NCBI GenBank assembly: GCA_045863295.1
Contig: BTWA01000018.1
Coordinates: forward strand, 1-64,000
Direction of reading: 5' to 3'
Source of the DNA: Candidatus Hydrogenedentota bacterium
GTDB lineage: Bacteria > Hydrogenedentota > Hydrogenedentia > Hydrogenedentales > SLHB01
Length of the DNA: 64,000 bases
The notes below the pieces were generated by a model. That model saw only the letters and a program-made list of their open reading frames with translations. It was not told the DNA's origin and made no database searches. Shown piece by piece: positions 1-64,000 of this stretch; the first letter of the stretch is position 1, and every line of letters starts with the position of its first letter. The translations under genes and the position numbers were made by a program.

Positions 1-48
1 GGTAAAAAACTAACCCGTCACGAAGTCATACTTCAGGAGGAAATCGAC

Positions 49-1023
49 GTGCGAAAGTACATGATTGCGCTCACTTACTGCGCGGTATGCGCGAGTGCGA
101 GTTGGGGCCAGGAAGCCCAAAAGACTTACGCGGAACGCCTGGGCTGGCCAGCGGGATCACGAGTTCTCATGTTTCACTGCGATGATGCTGGTATGTCGCA
201 CTCGTCCAATAGGGGCGCGATTGAGGCGCTTGAGTTTGGCGTATGCACCAGTGTCTCCACGATGATGCCCTGCGGCTGGGTGCCAGAGTTTGCCGAGTAC
301 CTAAAGGCCCATCCGGATGTGGATAACGGGCTGCACCTTACACTGACCTCAGAATGGAGCAAATACCGATGGGGCTCGGTCGCCGGATCGGGAGTCGTTC
401 CATCCCTGCTGGATGAGCAGGGATGCCTGCACAAAAATGTTGGATTCGTTGCCACGAAAGCGACTCCCGACGACATTGAAAAGGAAATTCGCGCCCAGAT
501 TGAGAAGGCAGAACGTATGGGCATTCCGATCACCCACATCGACTCCCACATGGGCACATTGTTTGCCCGCCCCGACTTTTTCGAGCGCTACATGAAAGTG
601 GGAATCGAAAAGCAGATTCCCATTCTCATGATGGGCGGTCACATGGAGTACTTGCGGCGTGACAATCCAATGGCCGTGAAGCAGTTTCTGGATCAGGGTA
701 TTCCAGAGATGGTCTGGCAGGGTGGACTTCCCGTGCTGGATGACCTGCACAATATGAGTTACGGCTGGAAGTCGATGGAAGAAAAGAAGGCCGAGACGGT
801 AAAGGTGCTCCGCGAGTTACGTCCCGGTGTGACCATGTTTATACTTCACTGTTCGAATCCCACCGAAGTGTTCAAAGAAATCACGGACTCCGGTCCTACA
901 CGGCAGGCCGATCTCAAGATCATGACCGATCCAGAGATCAAGAGGATTATCGAGGAAGAGGGAATCATTCTCACCACGTGGCGTGAACTGAAACAGCGGC
1001 GCGACGCGGCCGCCAAGAATTAG
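49..1023 (+). CDS. ChbG/YdjC-family carbohydrate deacetylase, secreted
   Basis: HCDDAGM, GLHLTL and THIDSHMG motifs; N-terminal signal peptide; AGGAGG RBS before the GTG start. Confidence 0.85.
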   Translation: MRKYMIALTYCAVCASASWGQEAQKTYAERLGWPAGSRVLMFHCDDAGMSHSSNRGAIEALEFGVCTSVSTMMPCGWVPEFAEYLKAHPDVDNGLHLTLTSEWSKYRWGSVAGSGVVPSLLDEQGCLHKNVGFVATKATPDDIEKEIRAQIEKAERMGIPITHIDSHMGTLFARPDFFERYMKVGIEKQIPILMMGGHMEYLRRDNPMAVKQFLDQGIPEMVWQGGLPVLDDLHNMSYGWKSMEEKKAETVKVLRELRPGVTMFILHCSNPTEVFKEITDSGPTRQADLKIMTDPEIKRIIEEEGIILTTWRELKQRRDAAAKN

Positions 1024-1046
1024 GCTTGCCGGCAATTCTTAAGTGC

Positions 1047-1082
1047 GAAGCACGCGGGCCTGATGGCCCGCGTGCTTCTTTT
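1047..1082 (+). terminator. Rho-independent terminator
   Basis: 14-bp stem GAAGCACGCGGGCC/GGCCCGCGTGCTTC, 4-nt loop, then a T-run, just after the stop at 1023. Confidence 0.85.
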
Positions 1083-1114
1083 CCCCAGAGAACTGCGGCG
1101 CGATGGCCGCCTGA

Positions 1115-1151
1115 AAAGATTGATTGCGGGAGTGTGGGGTCTCCCGCAATC
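1115..1151 (-). terminator. Hairpin, probable terminator of the minus-strand small ORF
   Basis: 11-bp stem GATTGCGGGAG/CTCCCGCAATC (1122-1151), followed on the minus strand by AATCTTTT. Confidence 0.6.
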
Positions 1152-1214
1152 GACTCGGAAAGTGTGGGTGCATCCGAGGAGGCCCATTTGGAAATGGACC
1201 TAGAAGATCTATTG

Positions 1215-1319
1215 TCAGCTCGTCGCGAGCCAGACCAGCGCCATCACCGTGAGGCCCCCCAACAGGCCGGCCACTTGATGTCGCAACGAATCCAACGTTT
1301 CCTGTCTCTGCTTAACCAT
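1215..1319 (-). CDS. Putative 34-aa small membrane protein (MVKQRQETLDSLRHQVAGLLGGLTVMALVWLATS), not in the ORF track
   Basis: Translated by hand. It has a purine-rich leader (AAGAAAAAGGGA), a C-terminal hydrophobic helix, an upstream sigma-54-like promoter and a downstream hairpin. Confidence 0.6.
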   Translation of the reverse strand: MVKQRQETLDSLRHQVAGLLGGLTVMALVWLATS

Positions 1320-1364
1320 GAATCTTGATCCCTTTTTCTTTGTTCCAACAGCCACCAGCTATTA

Positions 1365-1381
1365 AGCAGATATCATGCCAA
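1365..1381 (-). promoter_or_regulatory. Putative sigma-54 (-24/-12) promoter
   Basis: Minus strand reads TTGGCATGATATCTGCT with exact GG-N10-GC spacing; AT-rich region upstream. Confidence 0.6.
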
Positions 1382-1678
1382 TCATATCGGTTTGCATAAG
1401 TCATTGAAGCCGTTGCAGTTGTCAGATTTCTTTCAAAATCAAGAAAAAACCGTTGAATCGGCCAATGTATATCATTTTTGAGCAACAAATACCGCTTCAT
1501 TGGTTGAATTGTTCAAGGCTGATTACTTTTTGGCAAACCATAAAGGGCTACATCGACGGTATTTTGTCAAACCGACAGAATTCGAGCGCAGACACATTGA
1601 AGATCGACTGGATTCGGCTTAGAATTGTCTGATCGTCCGGGCCTGGGTGCACCGGAAGAACTGGATGGAGACCCGACC

Positions 1679-2419
1679 ATGCGCGTTACAATTTGGAACG
1701 AAGGGCGACATGAAAAGCTACATGAGCCTGTAAAAAAGCTGTACCCACAAGGGATGGGGGTTCAAATCGCACGCTATCTGGATGGCAAAGCTGGCGTTTC
1801 GAGTGTCCAAGTGGCTGAGTTGGATTATCCGGAACAGGGGTTGCCCGAAGCCATTCTCGCCTCAACCGATGTCATGACATGGTGGGGTCACATGGCCCAC
1901 AAGGACGTATCGGACGAGACTGTTGACCGAGTCTACTCCCGGGTCCTGGAGGGCATGGGGTTGGTCGTGTTGCATTCGGGTCACCATTCCAAGATATTCC
2001 GTAAGCTCATGGGCACGAGTTGTGATTTGAAATGGCGGGAATTGCCGGAGAAGGAACGCATCTGGGTCGTCGATCCGGGGCATCCGATTGCGGACGGCCT
2101 CCCCGAGTACATCGAATTGCCCGCCGTGGAGATGTATGGCGAGCATTTTGATATTCCTGCGCCGGACCAACTGGTGTTCATTTCCTGGTTTGCCGGAGGG
2201 GAGGTGTTTCGAAGTGGTTGCTGCTGGCACCGTGGCAAGGGGAAGATCTTTTATTTCCGACCGGGTCACGAGACCCTTCCCATCTATCACAACGAGACCA
2301 TCTTAAAGGTGATACACAATGGGGTTCGCTGGGCGGCGCCGACGGGGTTGGCCACGGTGACGCGAGGCAACGTCCAGCCTCTGGAGAACATCCAGCCGGC
2401 GGTATGGACATTCCCCTGA
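1679..2419 (+). CDS. thuA: ThuA-family (trehalose utilisation) protein
   Basis: [34 protein letters not shown] and FYFRPGHET are typical ThuA motifs; ATG at 1679 follows GGAG. Confidence 0.85.
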
Positions 2420-2448
2420 TTAAGGGGGTCTGGAAAGACGCACGTTCA

Positions 2449-3210
2449 ATGCGACCAAAACCCAAACTGGAAATTCAGACTACGACGCTTTGGGACTATC
2501 CATCCCAGCATTACGGCAGTACGATGCAAGGCGACCAAGCGTATGTGGGGGCAACTCCGTCGTACGTAGTCTGGAATTTGCTACAGCGATACACACGTGA
2601 AAAGGATCTCATCGTCGATCCGATGTGCGGCAGCGGTACGACGATTGATGTGGCGAAAGACTTGGGGCGGCGCGTCATTGGGTATGATCTCGCCCCTTAC
2701 CGCGATGATATTCAGCAGGCGGATGCCCGCAAGCTGCCGCTCCATAACGAAAAGGCCGATTTTGTTTTTGTCGATCCGCCGTATTCGACGCACGTGGACT
2801 ATTCCGACAACCCCGACTGTATCGGGAAGCTGGATGCATTGGCTCCGGGATACTATCAGGCGATGGAAGGCGTCATCGCCGAGATTTACCGTGTGTTGAA
2901 ACCCCGCCGGTTCATGGCTTTGTATGTAAGCGACTCGTTCAAGAAGGGCAAACCGTTCATGCCCATTGGATTTCGCCTTTTCTCCATCCTTGAGCGGTAC
3001 TTCCGTCCTGTGGACATTGTCACGGTCACGCGGCACAACAAATCCATGAAGCGCCGACACTGGCACACGGAAGCGATTGCCGGGAATTACTATCTTCGTG
3101 GATTTAACTATCTGTTTATCATGAAGAAGGAGCCGGGCTTCGAAGTACATCCAAAACACATTACCAAGAACCGGACGTCGGGCAAACGACCGGCGAGGCG
3201 GCACCGGTAA
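2449..3210 (+). CDS. SAM-dependent amino (N6/N4-type) nucleic-acid methyltransferase, orphan
   Basis: DPMCGSGTT (SAM motif I) followed by DPPY (motif IV). Confidence 0.75.
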   Translation: MRPKPKLEIQTTTLWDYPSQHYGSTMQGDQAYVGATPSYVVWNLLQRYTREKDLIVDPMCGSGTTIDVAKDLGRRVIGYDLAPYRDDIQQADARKLPLHNEKADFVFVDPPYSTHVDYSDNPDCIGKLDALAPGYYQAMEGVIAEIYRVLKPRRFMALYVSDSFKKGKPFMPIGFRLFSILERYFRPVDIVTVTRHNKSMKRRHWHTEAIAGNYYLRGFNYLFIMKKEPGFEVHPKHITKNRTSGKRPARRHR

Positions 3211-3223
3211 TGCTTTCGTGTAG

Positions 3224-3796
3224 TCAATACCACTTTGGTTCGGATGGCTCCGGCCGATAGCGCTCGATATAGTCCATTGCCTCGCCGGGTGTATCAGCGA
3301 TGTGGTAGAGCGAACGAGCGGACTGTTTTGCGAACCGATGTTGGAAGAAGTGTTCGAAGAGTTCGGCCAGCGGATCGTAGAATCCGCTTACATTCAGAAA
3401 CACAATTGCTTTGTCGTGCATGTGGAGTTGCTTCAAGGTCAAGACTTCCACCATCTCCTCCAACGTTCCAAAGCCGCCGGGCAAGGCGATAAATGCATCC
3501 GATCGACTGAACATCACCGCCTTGCGTTCGCGCAGGTCTAGGGTGACTATCAGTTCATTGCATGATTCATACGCCAATTCCAGATCACGGAGCGCGCGCG
3601 GAATCACCCCGATTACAGTGCCGCCGGTTTCATGCGTGGCACGCGCCAAGGCTCCCATCAGACCGACCCTTCCGCCGCCGTAGACCAGAGGGCGGCCAGC
3701 AACCGCAATGAGCCGGCCCAGTTCAGCGGACGCCTCAAAATAAGGCGCATCGACCGCGTCGCTGGATGCGCAGAATACGCAAATGCCGTTGTCCAT
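3224..3796 (-). CDS. LOG-family phosphoribohydrolase (TIGR00730-like)
   Basis: ICVFCASS, YGGGRVGLMG, RERK and PGGFGTLEE motifs. Confidence 0.9.
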   Translation of the reverse strand: MDNGICVFCASSDAVDAPYFEASAELGRLIAVAGRPLVYGGGRVGLMGALARATHETGGTVIGVIPRALRDLELAYESCNELIVTLDLRERKAVMFSRSDAFIALPGGFGTLEEMVEVLTLKQLHMHDKAIVFLNVSGFYDPLAELFEHFFQHRFAKQSARSLYHIADTPGEAMDYIERYRPEPSEPKWY

Positions 3797-3887
3797 ACAG
3801 ATCTCCCGGCCGTATTGTGAATTAAATGGGGTCTGGAAAGGTAGGGGAGCGGGTGGACACAAGGCTGATCAAACAAGAAGGCAAACG

Positions 3888-5540
3888 TCAGGCTTGCAGC
3901 AGTGCCAGCACACCCAATTGCAGATCCACCGAGTTCACGGAACCATTGTCATCGAGATCGGCGTCTATGTGCCCTGGCACGGTTTGTCCCAGTATCTTCA
4001 ACACAATAAATTGCAGGTCGGTAGCGTCCACGTCGCCATCGCCGTCCACGTCCGCATCGATGGGCAGAGGATCAAGAGTGACGTCAAGCCGTGTCGCAGG
4101 TCCGGACGCCACAGAGACACCGTTTATTGTTTTTGGGGTGAAGCCGTTGGATTCAACCGTGAGCGAATATGTTCCCGGAAGCAGTAGCCGCTGATAGTCG
4201 CCCACATCCGGATCGGTGAATACCGGTTGCGGATTGCCGTTTATGGTTATTTTGGCATAGAGCGGCTGGTTGTTGGAGGAATTGCGGACGACACCTCGCA
4301 CACCGATATGAACGCCTTCCATATATGCGAGCATGGCTTCGTGATTGGCATTCCAGAAATTCGGGATCGTGAATTCGGCCGGCCGCTTGAGTGTGGATAG
4401 CTCGATAGTCACGTCGATGCAGCCCGCATAGCGGTAGTGCCAGTCCATCATGCCGCCCGTAATTTCATACCATTGCGAACCATTGATGATCCCGTCCGGC
4501 GACTGGGGATATGAATTGGTGCTCATCGTCGTATGGTTCAGCGAGTAGAGCCGCGACAGGTGCCGGACGAGCGCATCATCCGGCGTCGGGGCATTGTTTC
4601 CCGTTCCCTTGTTGTCGTCGTCGTACACGTAGTTCATCACAAACGCGCCGCCGTGAAAGTTTGCGGACATCACGAAATTGTTTGCGGCAGTCCACTCCAT
4701 CATTCGTTGGGTTTCCGGCTGGCGGCCTGCCGTATTCAGGGGTGCGCCGTCAAACACGGTGCCGGCAAATTGAGAAGGCCAATCCGGGAAATTGCGGTTA
4801 AGGTCAACGCCATTGGCATTTTCCCGGCGATTCAGCTGAAGGCCATCCGGATTCATCATGGGCACAAACCAGATCGCGGTATTGTTTACGAGATTGTTGT
4901 GGCGGGTGCTGAGGTGATATTGCGTTAGGAGTTCATCAATCAGGTACATGCACAACTCGGTGCCCAAGGGCTCGTCACCGTGTATGGTGGCCACATACTT
5001 GAACTCGGGCTCATCTTCCTGCACATCGGGATTGTCGGTAATCAACAGCGCCCAGATTTCGCGCCCTTGGACGGTCTGGCCAAGCGTATGCAAGCGGCAG
5101 ATATCGTTGTTCTGGTTCTGGTCCGGACCGTAGGCCGCAGCGTATGCGATTAATTCGCTGGTGAGTGTTGCGTAATCGTGGTATTGCCCAAGGACGCGCG
5201 AACCGGGCGGCGGCGCCTCTGGCTCCGGGGGAATTTCCTCCAGAATCGTGACGGTGTATCCATCAATGGAGAGCCAGGCCAGTTCAGAGGCGTTTACACG
5301 CAGTCGAATCGAGTTGCCATCGCGTCCGACCACGTTCAATCCCTGGGCGCGCAAGGCATCGGTTTCCGGCCCCGGCTCAGCAGCCTCAACTGTGACTTCA
5401 TATACTACGTCTGGCCGGGCGCCGCCTTCGCCAACGGGCGCCGCCGGCAACGGGGCATCCGCCAGCAGTTGCGGCGTCAGGCAAATCATGACCGCGACTA
5501 CACTGAGATACTGCCAAGGTCTTGAGGAATTCCGAGCCAC
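3888..5540 (-). CDS. Secreted M14 zinc carboxypeptidase with carboxypeptidase-regulatory domain and C-terminal dockerin-like EF-hand pair (start uncertain: 5540 or 5642)
   Basis: HGDE, NPDG, RENANGVDLNRNF and FHGG motifs; C-terminal DVDGDGDVDATD...DLDDNGSVNSVD. Confidence 0.85.
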   Translation of the reverse strand: MARNSSRPWQYLSVVAVMICLTPQLLADAPLPAAPVGEGGARPDVVYEVTVEAAEPGPETDALRAQGLNVVGRDGNSIRLRVNASELAWLSIDGYTVTILEEIPPEPEAPPPGSRVLGQYHDYATLTSELIAYAAAYGPDQNQNNDICRLHTLGQTVQGREIWALLITDNPDVQEDEPEFKYVATIHGDEPLGTELCMYLIDELLTQYHLSTRHNNLVNNTAIWFVPMMNPDGLQLNRRENANGVDLNRNFPDWPSQFAGTVFDGAPLNTAGRQPETQRMMEWTAANNFVMSANFHGGAFVMNYVYDDDNKGTGNNAPTPDDALVRHLSRLYSLNHTTMSTNSYPQSPDGIINGSQWYEITGGMMDWHYRYAGCIDVTIELSTLKRPAEFTIPNFWNANHEAMLAYMEGVHIGVRGVVRNSSNNQPLYAKITINGNPQPVFTDPDVGDYQRLLLPGTYSLTVESNGFTPKTINGVSVASGPATRLDVTLDPLPIDADVDGDGDVDATDLQFIVLKILGQTVPGHIDADLDDNGSVNSVDLQLGVLALLQA

Positions 5541-5701
5541 CCGCCTCTTACCATGGTTTTGGGACCGCCGCACTCCAACCGGCCGGCGCACCAAGACGCC
5601 ACCCACGGCCGGTCTGCGGTCACCTCGCTTCACCCTGCTCATGAACAACTTACCAACTACTTTACCGCATTTCCTGAAGAAACGTTTCGATTTTAACGAA
5701 G

Positions 5702-5733
5702 AAAAAGCGGCGGGGGAGCGCATCCCCCGCCGC
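5702..5733 (-). terminator. Rho-independent terminator
   Basis: 11-bp stem GCGGCGGGGGA/TCCCCCGCCGC followed by TTTTT on the minus strand. Confidence 0.8.
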
Positions 5734-5764
5734 GCATATTGCGATTAGTGTGAATTGGCCGTAA

Positions 5765-7048
5765 TCAGGCTTGCAGCTTATTCACAATTTCCGGCTTCAC
5801 CGGCACCGGTATTGGTCCCACAGGGTACTCCAGATCGAAGCTCCATTCCGCTGGAACGATGCTTCCTTCCATGTTCATTGCTTCGTCCCATGTAAGTCGC
5901 TTGCCGGTGTAGGCCGAGATACGTCCCATGATTGCCGTGAGTGTGCTTTCGGCCACCTCTTCGGCTTGGTGCCACTTGGGGCCGGTGCCGCGAATGCTGT
6001 TCACGAGATCGATATGTTCCTGGACATACGGATCCACGGCGGGTGGCGGGCAGTCTTCCGGCAACTTGCTGTTCCACTTGCCCTTAGTGCCCACGGCGGC
6101 CTCAAACACGCCACCGTCGCATCCGTCCCAGTGGCGCGACATGCTGAGCATAAAGACGCCACCGGCGTATTCGTATTCACACGAGAAGTTGTCGTAGAGA
6201 TCGCCGTAGGGTTCCGTGCGTGGCTTCCAAGCACGACCGCCGGATGCAAACACTGCCTCGGGATGTCCGTTCATAATCCAATTGCATACGTCCAGATTGT
6301 GCACGTGCTGCTCGACGATGTTGTCGCCGCAGACCCAGTTGTAGCCGTACCAGTTGCGAATGCGGTATTCCAGGTCCGACCATTTCGGATCGCGCGGATG
6401 CACAAACGGCAATCCGCCGCACCAATGGGCACGGAGGAACTGCACGTCTCCGATCGAGCCGTCGTGAATCTTCTTGATGCCTTCGATATACCCGGAGTGA
6501 TGACGCCGTTGCGTGCCGGCGACGAAGGTCAATCCCATTTCCTTGTGCTTGCGGCCCGCCGCCATGAACTGGCGTATGCCCGCGGGATCGGAGGCCGCCG
6601 GCTTCTCCGTGAAGATGTGTTTTTTGGCTTCCACCGCCGCTTCAATGTGTTTGGGACGGCTGTAAGGAAGCGTGGCTTCGATAATGATGTCGATGTCGGA
6701 TTCCAGAATCTTCTTGTAGGCGTCAAGGCCGGTAAACATGTGACCGTCGTCGATCGCAACCTTTGAGCTTACTCTTGAATCGCTGTGTTCTGTAAAGCGT
6801 TTGCGGCCCTGCTGCGCCTTGTCTTCAAACAAATCGGCCAAGGCAACGAGCTGGACGTTCTCATTCCCTTGGAGAATCTGTTGCGCGGCGCCGCTGCCTC
6901 GGCCACCGCAACCCAGCAGGCCAATCTTCAACGTTTCGGAATTTTGCTGTGCCTTGGCTCCCTTCGAACTTAGAATCGCGAAGGTGGCCGCGGCCGACGC
7001 CTTGGCAAAGTTTCTCCGCGTCATGCCCGATGTTTGATCTGCGCTCAT
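5765..7048 (-). CDS. Gfo/Idh/MocA-family oxidoreductase with Tat signal peptide
   Basis: TRRNF Tat motif, GLLGCGGRG Rossmann motif, EKP and EQHVHNLD; RBS AGGAGG. Confidence 0.9.
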   Translation of the reverse strand: MSADQTSGMTRRNFAKASAAATFAILSSKGAKAQQNSETLKIGLLGCGGRGSGAAQQILQGNENVQLVALADLFEDKAQQGRKRFTEHSDSRVSSKVAIDDGHMFTGLDAYKKILESDIDIIIEATLPYSRPKHIEAAVEAKKHIFTEKPAASDPAGIRQFMAAGRKHKEMGLTFVAGTQRRHHSGYIEGIKKIHDGSIGDVQFLRAHWCGGLPFVHPRDPKWSDLEYRIRNWYGYNWVCGDNIVEQHVHNLDVCNWIMNGHPEAVFASGGRAWKPRTEPYGDLYDNFSCEYEYAGGVFMLSMSRHWDGCDGGVFEAAVGTKGKWNSKLPEDCPPPAVDPYVQEHIDLVNSIRGTGPKWHQAEEVAESTLTAIMGRISAYTGKRLTWDEAMNMEGSIVPAEWSFDLEYPVGPIPVPVKPEIVNKLQA

Positions 7049-7209
7049 GACTCCCCTCCTGAATACCTTTTTTCTACGATACCGTTTTTGTTTCGATGCC
7101 AGTGCGATCGCAGCGCGCACCGGTTGTCCAGCATAGCACAGGAACGGTGGACGTGACACGAAATAGAATCCGCCGACAAGTTACATGGCAGGCGCGCGTA
7201 GTTCGGCGG

Positions 7210-7251
7210 AAAAAAGAAACCGCCCCGAGGGTGAGTCATTCCTCGGGGCGG
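7210..7251 (-). terminator. Rho-independent terminator
   Basis: Stem CCGCCCCGAGG/CCTCGGGGCGG followed by TTTCTTTTTT on the minus strand. Confidence 0.85.
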
Positions 7252-7273
7252 GAGTGATTAATCTGGACTGTCG

Positions 7274-7933
7274 TTACTCGACGATGCTGTACAACATTAC
7301 CGCGCGACGATTGAGCTTGCGATTGGCGGCCGAGTCATTCGCCACAGCCGGGGTGGTTTCACCCTTGCTTACGGCGGAGACACGCGCGGCGTCTATGCCG
7401 CTCTGCACCATGTAGCTCTTCACCGAATCGGCACGACGTTGGCCAAGGCCCATGTTGTATTCGTCGCTGCCGAGATCGCAGGTATGACCCTCGATCGTAA
7501 TGGTGTCGCCGGGGTACGCCTTCATCTCATTCACGGCCTTGTCGATTTCCAGCTTGCCTTCCGGCTTCAGCGTGGACTTGTCGAAGTCGAAGAGCACGTG
7601 GTTGAGCACCGGCTGCTGCCGCACGACCTTGGGAGGCGCTGGCGGCTCAGGCGGTGGCGGAGGCGGCGCGGGCGGAAGTGGCTTCTCCCACGTATGGAAC
7701 ACTTTACCGCGGTTGCCCCACAACTCCGTATCCCCTGCGTTGGACGCCGGGGTGGTCGGGTACCACCAGTAGCCCGCGCGGCCCTTCGGATCGGGTTGCG
7801 GCTCGGGCGTTGCACCGGTGTTGCCCCACCAAGAGAGGTCGCCCCACACGCGTGGGACGTAAGGGCCCGCGAAGGCAGTCGTGCATGCCACAAGCATGAC
7901 GGCTACCGAGGCGATTGCGAGCGCTTTTCTCAT
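7274..7933 (-). CDS. OmpA-C (peptidoglycan-binding) domain protein with Trp-rich N-terminal region and Pro-rich linker
   Basis: VLFDFDKS, IEGHTC, YNMGLGQRRA and NRRA motifs; signal peptide; AAGGAG RBS. Confidence 0.9.
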   Translation of the reverse strand: MRKALAIASVAVMLVACTTAFAGPYVPRVWGDLSWWGNTGATPEPQPDPKGRAGYWWYPTTPASNAGDTELWGNRGKVFHTWEKPLPPAPPPPPPEPPAPPKVVRQQPVLNHVLFDFDKSTLKPEGKLEIDKAVNEMKAYPGDTITIEGHTCDLGSDEYNMGLGQRRADSVKSYMVQSGIDAARVSAVSKGETTPAVANDSAANRKLNRRAVMLYSIVE

Positions 7934-7980
7934 GCTGGTCATCTCCTTAAATTTCCGCGTTTGACTCAATGACAGGGTGA

Positions 7981-8009
7981 ATTAAACCACAACGGCCCTT
8001 GTGTGTCAA
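7981..8009 (-). promoter_or_regulatory. Sigma-70-type promoter for the OmpA-domain gene
   Basis: Minus strand TTGACA-17 bp-TTTAAT with a TG extension. Confidence 0.65.
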
Positions 8010-8232
8010 GTGACGAAGCGAGTTTTCTGTCATTGAGATTCGTGAAACACGGGTTTGTTTCTAAAGGGGTTATACAATTCCGCGCCCCCTTTTCCTACTC
8101 CGAGAGTGTACCAAATATGAGGCGTATCTTACAAATTCTTAGCCGGCATGTTTGATAGTCTGTTTGAATCCCGAAGGGTAAAAAGTGCGCAATTCTCGAT
8201 AGTATCAAAGAGACTGCTACGGAGACGCAGAA

Positions 8233-9282
8233 TTAGTGGCTGCGCGCCAGGGCTTGGAGCGTTCTTTTGGCGGTATTTTCCCACGTGAACTCCTTGGCCC
8301 GCCGCCGGATAAATTCGGCCAATTTCCGCCGATCTTCTTCGGATTCCTGGCGAACGCGGCGCAGCACGGCGGTCAATGACTTTACATTACCCGGTACATA
8401 GTACAGAGCGTGAACGCCGGCAATTTCCTCGGCCGGTGGAATGCGCGGCGCAATGCACCGGGAGCCTGCACACATGGCCTGCAACAGACTCACGAGCGCG
8501 CCGCCGTGCAGGCCGGTGGATACAAAGGCGTCGCTGTGTTGCATGAGGCCAGCCAATTGCGAAGGCGGACAGGCGTCGATTCGAAGAATGCGTGGTCCCC
8601 ACGCTTCGGGTTCTTCGGAGCCGGGCGGTCCAATCACCACGAGTTGATGTGGGAATTCGTCGTGCAATTGATCAAAGGCTTCCAAAAGCATGGGCAATGC
8701 GCCGGGGTTGTGTGGATTGTAAATGGACAGGAGGTAAGGCGGTTCCGCCATGCTTTGCGCAGGCTTTTCAAACACGGCATCGACGCCGGGCAATGCGACG
8801 ACGACACGGTTCATGGGTATTCCCAGCTCCTGCATCATCTGACGGCGAATGCCCTCCGCGGGAACGATGAGGGAATGTGCGCGCTCGGCCGCCTTTTTCA
8901 TGTCTCTGACCGGGTTGCGAAACCAGGGAAACCGCGGCTTGTGCGCTTTCTTCATGAAATCGAGATCCATGGCGTACGCGGCATAAGGAATGTGTCCCAG
9001 CCCCACGGCGGAGCGCAACGGCGTATACACGCACTGCACGCCACTGTTTTTGACCGCCCGGTCCAAGGTGCGCTCCGCGGGTCTTTCGGGTGTGGGCTGC
9101 GCATCTCTTCCAACGGCAATGCGTTTCCATTGCCTGTAGTGAACGTCGTTGGTCATATCAGTAAAGACCACGATATCCACGTCTTTCTGAACTGCTTTCA
9201 TGTTCACGAGAACGTATCGCAGATACGTATCTTCCTGATCGAAAAGCGGTTCGATACCGACTGTATTGACTCCAATGCGCAT
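8233..9282 (-). CDS. GT4-like (GT-B) glycosyltransferase with a degenerate donor-binding motif
   Basis: MRIGVN start, GVDAVF, LLQAMCAG and FTWENTAKRT resemble GT4; the EX7E motif is altered. Confidence 0.65.
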   Translation of the reverse strand: MRIGVNTVGIEPLFDQEDTYLRYVLVNMKAVQKDVDIVVFTDMTNDVHYRQWKRIAVGRDAQPTPERPAERTLDRAVKNSGVQCVYTPLRSAVGLGHIPYAAYAMDLDFMKKAHKPRFPWFRNPVRDMKKAAERAHSLIVPAEGIRRQMMQELGIPMNRVVVALPGVDAVFEKPAQSMAEPPYLLSIYNPHNPGALPMLLEAFDQLHDEFPHQLVVIGPPGSEEPEAWGPRILRIDACPPSQLAGLMQHSDAFVSTGLHGGALVSLLQAMCAGSRCIAPRIPPAEEIAGVHALYYVPGNVKSLTAVLRRVRQESEEDRRKLAEFIRRRAKEFTWENTAKRTLQALARSH

Positions 9283-9377
9283 GGGAGAGGAGGTGTCCTT
9301 CGAGTACTTCGTTGAGAACCGATCAGGCCGCAGTATAGAGGATGATACATGCCGGAGCGAAACGGCTTGCCCGATTA

Positions 9378-10211
9378 TTATACGAATGACTTGAGCCATT
9401 CGAGGGATAGCAGCACCAGATTCACATTTGAGACTAGTTGGATACCGGCAAGGAGCGTGAGGGCAAAGATCACGCGGTTAAAAGTCCTCTCGTGCACCCG
9501 ATCATGCATCCACTTGCCCATCCAAGACCCCACTGGAATGAGAGGAATGAGAAAAAGGTCAAAACGGAGAACTGGCCAATCAATCAAATTAACGGTCACG
9601 TAGAAAGGCACCTTGGTTAGGTTGATGAGCGTAAAGGTCCATGCGACTGTACCGACAAAGAGCGATTTTCCCATGCCTTGTGCGAACATGTAGAGGCCGA
9701 CGATGGGTCCGGCGGCGTGAGCGATGGTGGAGGTGAACCCGGCGGCCACGCCGGCCACCCATGCCGACTTCCGGCCTGGTTTGTGATTGGCGACCCATCC
9801 GAGGGCTGACTCTTTGGCTAGTATATACACCGCAAACAAAATGGCCACGAACCCAGTGAAACGCTTGATCCATACCCCGTACAGATTTACGCCTTGGTCG
9901 CCAATCCACCACCACACCCCAGCGCCGATCAGGATGCCCAGGATGCTGGGAAGGTAGATGGCGCGAATGTGCCGCCAGTCCTTGTTCCGGCGATGGTGGT
10001 AAATGGCGTTCAGGTCAAGCAACACCAAAAGCGGCAGGAGGGTGGCCGCGACCTTGTCGACTGGCATCACCAGCATCATAAGAGGCAACGATAAGATGCC
10101 CGCGCCACCCGCGAAACCGGATTTGCTGATGCCTTGGATAATGATTGCAAGGCCCACGAATATCCAGAAGACAGAGGTGGGCACGCCGGGTTCGATAAAT
10201 GGCTGGAGCAT
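9378..10211 (-). CDS. TauE/SafE (TSUP) family permease
   Basis: GISKSGFAGGAG and AGFTSTIAHAAGP repeats; about 8 hydrophobic segments. Confidence 0.85.
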   Translation of the reverse strand: MLQPFIEPGVPTSVFWIFVGLAIIIQGISKSGFAGGAGILSLPLMMLVMPVDKVAATLLPLLVLLDLNAIYHHRRNKDWRHIRAIYLPSILGILIGAGVWWWIGDQGVNLYGVWIKRFTGFVAILFAVYILAKESALGWVANHKPGRKSAWVAGVAAGFTSTIAHAAGPIVGLYMFAQGMGKSLFVGTVAWTFTLINLTKVPFYVTVNLIDWPVLRFDLFLIPLIPVGSWMGKWMHDRVHERTFNRVIFALTLLAGIQLVSNVNLVLLSLEWLKSFV

Positions 10212-10289
10212 AGGAGACTTTCGGGCAGGCCTGTTACTCGTATTGAGCCGGAAGTGAATCACAAAGACGGGGCGGGTATCAAAAGCGTA

Positions 10290-10319
10290 GCGGCCGCGGA
10301 TCCTTCAGCCGCGGCCGCT
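10290..10319. terminator. GC-rich inverted repeat, possible terminator
   Basis: GCGGCCGCGG...CCGCGGCCGC stem between two co-oriented genes; the U-tract is weak. Confidence 0.4.
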
Positions 10320-10359
10320 CGAAGCCGGTTGTGTAGATAGTACGAGCGTGTGGCGTGGT

Positions 10360-11322
10360 TCAGCCTCGTTTGGCCAGAATCTCAGCCGCATCCGCTGTAA
10401 CAATTTTGAGCAATGCATCTTGATCGGCGGATGTCATATGCCGTGCGGTTTTTTCAATCATGGTCTTAAAGTAGGCGACTTCCTCCGGAGCTACGGGATA
10501 TCCCGTATTGCCTTGCGGGCCGTCGGAAGTGACGATGGTCTTTCCATCGGCATCGAGAATTGCCATCCAGGGGATGCCCCCCTCAACCTTTCGGTACTTC
10601 GCGGCCACGGCTTGCGCGTTGTCCATTGTAGCCAGATCGATCTTGAGCGGAATGTAGTCTTTGCTGACGAGGGCTTCGACGTCTGGTTTGGCCAGGAAGG
10701 CTTCCAATTTGCGGCACCAACCGCACGACGGCGAACCCAGGTGAAGTAGAACTTTCTTATCGTCCTTCTTGGCTTGCGCCAAGGCGGCTTCCAGCCGTGC
10801 CTGCGCGTCGGCCTTCGCGGGTTTCCATTGATTCAAGAATGCGAGCACTTTTGCCGGATCGTGCTTGGGGCCGATTTCCAACGAGCCGGTTTCCTGATTG
10901 ACGAGTACCTTGTTGTCGGGAGAAAGCACGGTGAGGTAGGGCACGCCCTGCATGTCCGTTACATACGCCTTCACAACTTCTGGATTGCTTCGTGTATCGA
11001 GATGCACCAGCACGTAACTTTCCCGCAACACAGCGGCGATTTCCTGATTGGAATCGAACAGTCCTTGCAGGAGATGGCACCAGCCGCACCAATTGCCGCC
11101 AAACTGAATCAGTACATTCTTGCCATCGGCTTGCGCCTTTTTCAGCGCCGCGTCGACCAGTGCACGACCATTGCCGGATTCGTCGTAGATGGCCTTTCGT
11201 TCCGCCGATTGCTCTCCAACAGCCGAGGCCCGATCGGGCGACAAGATGAGATAGATACCTGATATGAGCGCGCAGCATACGACCAGAACAGGCCCAATAC
11301 GTTCCGTTTTGAACATATCCAT
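10360..11322 (-). CDS. Exported protein with tandem thioredoxin-like domains
   Basis: WCGWC and SCGWC active-site motifs; cis-Pro GVP/GIP loops; N-terminal hydrophobic segment. Confidence 0.8.
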   Translation of the reverse strand: MDMFKTERIGPVLVVCCALISGIYLILSPDRASAVGEQSAERKAIYDESGNGRALVDAALKKAQADGKNVLIQFGGNWCGWCHLLQGLFDSNQEIAAVLRESYVLVHLDTRSNPEVVKAYVTDMQGVPYLTVLSPDNKVLVNQETGSLEIGPKHDPAKVLAFLNQWKPAKADAQARLEAALAQAKKDDKKVLLHLGSPSCGWCRKLEAFLAKPDVEALVSKDYIPLKIDLATMDNAQAVAAKYRKVEGGIPWMAILDADGKTIVTSDGPQGNTGYPVAPEEVAYFKTMIEKTARHMTSADQDALLKIVTADAAEILAKRG

Positions 11323-11554
11323 TCCCTCCCTGTTCAAACCTCGTGTTTAGTAGACAACGGAGAATCGGCTTACGTGAAAATGACCGCATTCCATTGCACC
11401 GATCACGGACTTCTTCCTTGGATAAATTGCCCGAGACGCCAAGTGTATTTTGCTCTTCGTTGCACTATACTACGCCCACTGTACCGATACGGCAAGTACA
11501 TCGTATCGAAAGTATGCCGGCTCTGCTTGGGCGGGTTTATAAGGAAACAGCAAG

Positions 11555-13477
11555 ATGAATTCCCAAGCTAAATCGATCGTGGTCCTGATTCTCCTGTCAG
11601 TTGCCGCAGGGGGTGCTTGGTTGTACTTAAGAAAGCCTCCCGTCCCTGCGGAAACTCCAACGGCGAAGGAAGAGGCTCCGGCCGAAGTGCTCCCAAAGGA
11701 AGAGTCCCCTTCAGTCGAAGAGGCTGAGATTGCCGAGGTGCCCGACACTTCGGTGGTTACGCCTGTGCATCCCGCCATGAAACCGGCGGACCTTTCGTTT
11801 CTCAAGGGGATGCTGACGGGTACAAAAGATCCGTTTGAAGAGACCAACGGCAAAATAACAGGCACCGTCATTGATCCAAACGAAGTGCCGGTGGCGAACG
11901 CGACGGTATCACTGACTCGGACGATGGCCGGATTCTCCATGGATCAGATACAAGAAATGATGAAGGATCCGGAGGCGATGCAGCACCTGAAGTCTGAGCC
12001 CGAAGTGATTTCCACCGTGCACTCGTCGGCGGACGGTACATTCTTGTTTGGCGACTTACCGGCGAACGCATATACGGTCAGAGCGGAATCGGGGAATCGA
12101 GTCGCCACCCAATCGACATTCATCATGCCGTATGCGTCTCAACAATCCATTGTTTTGAAGGTTGATGTTCCTGGGGCCATCACCGGCAAGGTTGTGGACG
12201 AGCGGGGTTTGCCAGTTGCGGGCGCCGAGGTTGCGCCTTCGCGAAATGGATTCGATCCGATCAACATGAACGCCCGCACGGTAACCACCGTTGCCGATGG
12301 CGCATTTACCTTTTCAGACCTGGACAACGGCACTTGGGTACTGACCGTCGAGGCGAAAGGATACCCGACGCTTCGATCCGAACCTGTTGAAACGGGGGGA
12401 GTTCCGGTGACGCTGCAATTGAAGCCGGGGGGCGGTGTGACAGGATCCGTGTATCACGTGACGACGTCGCAACCGGTCGCAGGGATGCGACTGGGGCTTA
12501 CGATGTTTTCGGAGAACTACGACATGAAATCCGTCACGACCGATGAAGCTGGAAAATTCACGATCGAAGGCCTTTACCCGGGTGTGTACACCGTGGAAAG
12601 CCGGAGCGAGACGTACTCGCTTGCCGATGGAAAGGTGGAAGTGTCCGTGCCCGAGCCGGGATTTCCACCGGCGAATATTCGCCTGACCGCGGGGGAAGGT
12701 GGCGTCGTGCGGGGGCGTGTCGTCAACGCCCGGACGCGGGAGGGGATTGCCGGCGTCACTGTGCACCCGACCGTGTTGGGCGGTGAAATGCAGATGATGG
12801 ATATGGGGTTCACGCCGGGTTCGGGGGCGAAGTCGGGTCCCGATGGATCGTTTGAAATCGTGAATCTCAAGCCCGGCACCGTGCAACTTGATGTGGGCGA
12901 AGGCAAAGGATTAATGGGTATGTCTTTTTTGCCTACACAACGCACTGGGGTACGGGTAAACGTAGCATTGGGAGAAGTGATTGAAAACGTGGAAATCGCC
13001 ATCAATCCCGGCGCGACGGTATCGGGGCAGGTCACGGGGGCGGACGGAAAGCCTGTAGTTGGCGCCGTGATCATGGGCATGAATGTCGAGCAAATCGCTG
13101 CACAAATGGTCTTCGGCTCTGATTCCGAAGTGGACAGGAGCAATTTTCCGCTGCCAATTGGACCTGCTGTGTCGGACAACGAGGGAAAGTTCAGCCTAGA
13201 GGGCGTCAGCGAGTCGCGTGTGAGCCTGATGGTGATGAGCATGAGCGGCGGTGGCGAGGGGATGGGGGAGGGGGGGCCGTCCGTGTTTGGGCCGTTCGAC
13301 GTAGGGGAGAATGGTCTGACCAATCTTTCGATCAACATGTCCGACGCACGCAGCATGATGGACATGTTCCAAGAAATGGGAATCGACCCCGAGCAGCAAA
13401 TGCGTGAGGCCCAAGAAGCTGCCGAGGCGGCCCAATCCGAAGAGCCCGCGCCGCCGGAGCCGGTGGAATTGCCATAA
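11555..13477 (+). CDS. Membrane-anchored protein with repeated carboxypeptidase-regulatory-like (beta-sandwich) domains
   Basis: N-terminal TM; about 5 repeats of ITG.V.D..G.PVAGA.V...T..DG.F....L..G.Y. Confidence 0.75.
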   Translation: MNSQAKSIVVLILLSVAAGGAWLYLRKPPVPAETPTAKEEAPAEVLPKEESPSVEEAEIAEVPDTSVVTPVHPAMKPADLSFLKGMLTGTKDPFEETNGKITGTVIDPNEVPVANATVSLTRTMAGFSMDQIQEMMKDPEAMQHLKSEPEVISTVHSSADGTFLFGDLPANAYTVRAESGNRVATQSTFIMPYASQQSIVLKVDVPGAITGKVVDERGLPVAGAEVAPSRNGFDPINMNARTVTTVADGAFTFSDLDNGTWVLTVEAKGYPTLRSEPVETGGVPVTLQLKPGGGVTGSVYHVTTSQPVAGMRLGLTMFSENYDMKSVTTDEAGKFTIEGLYPGVYTVESRSETYSLADGKVEVSVPEPGFPPANIRLTAGEGGVVRGRVVNARTREGIAGVTVHPTVLGGEMQMMDMGFTPGSGAKSGPDGSFEIVNLKPGTVQLDVGEGKGLMGMSFLPTQRTGVRVNVALGEVIENVEIAINPGATVSGQVTGADGKPVVGAVIMGMNVEQIAAQMVFGSDSEVDRSNFPLPIGPAVSDNEGKFSLEGVSESRVSLMVMSMSGGGEGMGEGGPSVFGPFDVGENGLTNLSINMSDARSMMDMFQEMGIDPEQQMREAQEAAEAAQSEEPAPPEPVELP

Positions 13478-13595
13478 GTCGGTGGACGAATCGTTGAACG
13501 CTTGCTTGAATTCATTGGCCTTCAAGTGCCACCGTGTATCCAAATGGCGTGAGCCGGCACTTGGGCCGGAGAGGGATATCGCGAAAGGAATGGTC

Positions 13596-14804
13596 ATGTT
13601 TAGATCCATGTGCGTGGGACTGGGATTTGCTATCGCCGCCAGTTCGGCATTAGGCGCGCCGCTGGAAGGGCGAATCATTAAATTAAAAGCAGGCCAGCAA
13701 TTCAGTGTGAACGTGCCGTTAAGTTTGTCTGCGGACGGTGTCGAGGATGGAACGCGGGTCAAAGTCGTTGAACCCAAGACGGGCAAGTCCTTTCCCTCGA
13801 CCGTTCGCGGTGGCGAACTGGTGTTTATATCGGAAGGCGCGATGCCCGGCACGGAGCATGAGTACATTGTCGATCCGCAAGGCGACGCACAGGTTCCTTT
13901 TATTGTTAACCTGACGCCTGTGGAGGGCAAGAAGGCCATTGATGTGCGCATTGCCGATGAACACTTCACCACATACCACTACAGCGAAGAATGGAAGAAG
14001 CCGTTTCTTTGGCCCGTGAATACGGAATATGGCGTCGGCATCACGCGCGATTTTCCCATGGGAGAAAAAGAGATTACCGGCGATCATCCCCATCATAAAT
14101 CGATGTGGGTGGCCTATGGCGCATTGAACGGCGTGGACTGCTGGGCCGAGGGTGAAAACTCCGGTTTTCAGGAAACGGTGTCGGTCGAACATGGATCCGG
14201 CGACGCCTATGGCTGGATCCGCGCCAAGAATGTGTGGACAGACAAAGATCACAAACCCGTGATTTCAGAGGAACGCGAATACCGGTTTTATGCGTCGCCG
14301 GCCAATGCGCGCCTTTTTGATTTGACGGTGACCTTCACTGCGGATCACGGCGATGTGCTTTGGAAGGATACGAAGGAAGGTGGAATCTTTGCATTCCGGA
14401 TCCGCGACAGCATCAACGGCGAGCATGCAGGCGTTATGACGCTTTCCGATGGCCAACAGAAACAAGAAAACACGTGGGGCAAGCCCGCGCCATGGCTGGA
14501 TTACTCCGGCGAAATCGCGGACAAAGGCTGGGCGGGGATCTCCGTGTTCGATAACGCCGCCAACTTGCGTTTTCCCACCCGCTGGCATTGCCGCGACTAT
14601 GGCCTCGTCGGTGCGAACATGTTCGGCCTGAACGATTTCACCGCCGGCAAGGAGAACGGCGACTTTACGCTGAAATCGGGCGAGACCATTACGTTCAAAT
14701 ACCGGTGCCTGATTCATTCGGGCGATGTAAAGCAGGGTGCAGTGGCCGATCGCTACGCGGATTATGCCACTCCGCCCTCAGCCGCTTGGGCCGAAAGCAA
14801 CTGA
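13596..14804 (+). CDS. DUF6807 / 'PmoA-family' secreted protein (not particulate methane monooxygenase)
   Basis: KPFLWPV, TRDFP, DHPHHKSMW, DTKEGG and WHCRDYG motifs; signal peptide. Confidence 0.7.
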   Translation: MFRSMCVGLGFAIAASSALGAPLEGRIIKLKAGQQFSVNVPLSLSADGVEDGTRVKVVEPKTGKSFPSTVRGGELVFISEGAMPGTEHEYIVDPQGDAQVPFIVNLTPVEGKKAIDVRIADEHFTTYHYSEEWKKPFLWPVNTEYGVGITRDFPMGEKEITGDHPHHKSMWVAYGALNGVDCWAEGENSGFQETVSVEHGSGDAYGWIRAKNVWTDKDHKPVISEEREYRFYASPANARLFDLTVTFTADHGDVLWKDTKEGGIFAFRIRDSINGEHAGVMTLSDGQQKQENTWGKPAPWLDYSGEIADKGWAGISVFDNAANLRFPTRWHCRDYGLVGANMFGLNDFTAGKENGDFTLKSGETITFKYRCLIHSGDVKQGAVADRYADYATPPSAAWAESN

Positions 14805-14831
14805 ATGCATTGATGCAGGGGATGCAGTATT

Positions 14832-14871
14832 TGCGGGCCGCTTCCTGTTAGTGGAAGGGCCCGCATTTTTT
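14832..14871 (+). terminator. Rho-independent terminator
   Basis: TGCGGGCC(G)CTTCC...GGAAGGGCCCGCA followed by TTTTTT. Confidence 0.75.
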
Positions 14872-14897
14872 GCAGACGGTGAGGAGCAATTTGCGTC

Positions 14898-15773
14898 ATG
14901 GGTGTGGTTATTGAAAGCCCGTATCAGCGAGGCGGATCGCTCTGGTTACGAGGCAACCTGCACGCACATACGACCAACAGCGATGGCCGCAATCCTCCAC
15001 AAGCGGTGGTGGACGCCTATGCCGCTCTTGGCTATGACTTTCTGATGATTAGCGATCACGACTATTTGACCGAGCCAGAGCCCCTTTCGTCGCGCGGGAT
15101 GATTTTGCTTCGCGGCAACGAGATAACGGCGAACGGCCCGCATGTTTTGCATGTGGGCGCCTCATTCGTTGTACCACCCGCCGCTGACCGCCAGGAGGCC
15201 ATTGATGGAGTCCTGACCGATGGGGGCATTGCGATTGTGGCCCATCCCAACTGGGAACGCGATTTCAATCACTGTCCCCACGAGTTGCTCAATCGATGGT
15301 CGGGTTATGCAGGTATTGAGGTGTATAACGGCGTCGTACGAAGGCTCGACGGCAATCCGCTGGCAACTGACCGCTGGGATCGCCTCCTGAGTGCCGAGAG
15401 GCGAATTTGGGGATTCGCGCACGATGACAGCCACCGTGACGAGGACATCGGACAGGCTTGGATTATGACGCGAAGCGAGGATCGTACGTCGGAGGCCATT
15501 ACCCATTCAATTGCCTGCGGCGCTTTTTATGCCAGCACCGGCGTGACAGTCGTCGATGTTTCTGTTGGCGGCGCAACCATTTATTTGGAGACTGAAGACG
15601 CGCAGCAGATTGCGGTCGTTGCGGATCATGGCCGTCGTATAGCCAAGTCGGATGGCAAATCCCTTTCGTTTACGGTGCCCGCCGACCTCGACGCGAGCTA
15701 CGTGCGTTTCGAGTGCTGGGGGTGGGGAGAGTGCATGGCCTGGACTCAGCCGTTCTTCATTTCCCGCCGTTGA
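14898..15773 (+). CDS. PHP-domain metallohydrolase (CehA/McbA-like)
   Basis: GNLHAHTTNSDG, SDHD, AHPNW, IEVYN and DDSH motifs. Confidence 0.85.
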   Translation: MGVVIESPYQRGGSLWLRGNLHAHTTNSDGRNPPQAVVDAYAALGYDFLMISDHDYLTEPEPLSSRGMILLRGNEITANGPHVLHVGASFVVPPAADRQEAIDGVLTDGGIAIVAHPNWERDFNHCPHELLNRWSGYAGIEVYNGVVRRLDGNPLATDRWDRLLSAERRIWGFAHDDSHRDEDIGQAWIMTRSEDRTSEAITHSIACGAFYASTGVTVVDVSVGGATIYLETEDAQQIAVVADHGRRIAKSDGKSLSFTVPADLDASYVRFECWGWGECMAWTQPFFISRR

Positions 15774-15777
15774 CAGG

Positions 15778-16563
15778 TCAGTTGATTTCCACGAGCATGC
15801 CGTCTTCCGCCGCAACGACGTCGATTCCCAGTTCGTCGCTCATGCGCTTGGCGACATCGGCGGGAACAGCTTCGAGCATAGACATGCCGAAATGACTCAG
15901 TATGGCTTTCCCAGGCCGCACTTCCCGCAAAATCTCCATGCTGTCTTCCACGGACAGGTGCAGAATGCGCGGATGCGGTGGCGGTTCGAAGAACGTAACA
16001 TTAATTACGAGAATATCGGCACCTAAATAACTTTGTGAAAGTTCGGGGAAGTAGCGGGTGTCCACCAGGAAACCGATTTTGGTGCTACCGGTATCGAAAA
16101 TGAGCCCATACGTTTCAATGCCGTGATGGTGCGCCTGCGACGCCTGAAATGATATCCCATGAAAGTGATATTCGCACTTCGCTTCAATTGGTGTAATGGC
16201 ATCCAGAAATGGACAAAGATACCGCATGACTACGGCATGCTCGCCTTGCAGGCAGGATTGAGGGGCAAACAACAACCCACCCCGGCTGAAACCGCCCGCT
16301 GTCATGGCATCAATCACAATATTTACGTCGTTGCAGTGATCGATATGGCCGTGCGTGAGGATTACCGCATTCAAGGCCGCGGGATCGATAGGGGGATCGC
16401 ACTGTGCGCAGCGGACGAGGGATCCGGGTCCTGGATCCATCAGGATGTTTTGTCCGTTCATGTGCATGAAAATGCCGCCGGAGGCGCGCGTCTGACGCGC
16501 AACGACCCAGCGGGAACCGGCTGTCCCAAGAAATCGGATGTAATTCTTGTCAGGAGTGATCAC
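15778..16563 (-). CDS. Metallo-beta-lactamase-fold hydrolase
   Basis: FLGTAGS, DPGPG, THGHIDH and SHFG motifs. Confidence 0.85.
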   Translation of the reverse strand: MITPDKNYIRFLGTAGSRWVVARQTRASGGIFMHMNGQNILMDPGPGSLVRCAQCDPPIDPAALNAVILTHGHIDHCNDVNIVIDAMTAGGFSRGGLLFAPQSCLQGEHAVVMRYLCPFLDAITPIEAKCEYHFHGISFQASQAHHHGIETYGLIFDTGSTKIGFLVDTRYFPELSQSYLGADILVINVTFFEPPPHPRILHLSVEDSMEILREVRPGKAILSHFGMSMLEAVPADVAKRMSDELGIDVVAAEDGMLVEIN

Positions 16564-16630
16564 GAAGTATTCCCATTAGGCCCGAACCGAATGCCAGTGT
16601 GCCACAGACAGTGGTGGAGATGCACCGAGC

Positions 16631-17251
16631 TCATACTTCACACACGGGCTTTCGCCAGAACGCGGTGTCGGTGACACCGCTACTGGTCCACGTGCGATCC
16701 CAGTTCTCCACGCGACCTGAGAATTCCGCCCATGCTAACGTGGCCGGGTCTTCGTGAGGACCTATTGCGAGGGGGGCACGGGAAGACGAAGGCAGGTAGC
16801 GATGCACGTCGTCAACCATAAGATATCCGGCCGGTTTCAATTTTGGAATAGCGCGATTGGAACAATCCGCCCGCCAATTCGACACACCATCCACTACGAC
16901 CAAGTCGAAAGTCTCGTCCTGAAATCCATCAATAGCGCTTACGTAACCTGATTCATCCGGCCGCAACCATACCGCCACATTCGTCAGATTGGCATTTGCC
17001 GATTGGGCCTGGACCTTTTTGAACCAATCGCCGTCGTGCTCGACACTGATCATTGACTTTACTCGGCGTGCTGTCCATAACGTGCTTCGGCCCGATCCCC
17101 ATTCGAACACACATGCATCCTGGCTCAATATCGAGTGCAGCAAGGCCACCGCGTCGGGCGTGATCCAGGGTTCGTCTCTATGGCTCCACTGGTACGCAAA
17201 TAATCGTGCCCGGTCGAGAAGATAGCGGGCCGACCAGTGGCTCGGGATCAT
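16631..17251 (-). CDS. Class I SAM-dependent methyltransferase
   Basis: FEWGSGRST, SVEHD and FDLVVVDG; the ATG overlaps the upstream stop (TAATG at 17249-17253). Confidence 0.75.
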   Translation of the reverse strand: MIPSHWSARYLLDRARLFAYQWSHRDEPWITPDAVALLHSILSQDACVFEWGSGRSTLWTARRVKSMISVEHDGDWFKKVQAQSANANLTNVAVWLRPDESGYVSAIDGFQDETFDLVVVDGVSNWRADCSNRAIPKLKPAGYLMVDDVHRYLPSSSRAPLAIGPHEDPATLAWAEFSGRVENWDRTWTSSGVTDTAFWRKPVCEV

Positions 17252-18228
17252 TATTTCGAGGGTTCCGCGTATGCCTTGAAGCGATCGGCGACTCTTGCCT
17301 CTTCCACGGTTCCCTGAAATAGAAGCACCCGATAGCGTAGCTCGATATAATCCGCGGGTTCCACGACAACGGCTTTGGTGTGTGGCCATGAGACACCCAG
17401 AAACCCGTAGTGCCGGAGGATCCAACCGCCATGTGGATAATCCGGGTTGGAGGGATGTTGAAACGTAGCCACGCCGCATACCGGTCCCGAATCGTCTTCC
17501 TTCCATGTGATTGCGGTCCATGGTGTATCCATCCAAAGCACATCTTCGGCAATTACACCGTCTTTCCCATAGAAAGTAAATGGTGCGCGCGACTTGTCGG
17601 GCCGGAAGTTGAAACCTCCATACCCTTTCATAACCTTTTGCTTGCTATCCTCGTCGTCCTGTCCCTGAATGGTGAAGATTTCATTTGTAATGTTTTGAAA
17701 ACGGAGGAGAAAGTCGATGGCGCGTGTGCCGCCGTCGGCGGTCCAGACCGTGATGTATACTTGTTCGCGCACCTTGGGCCACGGGTCGTCATCGAAAAGC
17801 CAGACATTTTCAACGGCTACGGTGGCGGATTCGGCGGAAGATTGCTTTGCAAGCCAGCGATCAAAACGAGGATGCGCACCGGCCAGTGCCCAAATGTCGA
17901 TAATTCTGTCGCCGATACGTGTCATTGGCCATCCCCAAAAGATACCACGATGATGATAGTGATCGTCGGGAAAATCCTGAGTGACTACTGATCCATTAGG
18001 GCTGTAAACCGGGTGAAGATACGATGATCGCGTGAAGTGCGCGTCAACGCCTTCCGGTGCCTGCACGGGCTCATAGTTGTAGACAAGCACCGGTTCTTCA
18101 CCGTCGCGCACGGTTAGCTTGCCGGCTTCGTCGGTGAGCGAAAAGTCAGCGTGCACCCTATTTCCAACGAAGCACATCGCAATCGCCGCCAAGCCACTGA
18201 AAACGGTTTTGTAGTTCATCATTAGCAT
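17251..18228 (-). CDS. Second DUF6807 / 'PmoA-family' secreted protein
   Basis: YLHPVYSP, QDFPDDHYHHRGIFW, KGYGG and LRHYG motifs; signal peptide. Confidence 0.7.
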   Translation of the reverse strand: MLMMNYKTVFSGLAAIAMCFVGNRVHADFSLTDEAGKLTVRDGEEPVLVYNYEPVQAPEGVDAHFTRSSYLHPVYSPNGSVVTQDFPDDHYHHRGIFWGWPMTRIGDRIIDIWALAGAHPRFDRWLAKQSSAESATVAVENVWLFDDDPWPKVREQVYITVWTADGGTRAIDFLLRFQNITNEIFTIQGQDDEDSKQKVMKGYGGFNFRPDKSRAPFTFYGKDGVIAEDVLWMDTPWTAITWKEDDSGPVCGVATFQHPSNPDYPHGGWILRHYGFLGVSWPHTKAVVVEPADYIELRYRVLLFQGTVEEARVADRFKAYAEPSK

Positions 18229-18245
18229 TCCTTGTCTGGGCGAAA

Positions 18246-21200
18246 CTATTGTGAAATTGACTGCACGAGCGGTTGTGCATCCAATTCGATTCCAATCGTG
18301 TTTACCGTCGTATCTGGCCACGTTTCAGGCAGCTCGATGGTCTTTGACTCGTTGTTGAACGGGACGTTCGCACCGCCGTTCAACAGATATGCCCTCACGA
18401 TCGTGTTCTGCAGCCCTGGCAGGGCGATGGGCTGATCGGGCCGCGCCTTTAGATGAAGGTATAGCGTGTTTGCCTTGGCTGTGCAAAGGCCCACCGGCAG
18501 CGGCCCGAAAGGCGAGCGGCCGGCGCCGTAGATAGCCTCACCATTCAAGCGCAACCAGTCACCGATTGCTTTCAAGCGTTCCAGCGCTGGCGTAGGAATC
18601 TCACCATCAGGAGTGGGACCAACATTTAAGAGCAGGTTTCCACCACGGCTTACAACGTCCACCAGCCGCCAGATTAACTCATCCGCATTCTGAAACTGCG
18701 TGTCCTTAACCGAATACTGCCAAAAATCGCCCATGGTCATGCATGCTTCCCACAAGGTGGAATTTTGCTCAAAGCCCATGGCTACGTCGATTTCTGTCGG
18801 TTGCTCACGTGTGTAAAAGTCAGCGAGCGGTATCTTGCCCCGTTCGCCCTTGCCCAGCCTGTCGTTTACGAGCGCCGTAGGCTGCAGATCGTGAATCATC
18901 CGCACCAATTCTTCGGCGCGCCAAGTGGTTGCGGGATGATCCCATTCCCCATCGAACCAGACGCAGTCAATGGGACCGTAATTGGTGCAAAGAGCACGAA
19001 CTTGTGGGAATATGAACTTGTCCACATATTTTGGCAAGTCGTCCACGAAATCCGGGTTGTACCAATCCAGCAGCGAATAGTAAAAGCCAATCTTTAGCTC
19101 GGCTGTGCGGGCTGCCTCGGTCAAGAGCTTTACGTAGTCGGTGCCTGGTATTTGGTTCACGGAGTCGTATTCGGAAACCGGACTGTCAAACATCGAGTAC
19201 CCGTCGTGGTGCATCGATGTGAATACCACATACTTCATTCCCGCCGACTTGGCCGCATCCATCCATTGAGTCGCATTAAAGCGTTTGGGATTGAACGCTT
19301 GACCGTACTGAATGTAGTCCTTGCGAAGGGCCGAATTCGACTTCAAATCGAAATAATCGTATGAAGTGTCAGGATCACTTCCATGCAATGAAAACGGCCC
19401 CCAATGCACAAACAAACCGAACTTCGCATCTCGAAACCAAGTCTGGCGCGCCTCCTTTGCTTCGTTCGCTTTGCGCTGATGATAACCAGCAAGGTCTCCG
19501 TTATCGCGCACGCCTTCATTTGCAAACCAACGTGAAAGGAAACGGGGCATGGTTTCGTCGTACACGGCTCGTTTGATATTCATCCAGGTACGCTGGTCGC
19601 CCACGGCGTAATACAAGTAAGTCTTGCCCTCGAATTCCACGAGGTCTGGATCGGAAGCGTTGATACCGTCATCAATTGCGTTGGGCGAAATTACTGGATT
19701 GCGATCGCTTCGGTACCAGGTTCTCAAATCCTTGGATCGCGCAATGTAAGTCTCGAAGTACCATCGTGGCGTGCGGTGTTCCAGATAGAGCAAGTAATAG
19801 TAACCCTCGGAATAGCGAATCGCAGGGCACGCGGTGTACCGGTTTGTGCCGAACACGGCATCGGGCAGTTTGGTCCAGGTTTTAAGATCGCCGGAACTGG
19901 CGAACTTGGTGGTAAACGCGGGGTAGGTCCGATCGTTGCTCTCGTATGCCAGAACAAATCCTTCCGGGCCTTGGCAAATGGAACTGTTAAAAAGATGCTC
20001 GCCAGGGTCCTGGGAGACAATTGTCGACTGATTCCAGGTCTTTAAATCGTGAGACTGGAACAATGTCACGTCATTCCAATTGTCATTTTCGAAACGCGAA
20101 GCAGACACGTACACCATGCTGTCATGCACAAACGCGCTCGCTAGACTGTAGCCGGTGCCGAATCGCGCGATTTCGGCGCCGGATTCCGCATCCACGATGG
20201 TCAGTACGTACTGTTCGCGAGTGCCGCCGGATGCGGGCCGGACGCACTCGAGCAGGCAGATACGACCCTCCCAGACAAAGGGTGTCACCTCGCAACGGTC
20301 CTTGCGCACAAGTGATTGTTCCACTTCCGGATCGATCGTTTCCGTCGGTTTTGGTGTTGCCAAAGCATCAAACACTTCGGCTGGCCAGTGTCCCATTCTG
20401 AGCATTCCCTTGGGTGTCTCTTGTGTAAATTGTACATAGGCGTTGACCGACCCCGTCACTGTGTAGCCAATATCTGTTGCCGACTCTTTATCTACCTTTA
20501 CGCCGAAAACTTTGTATCCCATGAGGGTGGAGTCTTCGATATCGACATGGAGGTACTTCCCATTCTGTACGCTTTGTATGATTCCATCCGTGGGCGTACC
20601 TGCGGGTTGGGAGAAATTGAGGGTAATCAGTTGCGATCGGGCTGCCTTGATGCGCATGTATGTATGAAACCCGTAGTTGCCGCCTTTGAGCGCGCACTGG
20701 GGACCAACCATTGTGCATTCATCGATTACCACATCGGGGCGATCGGGCAATTCCGGATTCTCCACACGAACATACATTCCGGCGGCATCGCCCCACCAAT
20801 CCAACGACCAGAGCTTGCACCGGCGAAACGTGATAGGCTCGTCTGGCCGGGATAGGCAACTTGCTACGCCGCCGCCAAATGCACGGCCGATGCTTACGCA
20901 GTCTTCCACCACGATCGAGAACGGCTCAATGCGATTGGTGCAGTCCCAAAATAGCCCCGCATCGCCTCCCGAGACATACAGATTTCTCAAGATCCATCGG
21001 TCCCAAACGATCGCGGAAAATGTGGGGTCTTTATGTTCATCGCTCCATCCTTGCGATGTCGCTCGTATCACGCCCCACCAGTCGTAGCTTTTGAATCCAT
21101 TCTCCGGGTCGCCGGAGTCGATGACGACACGGCCCGGTTTGCCGGAACCGTAGTGACCGTCCACATCGCCGATCAAAAGGTTGTAGCTTCCTTTCGAGCC

Positions 21201-21491
21201 CGGGAATGGCACGGACAAGTTGGCTTCGACGTACGTGTCGGGCCGTACGATGACGCGATGGCCTCCCTGCGCATCCGGTATCCGGTCCAGGGCTGCTTGA
21301 ATCGTGTGTAAGGCGGTGGCCCACGAGAGGCCGTCGGAGTTGTCGCCAAGCTTGGATACATACAGGGTATGTCCCTGTCTGCCGGTATAGTCTGCCGCGG
21401 CGGGATCCCACGTTTCTCCGCGTGCACTCACGGAAATGACAGCGATGCAACAACATGTCAGCGTCCATGCCCGTAAGCCCAAAGTAAGCAT
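18246..21491 (-). CDS. Multidomain secreted glycosidase: beta-helix-like N-terminal domain, propeller-like domain, C-terminal GH29 alpha-L-fucosidase
   Basis: GH29 motifs WFRDAKFGLFVHWG, HHDG, WFDGEW, VNDR and GGNLLLNVGP; N-terminal YVSKLGDNSDGLSWATALHTIQAALD; central INASDPD/YLYY. Confidence 0.8.
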   Translation of the reverse strand: MLTLGLRAWTLTCCCIAVISVSARGETWDPAAADYTGRQGHTLYVSKLGDNSDGLSWATALHTIQAALDRIPDAQGGHRVIVRPDTYVEANLSVPFPGSKGSYNLLIGDVDGHYGSGKPGRVVIDSGDPENGFKSYDWWGVIRATSQGWSDEHKDPTFSAIVWDRWILRNLYVSGGDAGLFWDCTNRIEPFSIVVEDCVSIGRAFGGGVASCLSRPDEPITFRRCKLWSLDWWGDAAGMYVRVENPELPDRPDVVIDECTMVGPQCALKGGNYGFHTYMRIKAARSQLITLNFSQPAGTPTDGIIQSVQNGKYLHVDIEDSTLMGYKVFGVKVDKESATDIGYTVTGSVNAYVQFTQETPKGMLRMGHWPAEVFDALATPKPTETIDPEVEQSLVRKDRCEVTPFVWEGRICLLECVRPASGGTREQYVLTIVDAESGAEIARFGTGYSLASAFVHDSMVYVSASRFENDNWNDVTLFQSHDLKTWNQSTIVSQDPGEHLFNSSICQGPEGFVLAYESNDRTYPAFTTKFASSGDLKTWTKLPDAVFGTNRYTACPAIRYSEGYYYLLYLEHRTPRWYFETYIARSKDLRTWYRSDRNPVISPNAIDDGINASDPDLVEFEGKTYLYYAVGDQRTWMNIKRAVYDETMPRFLSRWFANEGVRDNGDLAGYHQRKANEAKEARQTWFRDAKFGLFVHWGPFSLHGSDPDTSYDYFDLKSNSALRKDYIQYGQAFNPKRFNATQWMDAAKSAGMKYVVFTSMHHDGYSMFDSPVSEYDSVNQIPGTDYVKLLTEAARTAELKIGFYYSLLDWYNPDFVDDLPKYVDKFIFPQVRALCTNYGPIDCVWFDGEWDHPATTWRAEELVRMIHDLQPTALVNDRLGKGERGKIPLADFYTREQPTEIDVAMGFEQNSTLWEACMTMGDFWQYSVKDTQFQNADELIWRLVDVVSRGGNLLLNVGPTPDGEIPTPALERLKAIGDWLRLNGEAIYGAGRSPFGPLPVGLCTAKANTLYLHLKARPDQPIALPGLQNTIVRAYLLNGGANVPFNNESKTIELPETWPDTTVNTIGIELDAQPLVQSISQ

Positions 21492-21518
21492 GTCAACAGC
21501 CCCCCAAGAATATGAATG

Positions 21519-22742
21519 CTACGACTTCGACGATTCGACCAGCGCGCGTACTTTTTCCTCGTCCACTGTAATCCCAATTCCTACGCCTTTGGGTACGCGA
21601 ACAGAGCCGTTCACCGGCCGAAACGGTTCGGTAATCACGCTGGTGCCCAAAAACTGCGGTCCGTTCAGTGCAGCGGGATACTTCAGGTCGAACGCGCCGT
21701 ACAATACAAGAGAGGCGGCTAATGAAATATCCGGATCGGTCAGGCCGCTACCAAGAAACCACAATCCGGCGTCCTCGAGGATTTCAAGCTGCCGCGTTGC
21801 CGAGACCAGTCCTCCGCAACGGGCCGGTTTCATTGCGACGCCGTCGCAACAGCCCAGTTTGATGAATTCGATCAAATCCGAAGGCGCAACGACCCCCTCA
21901 TCCATAATGATGGGCAACGCGCCCTGTCGCTTCATTTCCTGGTAGCCCGTGAGTTGATTCGAAGGCAGCGGTTGCTCAAGCACCGCCATGCCTGCGTCGG
22001 CCAGTTTGGGCGCCGCGATCAATGCGGTAGCGCGGTCATAGCCACCGTTGGCGTCTCCCCACAGGAAGCCATCGGGCACGCGCTTCTTCACAATCCCGCA
22101 CATTTCAAGGTCAAACTTGAGATCAGGGGCGACTTTCACGTTGAAGTTCTTGAATCCACGTTCGAGTCCCTTGTCGATTAGCGGTTCCAGATCTTCCATG
22201 GTCTGAGGATTGAGCGTCCAACTGAGCGTTAGTTCATCGGGCAATGATCGGCCCCAAAGCGCTGCTACGCTGCAATTCAACGCGTGGCCTATCAGGTCGT
22301 GGAGAGCAATATCCAGACCTGCTTTAGTAATAGGTGCACCTGTGGAGAACGAATTCGCAATCTCCTTGCTCATCGCGCCATGAATGGTTTCCAGGTCAAA
22401 AGGGTTCATACCCACAATTACAGGTCGAAGGTAGTTTTCAATTGTGCTGACCGCCGATTCCAGCGTTTCATAGCTCCAGCGAGGAACTGGCACACTTTCC
22501 CCCCACCCCACAGTGCCGTCGCTTGCAGTTATCTTGATGATGACGGCGGCACGGCCTGTGCCCGAGGTTGGCCCCTCGAAGAATTTGAACCGCATGACTG
22601 TGGGGTAGCGTACGGGAAACAACTCAATCCGGTCGACGGTAATTGGCCGGGCGTCTTGCGCCACGGCCCATCTTTTCGCTGACATTGCGGCAAGTGCTCC
22701 AAGCGTGCTGCCGGCGAATTGCCGGCGTGACATGCGAAACAT
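21519..22742 (-). CDS. Enolase-superfamily (mandelate racemase/MLE-like) enzyme with Tat signal
   Basis: GWGES, DIALHDL, DANGG, EQP and MDEG metal ligands; SRRQF Tat motif. Confidence 0.85.
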   Translation of the reverse strand: MFRMSRRQFAGSTLGALAAMSAKRWAVAQDARPITVDRIELFPVRYPTVMRFKFFEGPTSGTGRAAVIIKITASDGTVGWGESVPVPRWSYETLESAVSTIENYLRPVIVGMNPFDLETIHGAMSKEIANSFSTGAPITKAGLDIALHDLIGHALNCSVAALWGRSLPDELTLSWTLNPQTMEDLEPLIDKGLERGFKNFNVKVAPDLKFDLEMCGIVKKRVPDGFLWGDANGGYDRATALIAAPKLADAGMAVLEQPLPSNQLTGYQEMKRQGALPIIMDEGVVAPSDLIEFIKLGCCDGVAMKPARCGGLVSATRQLEILEDAGLWFLGSGLTDPDISLAASLVLYGAFDLKYPAALNGPQFLGTSVITEPFRPVNGSVRVPKGVGIGITVDEEKVRALVESSKS

Positions 22743-22769
22743 GACGAGTTCCCCCGATATCCCTTTTCG

Positions 22770-23762
22770 TCAGGCGGGCGCGCCCAGACCTTCAACCAGT
22801 ACACGGATAGTCGTGATTTCTTCGTTCGTCAACTGAAAGGCAAGTGCCCCGGCGTTCTCCTTCACTTGATCGGCGTCGCGCGCGCCTACCAGTGCGGACG
22901 AAATTCCCGGCTGGGATATCACCCAATTAATGGTCACCTGTGCCAGCGTGGCGTTGTGTCTCTCCGCGATGGGCTTGATGTGATCCAGCATGGTCAGAAT
23001 ACGCTTCCGGTTCTCTGGCTTGAACCAGGGCTTGCCTGCGCGGTGATCGCCTTCACGGAATGTGCGGTCCATTCCTACTTTACCGGTCATCAATCCCTGC
23101 GCGATGGGGCTGTACGGCAGCACACCGATACCGTGGCGGATGCAGTACGGCAAGATTTCTGTTTCGATGTCTCGTTCCAGCGGGTTGTATTTCGGCTGAT
23201 CCGTCGCAAGGCGCCCAATTTTCCGGCACTCATCCATCATCTCGCATGTGAAGTTGCTTACACCAATTTCACGAATCTTGCCTTCTTTTTGAAGGTCCAC
23301 AAGCGTTTGCATGGTCTCCGCGACCGGTGTTTTCAAGTCGGGCCAATGGCATTGGTACAAATCGATGCAATCGACACCAAGACGCGTGAGGCTTTGTTCA
23401 ATTTCATAGCGAATCGATTCGGGACGCAGGCAGCGTATAAGCTTGACCGCTTTGCCTTCAGGCGTAACCGTAGGCATACCCTCTGCCTCCGAGTCCAAAT
23501 CCCAGCGTACACCGCACTTGGTGGCAAGGATGACGCGGTCGCGGCGGTCTTTGATGGCCTGTCCAACAATGCGTTCACTGTGGCCCATGCCGTATGTCGG
23601 GGCCGTGTCGATGAAGTTAATTCCCTCATCGATTGAGGCGTGTATGGCTTTAATGGCTTCGGCATCGTCTGTTCCACCCCACATCCAGCCGCCGATAGCC
23701 CATGCACCGAAGGCAATTCCGGGTACGCGAATGTCCGTGTTGCCCAGGTTTCGAACAATCAT
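22770..23762 (-). CDS. Aldo/keto reductase
   Basis: DTAPTYG, ATKCG, DLYQCHWPD, IGVSNF and YSPIAQG motifs. Confidence 0.92.
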   Translation of the reverse strand: MIVRNLGNTDIRVPGIAFGAWAIGGWMWGGTDDAEAIKAIHASIDEGINFIDTAPTYGMGHSERIVGQAIKDRRDRVILATKCGVRWDLDSEAEGMPTVTPEGKAVKLIRCLRPESIRYEIEQSLTRLGVDCIDLYQCHWPDLKTPVAETMQTLVDLQKEGKIREIGVSNFTCEMMDECRKIGRLATDQPKYNPLERDIETEILPYCIRHGIGVLPYSPIAQGLMTGKVGMDRTFREGDHRAGKPWFKPENRKRILTMLDHIKPIAERHNATLAQVTINWVISQPGISSALVGARDADQVKENAGALAFQLTNEEITTIRVLVEGLGAPA

Positions 23763-23936
23763 GTGTAGCAACCTCCAGATCCTGTCTCCAAGAGGCCATC
23801 GTATTCCCTCAAAGCCGAGATGCGCAAGCCGGCACGCTTTTCCGGTTACTCGAATTGACACATTACCCGTACCCCGTCATACTGATGTGGATGGTAGGTT
23901 TGGCCTGCGAATTGCAGTACTAAAGAGGAATTTCGA

Positions 23937-24323
23937 ATGATTTTAAAGGTCAATCCGCGCAAGACTGCGTGGCTTGTGGTTGCGGCGGTGGCTATCGCAG
24001 GGTTGAACGGCTGTCCAATCACACCAGAGACTCATACCCCCATAGGCAAGTGGCGAATTACGTTTGATTGGGGTTGCGATAACGTTCAAAAAGGTACGAC
24101 GACTTTTCTGGTATACGAAAACCTGCGGTTCACGGACGATTTCGCCAGTGGAAGCACCTACGGCGACTGGGAATCCGCACTGAACCATGTCACCTTTTGG
24201 TATGACAATGGCACCGTGTATGCCGGGACGATCAATTCGGCCACGACCATGAGCGGGACCATGGAACGGTATGACGGGTTGGAAGGCTGCTGGACTGCGA
24301 ATAGGCTATCTGAAGTGCCCTGA
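23937..24323 (+). CDS. Hypothetical lipoprotein, small beta-rich domain
   Basis: Lipobox LNG-C; AGAGG RBS; two further Cys. Confidence 0.65.
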   Translation: MILKVNPRKTAWLVVAAVAIAGLNGCPITPETHTPIGKWRITFDWGCDNVQKGTTTFLVYENLRFTDDFASGSTYGDWESALNHVTFWYDNGTVYAGTINSATTMSGTMERYDGLEGCWTANRLSEVP

Positions 24324-24402
24324 TAGCTCAGCTTGTCGATTCCATTGACGGATCGGCGCAGTAGCAAGTCCTCTGTGTGGCAACTGGCAGGCTAAGCAGC
24401 CA

Positions 24403-25998
24403 TTATTCTGGTTTCAGTGATTTCGCTGCAAAGGCAATCTGTATAAACTCAGCCCTGTAGCCGTTTGAATCGGCACCTCGCGCATGTTGCGCAATGCGAA
24501 TCACATCGTCGCACGTGAATGTTCCCACATAAGGTGACTCTCGCAGAATCATGCCTAGAGATGCGACGGCTGCCGCCCATCGAAAATCTTCCGATGCCGA
24601 TTCGAATTCGAGGGTCTCATCCAGAACCGGCCACACCAATTCCTGGCTCGTGTCTGCCTTCGGATCCTTATAGCGTACTTTCAGCGTCAGCAATTCTCCG
24701 CTCCACTCATGGCTCGAAAGCTCCGTTGGCTGATACTTCAGCGGGTCCACATCCGGCATTTTGATAGTCGAACCCGGTGCGGCAATTTCATACAGGGCGG
24801 TGACTGCATGCCCTGCACCCATTTCACCGGCATCCTTTGTATCGTCTTTGAAGTCCTCGTCAGCGATGGCCCGGTTTTCATACCCGATGAGGCGGTACGC
24901 CTCTACCTTCGCCGGGTTGAATTCCACTTGAATCTTCACATCCTTCGCCACAGCCACAAGGGTAGCACCCATTTCTTCAATCAGTACTTTGCGTGCTTCG
25001 TTGAAAGTGTCAATGTAGGCATAGTGCCCGTTTCCTTTGTCGGCCAGCTTTTCCAGAGTCGAATCCTTAATGTTCCCCATGCCAAAACCAAGGACGGACA
25101 GAAATACGCCAGTCTTGGCCTTCTCTTCTATCAGTCTAGCTAGCGCATCCTTGTCGGTAACGCCCACATTAAAATCACCGTCCGTCGCGAGAATAACCCG
25201 ATTGACACCGTTTTCCTTGAAGTTATTGGCCGCGATTTCGTAAGCCGTTTGAATGCCTTCGCTTCCGTGCGTACTGCCGCCGGCATCCAAGTTGTCAATC
25301 GTTTTCAGGATGCGAGGTTTATTGTCCTCTGTGCATCTTTCTGAACTCAGAGCGACCCCGGAATGGCCGGCGTACACGGCAATGGCGATGCGATCGTCAT
25401 CGCCAAGATGTTGCACCATGGCTTGCAGGCTGCGTTTGACCAGTGGCAGCTTATTGAAATCGGCCATCGATCCGGATACATCTATCAAGAAGACCAGATT
25501 GCTCTTGGGGCGCTCACCTTCGGGAACGTCCTTAGCTTTCAATCCGATACGCACGAGTCGCGTTGTCTCGTTCCAAGGGCATTGAGCCGTTTCGATGATC
25601 GCGGAAATGGGCTTGTCCTGTGTCGCAGGCGGATAGGCATAGGTAAAGTAGTTGATGAACTCCTCAACTCGGATTGCATCAATAGGAGGCAGTTGGCCTC
25701 CTTCGAGAAAGCGGCGCGTATTGGAGTAGGAAGCCGTGTCCACATCAATTGAAAATGTGGAGAGCGGACGAATTCGCGCAAGACGAAAACCGTTCTCCAC
25801 AATTGCGTCGTAGCTTTCCATATTGGCCGACGGCAATACCGCCGGCGGAGGTACCGCTAAAGCGAAGGGAGGGGGTGGTGGTGCAGGTGGTGGCGGTGCA
25901 TTTTGTTCCGAAACAAGTGGTGTGTACGATTTGCTATGACAACCGATTGCCAAAGCAACGCACGCAAGCAAACTCAAGTGCCGAACCGCGAGTTTCAT
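24403..25998 (-). CDS. YfbK-like vWA-domain lipoprotein (vWF_A + DUF3520)
   Basis: STFSIDVDTASY, DVSGSM MIDAS, ATDGDFNVG, YRLIGYENR and DAGE motifs; lipobox AIG-C. Confidence 0.9.
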   Translation of the reverse strand: MKLAVRHLSLLACVALAIGCHSKSYTPLVSEQNAPPPPAPPPPPFALAVPPPAVLPSANMESYDAIVENGFRLARIRPLSTFSIDVDTASYSNTRRFLEGGQLPPIDAIRVEEFINYFTYAYPPATQDKPISAIIETAQCPWNETTRLVRIGLKAKDVPEGERPKSNLVFLIDVSGSMADFNKLPLVKRSLQAMVQHLGDDDRIAIAVYAGHSGVALSSERCTEDNKPRILKTIDNLDAGGSTHGSEGIQTAYEIAANNFKENGVNRVILATDGDFNVGVTDKDALARLIEEKAKTGVFLSVLGFGMGNIKDSTLEKLADKGNGHYAYIDTFNEARKVLIEEMGATLVAVAKDVKIQVEFNPAKVEAYRLIGYENRAIADEDFKDDTKDAGEMGAGHAVTALYEIAAPGSTIKMPDVDPLKYQPTELSSHEWSGELLTLKVRYKDPKADTSQELVWPVLDETLEFESASEDFRWAAAVASLGMILRESPYVGTFTCDDVIRIAQHARGADSNGYRAEFIQIAFAAKSLKPE

Positions 25999-26103
25999 GA
26001 CCGATCCTCCCGCGCGAATTTCGCGCACGTGGGTTACACCGGTTAATCCCTCGCTGGTGTGCAGAGTTTCCTTTGTGCCATTTTGCGAACGCGTAGTTTG
26101 CTT

Positions 26104-27528
26104 TTATGCATGTACTGGTGGCACGTGGTGGGCCCAAGGCCGAGCTTCTTCCAGCTGAGCCGCCAGGCGGAACAGAAGCGCTTCCTGCCCATATTTTCCA
26201 ACGAAGTGACTCCCTACCGGCAGTCCGTCCGCCGTCCAGTGAAGCGGCACCGACATGGCGGGCAGCCCCGTGAAATTGCAGAGCGGCGTGTAAGGCACAA
26301 ATGCGGCAGCCCGCATTATGGGAGATAGCGGGTTATCCGGATCAGCCTCAAACGATCCCAAGGGTAATGGGGGCTCCGCTGTTGTTGGCGTGAGAAAAGC
26401 GTCAAATGGCTCCAGCCATGTACACAAGGCGCGGGAGATTCTCTGGAGTTGTGTCCAGCCCAGCAAATACATGCTGGAATTGGTCTGCGAGGCCATCTGA
26501 TGCATTGTCCAACTGCAAGGCTCCAACAACTGTGGAGAAGGCATACGCCCCGTTAGTTGAACACATCCATCCATTGACCACGCAGCCGAGGCCATATAGA
26601 CGCTCAAGAATGCGTGTTGAATCTCGTCGCCGGCAATGGCGGGCGCCGATTCCTCCACATAGTGTCCCAGCGATTCGCACAGCTTGACCGTTTCCATAAG
26701 GGCCTTTTCGCATTCCGGGTGAACAGGCACGCCGATAAACGTCTCTGACGAATACGCTATTCGCAATCGACCCGTGGATGCACCGACTTCTTGCAGAAAC
26801 AGTCTTTCAGGTGCTGGCGCTACGTATGGATCCCCCGGCAATGGACCGCAGGTGGCATCCAATAAGGCAGCGCTATCCCTGACCGATCGTGTTAGTACGT
26901 GTTCACTGACAAGTCCGTTGGCGACGTCCCCCAGGTCGGGTCCCAGGGTAATGCGTCCACGCGAGGGCTTCAATCCGAATAGGCCACAACAGGAAGCAGG
27001 AATTCGAATGGATCCGCCGCCGTCGTTGCCGTGTGCCACGGGAACCATACCGGATGCAACAGCCGCGGCGGAGCCCCCGCTTGAGCCGCCGGTTGAATGG
27101 TCCGTATTCCACGGGTTGCGTGTGGGACCGAAGATCTCCGGTTCGGTCGTCGGCAAGATTCCGAATTCAGGCGTATTCGTTTTCCCCAGGCATACCAGGC
27201 CAGCGCGCTTGTACCGCGCCACCAATTCGCAGTCGTGTCCGGGAACGAACCCTTCCATCAGGCGGGATCCGGCATGCATGGGTACACCACCATAACCCGC
27301 CAACAAATCCTTCAACACAAATGGCACGCCTTTAAATGGGCCGTTGGGCAACGGGCCGCGTGCCGCTTTGCGGGCAAGTTCGAACATGGGTGTGATGACC
27401 GCATTGATCGTGGGATTTACGGCCTCAATGCGGGTGATGGCCGCTTCCACCAACTCCATCGGTGTTGCCTCTCCTTTGCGGACCAAGTCGGCCTGAGCGG
27501 TGGCATCCATAAAGGCAAAATCAGACAC
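26104..27528 (-). CDS. Amidase (amidase-signature family)
   Basis: [21 protein letters not shown] and [11 protein letters not shown] motifs. Confidence 0.92.
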
Positions 27529-27547
27529 GGCCGTTCTTCCCCCAGGT

Positions 27548-28126
27548 TCAGCCGCCGGGCACCAACCACGGACGCGGCGGCAATTCGAATCGATTGCGAA
27601 ACCAGTCCTCGAGATTCGCCAGATACGACAGCGATTCGGGGTTTCCTTCCTTGGGCGCCCACGGGGCGAATCCCTTGTCAGCGCGGGCTTCGTAAGGGCC
27701 GGCTTTTACTTCAAACACAACGGTATCCGGTTCGAGCGCGAAAAATGTGTGCCAAACCCCCGCCCGGACATCAAAGCCGACAACGCCTTTGGCAGGATCG
27801 GCCAGAAATGTATTCTCGGAATCGGGCGATCCGTTGTCATGAAACCCGATGAAGCCGAGGCTTCCTTGAAGCACCACAATGGCCTCGGCCTTGGGTGGAT
27901 CCATGTGGCGATGCGGCTGGACGTAACTCGCAGGCTGAAACGCATTCAGCATTCGCTGCAAAGGGTCCTCGTCACCTGTGTGGAAAATATGAATTTCTCT
28001 TCTACGAAGGCTCTCTCGCGCCGCCCGCGCCTTCTCTAGAATCAGTTCTCGTGTAATCGCGAGGCTGGCGGTATGGCCCGCTTTTGTCGCCACCGGCGAA
28101 ATGCGAATGATATCGTTGGAGTTCAT
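27548..28126 (-). CDS. WbuC-family cupin-fold metalloprotein
   Basis: LQRMLNA, YVQPHRH, GVWHT and FEVKAGPY...FAPWAP motifs. Confidence 0.8.
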   Translation of the reverse strand: MNSNDIIRISPVATKAGHTASLAITRELILEKARAARESLRRREIHIFHTGDEDPLQRMLNAFQPASYVQPHRHMDPPKAEAIVVLQGSLGFIGFHDNGSPDSENTFLADPAKGVVGFDVRAGVWHTFFALEPDTVVFEVKAGPYEARADKGFAPWAPKEGNPESLSYLANLEDWFRNRFELPPRPWLVPGG

Positions 28127-28395
28127 AGAGTTCCTTGCCCACTGCGTCCGCCAGTATACGCCGTCAACGGAAGAATCTAAAGCCCATTGCGCTGTATTCG
28201 CAAGCCAAATCCATAGCGATTTCTGAACCCGGCTTTGCATTCGACGGTTACCCTCCCTAGAATATCGTCTTCTGAAGTAAACCGTACAATAAGGTCTCCT
28301 GTTGGTCCCGTGCGGGATCTGACGTTGCTCTTGTGCAGGCGGTTTGCCCGGGTGGAAGTCACGAAATCAAAAACAACACCGAAAGAATTCAAATC

Positions 28396-30834
28396 ATGGC
28401 GGAGCCTCGCGAATTCACATTTCATATGATTGGCCACGGCCACATCGATCCCACCTGGCTGTGGCGTTGGACAGAAGGATACGAGGAGGTGCGGGCCACG
28501 TTCCGGAGCGCGCTCGAACGCATGAAGGAGACCCCTGAATTCAAGTTTACAGCGAGCAGCGCCTGTTTCTACCAATGGGTGAAATCGTGCGATCCCAAAT
28601 TGTTTGATGAGATAAAGGCGCGGGTCAAGGAAGGTCGGTGGGAGCTTGCGGGCGGATGGTGGTTGGAGCCCGACTGCAATGTGCCTTGCGGTGAAGCCAT
28701 CGTACGACACGGACTGTATGGGCAAAAATTCTTTGAGCGGGAATTTGGACAGCGCGCGCGAGTCGGTTTCAATCCCGATAGTTTTGGACACTCGGGGACT
28801 TTTCCGCAGATATTGAAAAAGCTGGGATTGGAGTACTACGTGTTCATGCGCCCTCAGGCGGGAAAGGAAATGAACTTTCCCAAAGGCACCACATTTTGGT
28901 GGCAAGCCGCTGACGGATCCGCGGTTCTGACCTGCAACATCCTCGACACGTATCTCGGCGATACTGAAACCGTGGATCGCATGTTGAGTCACTGCGACAG
29001 CCCGTATCTCAATCCCGGGCAACGACTAATACTCGGCTTTTATGGCGTCGGCAATCACGGGGGTGGGCCCACCAAGGAATGCATTCGTTTGTTGCGCGAG
29101 GCCGACGGCGATTCAAGCATGCCGTCCTTCGTCTTTTCCACGTTGTATGACTACATGGAAGCGTTTCTCGCCACGACGCCGTTGGATGAGATTGCCGTGG
29201 TAGATACGGATCTCCAGCATCATGCACGCGGGTGCTACTCCGCCCACGCCGAGACGAAGCGAATGAATCGGCGGGCGGAGCACGCACTCATGACCGCCGA
29301 GCGTTTCGCTGCGCTGGCTTCGTTGCTACACAACCACCCGTATCCCAAGGCCGAATTGGAGCGGGCATGGAAGGACTTGCTGTACAACCAGTTTCACGAC
29401 ATACTCGCGGGAACGAGCTTGGAGTCTTCGTATGCCGATAGCCGGGATCAGGTTGGGGCTGCCCGGCACGCCGCGCACTTCATACTGAATGAGTCGATAC
29501 AAACCATTGCCCGGCATGTGGATACTACGCCCGAGGGCAACACGATTTTGGTTTTTAATCCGCTGCCATGGCCGGTCAGACAGGTAGTGACTGCATCACC
29601 AATTGCAGGCCGCACACTGACCGCGCCGGTGCACATTGCTGATGCGCAAGGAAGAGTTGTCGCGCATCAGGAGACGCAAGCGGAGTATGTAGGCGCGCAT
29701 GCATACAGTTTTCTTGCCGAAGTGCCGGCCCTCGGCTATACCTCGTACCATGTGCGTTCCGGCGCCAAGACGGTGAAGATCGGAAATGCAGTAGATGCGG
29801 AAATCATCTACATGGAAAATGCGTGGTGGCGCCTGGAGCTGGATCCATACGATGGCCACATCGCACGGCTGTTGGACAAGCGCAATAAGACCGAAGTGCT
29901 CAAGCGTGGAAACGTGTTGTCCGCGCTTGTCGATCATTCAGACACATGGAGCCACGACGTAGTGGAATACCGGTCGGAGGCTGGCCGATTCGGAGACGCG
30001 CGGATTTCCATCTTTGAGAATGGACCAGTGCGTACCACCTTGAGGGTTCAGTCGAAGTTTCGCAATTCCCTCGCGGATCAGTTTGTTACTCTGTATCGTG
30101 AATCGGAGACGATCGACATCGAATTGCGCGTTGATTGGCGCGAAGCTTTTACCATGTTGAAGGTTGCGTACGAGACCAATCTGGCCGATGCGAAAGTTAC
30201 CAGTGACACGGCATATGGGTATCAGGAAAGACAGGGGGGAAGGGGCGAGGAGCCTTGTCAGATGTGGACCGATCTTTCTGGTACAGTCCAAGGCAAACCG
30301 TATGGCTTTGCCGTTCTCAATGATTCGAATTATGGCTTCGACGTGCGAGACGGTATTCTTCGGTTATCGCTCTTGAGGAGCCCGGCATTTGCATATCACG
30401 ATCCAAGCCGCTACTTAGCCACGTCATCGCATGAGATCATGGATCAAGGAAAACATGTCTTTCGGCTTCAGCTAATGCCCCATGCAGGAGACTGGAGAAA
30501 AGGTGATGTAGTTCGCAAGGCATGGGAACTGAATGAGCCTTCTATTGTACATGTTGAATCGGCCCACAAAGGCAAACTGCATGCAAAGTCGTCCTTTCTT
30601 GAGCACAAGGCGGAAAACGTCGTTTTCTCAGTTCTCAAGATGACCGAGGATGGCGACGACTTTGTATTGAGAGGTTATGAGACTTCGGGCAAACCTGCAA
30701 ACGTTTCGCTGCGATTGGCTTCCTTTGCAAAGCCTATCGGGCTCACATTCGATCCGCATGAAATCAAGACTGTTTGCATTGAGCGGAAGAAGGGATTTGC
30801 AGAAACGGTTTCGATGTTGGAAGAGCAGGAGTGA
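28396..30834 (+). CDS. GH38 alpha-mannosidase
   Basis: GHGHIDPTWLW, PDSFGH, GNHGGGP, NQFHDILAGTS and LSLLRSP motifs. Confidence 0.9.
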   Translation: MAEPREFTFHMIGHGHIDPTWLWRWTEGYEEVRATFRSALERMKETPEFKFTASSACFYQWVKSCDPKLFDEIKARVKEGRWELAGGWWLEPDCNVPCGEAIVRHGLYGQKFFEREFGQRARVGFNPDSFGHSGTFPQILKKLGLEYYVFMRPQAGKEMNFPKGTTFWWQAADGSAVLTCNILDTYLGDTETVDRMLSHCDSPYLNPGQRLILGFYGVGNHGGGPTKECIRLLREADGDSSMPSFVFSTLYDYMEAFLATTPLDEIAVVDTDLQHHARGCYSAHAETKRMNRRAEHALMTAERFAALASLLHNHPYPKAELERAWKDLLYNQFHDILAGTSLESSYADSRDQVGAARHAAHFILNESIQTIARHVDTTPEGNTILVFNPLPWPVRQVVTASPIAGRTLTAPVHIADAQGRVVAHQETQAEYVGAHAYSFLAEVPALGYTSYHVRSGAKTVKIGNAVDAEIIYMENAWWRLELDPYDGHIARLLDKRNKTEVLKRGNVLSALVDHSDTWSHDVVEYRSEAGRFGDARISIFENGPVRTTLRVQSKFRNSLADQFVTLYRESETIDIELRVDWREAFTMLKVAYETNLADAKVTSDTAYGYQERQGGRGEEPCQMWTDLSGTVQGKPYGFAVLNDSNYGFDVRDGILRLSLLRSPAFAYHDPSRYLATSSHEIMDQGKHVFRLQLMPHAGDWRKGDVVRKAWELNEPSIVHVESAHKGKLHAKSSFLEHKAENVVFSVLKMTEDGDDFVLRGYETSGKPANVSLRLASFAKPIGLTFDPHEIKTVCIERKKGFAETVSMLEEQE

Positions 30835-30855
30835 CGAGGCGAAGAGGCGGTTCCC

Positions 30856-31950
30856 GTGGATGATATTCCCAAGCGGTGCTCAATACGGTCGGCCCTGGCA
30901 AATGCAGGAGTATCAATCGTTGCTACGATTGTGGGGCTGGCCGTTATCGAGGCGGGTCTTCGCTACAAGTTTGGCCCATTTGCCTATGTACCCCGGCCCG
31001 AAGTAGCCGCTGTGCAGGAACATCTTCAATTGCAGCCCCTTATTGGATATACGTGGAAGCCGGATATCAAAGCGGAGCAGGAAATCGTATTCCACATTGC
31101 GGACGCAGTGTTGCCGCCGCTTTCGACCGATTCGCTAGGATTCATCAATGCGCCGGAGGCCATCGCCGAGAGGAGGGAAGGTATACAAGTCGATGTGCTG
31201 GGGCTTGGCGACTCCTTTATGGAAGGTGCGAGCCACACATTTCACAAGCGATTGCGTGAGGCCGGCATGACCTATTACAGCTTTGCCATCCATCGCCAAT
31301 CGCCACCGCAATATACCGTGGCATTCCGGCAATGGGGGAGAAAGCTTGCTCCGCGCTACGTGGTCTACGGATTGTTTGAAAACGATTTCATGGAAACGCG
31401 TGATTTCTATGCATGGCGTCAGTCCGATTTAGATTGGTTTACCTACCATTCGGGTACGTGGTGCGGCCCGCCGGTGGAGGTATCGAGTTCGAAGCGTATC
31501 CTGACAAATATCGTGCCCGGAATGTATTTGGCGTTTGGGTCGCTTCGAAACAATTGGGCGCAAAACGGGTTGGCGTCCGCGGGGCCATCCGAAGCGGATA
31601 TGCATCGCGTAGCAGACGCTATCGAGACGGCTTATGCCGCTATCCACGATATAGAAACTCACATGATCCTGCTACTGATTCCCAGCAAGCAGTCGATTCT
31701 CAAAGTGCCTACGGCTGAATGGTTTGCGTACGACGAAGTAATTAAACGGTTGGAAGCGCCTAAAGTCACTGTACTGGATCTTCGCCCGGTTTTCCGCGAC
31801 GCACCCAATCCGGCTGGGCTGTTTTATGTGAAAGATGGACACTGGAACGAAGCAGGAATTGAATTGGCCGCGGACCATTTGTTGGAGACGATTCAGTTGT
31901 TGGAAACCGGCGCAAATACCGCGACAGCGGTAGTGAACGGAATTCGCTGA
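30856..31950 (+). CDS. SGNH/AlgX-like hydrolase or acetyltransferase, membrane-anchored
   Basis: LGDSF, END and DGHWN motifs; N-terminal TM. Confidence 0.7.
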   Translation: MDDIPKRCSIRSALANAGVSIVATIVGLAVIEAGLRYKFGPFAYVPRPEVAAVQEHLQLQPLIGYTWKPDIKAEQEIVFHIADAVLPPLSTDSLGFINAPEAIAERREGIQVDVLGLGDSFMEGASHTFHKRLREAGMTYYSFAIHRQSPPQYTVAFRQWGRKLAPRYVVYGLFENDFMETRDFYAWRQSDLDWFTYHSGTWCGPPVEVSSSKRILTNIVPGMYLAFGSLRNNWAQNGLASAGPSEADMHRVADAIETAYAAIHDIETHMILLLIPSKQSILKVPTAEWFAYDEVIKRLEAPKVTVLDLRPVFRDAPNPAGLFYVKDGHWNEAGIELAADHLLETIQLLETGANTATAVVNGIR

Positions 31951-32396
31951 TGAACCTTGAGAAGCTCGAGCAACGCTGCCTCGCTTATTTGAAGCAAGTC
32001 AGCCATCCTTTCGTATCGCTGGATCGGTTGGGCGAATATGTTCGACGATTGGAGGAATTCAACACAATCACCGACAATGAATTGCGGGAGTTTCTGAGCA
32101 AACACGAGTTGTTCGAAGTGTTCGATCCCGTGGGATTGGCGAGCGACCCGGAAACCTCGACGTTGTTGGCGGCGGAGGGAATACCCGTGGCTCCTGTTGT
32201 CGTGCTGTGCACGCGTGTACCTTCGGAGAGTCAACTGACCAATTACGTCGAGACCGTTTTGGAAACGCTGCAGAGTGCGATGAAAGAAGCCTGCAGAGAT
32301 GCGCAGGAACGCGGTCAATCTGATCGGGCTCGAAGGATTGTCGCTTTGATTGACCGCACCCAGGTATTGCGCGAAAAGCTGCGAAAGTTCCTTTGA
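31950..32396 (+). CDS. Hypothetical protein
   Basis: ATG overlaps the upstream TGA; helical, charged 148-aa product. Confidence 0.6.
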   Translation: MNLEKLEQRCLAYLKQVSHPFVSLDRLGEYVRRLEEFNTITDNELREFLSKHELFEVFDPVGLASDPETSTLLAAEGIPVAPVVVLCTRVPSESQLTNYVETVLETLQSAMKEACRDAQERGQSDRARRIVALIDRTQVLREKLRKFL

Positions 32397-32399
32397 TTG

Positions 32400-34409
32400 C
32401 TAATTGGCGGCCAGCAAATCCGTGCCCTCAAAGTCCGCCGGCACGGCAAGCCCCAAGTATTTAAGCGAAGTGACACCCAGATCCATGATGTTAGGCTTAT
32501 CCACAGCAATAGGCCGGTTGCAGAAGAAGATTCCCGGAGTGAAAGCAACGTCCGAACTTGCGTGTTCGCCGCTCCACTTGTCGTCGTTTGGTTCAAACAA
32601 GACTTTGGGAGCGGCGCCGTTTGCCGCCGATTTTGTGGACTGAAAACCCTCGGCGTACCCCAATTGGATATCCGGCGCTTCGGCCATCGCACCGCCGTGA
32701 TAATCCTTCCGGGTATACACGGATCGAAACACCTTTTCTCCCTTTTCCGGATGGGTTACTTCCAGCAATTTTCCACGGATTTCCTCAATGAGCGCATCTG
32801 CTTGGGCCGGATCCACAAGTCCCTTTCCTTCCCGGCCTTTGAGATTGAGGAAGATACTCCCAAGCCCTATGCTATACGCTTTACTTCGCGTCCAATCGAA
32901 GCCTTGCAAGTAATCCTCGTTGGTAAACCCTGATGCGGCATCAGTCTGCCCTTTGACTACCAGATACCCGTTTCGAATAAGCCATGTATTCACGTTAAAT
33001 CCGGTATGGAAGCTATGAAATCCGTGATCGGACATGATGAAAAGAAGATCGTTCTCCTTTAGTCGCTTCATGACTTCGCCCACGATTGAATCCATCTTTT
33101 GATAGGATTCCTCAACGGCTCGGCCGTATTTCGTTGCACCTTCTTCCGTATAGAGCGGATGACGCTTGTCGCGATAGCGCCAAAACATGTGGCTGACACG
33201 ATCAGGGGCGGTCCACGCCGCCACCATCATGTCAAATGCGTTGGTATCCAGTTCATCCAAAGTCAATTGTTCCTGCCACCCCGCGGAATTGCGCGTGTCC
33301 ATGAGAAACGCTTCATCCGACAACGCATCCTGGCGTAACGCATGAGTGTCGTAAGCCCAGCCGATTGTTTTGAATAGCCCATATCGCTTGCGCAGTTCGG
33401 TTCCGTAGCTGATGGGTGTCGTAAAGGGAATATACTGCTCGTCGGGATGAAACTGCAGACAACTCATGTAGACAGTGACATCTTCCGGCGCAACCTTCAG
33501 CGCATAGAACTGGCTCACTGCGCGTACTTTGTATACTGGACTGAGTTCAAAAGCCCATTCGACCCACTTCGACCATTGTCCCTCGGCAAGCTCGACGGAT
33601 TGCCCTTGCACTGTCAGCGTGACATTACCACCTGCCACATCAGCATTAATCATGAGCGGTACCTTGACAAATGCCTTCGCAGAATCGAATTCTTCACGCT
33701 TGTCGCGAGCCCCGGGAATTTCCACACTACCTGCCCCATCGGTGAGAGTCAAGCGTAGAGCCATCCCCCCGCTCTTTATCGACAATTCACGAGTGGAGAT
33801 TGCGAAGAACGTGCTCGTGGTTCCCCGTATATCAGGCACGCCCAACCCGCAAATCATATGCCCTTGCTCAAGGCTTTCAACCGGGTAGGCAAATGGCACC
33901 AACAGTATTTTGCTTCGCGCCCCTTGCTTATCGGCCACGGACCAGAACGATTCTCCGTGGCGGATAGAATTAAAAACAGGCGGAGTCAACAGCTTTCCAT
34001 CGGGAGACAGCGTGGCGTGTTCCGGCATGCCGAATCCCACACCGGGAAAATACGTTTTTGGATTCCGCCGAAGAAAATCGTACACGCCATGCTCCCCCGG
34101 ATTTTTGCAGGTAATGAATGACGACCATGCCGTGGGGGATTGCGGCGGATTTGCCGTTTCCAACGGTTTGAACGTGCCCTGCTCGCTCAACTTCTTGAGG
34201 TTTGGAAGTTCACCCGCGGCAAACATTGTCTCCACAAGCGTGGGCTCGACGCCGTCGAAACCGAGAATGACCACGCGTCCCTTGGAGGATGGTAGTTGCG
34301 CCTCGGCACGCAAGGTAGAAACGGACAAGACAACAAATACAGCCACCGGCAACAAAAAGAGGGCCTGGGGGAAACGCGCGCGAGACGAGAACGCAGTTAC
34401 GACGGTCAT
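32400..34409 (-). CDS. Alkaline phosphatase superfamily (type I phosphodiesterase/nucleotide pyrophosphatase-like) protein
   Basis: ILGFDG, PPQSPTAWSS, DRVSH, SDHGF and WSGEH motifs. Confidence 0.85.
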   Translation of the reverse strand: MTVVTAFSSRARFPQALFLLPVAVFVVLSVSTLRAEAQLPSSKGRVVILGFDGVEPTLVETMFAAGELPNLKKLSEQGTFKPLETANPPQSPTAWSSFITCKNPGEHGVYDFLRRNPKTYFPGVGFGMPEHATLSPDGKLLTPPVFNSIRHGESFWSVADKQGARSKILLVPFAYPVESLEQGHMICGLGVPDIRGTTSTFFAISTRELSIKSGGMALRLTLTDGAGSVEIPGARDKREEFDSAKAFVKVPLMINADVAGGNVTLTVQGQSVELAEGQWSKWVEWAFELSPVYKVRAVSQFYALKVAPEDVTVYMSCLQFHPDEQYIPFTTPISYGTELRKRYGLFKTIGWAYDTHALRQDALSDEAFLMDTRNSAGWQEQLTLDELDTNAFDMMVAAWTAPDRVSHMFWRYRDKRHPLYTEEGATKYGRAVEESYQKMDSIVGEVMKRLKENDLLFIMSDHGFHSFHTGFNVNTWLIRNGYLVVKGQTDAASGFTNEDYLQGFDWTRSKAYSIGLGSIFLNLKGREGKGLVDPAQADALIEEIRGKLLEVTHPEKGEKVFRSVYTRKDYHGGAMAEAPDIQLGYAEGFQSTKSAANGAAPKVLFEPNDDKWSGEHASSDVAFTPGIFFCNRPIAVDKPNIMDLGVTSLKYLGLAVPADFEGTDLLAAN

Positions 34410-34505
34410 GTGAAAAAAATCCTTGTGCCTGATTCCAACGCTAAGAGCGGAATATACCACGTGCGTCTAACCCCGTCCAAAAGTCGTAAGTTCCGGGAAT
34501 GTTCG

Positions 34506-37109
34506 CTACGCCGCGTGTATTTGCGTTCCAGGCAATAGCGCCACTTGTTCTGCCCGCAAATCAAGTGCAAAGCCCCGCTTTGGAATTGTGCGGATCAGCT
34601 TCTCGCGTCCAGGCACAACGCCGGTAATACGTTCCAGCAGTTTCTTCTTTTGAAAATGCATCTGCGCAGGCTCCACGACAATTTCACCCCAAAGCGCTAT
34701 ATAGATCGACTCATACGGAACACATTCGCCAGGAACTTCCGCCAGGCATCGCATCAGTCGAAACTGTTTCTCCTGCAATCGAACCACGCGGCCGTCCAGA
34801 TGAATTTCACCCGGTTTGCGATCGTCCAGCACCAGTACTGGCTGCATTGCCCGACTTGTTCGATGCATTGCTTTTGCCCCTTGACCACGCACCTCACCCT
34901 GTGCCCATGTTCGCAGTGCGCGTGCCGTACCCGCCGAAACCCATTTTGTCAGCAACGCGTCGGTTGCATCGGCCAATGCTTCCGGCATATGCAGCCCCAT
35001 TCGCTCAAAGGCTATGGCTGTGTGACGTGTCACGTCGGTTTGCCCCAGCGTCATTATCCGTGCCGCTTCCGAGTGCAGTCCGTATTGCACCCGTTCCGCA
35101 GTACGCCGGATTTCGTCTACAAAGCTCCGTTTGGCCGCCATGGCTTCGGCAATGGCCGCTGCGGCGTCCAGCAGCCAACTCACCTGATCGGCCGCCTCGC
35201 CAATCTGTCCCGCGAAGACATGGTACCGCTCCTCCAATTCGTATAGATCGGCTTCGCGAATCCACTCGTCCAGAATGAGCGCCGCCTTGACTGCCCGAAC
35301 TTCCTCGTAAAAAGGCTTCACGGTCGCATGCCGCAATCGATTCAGCGGTACATCGGCTTCGTCCTGCGTCTCTCTTGCGCGGCGCTTCAGTCGGTTAACG
35401 TAGTCCGATTGGTCGTACTCTTGTGCTGCGAGGGCCATTTGAATCAACTTGCCGTCCGCAGTCATCGCCGCCGCCAGGATCAAGTCGATGGGCAACCACT
35501 CACGCGTTTCCGACTCGCGCACCCAATATGCCAGTTCCCGTGCCGTATCAATCGATATTCCTTTGGACGCGACCGCATGCCCAAACGGCGTCGCCGACAG
35601 CCTTCCATCCGCATCAGACTGAACCAACCCCGCGTCCCGTACTCGATGCATTGCCGCGCGGATTCGGTTTTCAACCTCGTCCACCGTACAGGTCTCTGGC
35701 CAAATCCAGCTTCCGGACAATGTCGCGTCAAAAAATTGGGCCAAATCGGAATCCGTCCTGCATGTGCGCGAGGCGACCAATCGGAGCACATGATCCTCCA
35801 GTGGGTCCTGCGCCAGCCGCGGCGTGATTCGTTCGCGGTCGCCATCCACATATCGCCGCCAAAGGGTGGCCCGATCATAGGGAGAAGTGGCGATCACAAT
35901 CGATCGCCCAAAAGGAATTCCAGTGCCAAACCTGCCCGCCCGCCCGCCCATGTTTTCGTATTCCGCGCGCAAAATAGGCGTTTTCCACGGCATGCCAAAC
36001 CGGCTGTCAAACTGCCATTTGTCGGTGGTAATAAAAACGTTCTGTGCGGGAAGATTCAGGCCAACCGCAAGTGTGCTGGTTGCCACCAACGCTTTCACCT
36101 CGCCGGAGCGAAACGCATTCTCCACAATAACGCGTTCGTCCCGGGACAAGTCGGCATTATGAAATGCGACACCGTGCGCCAGGGTTTCCATCAACATATC
36201 CCTGGAATGCGTCGCTTCCAGCCGTTGCATTGCCACCAAGGCCTCGCTCGCGGGAGTACTCGACACCCGCTGCGCCAGCACATGCGCCCCGTTCCGCGTC
36301 TCCGCCTTGGCCTTCACAAACACGAGACACGGCTCTTCACGATCCACAAATGCGCTGACATTGTCCGCGAGGATTTCCCACATGGAATCCGAATGCGTAT
36401 GAATCAGCCGCTCTTCCGATTCCGAATACTCGTTGTGCGTCCGGTAAGAGAACACACCGTCATGCAGGACCCCGAATCGCAACTCAACCGGTCGTCGCTC
36501 ATACACCACCATTTCGGCATTCATCCAATGAGCCAGCTTGTCGGCGTGACCAATCACAGCCGACAAGCCGATCAATCGACGCTTCGATCGCAGGATACGT
36601 GTTAACAGCAGTTCGGCCTGCGCCCCGCGCTCGGGATCGGACAGCAACTCCAACTCATCCGCGACGACCAGTTCGATTTCCTCCAACCGTTCAGGCCGAC
36701 GCACCAACAACTGCCCCAGTTTCTCGTACACGACGACTGCAATCGAAAAGTCGCCCTGTTCCAATGCGCGGTCATGCTCCCGACGGTCACGCGTGGAAAT
36801 AATGACCTTCAGTCCATACGGCTCATACTTAGCACGAAAGCCCGCCCACTTCTCCTCGGCAAGGGCCTTCAACGGCACGAGGTACACGACCTTCTTCCGC
36901 TTCAGCGCGGTTTGAATCGCCGCCATCTCCCCCACGAAGGTCTTTCCGGAACTGGTGGGGGCCTGAATCAGCAGATTGCCACTGGTAAACAGGCAATGGC
37001 GCTTAATGGCGAGTTCTTGAAGTGGAAGGAGGGTTTCGCCCTCTTCCTCCTGCCAAAGGCGGATAATCTCCGGGGGAATGTCGTACCGCAACAATTCGGT
37101 TAATTTCAT
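34506..37109 (-). CDS. Ski2/Hel308-like SF2 helicase with C-terminal OmpR/PhoB-type winged-helix domain
   Basis: APTSSGKT, VPLKALAEEK, RPVEL, GVAFHNA, ATSTLAVGLNLPA and MGGRAGR; C-terminal ...LQEKQFRLM...LWG...IRTIPKRGF. Confidence 0.85.
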   Translation of the reverse strand: MKLTELLRYDIPPEIIRLWQEEEGETLLPLQELAIKRHCLFTSGNLLIQAPTSSGKTFVGEMAAIQTALKRKKVVYLVPLKALAEEKWAGFRAKYEPYGLKVIISTRDRREHDRALEQGDFSIAVVVYEKLGQLLVRRPERLEEIELVVADELELLSDPERGAQAELLLTRILRSKRRLIGLSAVIGHADKLAHWMNAEMVVYERRPVELRFGVLHDGVFSYRTHNEYSESEERLIHTHSDSMWEILADNVSAFVDREEPCLVFVKAKAETRNGAHVLAQRVSSTPASEALVAMQRLEATHSRDMLMETLAHGVAFHNADLSRDERVIVENAFRSGEVKALVATSTLAVGLNLPAQNVFITTDKWQFDSRFGMPWKTPILRAEYENMGGRAGRFGTGIPFGRSIVIATSPYDRATLWRRYVDGDRERITPRLAQDPLEDHVLRLVASRTCRTDSDLAQFFDATLSGSWIWPETCTVDEVENRIRAAMHRVRDAGLVQSDADGRLSATPFGHAVASKGISIDTARELAYWVRESETREWLPIDLILAAAMTADGKLIQMALAAQEYDQSDYVNRLKRRARETQDEADVPLNRLRHATVKPFYEEVRAVKAALILDEWIREADLYELEERYHVFAGQIGEAADQVSWLLDAAAAIAEAMAAKRSFVDEIRRTAERVQYGLHSEAARIMTLGQTDVTRHTAIAFERMGLHMPEALADATDALLTKWVSAGTARALRTWAQGEVRGQGAKAMHRTSRAMQPVLVLDDRKPGEIHLDGRVVRLQEKQFRLMRCLAEVPGECVPYESIYIALWGEIVVEPAQMHFQKKKLLERITGVVPGREKLIRTIPKRGFALDLRAEQVALLPGTQIHAA

Positions 37110-37135
37110 CGGGGGACCCTCCCTATTCAGGAGGG

Positions 37136-37164
37136 ATAATACTGAAAATTTATTTAGTTGTCAA
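37136..37164 (-). promoter_or_regulatory. Near-consensus sigma-70 promoter of the helicase gene
   Basis: Minus strand TTGACA-17 bp-TATTAT. Confidence 0.8.
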
Positions 37165-37183
37165 GCCCCCGTTCCACAATAGG

Positions 37184-37215
37184 AACCCATAGGACGCAAC
37201 CGCCCTATGGGTTTT
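37184..37215. terminator. Hairpin closing the kinase operon
   Basis: 10-bp stem AACCCATAGG/CCTATGGGTT; the T-run is clearer on the plus strand. Confidence 0.55.
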
Positions 37216-37240
37216 CAATGCAGCGCGTTCGAAGAGAATG

Positions 37241-37318
37241 TCAGGTGAAGAACCCGACGAAGAAATTGATAAACAATTGCATTGCAACCAGGATCAAGCC
37301 AAAAACGATGATAAACAT
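37241..37318 (-). CDS. Putative 25-aa hydrophobic peptide (MFIIVFGLILVAMQLFINFFVGFFT), not in the ORF track
   Basis: Translated by hand. GAGGGGAGAGGA lies about 6 nt before the ATG, 22 nt after the previous stop, and the ORF ends before the hairpin. Confidence 0.55.
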   Translation of the reverse strand: MFIIVFGLILVAMQLFINFFVGFFT

Positions 37319-37340
37319 GGAGTGTCCTCTCCCCTCGCTG

Positions 37341-37556
37341 TCACGGATTTTGTGGGTTGACGCCGAAAACCTGTGCCAGCGTATTCAGAAAATTAGTAGA
37401 CGCACTGAGAAATCCGACGACACCCGTTAACAAAAGAACTATCTGAGAGCCTTGACCAATGAATATGTTCGGTATCGCCAGAATCGTTTGGAAGATGCCC
37501 AACAACTGGGCAATCGGTTCGAACTGGGCCTTCGCGGGCAACGTGTATCGCTTCAT
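37341..37556 (-). CDS. 71-aa hydrophobic protein with a short basic leader (prepilin-like)
   Basis: ATG overlaps the barrel stop (ATGA); GGAGG RBS; sequence MKRYTLPAKA-QFEPIAQLLGIF... Confidence 0.7.
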   Translation of the reverse strand: MKRYTLPAKAQFEPIAQLLGIFQTILAIPNIFIGQGSQIVLLLTGVVGFLSASTNFLNTLAQVFGVNPQNP

Positions 37557-39022
37557 TTCTTCGCCTCCTGCACCGGGCCTTGGTCGTTCTTGGCCCGCTT
37601 GTTTCGTTTCCAAAGGTTCCGGTCGAAATAGATTACCGTCGAAAGCATCACGCGATTCTGCACGACATCTTCGTCGAATCCGCGAATGCCTCGCAAGAAA
37701 TCCGAGTTTACATCATCGCCATACCGCAATTGATACGCGAGGTCGATATTCACGCTCTCATTAATCAGACAGCCCACGCCTACGGCGAAGCCATAAAAAC
37801 TGTCCGGCGCCCCTGTGGCCGGCTCCTGATCGTAAAATACACCGCCGCGCAAGCTCCACAACCGCTTGAACACTTCGTCCGGCTGTTTGGGGATGAAGAC
37901 ATATTCCGCCCCAAACCGTACCGTATACGTCGGGTCGAAATCCTGCGCAAACCAGATGTCATCGAGGTTGCTTGCATCCACGAGCGAGATGCGGTTTCCA
38001 TCCCGCCCCTTAAACCAGAAGTCGTTCCAGTCCGTACGCGAAACGTCCATCGCCAGTGTCAACCGGTCGTTTGGCCGGTAGGCCGCACCCACCGCCAGCG
38101 TTGCCGGAAAACTGATGTCCCGAGGTTCCTTCGTAATTGAGGGGAGGAAAAAAGCGCCGCCTCCCGTGAGCGAATAGTTAGAACGGATGCTGCGCTGCTC
38201 GAAATCGGCCCGGCCGACCCATCCGGTGTCGTATCTCGCGCCAAAGCTCCATTGCTCGTTCATATCCCAAAGCAGTCCGATGGAAAGGTTATATCCAGTC
38301 AGGTCTTTGTACTCGTCATGCGACGTGGACGAGTTCAGCGTGACTCCGTTGGCGCTTTGCGAAAAGGTGGTCGTCTTCAGGTCTTGTTCCCACGAGTTGT
38401 CAGAAATGAACGTGCTTCGCCAAAAATTGAGCGCAACACCCAGCGACAAACGGTGCGTTAATTCCATCGCAATGGCAGGGGAGACCGTGCTGATAGACCC
38501 GTTCTGTTCAAACTTCATGTTCAGGTAGTTGTTGGTAATGGTGCCCGCCGCCGCACCCGCGTTGCCGGGCGCCACGGAAAACGTGTTGAACTGTAAATCA
38601 AAGTTGCGCGTGAAATCGTATTTATGCTGGTAATACAGCCCCACCACCACGTTCCGGTTGAGCACGGTAAACGGCAAGGGGTAGGTAAGGCTTAGAAAGT
38701 TCAGGTTGAACGCATGGTCGTTGTGCCAGGAATCGACCTCGTCATGAAAATCCGCGGAGAACCCTTCGTAGATGCCGTTATACGAGCCAACGATTGCAAT
38801 CTCCGGCACTTCCAACTGCACCAGCCCAGCGGGATTCCACGAAGCCGCGCTTGCGTCGTCCGCGATTGCCACGAAGGCATCCGACATGCCCGCCGCGCGT
38901 GCACCAGACCCCACCGGGCTCGGCGAAACAGAGATTTCCAATTCCTGTGCGGGCGCCGTGGCCGCAAGCAACAACGCAACGGCCAGACACCCTAGTAGCG
39001 TATGCAGGGTTCTATTTGACAA
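37553..39022 (-). CDS. Outer-membrane beta-barrel, FadL/OmpP1/PorV-like (TTG start inferred)
   Basis: GSGARAAGMSDAFVAIADDASAASWNPAGL N-terminal signature; alternating beta-strands; signal peptide; ...STVIYF near the C-terminus. Confidence 0.8.
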   Translation of the reverse strand: MSNRTLHTLLGCLAVALLLAATAPAQELEISVSPSPVGSGARAAGMSDAFVAIADDASAASWNPAGLVQLEVPEIAIVGSYNGIYEGFSADFHDEVDSWHNDHAFNLNFLSLTYPLPFTVLNRNVVVGLYYQHKYDFTRNFDLQFNTFSVAPGNAGAAAGTITNNYLNMKFEQNGSISTVSPAIAMELTHRLSLGVALNFWRSTFISDNSWEQDLKTTTFSQSANGVTLNSSTSHDEYKDLTGYNLSIGLLWDMNEQWSFGARYDTGWVGRADFEQRSIRSNYSLTGGGAFFLPSITKEPRDISFPATLAVGAAYRPNDRLTLAMDVSRTDWNDFWFKGRDGNRISLVDASNLDDIWFAQDFDPTYTVRFGAEYVFIPKQPDEVFKRLWSLRGGVFYDQEPATGAPDSFYGFAVGVGCLINESVNIDLAYQLRYGDDVNSDFLRGIRGFDEDVVQNRVMLSTVIYFDRNLWKRNKRAKNDQGPVQEAKK

Positions 39023-41576
39023 CCACTTTATCCCCCACTTGCACGACGCCCAGTTGTTGGTTTTCACGGGTAATCATCACCGCGGCGGTACTGTCCGAAG
39101 CACCCACCCCATCGACCAAGGCTTCGCCGACGATGCTAACTTCTTTATCCACCACTTCATTGGTAATCGGATCGAGGATGTCATTCCCTTCACGGTACAC
39201 CACATACTTCATGGATTCGCGCACTCCTTCCAGCTCTGAGAGGTCGCTTGTGAATCCACGTGTGTACTCTACCGACTGCGGTGCTTTCTCTGGCAGCTTG
39301 CCTATCAACGCCGTGGCTACCCGCCGGATGAGCAATGTCTTGTCGTCGGGAGATCCAACCGCACCGGTCTCCATGTGGCTCGCGGCCACCACACTCGTTG
39401 CCGTGTCGACGGCTTCCAGCCGCACCGTGGTCTCAATACCCACTTGCGACATCGACAACCGAATCAGCCAATCGGTCGGCTCCATCGCTTCCAATGCCAA
39501 CCGCGCACTTTCCGACCCGAGCGCCTCGCTTAGTTCCTGTTCCGCGAGAATCGCGTCGATATTCTCCCTGTCCACAATTGAAAAGCGATTTGATATATCG
39601 AATTCCCGTTCCAATTCCTGTAGCGCGTTTAGCACGTCTTCATCCGAAGACTCGCTGGATTCAAGTGAGGTTTGGTCCAGGAAGGCGATGGTCGCGCGCG
39701 ATGCGGTGACCTGGGTTGTCTCTGTGCCGCGCACATTGACGACCTGTCCCGAAACCCGTGGGAATTCCTGAAAGGTGCGCAAGGCAAGATCGCCGACTAA
39801 CTGCCTCAATTCGTCTTCCGATTCCGCGTTCCCTGCCACGTCCATTCGCGCGACAAACAACGAAGTTTCAGAACTGACTGCCTCTAAGACAATTTCGATA
39901 CTGTCCGCATCGCGGTAGACCCGTCCGATAAGCAGCACTTCTGCGGGCGTGATCGAACCCATCGCGACTCCGCCAAGCGCGGCCCGGCCTTCCCGCGATC
40001 CGAGCGCGGCCGCCAATTGCTGCTCGGAAAGCACTTCGCCAAGGTCGTCACGGTTCACAAAATTGAACCGGTCGTACTTTCGTAGCTCGCTGTCCAGCAA
40101 CGAGACTATCAGCCGATCTTCGTCGTTCAATAGCTGGCCTTTGCCTTTCCACACATTGCCGAGCAGAGACACAGTCAACCGTCCGGACGTGTCTTCCAAG
40201 GGCGAAAGCTCTCGCAGAATGCTGACCCCTGCCGAAGTCTGGTTGCCCTGATCGTCTTTTACTGTCGCTTCCAACTGGTTCACGCCTTGGTCCAGGCGAA
40301 TTCGCCGGCTCAAACGCTGCACCGATCGCCCCGGTACTGTGTCCAGAGGAATGCCATTGAGATCAATTGTGGAAACCGGCGTGGGTGTTACCACATCGAG
40401 ACTTACCAGAATCTCGTCGATACGAAAAACTTGATCGGGCCGCAGGTTGGTGAACCGAATTTCCGGTGTTGCTTCGGCCGCGGCCGGCACCGCCGCCATG
40501 GCCACCACCCGTCCGTTCAATGCCAGGGCGCGAATCCCCGGGGCCACTTCGACGACTTCAGGCCGATACGAGGCGAACATGGTTTCCGGCAATGCAGAAG
40601 ACAGCATGACTCCGTCCGCGGTCAGTTGGCCGCGAGTAATGTTGCCCAGCGTGTCCTTGCTTTCGTAAAGAACAGGAGCCGCCAAAACGGACTTGCTCAC
40701 CCCCGCCGAGAATACATAAGTTCCGTCGGCTTGCGAAGTCAGAGTGGCGGCCGCCCCGCCAATCGTCACAGATTCGACCCCGCTGACATCGTTCACTGCC
40801 CCGGTCACCGTACCGGGCAGTGTAAGCGGCCGGTCAAAACTCAGTGCGGGCCCATCCACGTCGGACTTGATGTCCACGGTGGCTACCGCTTTCTTGCCCA
40901 ATACATCTTCCGTCTCAACCGTGATGGTGTTCTGTCCGGGCCGTAAAACAACCGATTGCTTGAAGGCCACTGGATTGTCCGCAATCTTCAGTGCGTACGG
41001 TTGCCCATCGATGGTGATTCTCGCAATGTAGTTGTCGTCCCTCGCGACACCTTCCACATCAACCACGAGCGAACCCACCGGCACGCCGCCGCTAGGCGAG
41101 GCCAATTCGATGGTCGGGTCCTCAGTATCAGCACCGGCCTGCGAAAGTTTGTCTTTCAGCGCGCGCTCAATGAAATAGGCTGCCCGCGCCGATTCCGTCT
41201 GTTCGTAGCTCAGCCGCAACACGTCGATTGCTTCGTCGTACCGGCCCTGGTGATACAATGCGATTCCCAATTCGCGATTCGGAAAGTATTCGGGAATGAA
41301 ATGCAGTCCGTAGGTACGGGGCCACAATTGATCGCCCTTGCGCGTGAGCATCGCCGTGCGGAAATCCTCTTCCGCCTCGACCCAGTACTTGCCAGAATCG
41401 GCAAAGGCCCGGCCGCGCTCGTAGTAGTTCCACCACCGCCCGCGGAACGGGCCTTCGTAATTCACTTCCGGATACTGGCTCATGTCGCGGCCTTGAATTC
41501 CGAGCGAAGTCGTGGCACAACCGGTAAGCACGCCCACGGCCAGAGACAGCAGAATGTAGCGTTTAAGTTTTGTCAT
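39012..41576 (-). CDS. Lipoprotein with TPR-like, Ig-like and two CsgG/HfaB-like domains
   Basis: Lipobox LTG-C; RELGIALYHQGRYDEA; L.PG.N.I.V...D..G Ig repeats; RFNFVNRDDLGEVLSEQQL and RFSIVDRENIDAILAEQEL. Confidence 0.75.
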   Translation of the reverse strand: MTKLKRYILLSLAVGVLTGCATTSLGIQGRDMSQYPEVNYEGPFRGRWWNYYERGRAFADSGKYWVEAEEDFRTAMLTRKGDQLWPRTYGLHFIPEYFPNRELGIALYHQGRYDEAIDVLRLSYEQTESARAAYFIERALKDKLSQAGADTEDPTIELASPSGGVPVGSLVVDVEGVARDDNYIARITIDGQPYALKIADNPVAFKQSVVLRPGQNTITVETEDVLGKKAVATVDIKSDVDGPALSFDRPLTLPGTVTGAVNDVSGVESVTIGGAAATLTSQADGTYVFSAGVSKSVLAAPVLYESKDTLGNITRGQLTADGVMLSSALPETMFASYRPEVVEVAPGIRALALNGRVVAMAAVPAAAEATPEIRFTNLRPDQVFRIDEILVSLDVVTPTPVSTIDLNGIPLDTVPGRSVQRLSRRIRLDQGVNQLEATVKDDQGNQTSAGVSILRELSPLEDTSGRLTVSLLGNVWKGKGQLLNDEDRLIVSLLDSELRKYDRFNFVNRDDLGEVLSEQQLAAALGSREGRAALGGVAMGSITPAEVLLIGRVYRDADSIEIVLEAVSSETSLFVARMDVAGNAESEDELRQLVGDLALRTFQEFPRVSGQVVNVRGTETTQVTASRATIAFLDQTSLESSESSDEDVLNALQELEREFDISNRFSIVDRENIDAILAEQELSEALGSESARLALEAMEPTDWLIRLSMSQVGIETTVRLEAVDTATSVVAASHMETGAVGSPDDKTLLIRRVATALIGKLPEKAPQSVEYTRGFTSDLSELEGVRESMKYVVYREGNDILDPITNEVVDKEVSIVGEALVDGVGASDSTAAVMITRENQQLGVVQVGDKVVVK

Positions 41577-41597
41577 GACCTTCCGCAGTCAATCCAG

Positions 41598-44225
41598 TTA
41601 CGAGTTTGCTACAGCTTCACGTACCAGCAGTTCCTTGCCCGCGGGCAATTGAACATCCGATTGAATTGTCACGTCCGCCGAACGATCGCCAATGCTGCTA
41701 GTGACCACCGCAAACGCATTCGCGTTGGATGGACGAAACGCCTCATTTACGACCGACCCGACCTCGAACCGCATGCCCTCCCGAACGCCAACATTGCTGC
41801 CCACGTCAATCTTGCCATTGCCATTCGCGTCAACCGTCAACGTTGCCTGAATGGGATATCGCTTTTTTACCGCCGTAGCGATGTCCGCGGCCACTTTCTT
41901 ACCAAGTTCGGTGAAATCCCCTCCGTCTTGCAACGGCATTGACGTAATTACCGGCGTGTCCTGCGACGTCCACACATCTACAAGGCGAGTGGTCAGATAG
42001 TCTTTGTCTTTGACCGAGTTGAATTCAAGTTTCACAAAGAACCGGGCGCTCATGAACTGACCGATTTTCGATTTATCGACTCCTAGTTGCGACAGCGTTT
42101 GCTCAGTAAGTATCTCATTTATCGCGGCCCGGTTTACCATTTCCAGCCCATGCGCAGACGCGAGCGTGTCGCCTGCAACCTGCGGCATCAAATCCGTGAA
42201 TCCATTATCTTCCGCATAAGCAGTCGCCTTTTCGACCGGCATGAAGTAAAACCGGACAGTGTCGCTGGTCCATTCATCCTTGGGCGCCTCCGGCTTCGGA
42301 TTGGCTTTCATGGCAGCCAACACGTCCGCGACAAGCGCCTTGGTTTCCGCCCGCTCCTGAGCCTGCTTTTGCTTCTGAATGAATTCCAGATAGGCGTCGG
42401 CAATCTTCTGATCATTAGCCGGAGCCAATTCTTTCAGCGACGCAAAGATTTGCTCCGCTTTCTCCAACTCATCCAACTTCACATAGGCTTGTCCCAGCGC
42501 CTGCAAGGCTTTTTCCTTCTGCCACTGGAAATTGAAGTTCTGATCTTGTATCGCTTCCAACGCTTTCGCCGTTTCCTCGGCGTTTCCCGCAATCATACCT
42601 TCCAGCGCCTTCAAATAGGGCGTATTCGCCGCCGAGGCATACTGAACGATTTCCGCCTTCGCACTGGCGCCCTTTTGCATGTATGCCAGAGCCGCCAGCC
42701 CTTCGGTTCTCTTGGCTGTGTCCGTGATGCTTTCAAACGTCTTCTGCGCGTCTGCAAAATTGTTCTGCAGCAATTGCGCGCATCCAAGGCCGTACAATGC
42801 GTCCTCGTTTCCACCCGCCGCCAGCGACTCGTACTTGGCTTTCGCAGCGTCCAATTGACCCTGATTCAATAAGCTGTTGGCCTCGGCAACAGGTCCGTTG
42901 TCCTGGCTGCCTCCGCCAAACAACACAACCCAACCGACCAGCACGACCGCCGCCGCAAATGCCGCCACACCGATGTACGTTAACGAACGCGGCTTCTTGG
43001 CATGTTCCGGCTTGATCGCGGATCCGCTCAGTTCACGAAGCATTTCCTCGGGTGCAGGAATCGTTTTCTCCAGTTGCGATTCTTGTGCCTCCAGGGCGTG
43101 CCCAAGATCGCGCGCGAAGTCGTGCGCGCTCTGATAGCGCTGATCCCGGTTGTACTCCAGCGCCTTGTCCACCACTTGAACCAGCGCCGGAGGCAGATCC
43201 TTTCTACGCTCCGTAATGTGTACGGAATTATTCCCGCGTACCTTGTTGATGACCTCCGTCGGAGTCTTGCCTTCGAAGGGGCGCTTGCCCGTCAGCAATT
43301 CGTACAACGAAACGCCCAGTGAAAAAATATCCGTGCGGTTGTCCAGCTCTTCCCCGCACGCCTGTTCCGGAGACATATACGGAGGGGAACCGCTGATCCC
43401 GCCTCCAATGAGCGACGTCTCATTGGAATCCATCAAGCGCGTAAGGCCGAAGTCCGTTATTTTGGCAGGGCCCTCCGGCGTCTCCAGCAGGATATTTGCC
43501 GGTTTGATGTCGCGGTGCACGATGTTTTCGTCGTGTGCGAACGCGAGCGCCTCGGCGCATTGTTTGATTAAACTCACCGCGGTTGGCACGGCGATTCCCG
43601 ACGGATTCGATTTTATCAACGACGCGAGACTCGTGGGCACGTATTCCAATATGAAATAATTCATATCATTGAATTCGCCCCACGCAAAAATATCCACGAT
43701 GTGCGCGTGTTTACCCAGCTTCGCAATCGCCTTAGCTTCACGCTCGAACAGACTGCGATGCTTTTCGTTCATCGGGTTGCGCAGGAACTTTAATGCCACC
43801 TGCCGGCCAAGTTTTTCATCGACCGCATGGTACACATTGCCGAACCCGCCTTCGCCCAGAAGTCCATCTATCGCGTAATTCTGAATCTGCGCGCCAATCA
43901 ACGGATCGCGTGGATCAGATCCGAACGAATCCGACGTGCCAATCGTCTCAACGGTAGGCTCGTCGCTTCGAACCATACGGCTCTGCGCCGACGGGTTTGA
44001 AAGACTCGTGGGTTCGGACCCGCTCAGATTTCGAGTTTCACCAGAATCGGACATATTTATCCTCCAGGCATCGGCTAGGGATTCAAAGCGCGCAGTGGGA
44101 ACTTCGTCGGAACGAACGACCGCCTCTCGAGCAGCAAAGTCGCTCTGCGCCAAGTCGATCCCCTGATTATCAGGGGATTCCGCTTGTTCAGGAGAATCCT
44201 CACCTCTGGCCGATTCACTATTCAT
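41598..44225 (-). CDS. Hanks-type transmembrane Ser/Thr kinase with extracytoplasmic TPR, CsgG-like and FlgT-C-like domains
   Basis: LGEGGFGNV, VALK, HRDIKPANIL, DFG and YMSPEQ; one TM; EMVNRAAINEILTEQTL; IDVGSNVGVREGMRFEV. Confidence 0.9.
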   Translation of the reverse strand: MNSESARGEDSPEQAESPDNQGIDLAQSDFAAREAVVRSDEVPTARFESLADAWRINMSDSGETRNLSGSEPTSLSNPSAQSRMVRSDEPTVETIGTSDSFGSDPRDPLIGAQIQNYAIDGLLGEGGFGNVYHAVDEKLGRQVALKFLRNPMNEKHRSLFEREAKAIAKLGKHAHIVDIFAWGEFNDMNYFILEYVPTSLASLIKSNPSGIAVPTAVSLIKQCAEALAFAHDENIVHRDIKPANILLETPEGPAKITDFGLTRLMDSNETSLIGGGISGSPPYMSPEQACGEELDNRTDIFSLGVSLYELLTGKRPFEGKTPTEVINKVRGNNSVHITERRKDLPPALVQVVDKALEYNRDQRYQSAHDFARDLGHALEAQESQLEKTIPAPEEMLRELSGSAIKPEHAKKPRSLTYIGVAAFAAAVVLVGWVVLFGGGSQDNGPVAEANSLLNQGQLDAAKAKYESLAAGGNEDALYGLGCAQLLQNNFADAQKTFESITDTAKRTEGLAALAYMQKGASAKAEIVQYASAANTPYLKALEGMIAGNAEETAKALEAIQDQNFNFQWQKEKALQALGQAYVKLDELEKAEQIFASLKELAPANDQKIADAYLEFIQKQKQAQERAETKALVADVLAAMKANPKPEAPKDEWTSDTVRFYFMPVEKATAYAEDNGFTDLMPQVAGDTLASAHGLEMVNRAAINEILTEQTLSQLGVDKSKIGQFMSARFFVKLEFNSVKDKDYLTTRLVDVWTSQDTPVITSMPLQDGGDFTELGKKVAADIATAVKKRYPIQATLTVDANGNGKIDVGSNVGVREGMRFEVGSVVNEAFRPSNANAFAVVTSSIGDRSADVTIQSDVQLPAGKELLVREAVANS

Positions 44226-44417
44226 CCTACAGCATCCTAAGTTTTCGTACTAGTTCGATTGCGTCGGCAGTCCCAGCACTCACTTTCGGTTCGAGCCGCA
44301 CAACGCTTTGCGCGCCTTATCGATTCACATTGAACTCGTTTCAGTTGGACCCATCGGATCGATCCGGCACTCTGGGCCAGCGGCAAGGTGTCCATGTCGA
44401 CTGGCCAAGGTAGAATT

Positions 44418-44434
44418 AGCAACGCGAGTGCCAA
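44418..44434 (-). promoter_or_regulatory. Consensus sigma-54 (-24/-12) promoter of the kinase operon
   Basis: Minus strand TTGGCACTCGCGTTGCT matches TGGCAC-N5-TTGCW exactly; AT-rich, IHF-like element just upstream. Confidence 0.8.
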
Positions 44435-44839
44435 CTCTCGGACTGTACACATAAGTCATTTTTTTATAGATATTTATGCTCATTGGGCCGTTTTGGAATG
44501 GCTATCGGAAGCTGGATAATTGACTCACCTTGATCAGTTATTGAACAACCTGTGTCCAGTTTATGGGCATCGGATCGAAAGGAGTGCCAATCGAAAGGCC
44601 ACAGACGGCGATTTGGATCGGATCCCTGCCGCAATTAGTACAGGCGTAATTCGTGTCACTCGAATCAGTTGGTGCAAGTCCGAACCGCCCTGAAGGATTC
44701 ATGTAAAAAGCCCGGCCGACTGGGAAATACAACGAAGCCTTGTGCTATTCTCCAAGCCGTTTGCTGGGTTCCTGCACATAATGAGAAATACGTTGAACAG
44801 GTCGATTTCTTTACACCGACACCCTGATATGCATAGCAT

Positions 44840-46600
44840 ATGACGCAGCCAATCACTGCCGAGCAAGCATTGCGTAACTTGCGACAGCCCAGGGTTTTAC
44901 ACCCGGTTCTGTTAGCTCTAAGCCCACTTTTCGGCCTATACGCTCAGAACGCAGAATACCTGCCGTTACACGTGCTGATCAGGCCGGCTGTAACCCTCAC
45001 ATTGGGAGCCCTGTTACTTTGGATAGCTTGTTCGCTGATCATTCGAGACCATTTCAAGGGAGGACTGTTTGCTTCAACGCTAATACTGGGGTTGGTGGTG
45101 TTGTGGGGACCCTTGGAAGACATCATTGAATGGGTAGTACCTGTTCTCGCCACTTGGCCGCCTGTTTTCTTCTACGTGGCATACGGTCTCTTCATGATTA
45201 CCGCTACTGCGTACATAATTGTCAGAATCCGCACTCGAGGCGACGACAATCTGAAGGGGTTGCGACTACTCTTCATCTTAACGTTAGCTGGGTTTCTTGT
45301 GGCGGCGTTGCTGTTTTCACCTTTGTTCGGACGCCGCGCTGCCTGGCTAATAACCGGGTACCTCATTTTGCTGGCAATGGCCTCCGTTACAGTCTGGCGA
45401 TATCAGGGCGACCGGCTTCGCGCGACCCGGATGGCGAACTGGTTTGGGACAGTGCTTTTGGCGTTGTACATGGTAGTCGTAGTCTACAACTTGCCCCGGT
45501 CAGATGCCCGCGATCTCGACCCTTTTGCCATTCCGGTTTCGGATCAGCAGGACAAACCCGATGTTTACTGCATCATGGTGGATGGATATCCACGGGGCGA
45601 TGTGCTCCGGTCAACCTACGGGTACAACAACCTCACTTTTGAACAGTTCTTAACCGAAAAAGGCTTCCAAATTGCCGACCGGAGCCGGACCAACTACACG
45701 TCGAATCTGGTCTCGCTTGCGGCGTTCCTGAATGGCGATTATCTGCAAAACCTCGTGCCTGACGAATCGCGCCCCACCGCAGGCATGGAAACAGTGCTCA
45801 GGCTGTACAGACAGAATCGTGTTGCCGAGTTTTTCGACCGGCTCGGCTACACAAGTTACGCATTCTCACCCGGACTTGAGTCAATTGAACCGTATAAAGG
45901 CGCCGACGTAATTCTAAAACCGCCCCATGCGCTCGGAGAATTCGAATTGGTGCTCCTTAACCGTACATTCGTGTCCCGCCTGATGCAGGGAGTGTTCTAT
46001 TTTCTATACCGAAATCCGGCGTACTGGCGATTCGAATTCCGGCGTGAACGCATCCTCTATTGGGCCAACCAGATGGGTAAAGTGGCCGCCGAAGAAGGGG
46101 AACCCAAAATCGTTTTTACGCACCTGCTCGTTCCCGATCCCCCGTTCTTGTTTACGCGTGACGGCCACCGCGCCCAACCGTTTGGCCGCGGATCGCTGGC
46201 CATCGATAGGGAATTTCGCGCTTCGCCGGAAGAATACGTGGCTGCTTACCGGGAACAACTTCATTTCACGAACCAACTGCTGCAAAAAGCAATAGACAGT
46301 GTGTTGGATGCGTCGAAATCGCCTCCAATTATATTGATAGTCTCGGGACAAGGTTCTCGGTTCGTTCGCGGCGTCACCGGAGCGGAGTCCATTCCCAAGG
46401 ATATCTTCTCGAACTTCGTGGCGGTTCATTTGCCCCGGCATGACACCCCTTTGACTCCATTGCCCGCGGATATCACTTTGGTAAACGTCTTTCCGTTTGT
46501 CCTGAATGCTGTTTTTGACGCAGATGTGGACGTCCAAGAAGATGTCTGCTATTCCGTAGCGGAGAGTTCCCCGTTGCAGGCTGAGCCGTTGCCCCAGTGA
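44840..46600 (+). CDS. Polytopic membrane protein with C-terminal sulfatase-like (alkaline phosphatase fold) domain
   Basis: About 7 TMs, then PDVYCIMVDGYPR, NY.SN, H..VPDPPF and IILIVSGQG. Confidence 0.65.
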   Translation: MTQPITAEQALRNLRQPRVLHPVLLALSPLFGLYAQNAEYLPLHVLIRPAVTLTLGALLLWIACSLIIRDHFKGGLFASTLILGLVVLWGPLEDIIEWVVPVLATWPPVFFYVAYGLFMITATAYIIVRIRTRGDDNLKGLRLLFILTLAGFLVAALLFSPLFGRRAAWLITGYLILLAMASVTVWRYQGDRLRATRMANWFGTVLLALYMVVVVYNLPRSDARDLDPFAIPVSDQQDKPDVYCIMVDGYPRGDVLRSTYGYNNLTFEQFLTEKGFQIADRSRTNYTSNLVSLAAFLNGDYLQNLVPDESRPTAGMETVLRLYRQNRVAEFFDRLGYTSYAFSPGLESIEPYKGADVILKPPHALGEFELVLLNRTFVSRLMQGVFYFLYRNPAYWRFEFRRERILYWANQMGKVAAEEGEPKIVFTHLLVPDPPFLFTRDGHRAQPFGRGSLAIDREFRASPEEYVAAYREQLHFTNQLLQKAIDSVLDASKSPPIILIVSGQGSRFVRGVTGAESIPKDIFSNFVAVHLPRHDTPLTPLPADITLVNVFPFVLNAVFDADVDVQEDVCYSVAESSPLQAEPLPQ

Positions 46601-46659
46601 AAGAGCGCCATTGCTTTGTGCCGTAGGCAACGCCCGCGCACTGCGGAGAAGACGCAAGC

Positions 46660-46689
46660 TTGACACGATATTGTACTTTTTGGCACGAT
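46660..46689 (+). promoter_or_regulatory. Possible sigma-70 promoter of the ATPase operon
   Basis: TTGACA-18 bp-CACGAT; the -10 match is weak. Confidence 0.35.
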
Positions 46690-46816
46690 TCCCTCCCGAC
46701 TTCGCGGAATCAACTTGGTGCAGGGTAGCCGGCAAGCGGGCTGCCAAGGGAATCGGTCGGGTCGACTCCGGGGCCAAAATCCCGAATAACAATAATTAAC
46801 ACGCGAGAACTGTGCA

Positions 46817-47173
46817 GTGGAACGTTCCGAGCAAACGGCCGCGAATTCCGTTACGTCATTGAGTGCAATCGCCTTCCACGAACGCAAGCTACTCGGCGAC
46901 CTCGAACAGATAAAGCGTGACGCACGTGCGCTGATAGAAGAGGCCCGGCAGGAATCCCTTCGCCGCATGGCCGCCTCGGAACGGGATCTGGCGGAAGAGA
47001 CGTCCCGAATCATGCAAGCGGCCCGCGATGCATGCGAACGGGAAAGAGCCGCGTTGTTGGCGGCTACGCGAACACGGCTGGAAGCGGAAACCGCCGAAGC
47101 GCGGACCCGGTTTCAAAAGGCTGCTGACGAAGTCGTGAATATGGTCCTTCCCGGCCAGACCGGCCTGAGGTGA
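46817..47173 (+). CDS. V/A-type ATP synthase stator subunit H/G
   Basis: First gene of the operon; Ala/Glu/Arg-rich coiled coil ending ...AADEVVNMVLP. Confidence 0.7.
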   Translation: MERSEQTAANSVTSLSAIAFHERKLLGDLEQIKRDARALIEEARQESLRRMAASERDLAEETSRIMQAARDACERERAALLAATRTRLEAETAEARTRFQKAADEVVNMVLPGQTGLR

Positions 47174-47177
47174 TACC

Positions 47178-49109
47178 ATGATTGCAAAGATGAACAAAGT
47201 GGAAATTGTATGTCTGCGTGAAATCATGCAGGACGTCACTTTGCTCTTGCAGGACAAGGGTCTGATTCACGTTGAGGAGGTACCGCTCGCCTGTGCCGAA
47301 GTGCCCGATTTTTTGAATCGGGCCTGCCTCGCCCCAGAGCAAACGGCGGAATCCGAAGCGCTGGAATCCATGTATCGCAATATCTCCGAGGTAACCCAAC
47401 TACTTTCCGTAAAGCCCAACCCTCACGATATCATTTCGGCGTCCACGACACTGCGTGCACTGAAAAATGAAGATCGCTGGGCGAGTGCGAAGCAATGGAT
47501 TCGGGAATTGCGGTCGTACTCACGTAGGAAGATCAACGCCAAAGACAACCTGGAAGTGTTATCCCAGTTCTTGAAGGTGTTGACTCAGCTTGAACCAATT
47601 GTTGGCGACAAGCGTGACATTGTACTCGGCAAGAATGCCCGAGCGTTCGTGTTGAAGGGCGACATAGCGGGTATCTCCGAAACGATCGACAACCGCCTGA
47701 AGGAACTGATCGGCCTGAAGGCCATTTTTGTGCACAAACAGCTGGCGCGCGATACGATGGCCGCCATTGTCATGTACCCTGAAGAGTTGGATTCAGTCGT
47801 CAGTAAGATTTTCCGCGAAGAAGGCATCACCCCATTTGATGCCCCGGACAAAAACCTACGTGGACTTTCATTTGAACAGGTCGTTCGCCGGCTTCATGAA
47901 TCAATTGACAAGCAGAAGCATTCACTGCAACAGATACAATCGGAGTTGGATACGTTTTCGAAAGACATCGGCGCGAAAGTGGCTGCGCTTGAGTTGATGA
48001 TTCGCGACGAATGTGCGCGCTTCAATGTGGTGAACCAGTTTGCCCAAAGTCAGATGGTGGGCGTCATTCATGGATGGGTGCCGGCCGACGATCAATCCGC
48101 GCTCGAAAAGGCGTTGGATGACAAGTATCCGGGGCAAGTTCTTGTGAGTATCCAGTCCGTCACTGAAGTGCCGGCACATACCATTCCGACCTTGCTGAAG
48201 AACCACCCCATTTTGAAGCCCTTTGAAGTATTGCTGTCAATTCTGCGTCCTCCGACGTACGGCACGTACGACCCCACGGGTCTGGTCGCGGTTTCTTTCA
48301 TTCTGTTTTACGGGTTCATATTGGGAGATGTCGTATATGGGCTGGCCGTGCTTGCATTTGCCTTTTGGTTGAATAGCAAGTGGGGCTACAACCCAATTGT
48401 CCGGTCCGCCAGTGTAGTCGGCAAGTATATGGCCGCTTCGTCTGTGTTGTTCGGCGTCTTGTTCGGCGAGTATTGCGGCGACCTGGGCATGCGGTTGTTC
48501 GGTGTCGAAAATGTGCCGCATATTCTGCACCGCAGTCACGATCACATACCTTTGTTGATGCTTGCCATTGCAATAGGGGCCATTCACATACCACTTGCAT
48601 TGATCATCGGCATCCGCGAGAGCCTTCATCACGGTCACAAAGAACATGCCATGGAAAAGCTCGGCATGTTAATGGGCCTTACGGGCATTGCCGTGGGTGC
48701 AGCGCACCTTGCCGGCGTCAGCGTCTTCGCAGCTTCGGCCGTCGGTATCCTCGCCTTGATGCTCTACGGTATTGGCGCTGTGCTGATCCTGCGGGCCATG
48801 GGTGCGATGGGCATTGTCAACATCCTTGAAATCTTTTCACTGGTCGGCAACGTATTATCCTATGCACGTTTGATGGCCCTGGGCATCGCGTCCGTCATCA
48901 TTGCCGACTTGGCGAACCAATTGCCGGAGGCCATTGGTTACATCATTGGCGTTCCGCTAGCTGCCGCAATCCATGTGTTCAACATCGGCATCGGAATGTT
49001 CAGTCCGACGCTGCACTCGTTGCGTTTGAATTACGTTGAATTTCTTCCGAAGTTCTATTCGCCGGAAGGGAAAAGTTACAAACCGTTCAAGAAGGAGGCG
49101 TTATGGTGA
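47178..49109 (+). CDS. atpI: V/A-type ATP synthase subunit I (a)
   Basis: IHGWVP, PTLLKN, YDPT, GDVVYG, LSYARLMAL and HSLRLNYVEF motifs. Confidence 0.95.
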   Translation: MIAKMNKVEIVCLREIMQDVTLLLQDKGLIHVEEVPLACAEVPDFLNRACLAPEQTAESEALESMYRNISEVTQLLSVKPNPHDIISASTTLRALKNEDRWASAKQWIRELRSYSRRKINAKDNLEVLSQFLKVLTQLEPIVGDKRDIVLGKNARAFVLKGDIAGISETIDNRLKELIGLKAIFVHKQLARDTMAAIVMYPEELDSVVSKIFREEGITPFDAPDKNLRGLSFEQVVRRLHESIDKQKHSLQQIQSELDTFSKDIGAKVAALELMIRDECARFNVVNQFAQSQMVGVIHGWVPADDQSALEKALDDKYPGQVLVSIQSVTEVPAHTIPTLLKNHPILKPFEVLLSILRPPTYGTYDPTGLVAVSFILFYGFILGDVVYGLAVLAFAFWLNSKWGYNPIVRSASVVGKYMAASSVLFGVLFGEYCGDLGMRLFGVENVPHILHRSHDHIPLLMLAIAIGAIHIPLALIIGIRESLHHGHKEHAMEKLGMLMGLTGIAVGAAHLAGVSVFAASAVGILALMLYGIGAVLILRAMGAMGIVNILEIFSLVGNVLSYARLMALGIASVIIADLANQLPEAIGYIIGVPLAAAIHVFNIGIGMFSPTLHSLRLNYVEFLPKFYSPEGKSYKPFKKEALW

Positions 49110-49462
49110 GTGTGTTCAATTCCAAAACGGCGGCTATTTTGGCGCTGGCCCTGATTGCGGCCTCGATGCTGGGCATGCCGGCGTTTGCCGCGGCGGGCGC
49201 GGAAGCGGAAGCAGCCCCTGCAGGCGAGGCCGGTCTGGGCGGCGGCCTGAAGGCTCTGGGATTAGCCGTAGGCGCCGGCTTGGCCATTGCGGGCGGCGCC
49301 ATTGCGACGGCGCGCGCACAGGCGGCTGTCGGCGCGGGCGGAACGGGCGCTTTGGCCGAAAAGCCGGAGTTGTTCGGTAATATCCTGATCCTGTTCGCGA
49401 TTCCCGAAACACTGGTTATCTTTGGTTTCGTGATCGCGATCATGCTCTGGGTCAAGATCTGA
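49103..49462 (+). CDS. atpK: V/A-type ATP synthase subunit K (c, proteolipid) with N-terminal leader
   Basis: AQAAVGAGGTGALAEKPELFG...IPETLVIFG hairpin carrying the essential Glu. Confidence 0.93.
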   Translation: MVSVFNSKTAAILALALIAASMLGMPAFAAAGAEAEAAPAGEAGLGGGLKALGLAVGAGLAIAGGAIATARAQAAVGAGGTGALAEKPELFGNILILFAIPETLVIFGFVIAIMLWVKI

Positions 49463-49476
49463 GAAACACCGAATCG

Positions 49477-50070
49477 ATGCAAGCAGCATTGTTCGAAACG
49501 ATGGCGCGGCAGATTGCCGCGCAGTGCGAAGCGGAACTCGCAACCGCGCGCGCCGAGGCCTCTTCCATTCTCTCGGAGGCGGACAAGCGCATCGCCGGTG
49601 TCCGCGAGAAGGCGCTGGCGCGCGCACGCGCATCTGCCGAGGCGTACGCCAAGGGCGCACACCAGATGGCCGTGGCTGAAGCCGAGAAGGAAGCCTTGTC
49701 GCTATATCAGGCCTTGGCTGACGAGGCACTGCATGCGGCTGAAGCGAAACTTGCGCACCTCGCGGAATCGCAGGATTTCGTGCCGGTGCTTACACGGCTT
49801 CTGGCGGAACTTATGCCGGCTTCGCCCGCAGGATCCACAATCCTGGTGCCTCCTGCGCATGTGGACCAATGCAGCGCTTGGCTTAGAACCAATGGATTTC
49901 CTGATGTGCGAGTCGAGCCTTCTGCGGAATTGCCGGATGGGGTGGCCGCACAGGACCGAGATCGAACCTATCGCATCACGAATGCGTTGTCGACCCGCTT
50001 CGGCATGTTGCGAAGCGATGCACGAAAACGTTGCCTCAAAACGCTCTTCGCGGGGAAGGCTGGAACATGA
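49477..50070 (+). CDS. atpE: V/A-type ATP synthase subunit E
   Basis: Operon position; coiled coil followed by DGV...RITNAL..R. Confidence 0.8.
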   Translation: MQAALFETMARQIAAQCEAELATARAEASSILSEADKRIAGVREKALARARASAEAYAKGAHQMAVAEAEKEALSLYQALADEALHAAEAKLAHLAESQDFVPVLTRLLAELMPASPAGSTILVPPAHVDQCSAWLRTNGFPDVRVEPSAELPDGVAAQDRDRTYRITNALSTRFGMLRSDARKRCLKTLFAGKAGT

Positions 50071-51128
50071 GTGAAGACAGCGTTCTCGGCGCCTATGTGA
50101 ATGCGCGTGTGCGAGGCATGAAGAGTGAATTGCTGCCGCGCCGCCGGATGGAAGAGTTCCTCGATTTTGACGACGTCAGCCGTCTGATCGACGGACTCGT
50201 GAATTCGCCATATGGCGAAGACATGTCGGAAGCGCTCGGGCGTTTCAAAGGTGCAGATGCCGTGGAAGAGGCCGTGTCTCGAAACCTGGTTAAGACGTTG
50301 CAGAAGTTGAACCGGTTGCTGCGAGATGAATGGGGCGAACTGATCTCCACGTTCCTGCATCGATGGGATCTATTGGCCGTCAAGTCGCTCTTGCGCCTGC
50401 GCCACACGGGAATTGATGAACGCGAGGGCGAACTGGCCTTGTGTCCTGGGCCCACTTTGACGCTCGCGCTGATGCATTCCTTTGCACAGCGAGGATCTAT
50501 GGAGGAACTCGTTGGCGCACTGGTCGCATGGAATCCGGATATCTGCGGCGGTCTCAATACCGGACTTGCGGAGTACCAAAGCACGGGCCACATTCGAGTG
50601 CTTGAAGATGCCCTCGACCGGGCTTACTACTCGGGCAAGTACAAGACCTTGTCTTCTAGCGAAGATGAAAACACCCAAATGGTCCGTAAAATGCTCGGCA
50701 TGGAAATCGATCGCATAAATATTCGCATGATGCTGCATTTAAACGGATCTGGCGGGTCTCCGGAGGATCGTCTGGCGCGATTGCTTCCTGGCGGCACATT
50801 GCGCCAACAGGTTCTGCGCGACATGGCATTTGCCAAGACAGCCGAAGGAGTCGTTGAGCAATTAGGTTCGACCATTTACGCGGACCTCGTTCAACGGCTA
50901 TTCGTGTTCATACAGACCGGGCGTTTCTCGCCGATGGAACGTTTTTTCGAAATTCTAATGATCAACGAACTGAAGCGCGACACCCGCATACATGTCTTTA
51001 GCCTCGCGGTCCTGATGCAGTTCGTCTGGCTCAAAAACAACGAAGTAGTCAATCTTCGGATGATTGCGCGCGGCGAATCCCAGCACTTGCCCAAGGCGCG
51101 CGTGCGCGAGGAGGTGCAATATGCCTAA
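50067..51128 (+). CDS. atpC: V/A-type ATP synthase subunit C (d)
   Basis: YVNARVRGMKSELL, EID..N and EVVNLRMIARG; ATGA overlap with the preceding gene. Confidence 0.9.
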   Translation: MSEDSVLGAYVNARVRGMKSELLPRRRMEEFLDFDDVSRLIDGLVNSPYGEDMSEALGRFKGADAVEEAVSRNLVKTLQKLNRLLRDEWGELISTFLHRWDLLAVKSLLRLRHTGIDEREGELALCPGPTLTLALMHSFAQRGSMEELVGALVAWNPDICGGLNTGLAEYQSTGHIRVLEDALDRAYYSGKYKTLSSSEDENTQMVRKMLGMEIDRINIRMMLHLNGSGGSPEDRLARLLPGGTLRQQVLRDMAFAKTAEGVVEQLGSTIYADLVQRLFVFIQTGRFSPMERFFEILMINELKRDTRIHVFSLAVLMQFVWLKNNEVVNLRMIARGESQHLPKARVREEVQYA

Positions 51129-51441
51129 TGTCGTGGCAATTGCGAATGGTCACGTAGCATTGAAGCTGGGATTGACAGGCATTTTCGTTGAACACGCTTC
51201 GGATGTGCATCAGGCTCAGGAGTCACTCGTGAAGAACCTGGAAGGTGACGCGGACGTTTTGGTTATCCAGGATGAGTTTCGCGATCAGTTTTCCGAATGG
51301 CACAAGGAGCAACTCAGACGCCACCGCGGTACGCCTCTGGTTGTGTTTTGTCCTTCGTTTTCCGAGGAGAATTCCAATGTGGACGCCTATATTTCGGCGG
51401 TGCTCAAGCCCGCAATCGGATATGAAATTCGACTGGATTAA
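51121..51441 (+). CDS. atpF: V/A-type ATP synthase subunit F
   Basis: Operon position; L.LTGI near the N-terminus and AIGYEI at the C-terminus. Confidence 0.8.
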   Translation: MPNVVAIANGHVALKLGLTGIFVEHASDVHQAQESLVKNLEGDADVLVIQDEFRDQFSEWHKEQLRRHRGTPLVVFCPSFSEENSNVDAYISAVLKPAIGYEIRLD

Positions 51442-51480
51442 ACCCCTCGGGCATTAGTGCCCGGTATGGAGCGGAGACTT

Positions 51481-53280
51481 ATGGCGACAACGGGAACCAA
51501 TAGCGCTGTCGGGAAACTGACCCGGATTTCCGGCCCGATGATCAGCGCCAACGGAATGCTGGGCGTGTCGATGGGCGAAATCGTGCGCGTCGGCAAAATG
51601 GGACTCATCGGCGAGGTTATACGGATCGACAAGGATACGATCTTTGCCCAGGTGTTCGAAGACACCTCCGGCATGTATCTTGGCGAGGAAGTGATACCCA
51701 CAGGAGAGCCCCTCTCCGTGGAGTTGGGACCCGGCCTGCTGGGATCTACCTACGACGGCATTCAACGCCCCTTGATCACGTTGCAGCAACAATCCGGCGA
51801 CTTCATCGATCGCGGCTTAACGGCCGTTGCATTGGATCGGTCGAAAAAGTGGGTGTTTAAACCTCTCAAGCACGTCGGCGATAAGGTTGTCGGGGGTGAC
51901 GTGATTGGCACCGTGCAAGAAACCGAACACCTCGTGCATAAAATTCTCGTTCCTCCGCGTGTTTCCGGGACAATTCAGAGCATTGTTGGCGAAGGTCAAT
52001 ATACCATCGAACAGCCGGTGGCCAAGCTCGATAACGGTCAGGATCTCAAGCTCTACCACACGTGGCCGGTGAAGCGGCAACGCCCTGTAGCGAAACGGCT
52101 TGGTTCGAACGAGCTTTTTGCAACGGGACAGCGAGTCTTGGATTTTCTGTTCCCAATCTCTCTTGGCGGATCCGCCATTGTTCCCGGCGGTTTTGGCGCG
52201 GGCAAAACGGTCGTGGAGCAGAGTTTATCCAAATTCTGCAATGCCGACATCATCGTCTATGTGGGTTGCGGTGAGCGTGGTAACGAAATGGCCGACGTGT
52301 TGGACGAATTCCCACATCTTGAAGATCCTAAGTTCGGCGGCCCGCTGATGAACCGCACCATTCTGGTGGTCAACACTTCAAACATGCCCGTGGCCGCGCG
52401 CGATGCGTCCGTATACACGGGCATTACTCTGGCCGAATACTACCGCGACCAAGGGTATAATGTCGCGTTGATGGCGGATAGTACCTCGCGTTGGGCCGAG
52501 GCCTTGCGCGAAATTTCCTCGCGGTTGGAAGAAATGCCCGGGGAAGAAGGATATCCCACGTATTTGGCCGCGCGCATTTCCGAATTCTACGAACGTGCCG
52601 GACGCGCCGTAGCCGCTGGATCAGACGCCTCGGGGGACAATGCCCGTGTGGGTTCCGTGACCGTGGTGGGCGCGGTTTCGCCTCCCGGCGGTGACTTCTC
52701 CGAACCCGTCACGCAAACTTCGATGCGCGTGGCAGGCGGCTTGTGGGCGCTCGATTCCGCGCTTGCCTATAGCCGTCACTATCCGTCCGTAAACTGGAAT
52801 CGCAGCTACACGCTTTACAAGAACGAGCTGGACGGCTGGTTTGAAAAGAACGCGCCCAAAGGATGGGCAGGTTTCCGTCAACGGATTGCCACCTTGCTGC
52901 AACGCGACGCCGAGTTGCAGGAGGTCGTTCAGTTGGTCGGACCCGACGCACTCCAGGACCACGAGCGACTCATTCTTGACGTGTCCCGAATGATTCGTGA
53001 ATTCTTCTTGCAGCAGAACGCCTACTCCGCGAACGACGCTTATTGCAGCCTCGAAAAGGCGGCTGGTATCGTCGAAGCCATTCTCACGTACTATGACGAA
53101 AGCCATCGCATACTGGACTCGGGAATCATGCTGGCCCGCGTTCAAGAACTTCCCGCGCGCGAAGAAGTGGGCCGCATGCGTGAAGTCAATAGCAACGACT
53201 ATCCCGCCCACAAAGATAAAGTCATTGCCAACATGAAGTCGATCATGGCGGAACTCGCCGCCGCGACGAGGGGTAACTAA
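51481..53280 (+). CDS. atpA: V/A-type ATP synthase subunit A
   Basis: GGFGAGKT, GCGERGNE, MPVAAR, DSTSRWAEALRE and SPPGGDFSEPV motifs. Confidence 0.97.
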   Translation: MATTGTNSAVGKLTRISGPMISANGMLGVSMGEIVRVGKMGLIGEVIRIDKDTIFAQVFEDTSGMYLGEEVIPTGEPLSVELGPGLLGSTYDGIQRPLITLQQQSGDFIDRGLTAVALDRSKKWVFKPLKHVGDKVVGGDVIGTVQETEHLVHKILVPPRVSGTIQSIVGEGQYTIEQPVAKLDNGQDLKLYHTWPVKRQRPVAKRLGSNELFATGQRVLDFLFPISLGGSAIVPGGFGAGKTVVEQSLSKFCNADIIVYVGCGERGNEMADVLDEFPHLEDPKFGGPLMNRTILVVNTSNMPVAARDASVYTGITLAEYYRDQGYNVALMADSTSRWAEALREISSRLEEMPGEEGYPTYLAARISEFYERAGRAVAAGSDASGDNARVGSVTVVGAVSPPGGDFSEPVTQTSMRVAGGLWALDSALAYSRHYPSVNWNRSYTLYKNELDGWFEKNAPKGWAGFRQRIATLLQRDAELQEVVQLVGPDALQDHERLILDVSRMIREFFLQQNAYSANDAYCSLEKAAGIVEAILTYYDESHRILDSGIMLARVQELPAREEVGRMREVNSNDYPAHKDKVIANMKSIMAELAAATRGN

Positions 53281-53282
53281 CC

Positions 53283-54704
53283 ATGAGCCAAGATCTGCTT
53301 CAGAAGGAATTCTGGGACGTAACGTATATTTCCGGCCCGCTCATCTTCCTTGGAAGTGGCGGACGTTTTCCGACTGGCTCCATTCTGAATCTTCAATTGG
53401 AAAACGGCGAGACTCGGCAAGGTCAGGTCCTGGAAACTAGCAAGACGCACGCAGTCGTACAAGTGCTCCAAGGTACTCAGGGATTGGACGTAAAAGGCGT
53501 GTCGGTCTCTTTGGCCGACGAAAGCGCGCGTATCGCGCTGTCCAAGGATCTCATCGGACGCCGCTTCAACGGCACGGGAACTCCGATTGACGGGTTGCCT
53601 CCGGTAGTGGCGGAAAAGGAATTGCCCATTGTGGGTGCCGCCATCAACCCGGTGTCACGCAACAAGCCCAATGACTTCATCGAGACCGGTGTAAGCGCTA
53701 TCGACGGATTCAACACACTCGTACGCGGCCAAAAGCTGCCGATTTTCTTTGGTTCCGGTCTGCCCGCCAATGAAATTGCGGCGTTCGTGGCGCAAAACGC
53801 GTCCACACGCGGCGAAGGCGAAGAATTCGTGGTGGTGTTCGGCGCCATGGGGCTGACGGATCGTGAAGCATCTTTTTTCATCCGTTCGTTCGAAGAGGGC
53901 GGCCGTGGCTCTCGCGTGGTGGCCTTTATCAACAAGGCAAACGATCCCGCGATCGAGCGTATCTTCACACCGCGATGCGTGCTGACCGTTGCGGAATACC
54001 TGGCGTTTGAACACGGCTACCACGTGTTGGCGATTCTAACTGATATGACGAGTTATTGTGAGGCCTTGCGGGAGATATCAAGTGCGCGCGAGGAAATCCC
54101 CGGCCGACGCGGGTATCCCGGTTATATGTACACGGACTTGTCGACGATATACGAACGCGCAGGCCGTATTCACGGGCGTTCCGGCTCCGTGACGCAGATG
54201 CCCATGTTGACGATGCCGGACGACGACATCACGCATCCGATTCCCGACTTGACGGGGTATATCACCGAAGGTCAGATCGTGCTTGGCCGCTCGCTGCACC
54301 GTCAGGGCGTCTTCCCGCCGGTGGATTTGCTGCCGTGTCTATCGCGCCTTATGAACAATGGTATTGGCGATGGACGTACACGCAAAGAACACCGCGAATG
54401 GGCAAACCAGCTGTACGCGAGTTACGCGCACGGCCGGAATATTCGCAAACTCGTTGCCATCGTGGGCGAGGATGCACTTGGCGAACTGGACATCAAGTAT
54501 CTTCGTTTCGCCGAAGCGTTTGAGCGCGAGATGGTGGGGCAGGGCACGGTACGCCGTACGATCGATGATACCATGGAGTTGGGCTGGAAATTGCTCAGCA
54601 TGTTGCCCCGTTCCGAGCTGACCCGCGTACGAAAAGAATATATCGATCAGTTCTATGCCCCGGCCGGCGATCAGGTCAAGGAAGCCGAGAAGGCAAAGGC
54701 ATAG
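53283..54704 (+). CDS. atpB: V/A-type ATP synthase subunit B
   Basis: RGQKLPIF, PGRRGYPGYMYTDL and THPIPDLTGYITEGQ motifs. Confidence 0.97.
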   Translation: MSQDLLQKEFWDVTYISGPLIFLGSGGRFPTGSILNLQLENGETRQGQVLETSKTHAVVQVLQGTQGLDVKGVSVSLADESARIALSKDLIGRRFNGTGTPIDGLPPVVAEKELPIVGAAINPVSRNKPNDFIETGVSAIDGFNTLVRGQKLPIFFGSGLPANEIAAFVAQNASTRGEGEEFVVVFGAMGLTDREASFFIRSFEEGGRGSRVVAFINKANDPAIERIFTPRCVLTVAEYLAFEHGYHVLAILTDMTSYCEALREISSAREEIPGRRGYPGYMYTDLSTIYERAGRIHGRSGSVTQMPMLTMPDDDITHPIPDLTGYITEGQIVLGRSLHRQGVFPPVDLLPCLSRLMNNGIGDGRTRKEHREWANQLYASYAHGRNIRKLVAIVGEDALGELDIKYLRFAEAFEREMVGQGTVRRTIDDTMELGWKLLSMLPRSELTRVRKEYIDQFYAPAGDQVKEAEKAKA

Positions 54705-54753
54705 ACGGGCGGATTCGCGGGCACACCCGGCCCGCACGCATCGGGAGCACGAG

Positions 54754-55413
54754 ATGACAGGCGAATCCATCGCACCAACGCGAATGAACATGCTGGCCCG
54801 CAAGGCCCAGATCAAGCTCGCCGCCGACGGCGTTACGCTATTGGAAGGTAAGCGAGAGGCCTTGTTAAAGGAACTGATCAAACGCGCCAAGGAACTGCGG
54901 TCCCTCCGAAACGAGTTGCATTTGCGCGGGCGGATGGCCGTGTCTTCGCTGGCTATCGCGCGGGCTGTGTGCGGTTCCCGTGAAGTGCGTTCCACAGCGG
55001 TCGCAGGGCGTCGTGAACTTCAATTGCGCGTAAAGACTGAAAAGGTGTGGGGACTGCATTTGGGCGATGTGGACCAGGAAAACGTTGTCCGACATGTACT
55101 TGACCGGCCCATCGGTGGATACGACACATCCTCACACGTTGTCGAGGCGGCAGAGTCCTCGGAACGCATGCTGGAACAGCTGCTCGTATGCGCACCCAAG
55201 GAATTGAACCTTCAGATTATCGGCGAGGAAGTGCGAAAAGTCAGCCGTCGAATAAACGCTTTGAATGAGTATTTGCTGCCCAAGCTACGGTTCGAAGTGC
55301 GGACCATTGCGCGTGTATTGGACGAGCGTGAGCGCGAAGACACGTTTCGCCTGAAACGAATCAAAAAGAAAAATGCTGAGAAGAAGGCGGCGGCGGCCGC
55401 AGCCTTGGGCTGA
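54754..55413 (+). CDS. atpD: V/A-type ATP synthase subunit D
   Basis: PTRMN, LLEGKREAL, RRINAL and LDEREREDTFRLKRIK motifs. Confidence 0.93.
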   Translation: MTGESIAPTRMNMLARKAQIKLAADGVTLLEGKREALLKELIKRAKELRSLRNELHLRGRMAVSSLAIARAVCGSREVRSTAVAGRRELQLRVKTEKVWGLHLGDVDQENVVRHVLDRPIGGYDTSSHVVEAAESSERMLEQLLVCAPKELNLQIIGEEVRKVSRRINALNEYLLPKLRFEVRTIARVLDEREREDTFRLKRIKKKNAEKKAAAAAALG

Positions 55414-55473
55414 AGCCCACATCCAGATTCAGAACGCGGACGACACACATCGGGCAAGGAGTGGTGCTAAACA

Positions 55474-55956
55474 ATGTTACTTGGCGAGTTGTTACACGAG
55501 GGCGTCATCGTCACGAACCTCAAAGCCAGCAACAAATTCGAAGCCATTGAAGAGCTGCTAGATACCCTCGTTTCGGCACACGAAATCTCCATGACCACAC
55601 GTGACGACGTCTACAACTCCATCTGGAAGCGGGAAGATTCCATGACGACGGGGATGGAGCATGGCGTGGCTGTGCCACACGGAACCACCGACAAGGTGGA
55701 GGATGTAGTCGCCGCTTTGGGCATATCTCCAAACGGCATACCGTACGATACCTTAGATGGTCTTCCGGCACGGCTCATTCTGTTGCTGGTTCTTCCTCGG
55801 CGCAATTTTCATGGGCACGTCCGTACAATGGCCGGTATTGCCCATCTTTTGGCCAATGCAACGCTAAGGGACCAATTAAAGAAGGCTTCCACTGCGGATC
55901 ATGTGATCAAGCTGATCGAGACCGAAGAAGACAAATCGGGCCTTCACGGAAAATAG
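55474..55956 (+). CDS. PTS IIA domain protein (fructose/mannitol/Ntr family)
   Basis: RE...TTGMEHGVAVPHG phospho-His motif. Confidence 0.88.
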   Translation: MLLGELLHEGVIVTNLKASNKFEAIEELLDTLVSAHEISMTTRDDVYNSIWKREDSMTTGMEHGVAVPHGTTDKVEDVVAALGISPNGIPYDTLDGLPARLILLLVLPRRNFHGHVRTMAGIAHLLANATLRDQLKKASTADHVIKLIETEEDKSGLHGK

Positions 55957-56169
55957 TTACAGCATGCCCAATCGTCTGCAGGGCGGGCGGACGCGCGGAA
56001 ATTGGACTCTGCATAAGGGTAGGGGGTTCAATGCGGTGCCTGGGAATTATGCGACGATTGCAGCCTGCCGAGATAACCAAACAGTCGCAGGTATCCCAGA
56101 TTGTTTGCGTCGCATCTGGTAGCAGAATTCAACAGCGGATTATGAGTGAATTGAAAGCCGCGGCCCAGT

Positions 56170-56964
56170 TTACCGAAGCCCCAACACATCCTGCATGTCA
56201 TAGAGTCCAGGCTTCGCCGCCAACGCAAATTGCGCCGCGCGCAAAGCCCCTTTCGCAAACGTGTCCCTGTTGTGTGCACGGTGCGTAAGTTCTATGCGTT
56301 CGCCCTGGCCAATGAAATAAACGGTGTGATCGCCGACTACATCCCCGCCGCGTACCGCATGCATGCCGATTTCCACCTGCGGCCGCTCCCCGACAATCCC
56401 TTCCCGGCCGTGCTTCACGTGGTCGTTGTAGTTCATCCCCAACGATTCCGCGACACATTCGGCCAGCCTTTTTGCCGTCCCGCTGGGGCTGTCTTTTTTG
56501 AGCCTGTGATGCGTTTCGACTATTTCAACGTTGTAGTCAAGACCCAGTACCCCCGCAACTTCGCTCGCGAGTTTGAATAGCAGATTCACGCCGACGCTTG
56601 TGTTCGGCGCGAAGACCACCGGCACCATATGGGCGCTTGCCGCAATGTCGCTCGCTTGAGCGTCGCTTAGTCCGGTCGTGCCCACCACGGCTGGTTTTTC
56701 CAATTCAGCTGCTGCATGCACGTTGGCCACAGCGGCTGCCGGAGAGCTGAAGTCAATTAAGACATCGGCTTTCAATAGGGCCTCCAGTGGGTCCGACGAA
56801 AGTACAAGCGATACTGCCCGGCCGCTTTCGGCGCCAATAGTAACAGTCGTGCCCGCGAGTTCGCGGCGTTCAAGCCCCGCCGCGATTTCAAGCCCATCGG
56901 CCATTGCCAATTCCATAATGCGCCGGCCCATGCGTCCGCCCGCGCCTGCCATGCATATTCTCAC
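56170..56964 (-). CDS. dapB: 4-hydroxy-tetrahydrodipicolinate reductase
   Basis: GAGGRMG, VGTTG, ETHHRLKKDSPSGTA and RGGDVVGDH motifs. Confidence 0.97.
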   Translation of the reverse strand: MRICMAGAGGRMGRRIMELAMADGLEIAAGLERRELAGTTVTIGAESGRAVSLVLSSDPLEALLKADVLIDFSSPAAAVANVHAAAELEKPAVVGTTGLSDAQASDIAASAHMVPVVFAPNTSVGVNLLFKLASEVAGVLGLDYNVEIVETHHRLKKDSPSGTAKRLAECVAESLGMNYNDHVKHGREGIVGERPQVEIGMHAVRGGDVVGDHTVYFIGQGERIELTHRAHNRDTFAKGALRAAQFALAAKPGLYDMQDVLGLR

Positions 56965-56965
56965 G

Positions 56966-57835
56966 TTAAATCAACCCCAACTGCTTGAGCACGGTTTCCA
57001 ATTTCTTGAACGGCTCCGGGCGCATCGGCGTTAGCGGAAGCCGCAACACGTTTTCGCACAAGCCCATGGCCGCGAGCGAAGCCTTGACTGGCATCGGGTT
57101 AGTCTCCAAAAACAACGCCTTGAAAAGCGGCAGCATTGCGTAGTGGATCTTCCGCGCCTCGGCGAGGTCGCCACGATCAAATGCGGCGCACATCTTCGCC
57201 ATCGGCGCGGGCACTACATTGGCAGCAACTGAAATCACGCCCTTGGCGCCCACCGCCATCATGGGAAGCGTCAGGGAATCGTCGCCTGAAAGCACCGTAA
57301 TACCGCATTGCGAGACGATTTGCGACACCTGATCCACACTGCCCGCCGCTTCCTTTACTGCGCTAATGTTCTTGTACTGGGAGAGCGCCGCAATGGTCTC
57401 CGGCGTCATGTTCGTACCCGTACGGCTAGGCACGTTGTAAAGAACAATAGGAATATCTACCTGTTCCGCGATGAGTCTGTAGTGCGCAATCTGGCCTTCG
57501 GGCGTGGGCTTGTTGTAATACGGGGTAATCAACAGCGCGCCGTCCGCGCCAGCGTCTTTGGCGAATTGGGTAAGCCGCAACGCTTCACGCGTATTGTTCG
57601 AACCCGTGCCCGCGATTACGGGTACCCGTCCCGCAATGCGTTCAAGGGCGAAGCGAATACACTGTTCCTGCTCTTCGTGCGAAAGCGTTGCGGCTTCGCC
57701 CGTGCACCCGCAGGGCACGATTCCGTCCGTACCTTGATCCAATTGAAAATCTATCAACCGCGCATAGGCGTCGAAATCAATATCATAGTTAGACTTGAAT
57801 GGCGTGGCTATGGCCACAATGGAACCACGAAACAT
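56966..57835 (-). CDS. dapA: 4-hydroxy-tetrahydrodipicolinate synthase
   Basis: GCTGE, PYYNKP, LYNVPSRT, KEA, SGDD and ETNP.PVK motifs. Confidence 0.97.
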   Translation of the reverse strand: MFRGSIVAIATPFKSNYDIDFDAYARLIDFQLDQGTDGIVPCGCTGEAATLSHEEQEQCIRFALERIAGRVPVIAGTGSNNTREALRLTQFAKDAGADGALLITPYYNKPTPEGQIAHYRLIAEQVDIPIVLYNVPSRTGTNMTPETIAALSQYKNISAVKEAAGSVDQVSQIVSQCGITVLSGDDSLTLPMMAVGAKGVISVAANVVPAPMAKMCAAFDRGDLAEARKIHYAMLPLFKALFLETNPMPVKASLAAMGLCENVLRLPLTPMRPEPFKKLETVLKQLGLI

Positions 57836-58006
57836 GAACGTCTCCCGGCTGCGGCAAGGCCGCTCTTACATGGAAGTGAAATAGGGACGCCGGTGCCAAC
57901 CGCGCCCAAGAATAGCGCGTATTCTAGCACTCCAAAGTGCCCATAACCAACATGCCCGGCATGCATATCGAACCCCAGTGGGATTGCAAGGTGCTCCTCA
58001 CCCCGC

Positions 58007-60319
58007 TCAGGGTGTGAACACGTCCGGGCCGGGAGAGAATGGTGAGGACGGACTGGCAACGAACGAAAGTATGTCACGAAAATTCGGCAGGGCCGGATCA
58101 CTATACTCAATACGCCAGGGGCCTTCTTTGTTCGTAAAGGTCAGCCATACTTCGCCGCTTTCAGTTCGGGGGAAAAAGGCCTCCGAATCCGCACGGGCAC
58201 CGTCCCAGACGGCGATGCCGCTGAACCGGACATAAACCGAGACACGAATTTGCTCGTCTGTGGTCACTTTGCTGAAGTCCCAGGCGCGGATTTGCCGGTC
58301 CATCCGGCAGAAATCGTACTTCTCAAAGAACCACTGGTACGCACGCTTCACATACGCGAACGGCCAAAGTTGCGGATCCTGGTAGTCTTGAGTATACAGC
58401 TCTGTAACCACATCCAGGCGTTCTTCCCGAAAAGCCGATTCCCAATCTTCAATACGTTTCACGATGGTCTCGGCCTCGCCTTTGAATTCAGCCGGCACCC
58501 CATCGTAATTGGGCCACCAAGGAACGTCCACCGGCGGCGCGACCGGCTGGTCCAACGATTGGCTGACTCCAGCATCCAGCAATTCCGTCAATAAGACTTC
58601 TTCCGCAAGGCGGCTTTCCACTACGCTAAAAGCGAGATACTCGCCGTAGTTGACCGTACCCTCGTACACTTCCTTTTGACTGGCGAGGCCTGTCGTGATA
58701 GCGGATATCGCGTACGAGGCAGGGGTTGTGCCTGTTACGGACGTGTCCACCCACGAGTAACTCTCGGTCACCTCCGCTATAGCGACAAACGGCCCTTCCA
58801 GACCATTGGCCCTGCGGTAAATGCGAAACGCGACGTCGTCTTCGCGTCGCGTCCAGTCAAGGCGTACTCCATTTGCCTGGCGCGTCGCCGTCAGCCCGCG
58901 AAGAGGTGAAGGCATGTCGGGTATGCGGTAAGTCTGCTCCTCGTAAGCATTTTCGCGCGTATGCATCACGAACACGCCTCGAGCTATTCGCGCGGCGAAT
59001 GCTGTGCCAGAGGCATCTGGAACATAGTGCTGATCCAGTAAAGCAGTCCAATCTGCCGGCGAGACAATCTCTCCCGGGCGCACCACCCGGGCAAATCCCG
59101 CAAGCGAATCAGCTAGCGCATAGGGTGATAAGATGGGCACCCAAAAATGTCTGCCCGAATTCAAAACCAACTCAGAAACCTGCCCTGGCCGCTCCATTCC
59201 GTACGCGCCATGAATCAGGTGTCCGGCGTCCAGAACGCCGTCCGCATCCGCCAGATTGCTGTGAAATGCAAGCGCATCGCGGGAATTGCTCATCTGAAAG
59301 CCAATTACGCACTTCTTCCGGACAAACTCCTTCGGCGCGACAAGACTTTTCTCCAAGACCTCGCGAAGTGTGGGGGCAATGGCCGAATCCCAAAAGAGGC
59401 GGTGCTGTCCCGACCACAAATCCTTGCCACGGGGAAATGAATATACCGTGGCGCCTCCCATCGCACCGTTGAGAATCATCGCCCGATAAAAAGACGGAGG
59501 CATGGTCGCCGCATTCGAATTGGGGCCAAACACGCCAGGACGCACAAACCGAGCCGATGTATACCAGTTGGAAGTTGCAGAAACGCCCCAATGCGCTGCG
59601 CTCTCCTCGAGCCATAGCCCCATCAACGCCATTTGCCTCGTTGTAGTATGGCCATCGGTATGCGCGTTCAATGGCAATACGTACCCTTTGCACTCGCGAA
59701 GTGTCTGGAACAACGGTGCGCACCAGTTGTTCGACATTACGCGCAGCCAGCCAACCCGATCCAATTCTAACGCCGTAAACCTGCCATATGTCCGGGTCAA
59801 CCGAAGCACCTCGGAAGTCCAGCGCACTACTGGCGGAGTTCCCAAATCCTGTGCCGCTCCAAATGCGTAGTAGTCTTCAAATACCAATCCCGATACATAC
59901 CAGCCCTTCAGATTCGTGTAATCGCGCAGCAATTCTTCAACCAGCGGCAGCGGATGAAAAAACGCAGGGTCGCCATCAGTCAATTGGACGGCTACCGGAA
60001 TATCCGAGGCACGAACCGTATCCAATATCGCGCGAAGACGCCCGTGGCGGCTCACTACATCAAATGCGCCAACCCGAACGATCAATGCGCTATACGGCTT
60101 CAGGTCATCAGGCAGGGATAGCCACGTGGTTATCACGGCGTTGGCGTATGTCTCTGCGGGAGCTTCGGGTTCCGCGTCGATTCCAAACAGGAACAGCGGA
60201 TGTACATCCAGAATCTCCACCGATGGTTGAGGGACCGGATCCTCTGCCCATGCGGTGGCCATGGACAGGATCAGAATCTGTAAACAGAGTCTGCTCAATG
60301 AGTTAAATCGGCGAAACAT
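58007..60319 (-). CDS. Secreted protein with GH98-like N-terminal domain, Fn3-like domain and NTF2-like C-terminal domain
   Basis: Signal peptide; MGLWL...HWGV...WY and GATVYSF resemble GH98; V.L.W...F.IYR...Y.I.A Fn3 pattern. Confidence 0.5.
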   Translation of the reverse strand: MFRRFNSLSRLCLQILILSMATAWAEDPVPQPSVEILDVHPLFLFGIDAEPEAPAETYANAVITTWLSLPDDLKPYSALIVRVGAFDVVSRHGRLRAILDTVRASDIPVAVQLTDGDPAFFHPLPLVEELLRDYTNLKGWYVSGLVFEDYYAFGAAQDLGTPPVVRWTSEVLRLTRTYGRFTALELDRVGWLRVMSNNWCAPLFQTLRECKGYVLPLNAHTDGHTTTRQMALMGLWLEESAAHWGVSATSNWYTSARFVRPGVFGPNSNAATMPPSFYRAMILNGAMGGATVYSFPRGKDLWSGQHRLFWDSAIAPTLREVLEKSLVAPKEFVRKKCVIGFQMSNSRDALAFHSNLADADGVLDAGHLIHGAYGMERPGQVSELVLNSGRHFWVPILSPYALADSLAGFARVVRPGEIVSPADWTALLDQHYVPDASGTAFAARIARGVFVMHTRENAYEEQTYRIPDMPSPLRGLTATRQANGVRLDWTRREDDVAFRIYRRANGLEGPFVAIAEVTESYSWVDTSVTGTTPASYAISAITTGLASQKEVYEGTVNYGEYLAFSVVESRLAEEVLLTELLDAGVSQSLDQPVAPPVDVPWWPNYDGVPAEFKGEAETIVKRIEDWESAFREERLDVVTELYTQDYQDPQLWPFAYVKRAYQWFFEKYDFCRMDRQIRAWDFSKVTTDEQIRVSVYVRFSGIAVWDGARADSEAFFPRTESGEVWLTFTNKEGPWRIEYSDPALPNFRDILSFVASPSSPFSPGPDVFTP

Positions 60320-60545
60320 GGTCGAGAGTCTACCCAACCGAATGTGCGTTGCACAACTACCTTTAACCGTATGTTTCCGTGTCATCTTCGTAACCATTAC
60401 AAAGACATGAATACGCAAATTGCCGTGAAAGTTCGATTTACAGCAGATTTATCGCAGGCCCTGGAACAGGCTTAGCCTGCTTCGCGCGACGCAAAATTTG
60501 CGGTGAATGCCTGCCATTTGCTAGAATTCCGCTCTGCCTGACTAC

Positions 60546-60622
60546 GTACCCGTAGCTCAATTGGATAGAGTGCTTGGCTACGGACCAAGAGGTTGGGGGT
60601 TCAAATCCCTCCGGGTACGCCA
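60546..60622 (+). tRNA. tRNA-Arg (anticodon ACG)
   Basis: Acceptor GTACCCG/CGGGTAC, D-arm GCTC..GAGT, anticodon arm CTTGG-ctACGga-CCAAG, TTCAAAT T-loop and encoded CCA. Confidence 0.97.
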
Positions 60623-60710
60623 TTTTTCCCTATTAACACCCTCACCATGGATTAACTGCGGCATGATTGCCCGAATTGTTCGCAAAGCGACGTCAGGGAG
60701 TCCGGGGACA

Positions 60711-61883
60711 ATGGATTCTCATACGAGGTGCGCAAAAATCCCAGGCGCCATTTTACTGACTTCGGCATTTTTATTGGCGCTGTGTCCCGTCCGCACATCG
60801 GCCCAAACGATCGTGCCGGTGTATGTAAGTCCAATTGGCTCCTACCAGGAAGTACGCATTCCTTCCCTGGTCTGCACCCAGACCGGCACACTTTTGGCCT
60901 TTGCCGAGGGACGAGTGATACCGGGAGACCATGCGCGCAACGACATCCTTCTCCGGCGCAGCATGGACAACGGCGCGACATGGGGATCCATCCAATACGT
61001 GCATGCAGATCCGGATCGGGTGTTTGTGAATCCCTGCTCTGTCGTGCTTCCGTCGGGCCGCGTGCTGCTGATGTACCAGTCCTTTCCTCACGGCCTTCAC
61101 GCGCGAAAAATTGGCGATTCGGTGAAGCTGCTTTCGCCGGGTCTGGAGGGCGATCGCATCAGCCGCACCTTGTTACAATGGAGTGACGACGATGGCGTTA
61201 CTTGGTCCACTCCGCGCGATATTACTGCGCAGACCAAGCGGCCCGCACCCATTATTTCCACGGCCAGCGGTCCGGGCATTGGCATTGTGATCGCACGCGG
61301 TCCGCACAAGGGTCGCGTCGTGATCCCCACGAACGAAGGCTGGTGGGAAACGCCCGGCCGCATCTTCAATGTCTTTGCCTGCTACAGTGACGACAACGGC
61401 GAAATGTGGCAAATCGGTGAAATTGCACCGCGTAGCGAAGGCGTCATGGGGGATGAAGTGCAAATCGTCGAGTGTTCGGATGGCGCACTGCTGCTCAACT
61501 CGCGTGCCAGCTTTGGATCCCACCGGCTGTCGGCGCGAAGCACGGATGGCGGAGAGAACTGGTCGCCTCTGCGCGTGGAATCTTCCCTGCCGGAACCACG
61601 CTGCATGGGGTCCATCTTCCGCTACAGTTGGCCGGAGGATGGAAAGAGCCGAATATTATTCGCCAATCCCGGGAACGAGATATCGCGCACTAAGGGAACC
61701 GTTCGCGTAAGCTACGACGAAGGCAAAACCTGGCCGGTCTCTAAAGTGGTTTTCGAAGGCGATTTCGCGTATTCCTGTCTTGCCCGCCTGACCGACCACA
61801 GCATCGGCCTTCTCTACGAAACGAACGATCACAGCCGCATCGAGTTCATGAGATTCACACTCGAATGGCTGGAAGGTTCTTGA
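60711..61883 (+). CDS. Sialidase family (GH33/BNR) protein
   Basis: RIP motif, AFAEGR, five Asp-boxes (S.D.G.TW-like), DE and AYS motifs. Confidence 0.88.
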   Translation: MDSHTRCAKIPGAILLTSAFLLALCPVRTSAQTIVPVYVSPIGSYQEVRIPSLVCTQTGTLLAFAEGRVIPGDHARNDILLRRSMDNGATWGSIQYVHADPDRVFVNPCSVVLPSGRVLLMYQSFPHGLHARKIGDSVKLLSPGLEGDRISRTLLQWSDDDGVTWSTPRDITAQTKRPAPIISTASGPGIGIVIARGPHKGRVVIPTNEGWWETPGRIFNVFACYSDDNGEMWQIGEIAPRSEGVMGDEVQIVECSDGALLLNSRASFGSHRLSARSTDGGENWSPLRVESSLPEPRCMGSIFRYSWPEDGKSRILFANPGNEISRTKGTVRVSYDEGKTWPVSKVVFEGDFAYSCLARLTDHSIGLLYETNDHSRIEFMRFTLEWLEGS

Positions 61884-61946
61884 CGGCCGGATTTTCATCC
61901 ACAATACAATCAGGCTAGGCAGTGCCGATCTTAAGCATTGTGCGCG

Positions 61947-63483
<1,537 letters not shown>

Positions 63484-63487
<4 letters not shown>

Positions 63488-63867
63488 GATTGCACTCCTA
63501 GCGTCGTCTGTAAGATCTCGCTAATCTTTTCAGGTGTAAATGGCTTTCGTAGATATGCAATGACTCCCAGATCCTCAACCTCGTTCATCCGCGAAGCGCT
63601 GCCCTCCGTGGACACCACAATCACCGGAATCTCTTTTAACACGGGATCCGACTTCAGTTTGCCTATCATGGCTATACCATCCATTTCCGGCATATGAATG
63701 TCCGTGATGATGAGATCCACCCATTGCGTAGCCAGCACATCCAGTGCCTCGCGGCCATTTGCCGCATGAAGCACGCTGCCTATAGCGATTCCCGCGTGTC
63801 CCAGCGTACGGGCAATTACCGCCCGCACCGTGGCCGAGTCATCCACGATCAGAATATTGAGAGACAT
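63484..63867 (-). CDS. cheY: Single-domain response regulator (CheY-like)
   Basis: IVDD, TDIHMPEMDG, ST and KPF motifs. Confidence 0.85.
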
Positions 63868-63917
63868 GAAGCGTAGCTCCTATGAATCCGACCGCATTAC
63901 AGTTTGCGGCCATCCAA

Positions 63918-64000
63918 CTAAATCTCCGTTTCGTCTTTCGCAACTCGCACAGTCGTAACCCCCGAATCCATGTACAGTGTCATGGTTCTGGCCACTGTGC
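63918..64000 (-). CDS. cheD: 3' end of a probable CheD, truncated by the window edge
   Basis: ...TVARTMTLYMDSGVTTVRVAKDETEI* resembles CheD C-termini; che cluster context. Confidence 0.55.
   Translation of the reverse strand, partial: TVARTMTLYMDSGVTTVRVAKDETEI

Follow-up and report, generated by a model that had tools for sequence, protein, structure and literature searches.

A 64-kb window, the whole stretch of DNA that was analyzed (64,000 nucleotides of a Candidatus Hydrogenedentota MAG), contains a compact locus in which a Ser/Thr kinase gene is followed by genes for a lipoprotein, an outer-membrane barrel, and small hydrophobic proteins. What such a set does was left between two readings in the original prediction: a machine, coupled to the kinase, that exports or assembles the small proteins, or a signaling conduit from the outer to the inner membrane. 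We consider a signaling device the most likely of the two, and the operon is probably an undescribed trans-envelope signaling module that links the barrel and the lipoprotein to the inner-membrane kinase. A literature search found no published description of such an operon, in agreement with the earlier statement that no system of this composition had been characterized.

Organization of the operon

All parts of the operon are carried by the minus strand, in the order promoter, kinase, lipoprotein, barrel, 71-aa protein, 25-aa ORF, and hairpin, as follows.

44418..44433, minus strand: sigma-54 -24/-12 promoter TGGCAC-N5-TTGCT, a perfect site read in the sequence
44226..44405, minus strand: predicted untranslated leader of about 180 nt, from the distance between the -12 element and the ATG, with the transcription start inferred
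41598..44225, minus strand: sensor kinase, 875 aa, from Pfam and NCBIfam matches, the transmembrane (TM) segment, and the ectodomain model
39012..41576, minus strand: outer-membrane lipoprotein, 854 aa, from the lipobox, alignments, model, Foldseek, and hhalign
37553..39067, minus strand: outer-membrane barrel of the FadL/PorV/BamG superfamily, 504 aa from a predicted GTG start, from its Toluene_X match
37341..37556, minus strand: 71-aa protein s71 with two hydrophobic segments and homologs in close relatives
37241..37318, minus strand: 25-aa hydrophobic ORF, probably not a gene, with no counterpart in related loci
37184..37213, minus strand: terminator-like hairpin with a 13-bp stem, closing the operon

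The perfect promoter described earlier occupies 44433-44418 and precedes the kinase ATG by 208 nt; it was the sole site with at most one mismatch when both strands of the window were scanned. The leader matched no Rfam family at an E value of ≤1. The spacings described for five co-oriented ORFs were also found: 21 nt separate the kinase and lipoprotein ORFs, the barrel ORF overlaps the 3' end of the lipoprotein ORF by 56 nt, an ATGA overlap joins the barrel and 71-aa ORFs, and 22 nt lie between the 71-aa and 25-aa ORFs. The last of the five, however, fell away on comparison. Searches with tblastn against 21 sources (E ≤ 10) returned only chance-level matches to the 25-aa ORF, and no ORF resembling it followed the s71 homologs; it is no more than would be expected by chance and is probably not a gene.

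The closing hairpin (37213-37184) held up, with a folding energy of -29.2 kcal/mol (z score of -4.07) that none of 200 shuffled sequences equaled; its U tract is poor, and a consensus terminator scan did not pick it up. The gene beyond it has a promoter of its own (TTGACA-17-TATTAT at 37164-37136), and the locus is surrounded by ordinary chromosomal genes of even composition. A search of the assembled contigs of public runs gave a single RNA-library match, a chimeric 552-nt contig within the kinase gene.

The kinase and the lipoprotein carry homologous FlgT-like modules

The first gene product had been described as a cytoplasmic Hanks kinase with one TM segment and a periplasmic part containing TPRs and a FlgT-like region, and this layout was borne out: the Ser/Thr kinase domain occupies residues 118-365, the TM segment residues 418-436, and a periplasmic TPR domain is followed by a FlgT-like module at about 642-875. 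The Pkinase match (PF00069) scored 164.9 bits against a cut-off of 31.7 (E value of 3e-48), Pfam also found the TPRs, and the translation contains the catalytic motifs VALK, HRDIKPAN, and DFG; the score together with the Lys, HRD, and DFG motifs places the protein among the Hanks kinases. No VWA domain was matched in the kinase by Pfam. The model of the ectodomain (pLDDT 89.3, pTM 0.83) had FlgT (3w1e) as its top fold match (E value of 2.6e-8) and aligned with the TolB N-domain with a Z score of 11.6 and an rmsd of 2.8 over 114 residues. The sensors of relatives matched the CsgG profile at positions 40-103 only.

The lipoprotein has a lipobox at Cys20, and its predicted TPR and Ig parts could be recognized in the model (pLDDT 88.3, pTM 0.79), which comprises a helical, TPR-like head (about 42-147), Ig-like domains (about 155-455), and, at about 467-853, two FlgT-N-like domains followed by a C-terminal beta domain. 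The Pfam matches were an Ig-like one (Glucodextran_B) and a partial one to CsgG. The head beside the lipid anchor is the most conserved region, and residues C20, W48, R54, Y89, G90, F98, and R101 were invariant among 82 sequences (alignments A1 and A2). Foldseek searches with the model returned Ig arrays, resembling surface lipoproteins such as SGBP-B, and FlgT (E value of 1.6e-7).

The two CsgG-like segments claimed for the lipoprotein stood only in part. A CsgG match exists (PF03783, 29.8 bits, E value of 4.6e-7), but it is limited to profile positions 42-98 of 210 and the fold is FlgT/TolB-N-like. FlgT, TolB-N, and GNA1162 were among the matches listed for the two models, and a CsgG chain was absent among the 50 matches listed for either, the searches having been made with whole multidomain models rather than single domains. 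A CsgG channel is improbable for the lipoprotein, as the match spans 57 of the 210 profile positions and leaves the transmembrane hairpin region unmatched. No Pfam family of curli partners (CsgE/F or subunits) was found in the operon or its flanks.

The FlgT-like module of the sensor and the C-terminal module of the lipoprotein are homologous to each other, with an hhalign probability of 99.5% (E value of 5.4e-23 over 208 columns). FlgT (3w1e, 8z5n) is the top fold match for both the ectodomain and the lipoprotein, with TM-scores of only 0.23-0.28. In the multimer check, lipoprotein residues 460-854 and the ectodomain scored 0.36, a weak pass against 0.00 for the best of three controls. Of 157 solved complexes, 116 attained the passing mark, as did 2 of 215 mismatched pairs; passing scores of ≤0.60 were obtained for only 18 of the 157 solved complexes, and both passing mismatches fall in this range. 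The runs agreed in at least 69% of contacts, and the pLDDT of the partners was at least 78. Likeness may itself drive the score, because FlgT rings have already been solved (8z5n) and custom alignments were used. The prediction thus lends weak support to a contact between the lipoprotein foot and the ectodomain.

The barrel and s71

The barrel was correctly predicted to be FadL/PorV-like. It matched Toluene_X/FadL (PF03349) with 56.9 bits against a cut-off of 29.7, over profile positions 31-387 of 421, and with most of the profile covered above the gathering cut-off it belongs by sequence to the OMPP1/FadL/TodX family. Its matches to the narrower NCBIfam models were weak and below their cut-offs, at 66.1 versus 250 for BamG (NF053685), 52.4 versus 90 for PorV_fam (NF033709), and 26 versus 250 for T9SS_OM_PorV.

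The hydrophobic segments of s71 lie at residues 15-33 and 39-57, and its homologs share the motif PA.AQFEP.L..IG, which is polar; the N terminus is not signal-peptide-like. Homologs were found directly downstream of the barrel gene in loci L014, L050, L053, and L070 and upstream of the kinase gene in L054/L016. Only 5 of the roughly 28 kinase-type loci, and none of the sensor-less ones, were found to encode the protein, and its conservation is confined to the closest subgroup. No match was obtained in family databases, including Pfam, NCBIfam, and PADLOC. Its nearest Atlas neighbors were small proteins of phages, a Dp-1 holin cluster among them; since the similarity (0.85-0.86) is under the bar of 0.9, we treat the phage or holin likeness as a lead only.

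A conserved pair with exchangeable sensors

Annotation of the related loci relied on a longest-ORF caller and on BLAST, and the related genomes are nonindependent samples. Of 41 genomes from the order, 28 had a lipoprotein homolog, and the window's own genome holds one copy of the lipoprotein-barrel pair. The two genes were adjacent in all 20 loci fetched, and 70 of 80 further loci had them no more than 3.5 kb apart; of the 10 loci missing the barrel, 6 are on contigs that end less than 0.8 kb past the lipoprotein gene. A single-pass sensor accompanies the pair in a subset of loci.

Among the 80 loci, the sensor was a kinase in 26, a CHAT fusion in 7, and of another kind in 5 (two truncated kinases, two split CHAT types, and one TIR), and 42 loci had none. 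By Pfam, the CHAT-fusion sensors contain Guanylate_cyc, CHAT, TPR, and CsgG-like matches, and the TIR sensor contains TIR and CsgG-like matches and is adjoined by a TPR-S protein. Each has one TM segment between its cytoplasmic and periplasmic parts. A profile of the ectodomain retrieved 403 cluster representatives at an E value of ≤1e-30. Among the best 150 of these, 77 carried a kinase, 19 CHAT (10 of them with a cyclase), 2 a cyclase only, 4 TIR, and 48 none of these domains. Twenty of the 48 (at least 400 aa long) were scanned and gave TPR and/or CsgG/LpoB matches, three of them also with single matches to AhpC-TSA/FlgT_C, FlgO, and TolB_N; a relative, P0083, matched FlgT_C at an E value of 2.7e-8. 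The ectodomain family extends over Hydrogenedentota, Desulfobacterota, and bins labeled Nitrospirae, Bdellovibrionales, and Lentisphaeraceae.

FHA partners and sigma-54

An FHA ORF was found beside 12 of 27 kinase-type loci versus none of the 53 other loci, and a neighbor of this kind was absent from 14 of 26 kinase-type loci. The 12 partners were four FHA-sigma-54 EBPs and eight FHA-CHAT proteins, each of the latter adjoining an ECF sigma gene; a fifth locus-linked FHA-EBP occurs in L014. Loci in which CHAT is fused directly to the sensor have no FHA. In the window and in L014, L070, L074, and L060, a sigma-54 site precedes the kinase or EBP gene, the latter four loci being all of the EBP-linked relatives with upstream sequence; L051 and L062 also have a site, and none of the eight ECF/CHAT loci does, against a background of 0.087 sites per kb per strand. 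The sigma-54 control originally predicted is probably real for the subgroup of the window but is not a family-wide property.

The window's genome has one rpoN and about 25 EBP genes. The ortholog of the locus-linked FHA-EBP (G000:C23) is full length, with 41% identity over residues 2-686, so that site elements and spacing, rpoN, and a candidate activator of a sigma-54-dependent operon are all present. The pairing of this activator with the window kinase is argued from orthology, because its gene is on another contig, unlinked to the operon, and the genome encodes two further FHA-EBPs.

A model of the module and its alternatives

In the signaling model, the outer part would consist of the FadL-like barrel and the lipoprotein, with an anchored TPR-like head, an Ig-like stalk, and a FlgT-like foot that would reach into the periplasm, although the likeness of the Ig array to surface lipoproteins speaks for the possibility that it faces outward. 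The inner part would be the single-pass sensor, whose periplasmic TPR and FlgT-like part probably docks on the homologous foot. The stimulus, which we place at the outer membrane, would alter the contact between foot and sensor and switch on the cytoplasmic Hanks kinase. Phospho-threonine sites made by the kinase, on a substrate that we infer, would then be read by the FHA-domain sigma-54 activator, which is encoded beside the operon in close relatives and on another contig here, and the activator would fire the -24/-12 promoter, inducing the operon and the 71-aa membrane protein in a positive feedback. The outer-to-inner direction is proposed because of the gene neighborhoods, the swapping of output domains, and the homology between ectodomain and lipoprotein foot, all of which favor the conduit named in the original prediction.

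Since 42 of the 80 loci lack any sensor, the lipoprotein-barrel pair must have a function of its own. The pair might accordingly be a self-standing unit, for uptake of a hydrophobic substrate or for BamG/BamH-like anchoring of the lipoprotein, with the kinase monitoring its assembly or load and relaying no external signal. The FadL/TodX match of the barrel, the single copy of the pair, and the peak of lipoprotein conservation in the head at the anchor fit this reading, and the FadL-like barrel BamG is described as gripping the lipid tail of the lipoprotein BamH (PMC12611786). We nevertheless hold it unlikely, as the barrel scores far under the cut-offs for BamG and PorV, genes of a substrate pathway do not recur next to the pair, and TIR, CHAT-cyclase, ECF sigma, and sigma-54 outputs are typical of signaling rather than of transport control. 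The export machine, in which CsgG-like rings and the barrel would export the small hydrophobic proteins or build a surface structure from them under regulation by the kinase, is very improbable. FlgT-like proteins do build rings (8z5n), the lipoprotein has its partial CsgG match, and s71 is kept beside the barrel in the closest relatives, but FlgT and the TolB N-domain lead the listed fold matches, the CsgG match is short, and of the two presumed cargoes the 25-aa ORF occurs only in the window and s71, with its polar motif and no signal-peptide-like N terminus, is missing from sensor-less loci.

The outputs also bring conflict to mind. TIR, CHAT, and Pycsar-like cyclase domains on one ectodomain type, the TPR-S protein adjoining the TIR form, and the phage neighbors of s71 would suit a barrel-lipoprotein probe that detects attack by a phage, predator, or competitor and triggers such effectors or, here, a sigma-54 burst of holin-like s71; TagQRST-PpkA-Fha1, the nearest of the known envelope pathways with a kinase and an FHA protein, senses membrane attack (PMC10482370). 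Speaking against defense, none of the PADLOC models covers the lipoprotein, the barrel, or s71, and only generic domain matches were obtained for the kinase; the locus sits within ordinary chromosomal genes, and the family is spread widely and vertically through the order. We regard defense as improbable, below the self-standing unit. Slightly less doubtful is the conjecture that the barrel-lipoprotein-sensor set is an unrecognized form of outer-membrane surveillance, in which a probe spanning the periplasm would report surface attack or contact to interchangeable immune-type effectors. These would be TIR, caspase-like CHAT, and nucleotide cyclase in relatives; here the kinase would act through an FHA activator to release a sigma-54 burst of a putatively holin-like s71.

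Comparison with known systems

The proposed signaling module has its nearest parallel in logic in TagQRST-PpkA-Fha1 of the Pseudomonas aeruginosa H1-T6SS, in which a lipoprotein and periplasmic partners act through a Hanks kinase on an FHA protein in response to membrane damage (PMC10482370). The likeness ends there: the outer parts have no sequence relation, no VWA periplasmic domain, TagR/S/T, or T6SS families were found in the operon or the scanned flanks, the FadL-like barrel belongs to the present set, and the FHA partner is a transcription activator or CHAT protease rather than a T6SS scaffold. QseG-QseE-QseF of Escherichia coli likewise couples a lipoprotein of the outer membrane, through periplasmic contact, to a kinase of the inner membrane, with a sigma-54 activator as output (PMC6075780). 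That system uses a histidine kinase and response regulator instead of a Hanks kinase and FHA, and QseG is small, unrelated, and without a barrel partner. RcsF, the lipoprotein of the Rcs system, is threaded through barrels. From the outer membrane it senses perturbation of the surface and passes the signal to a protein of the inner membrane (PMC11709261); Rcs differs in its phosphorelay output, its unrelated proteins, and the lack of homologous modules on both sides.

FlgT of the Vibrio flagellar H-ring (3w1e, 8z5n) has an alpha/beta TolB-N/CsgG-like domain and a beta domain in common with the module described here, at the low TM-scores given above, but the present module occurs in fusions with kinases, CHAT-cyclase, or TIR; FlgT_N/M/C Pfam matches were absent from the window proteins, and no flagellar genes were found among 26 flanking proteins scanned. 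BamG-BamH (Bacteroidota BAM) and PorV/PorQ (T9SS) also use FadL-like barrels to hold a lipoprotein or cargo. To these the window barrel has only a weak, sub-cut-off resemblance (66 versus 250 and 52 versus 90), and none of the searches made related its lipoprotein to BamH. For the relatives with ECF sigma genes, the ECF54 passage of a review gives a similar context, with CHAT, carboxypeptidase, and subtilase neighbors and proposed control by proteolysis (PMC8999054). The ECF, CHAT, and in part CarboxypepD_reg neighborhoods resemble it; the likeness concerns the relatives only, because the window is predicted to use sigma-54, and that passage names no lipoprotein-barrel-sensor set (PMC8999054).

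Significance

If the signaling model is right, these loci form a modular family in which a common outer part, the FadL-like barrel with a TPR-Ig-FlgT lipoprotein, is served by a plug-in inner sensor carrying a Hanks kinase, cyclase-CHAT, or TIR domain. To our knowledge, there are few routes by which news of events at the outer membrane reaches the cytoplasm of Gram-negative bacteria, among them Rcs, sigma-E, FecA-type transducers, and TagQRST-PpkA. The family would offer testable cases in which a Hanks kinase acts on sigma-54 via an FHA activator and in which ECF sigma factors receive their input from FHA-CHAT proteases or from direct CHAT fusions, and the FlgT fold would gain a nonflagellar role.

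Operon organization and surroundings

The operon lies on the minus strand and comprises the features listed here.

Features of the operon (coordinates, strand, description)
44433-44418 (-), sigma-54 site, TGGCAC-N5-TTGCT
between the sigma-54 site and the kinase gene (-), leader of ~180 nt, no Rfam match
44225-41598 (-), kinase gene
41576-39012 (-), lipoprotein gene
39067-37553 (-), barrel gene
37556-37341 (-), 71-aa ORF (s71)
37318-37241 (-), 25-aa ORF
37213-37184 (-), 13-bp hairpin, -29.2 kcal/mol, z -4.07 on folding

The ORF coordinates reproduced exactly the gene spacings of the original prediction. Across the whole window, no second site of the sigma-54 type came within one mismatch of the consensus, and a search of 37000-44900 against Rfam at E ≤ 1 gave no matches, leaving the leader without a known RNA element. 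The hairpin was absent from the list of a consensus terminator scan and was recovered by folding. Another 71-aa ORF (44237-44452, minus strand) overlaps the promoter and the kinase-gene leader.

The chromosome segment around the operon is even in composition (GC 0.51 to 0.59) and carries ordinary genes, including glycoside hydrolases, a V-type ATPase operon and dapA/dapB. The next gene past the hairpin (34506-37109, minus strand) encodes an 867-aa Hel308-like DEAD/DEAH helicase (PRK02362, E value of 2E-113, below the cut-off) with an unusual C-terminal fusion to an OmpR-type winged helix (Trans_reg_C, residues 773 to 849), and has its own near-consensus sigma-70 promoter, TTGACA-17-TATTAT, at 37136-37164 (minus strand). 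On the other side, a divergent gene (44840-46600, plus strand) encodes a 586-aa membrane protein with six hydrophobic segments and no match in Pfam, NCBIfam or PADLOC. Both were considered as members of the system and left out, since no homolog of either adjoins the operon in any related locus.

Near-identical DNA is present in sludge and bioreactor metagenomes. The contigs of 4 public runs (22 were listed), one of them a metatranscriptome, were compared with the window. The metatranscriptome contributed a single 552-nt contig matching 43558-44155 at 100% with a strand switch at 43774/43821; this contig, a product of chimeric assembly or of carried-over DNA, is no evidence on expression. A depth spike at 43425-43681, inside the kinase catalytic domain (residues 118 to 365), appeared in all four runs and probably derives from kinase genes of other organisms.

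Homologous modules at the two membranes

In the kinase, the Hanks domain is complete (Pkinase, 164.9 bits), with VALK, HRDIKPAN and DFG motifs, and is followed by one predicted transmembrane (TM) segment at residues 418 to 436 and a predicted 438-residue periplasmic part. This ectodomain was modeled with high confidence (pLDDT 89.3, pTM 0.83). A TPR array (Z up to 15.4) makes up the first half. The second half matched FlgT (3w1e, E value of 2.6E-8) along with the LPHT ring (8z5n), and aligned with the TolB N-domain at an rmsd of 2.8 over 114 residues (Z 11.6).

The lipoprotein, with its lipobox Cys20 (model pLDDT 88.3, pTM 0.79), consists of a TPR-like head, a run of Ig-like domains, two FlgT-N-like domains and a C-terminal beta domain, and Foldseek matched the model to Ig arrays and FlgT (E value of 1.6E-7). 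The head is by far the best conserved part of the family, residues C20, W48, R54, Y89, G90, F98 and R101 being invariant in 82 sequences, and an Atlas search found clusters resembling it in Thermodesulfobacteriota and Acidobacteriota. When the profile of the sensor FlgT-like module was compared with that of the lipoprotein family, they aligned over 208 columns with 99.5% probability and an E value of 5.4E-23, indicating that homologous modules are present on both sides, in the inner-membrane as well as the outer-membrane protein. The barrel scored above the Pfam FadL/TodX cut-off and far under those for BamG and PorV. PADLOC returned no matches for the lipoprotein, barrel or s71; the only matches it gave were generic ones to domains of the kinase, helicase, cyclase and TIR kinds.

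Residues 460 to 854 of the lipoprotein co-folded with the ectodomain at a score of 0.36 (best of three controls, 0.00). Of 157 solved complexes, 116 attained the mark, as did 2 of 215 mismatched pairs; those attaining it at 0.60 or lower comprised only 18 of the 157 complexes and both of the mismatches. The runs agreed in at least 69% of contacts, with partner pLDDT of at least 78. The co-fold was built on author-made alignments, and likeness to the FlgT rings already solved may contribute to the score. The model weakly supports a contact between the lipoprotein foot and the ectodomain, raising its odds mildly.

Conservation across related loci

The lipoprotein family was found in 28 of the 41 genomes of the order, with one copy in the window's own genome, and the lipoprotein and barrel genes were adjacent in 20/20 loci fetched from these genomes. 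In a species-representative collection, the two genes lay within 3.5 kb of each other in 70 of 80 loci, of which 14 are the same contigs as first-set loci; in 6 of the 10 loci lacking a nearby barrel, the contig stops just past the lipoprotein gene. A window-type kinase was directly upstream in 26 of the 80 (two more were cut by contig ends), about 10 loci, mostly from Desulfobacterota, had a 900- to 1,100-aa protein combining adenylate/guanylate cyclase, CHAT, TM, TPR and CsgG-like parts, one had a TIR-TM-CsgG-like sensor, and 42 had no sensor beside the pair. One locus counted as sensor-less, L108, does have a cyclase-CHAT-CsgG protein that the BLAST rule missed. All genomes were MAGs, the related loci are non-independent samples, their genes are longest-ORF calls classified by BLAST or phmmer, and taxon labels such as "Nitrospirae" and "Bathyarchaeia" may be binning errors.

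A library-wide search with the ectodomain profile retrieved 403 cluster representatives at E ≤ 1E-30. The best 150 of these included 77 kinases, 19 CHAT proteins (10 with cyclase), 2 with cyclase only, 4 with TIR and 48 with none of these domains; the 20 of the 48 that were at least 400 aa long were scanned and gave TPR and/or CsgG/LpoB matches, three of them with single AhpC-TSA/FlgT_C, FlgO or TolB_N matches. A single periplasmic module joined to interchangeable cytoplasmic output domains is the hallmark of a sensor.

The small ORFs are less widely distributed. Homologs of s71, which has two hydrophobic segments and no family match, have the motif PA.AQFEP.L..IG in common and occur directly 3' of the barrel gene in L014, L050, L053 and L070 and 5' of the kinase gene in L054/L016, all loci of the window's nearest subgroup. 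The nearest Atlas neighbors of s71 were small phage proteins, under the 0.9 bar and with scores that chance often gives. The 25-aa ORF had no counterpart in any related locus examined and was not counted as a gene.

Output partners and predicted sigma-54 control

FHA-domain ORFs adjoin 12 of the 27 kinase-type loci, whereas none was found at the 53 others. Four of the 12 (L053, L060, L070 and L074) combine FHA with a sigma-54 AAA+ activator (EBP), L014 being a fifth such case; the remaining eight combine FHA with CHAT, and each of these has an ECF sigma gene next to it, with a secreted beta-helix-like protein usually coming after. These arrangements define two layouts, one in which the kinase would be read by an FHA domain bearing the effector, and one in which the effector (CHAT) is fused straight to the sensor, without FHA.

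The sigma-54 sites track the activator, being present in the window, L014 (TGGCAC-N5-ATGCT), L070 (perfect), L074, where they precede both the kinase and EBP genes, and L060, where the site precedes the EBP-kinase pair. Sites were also present in L051 and L062, and in none of the eight ECF/CHAT loci, against a background of 0.087 sites per kb per strand. The window's own genome has one rpoN and ~25 activator genes, three with FHA; the FHA activator on its contig C23 is a full-length ortholog of the locus-linked activator (41% identity, residues 2 to 686).

Up to 300 nt 5' of eight sigma-54-like sites were compared. No convincing common activator element emerged among the eight regions, the sole common stretch being CCATAAACT, found in the window (~44560-44570), L070 and L062 (reverse complement). 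In the L070 region there is, in addition, an inverted repeat, TAGATAGC...GCTATCTA. Both this repeat and CCATAAACT are possible activator binding sites.

Other neighbors were recorded at the related loci. In L097, a TIR-TM protein with a FlgT/CsgG-like ectodomain (5232-6572, plus strand) is beside the lipoprotein-barrel pair and comes after a protein carrying a TPR-S (sensor) domain (2959-5196, plus strand), a set that resembles an immune-type output placed on the same envelope sensor. Sensors combining adenylate/guanylate cyclase, CHAT, TM, TPR and CsgG-like parts (L084:5014-8283, L091:4563-7244 and L104:4910-8263) have as neighbors cNMP-binding proteins, a SpoIIE-type phosphatase, and an ECF sigma factor with a zf-HC2 anti-sigma factor. 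A secreted protein of 500 to 970 aa recurs right 3' of the barrel gene in ECF/CHAT-linked loci and may be their regulated product.

Recurrent secreted protein
L064:13404-15440 (scanned as L018), Pfam TrAA12-like/CarboxypepD_reg
L054:14192-16852 (scanned as L016), CarboxypepD_reg and sub-threshold DUF1565
L075:7759-9414 (scanned as L017) and L085:13447-14970 (scanned as L020), no Pfam family

Discussion

The original prediction knew of no characterized system of this composition, and our full-text literature search, mostly of journals outside subscription, likewise found no description of one. As portrayed in excerpts of the respective papers, the three closest systems in logic are TagQRST-PpkA-Fha1 (PMC10482370), QseG-QseE-QseF (PMC6075780) and RcsF (PMC11709261), while FlgT is the closest in fold. 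The barrel-lipoprotein pairing recalls BamG-BamH as excerpted from PMC12611786, and the ECF/CHAT neighborhoods of relatives recall the ECF54 context in the consulted part of a review (PMC8999054). By their defining tests, the operon belongs to none of these families.

The export or assembly machine that had been offered as one interpretation has lost ground and is now very improbable, given that the CsgG match is partial, the fold is FlgT/TolB-N-like and the small ORFs are patchy. A defense or conflict system, suggested by the TIR, CHAT and cyclase outputs, is also improbable, if less so. The many pairs without a sensor would fit a transport or anchoring role of the pair's own, merely supervised by the kinase, and we regard this as the strongest competitor, though still unlikely.

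The best-supported reading is that the operon is probably a trans-envelope signaling module. The lipoprotein would be anchored at the barrel, span the periplasm and act as a probe that touches the homologous module on the inner-membrane sensor. In the window genome, the signal would then pass from the kinase to the FHA activator and on to sigma-54, whose known targets would be the operon and s71.
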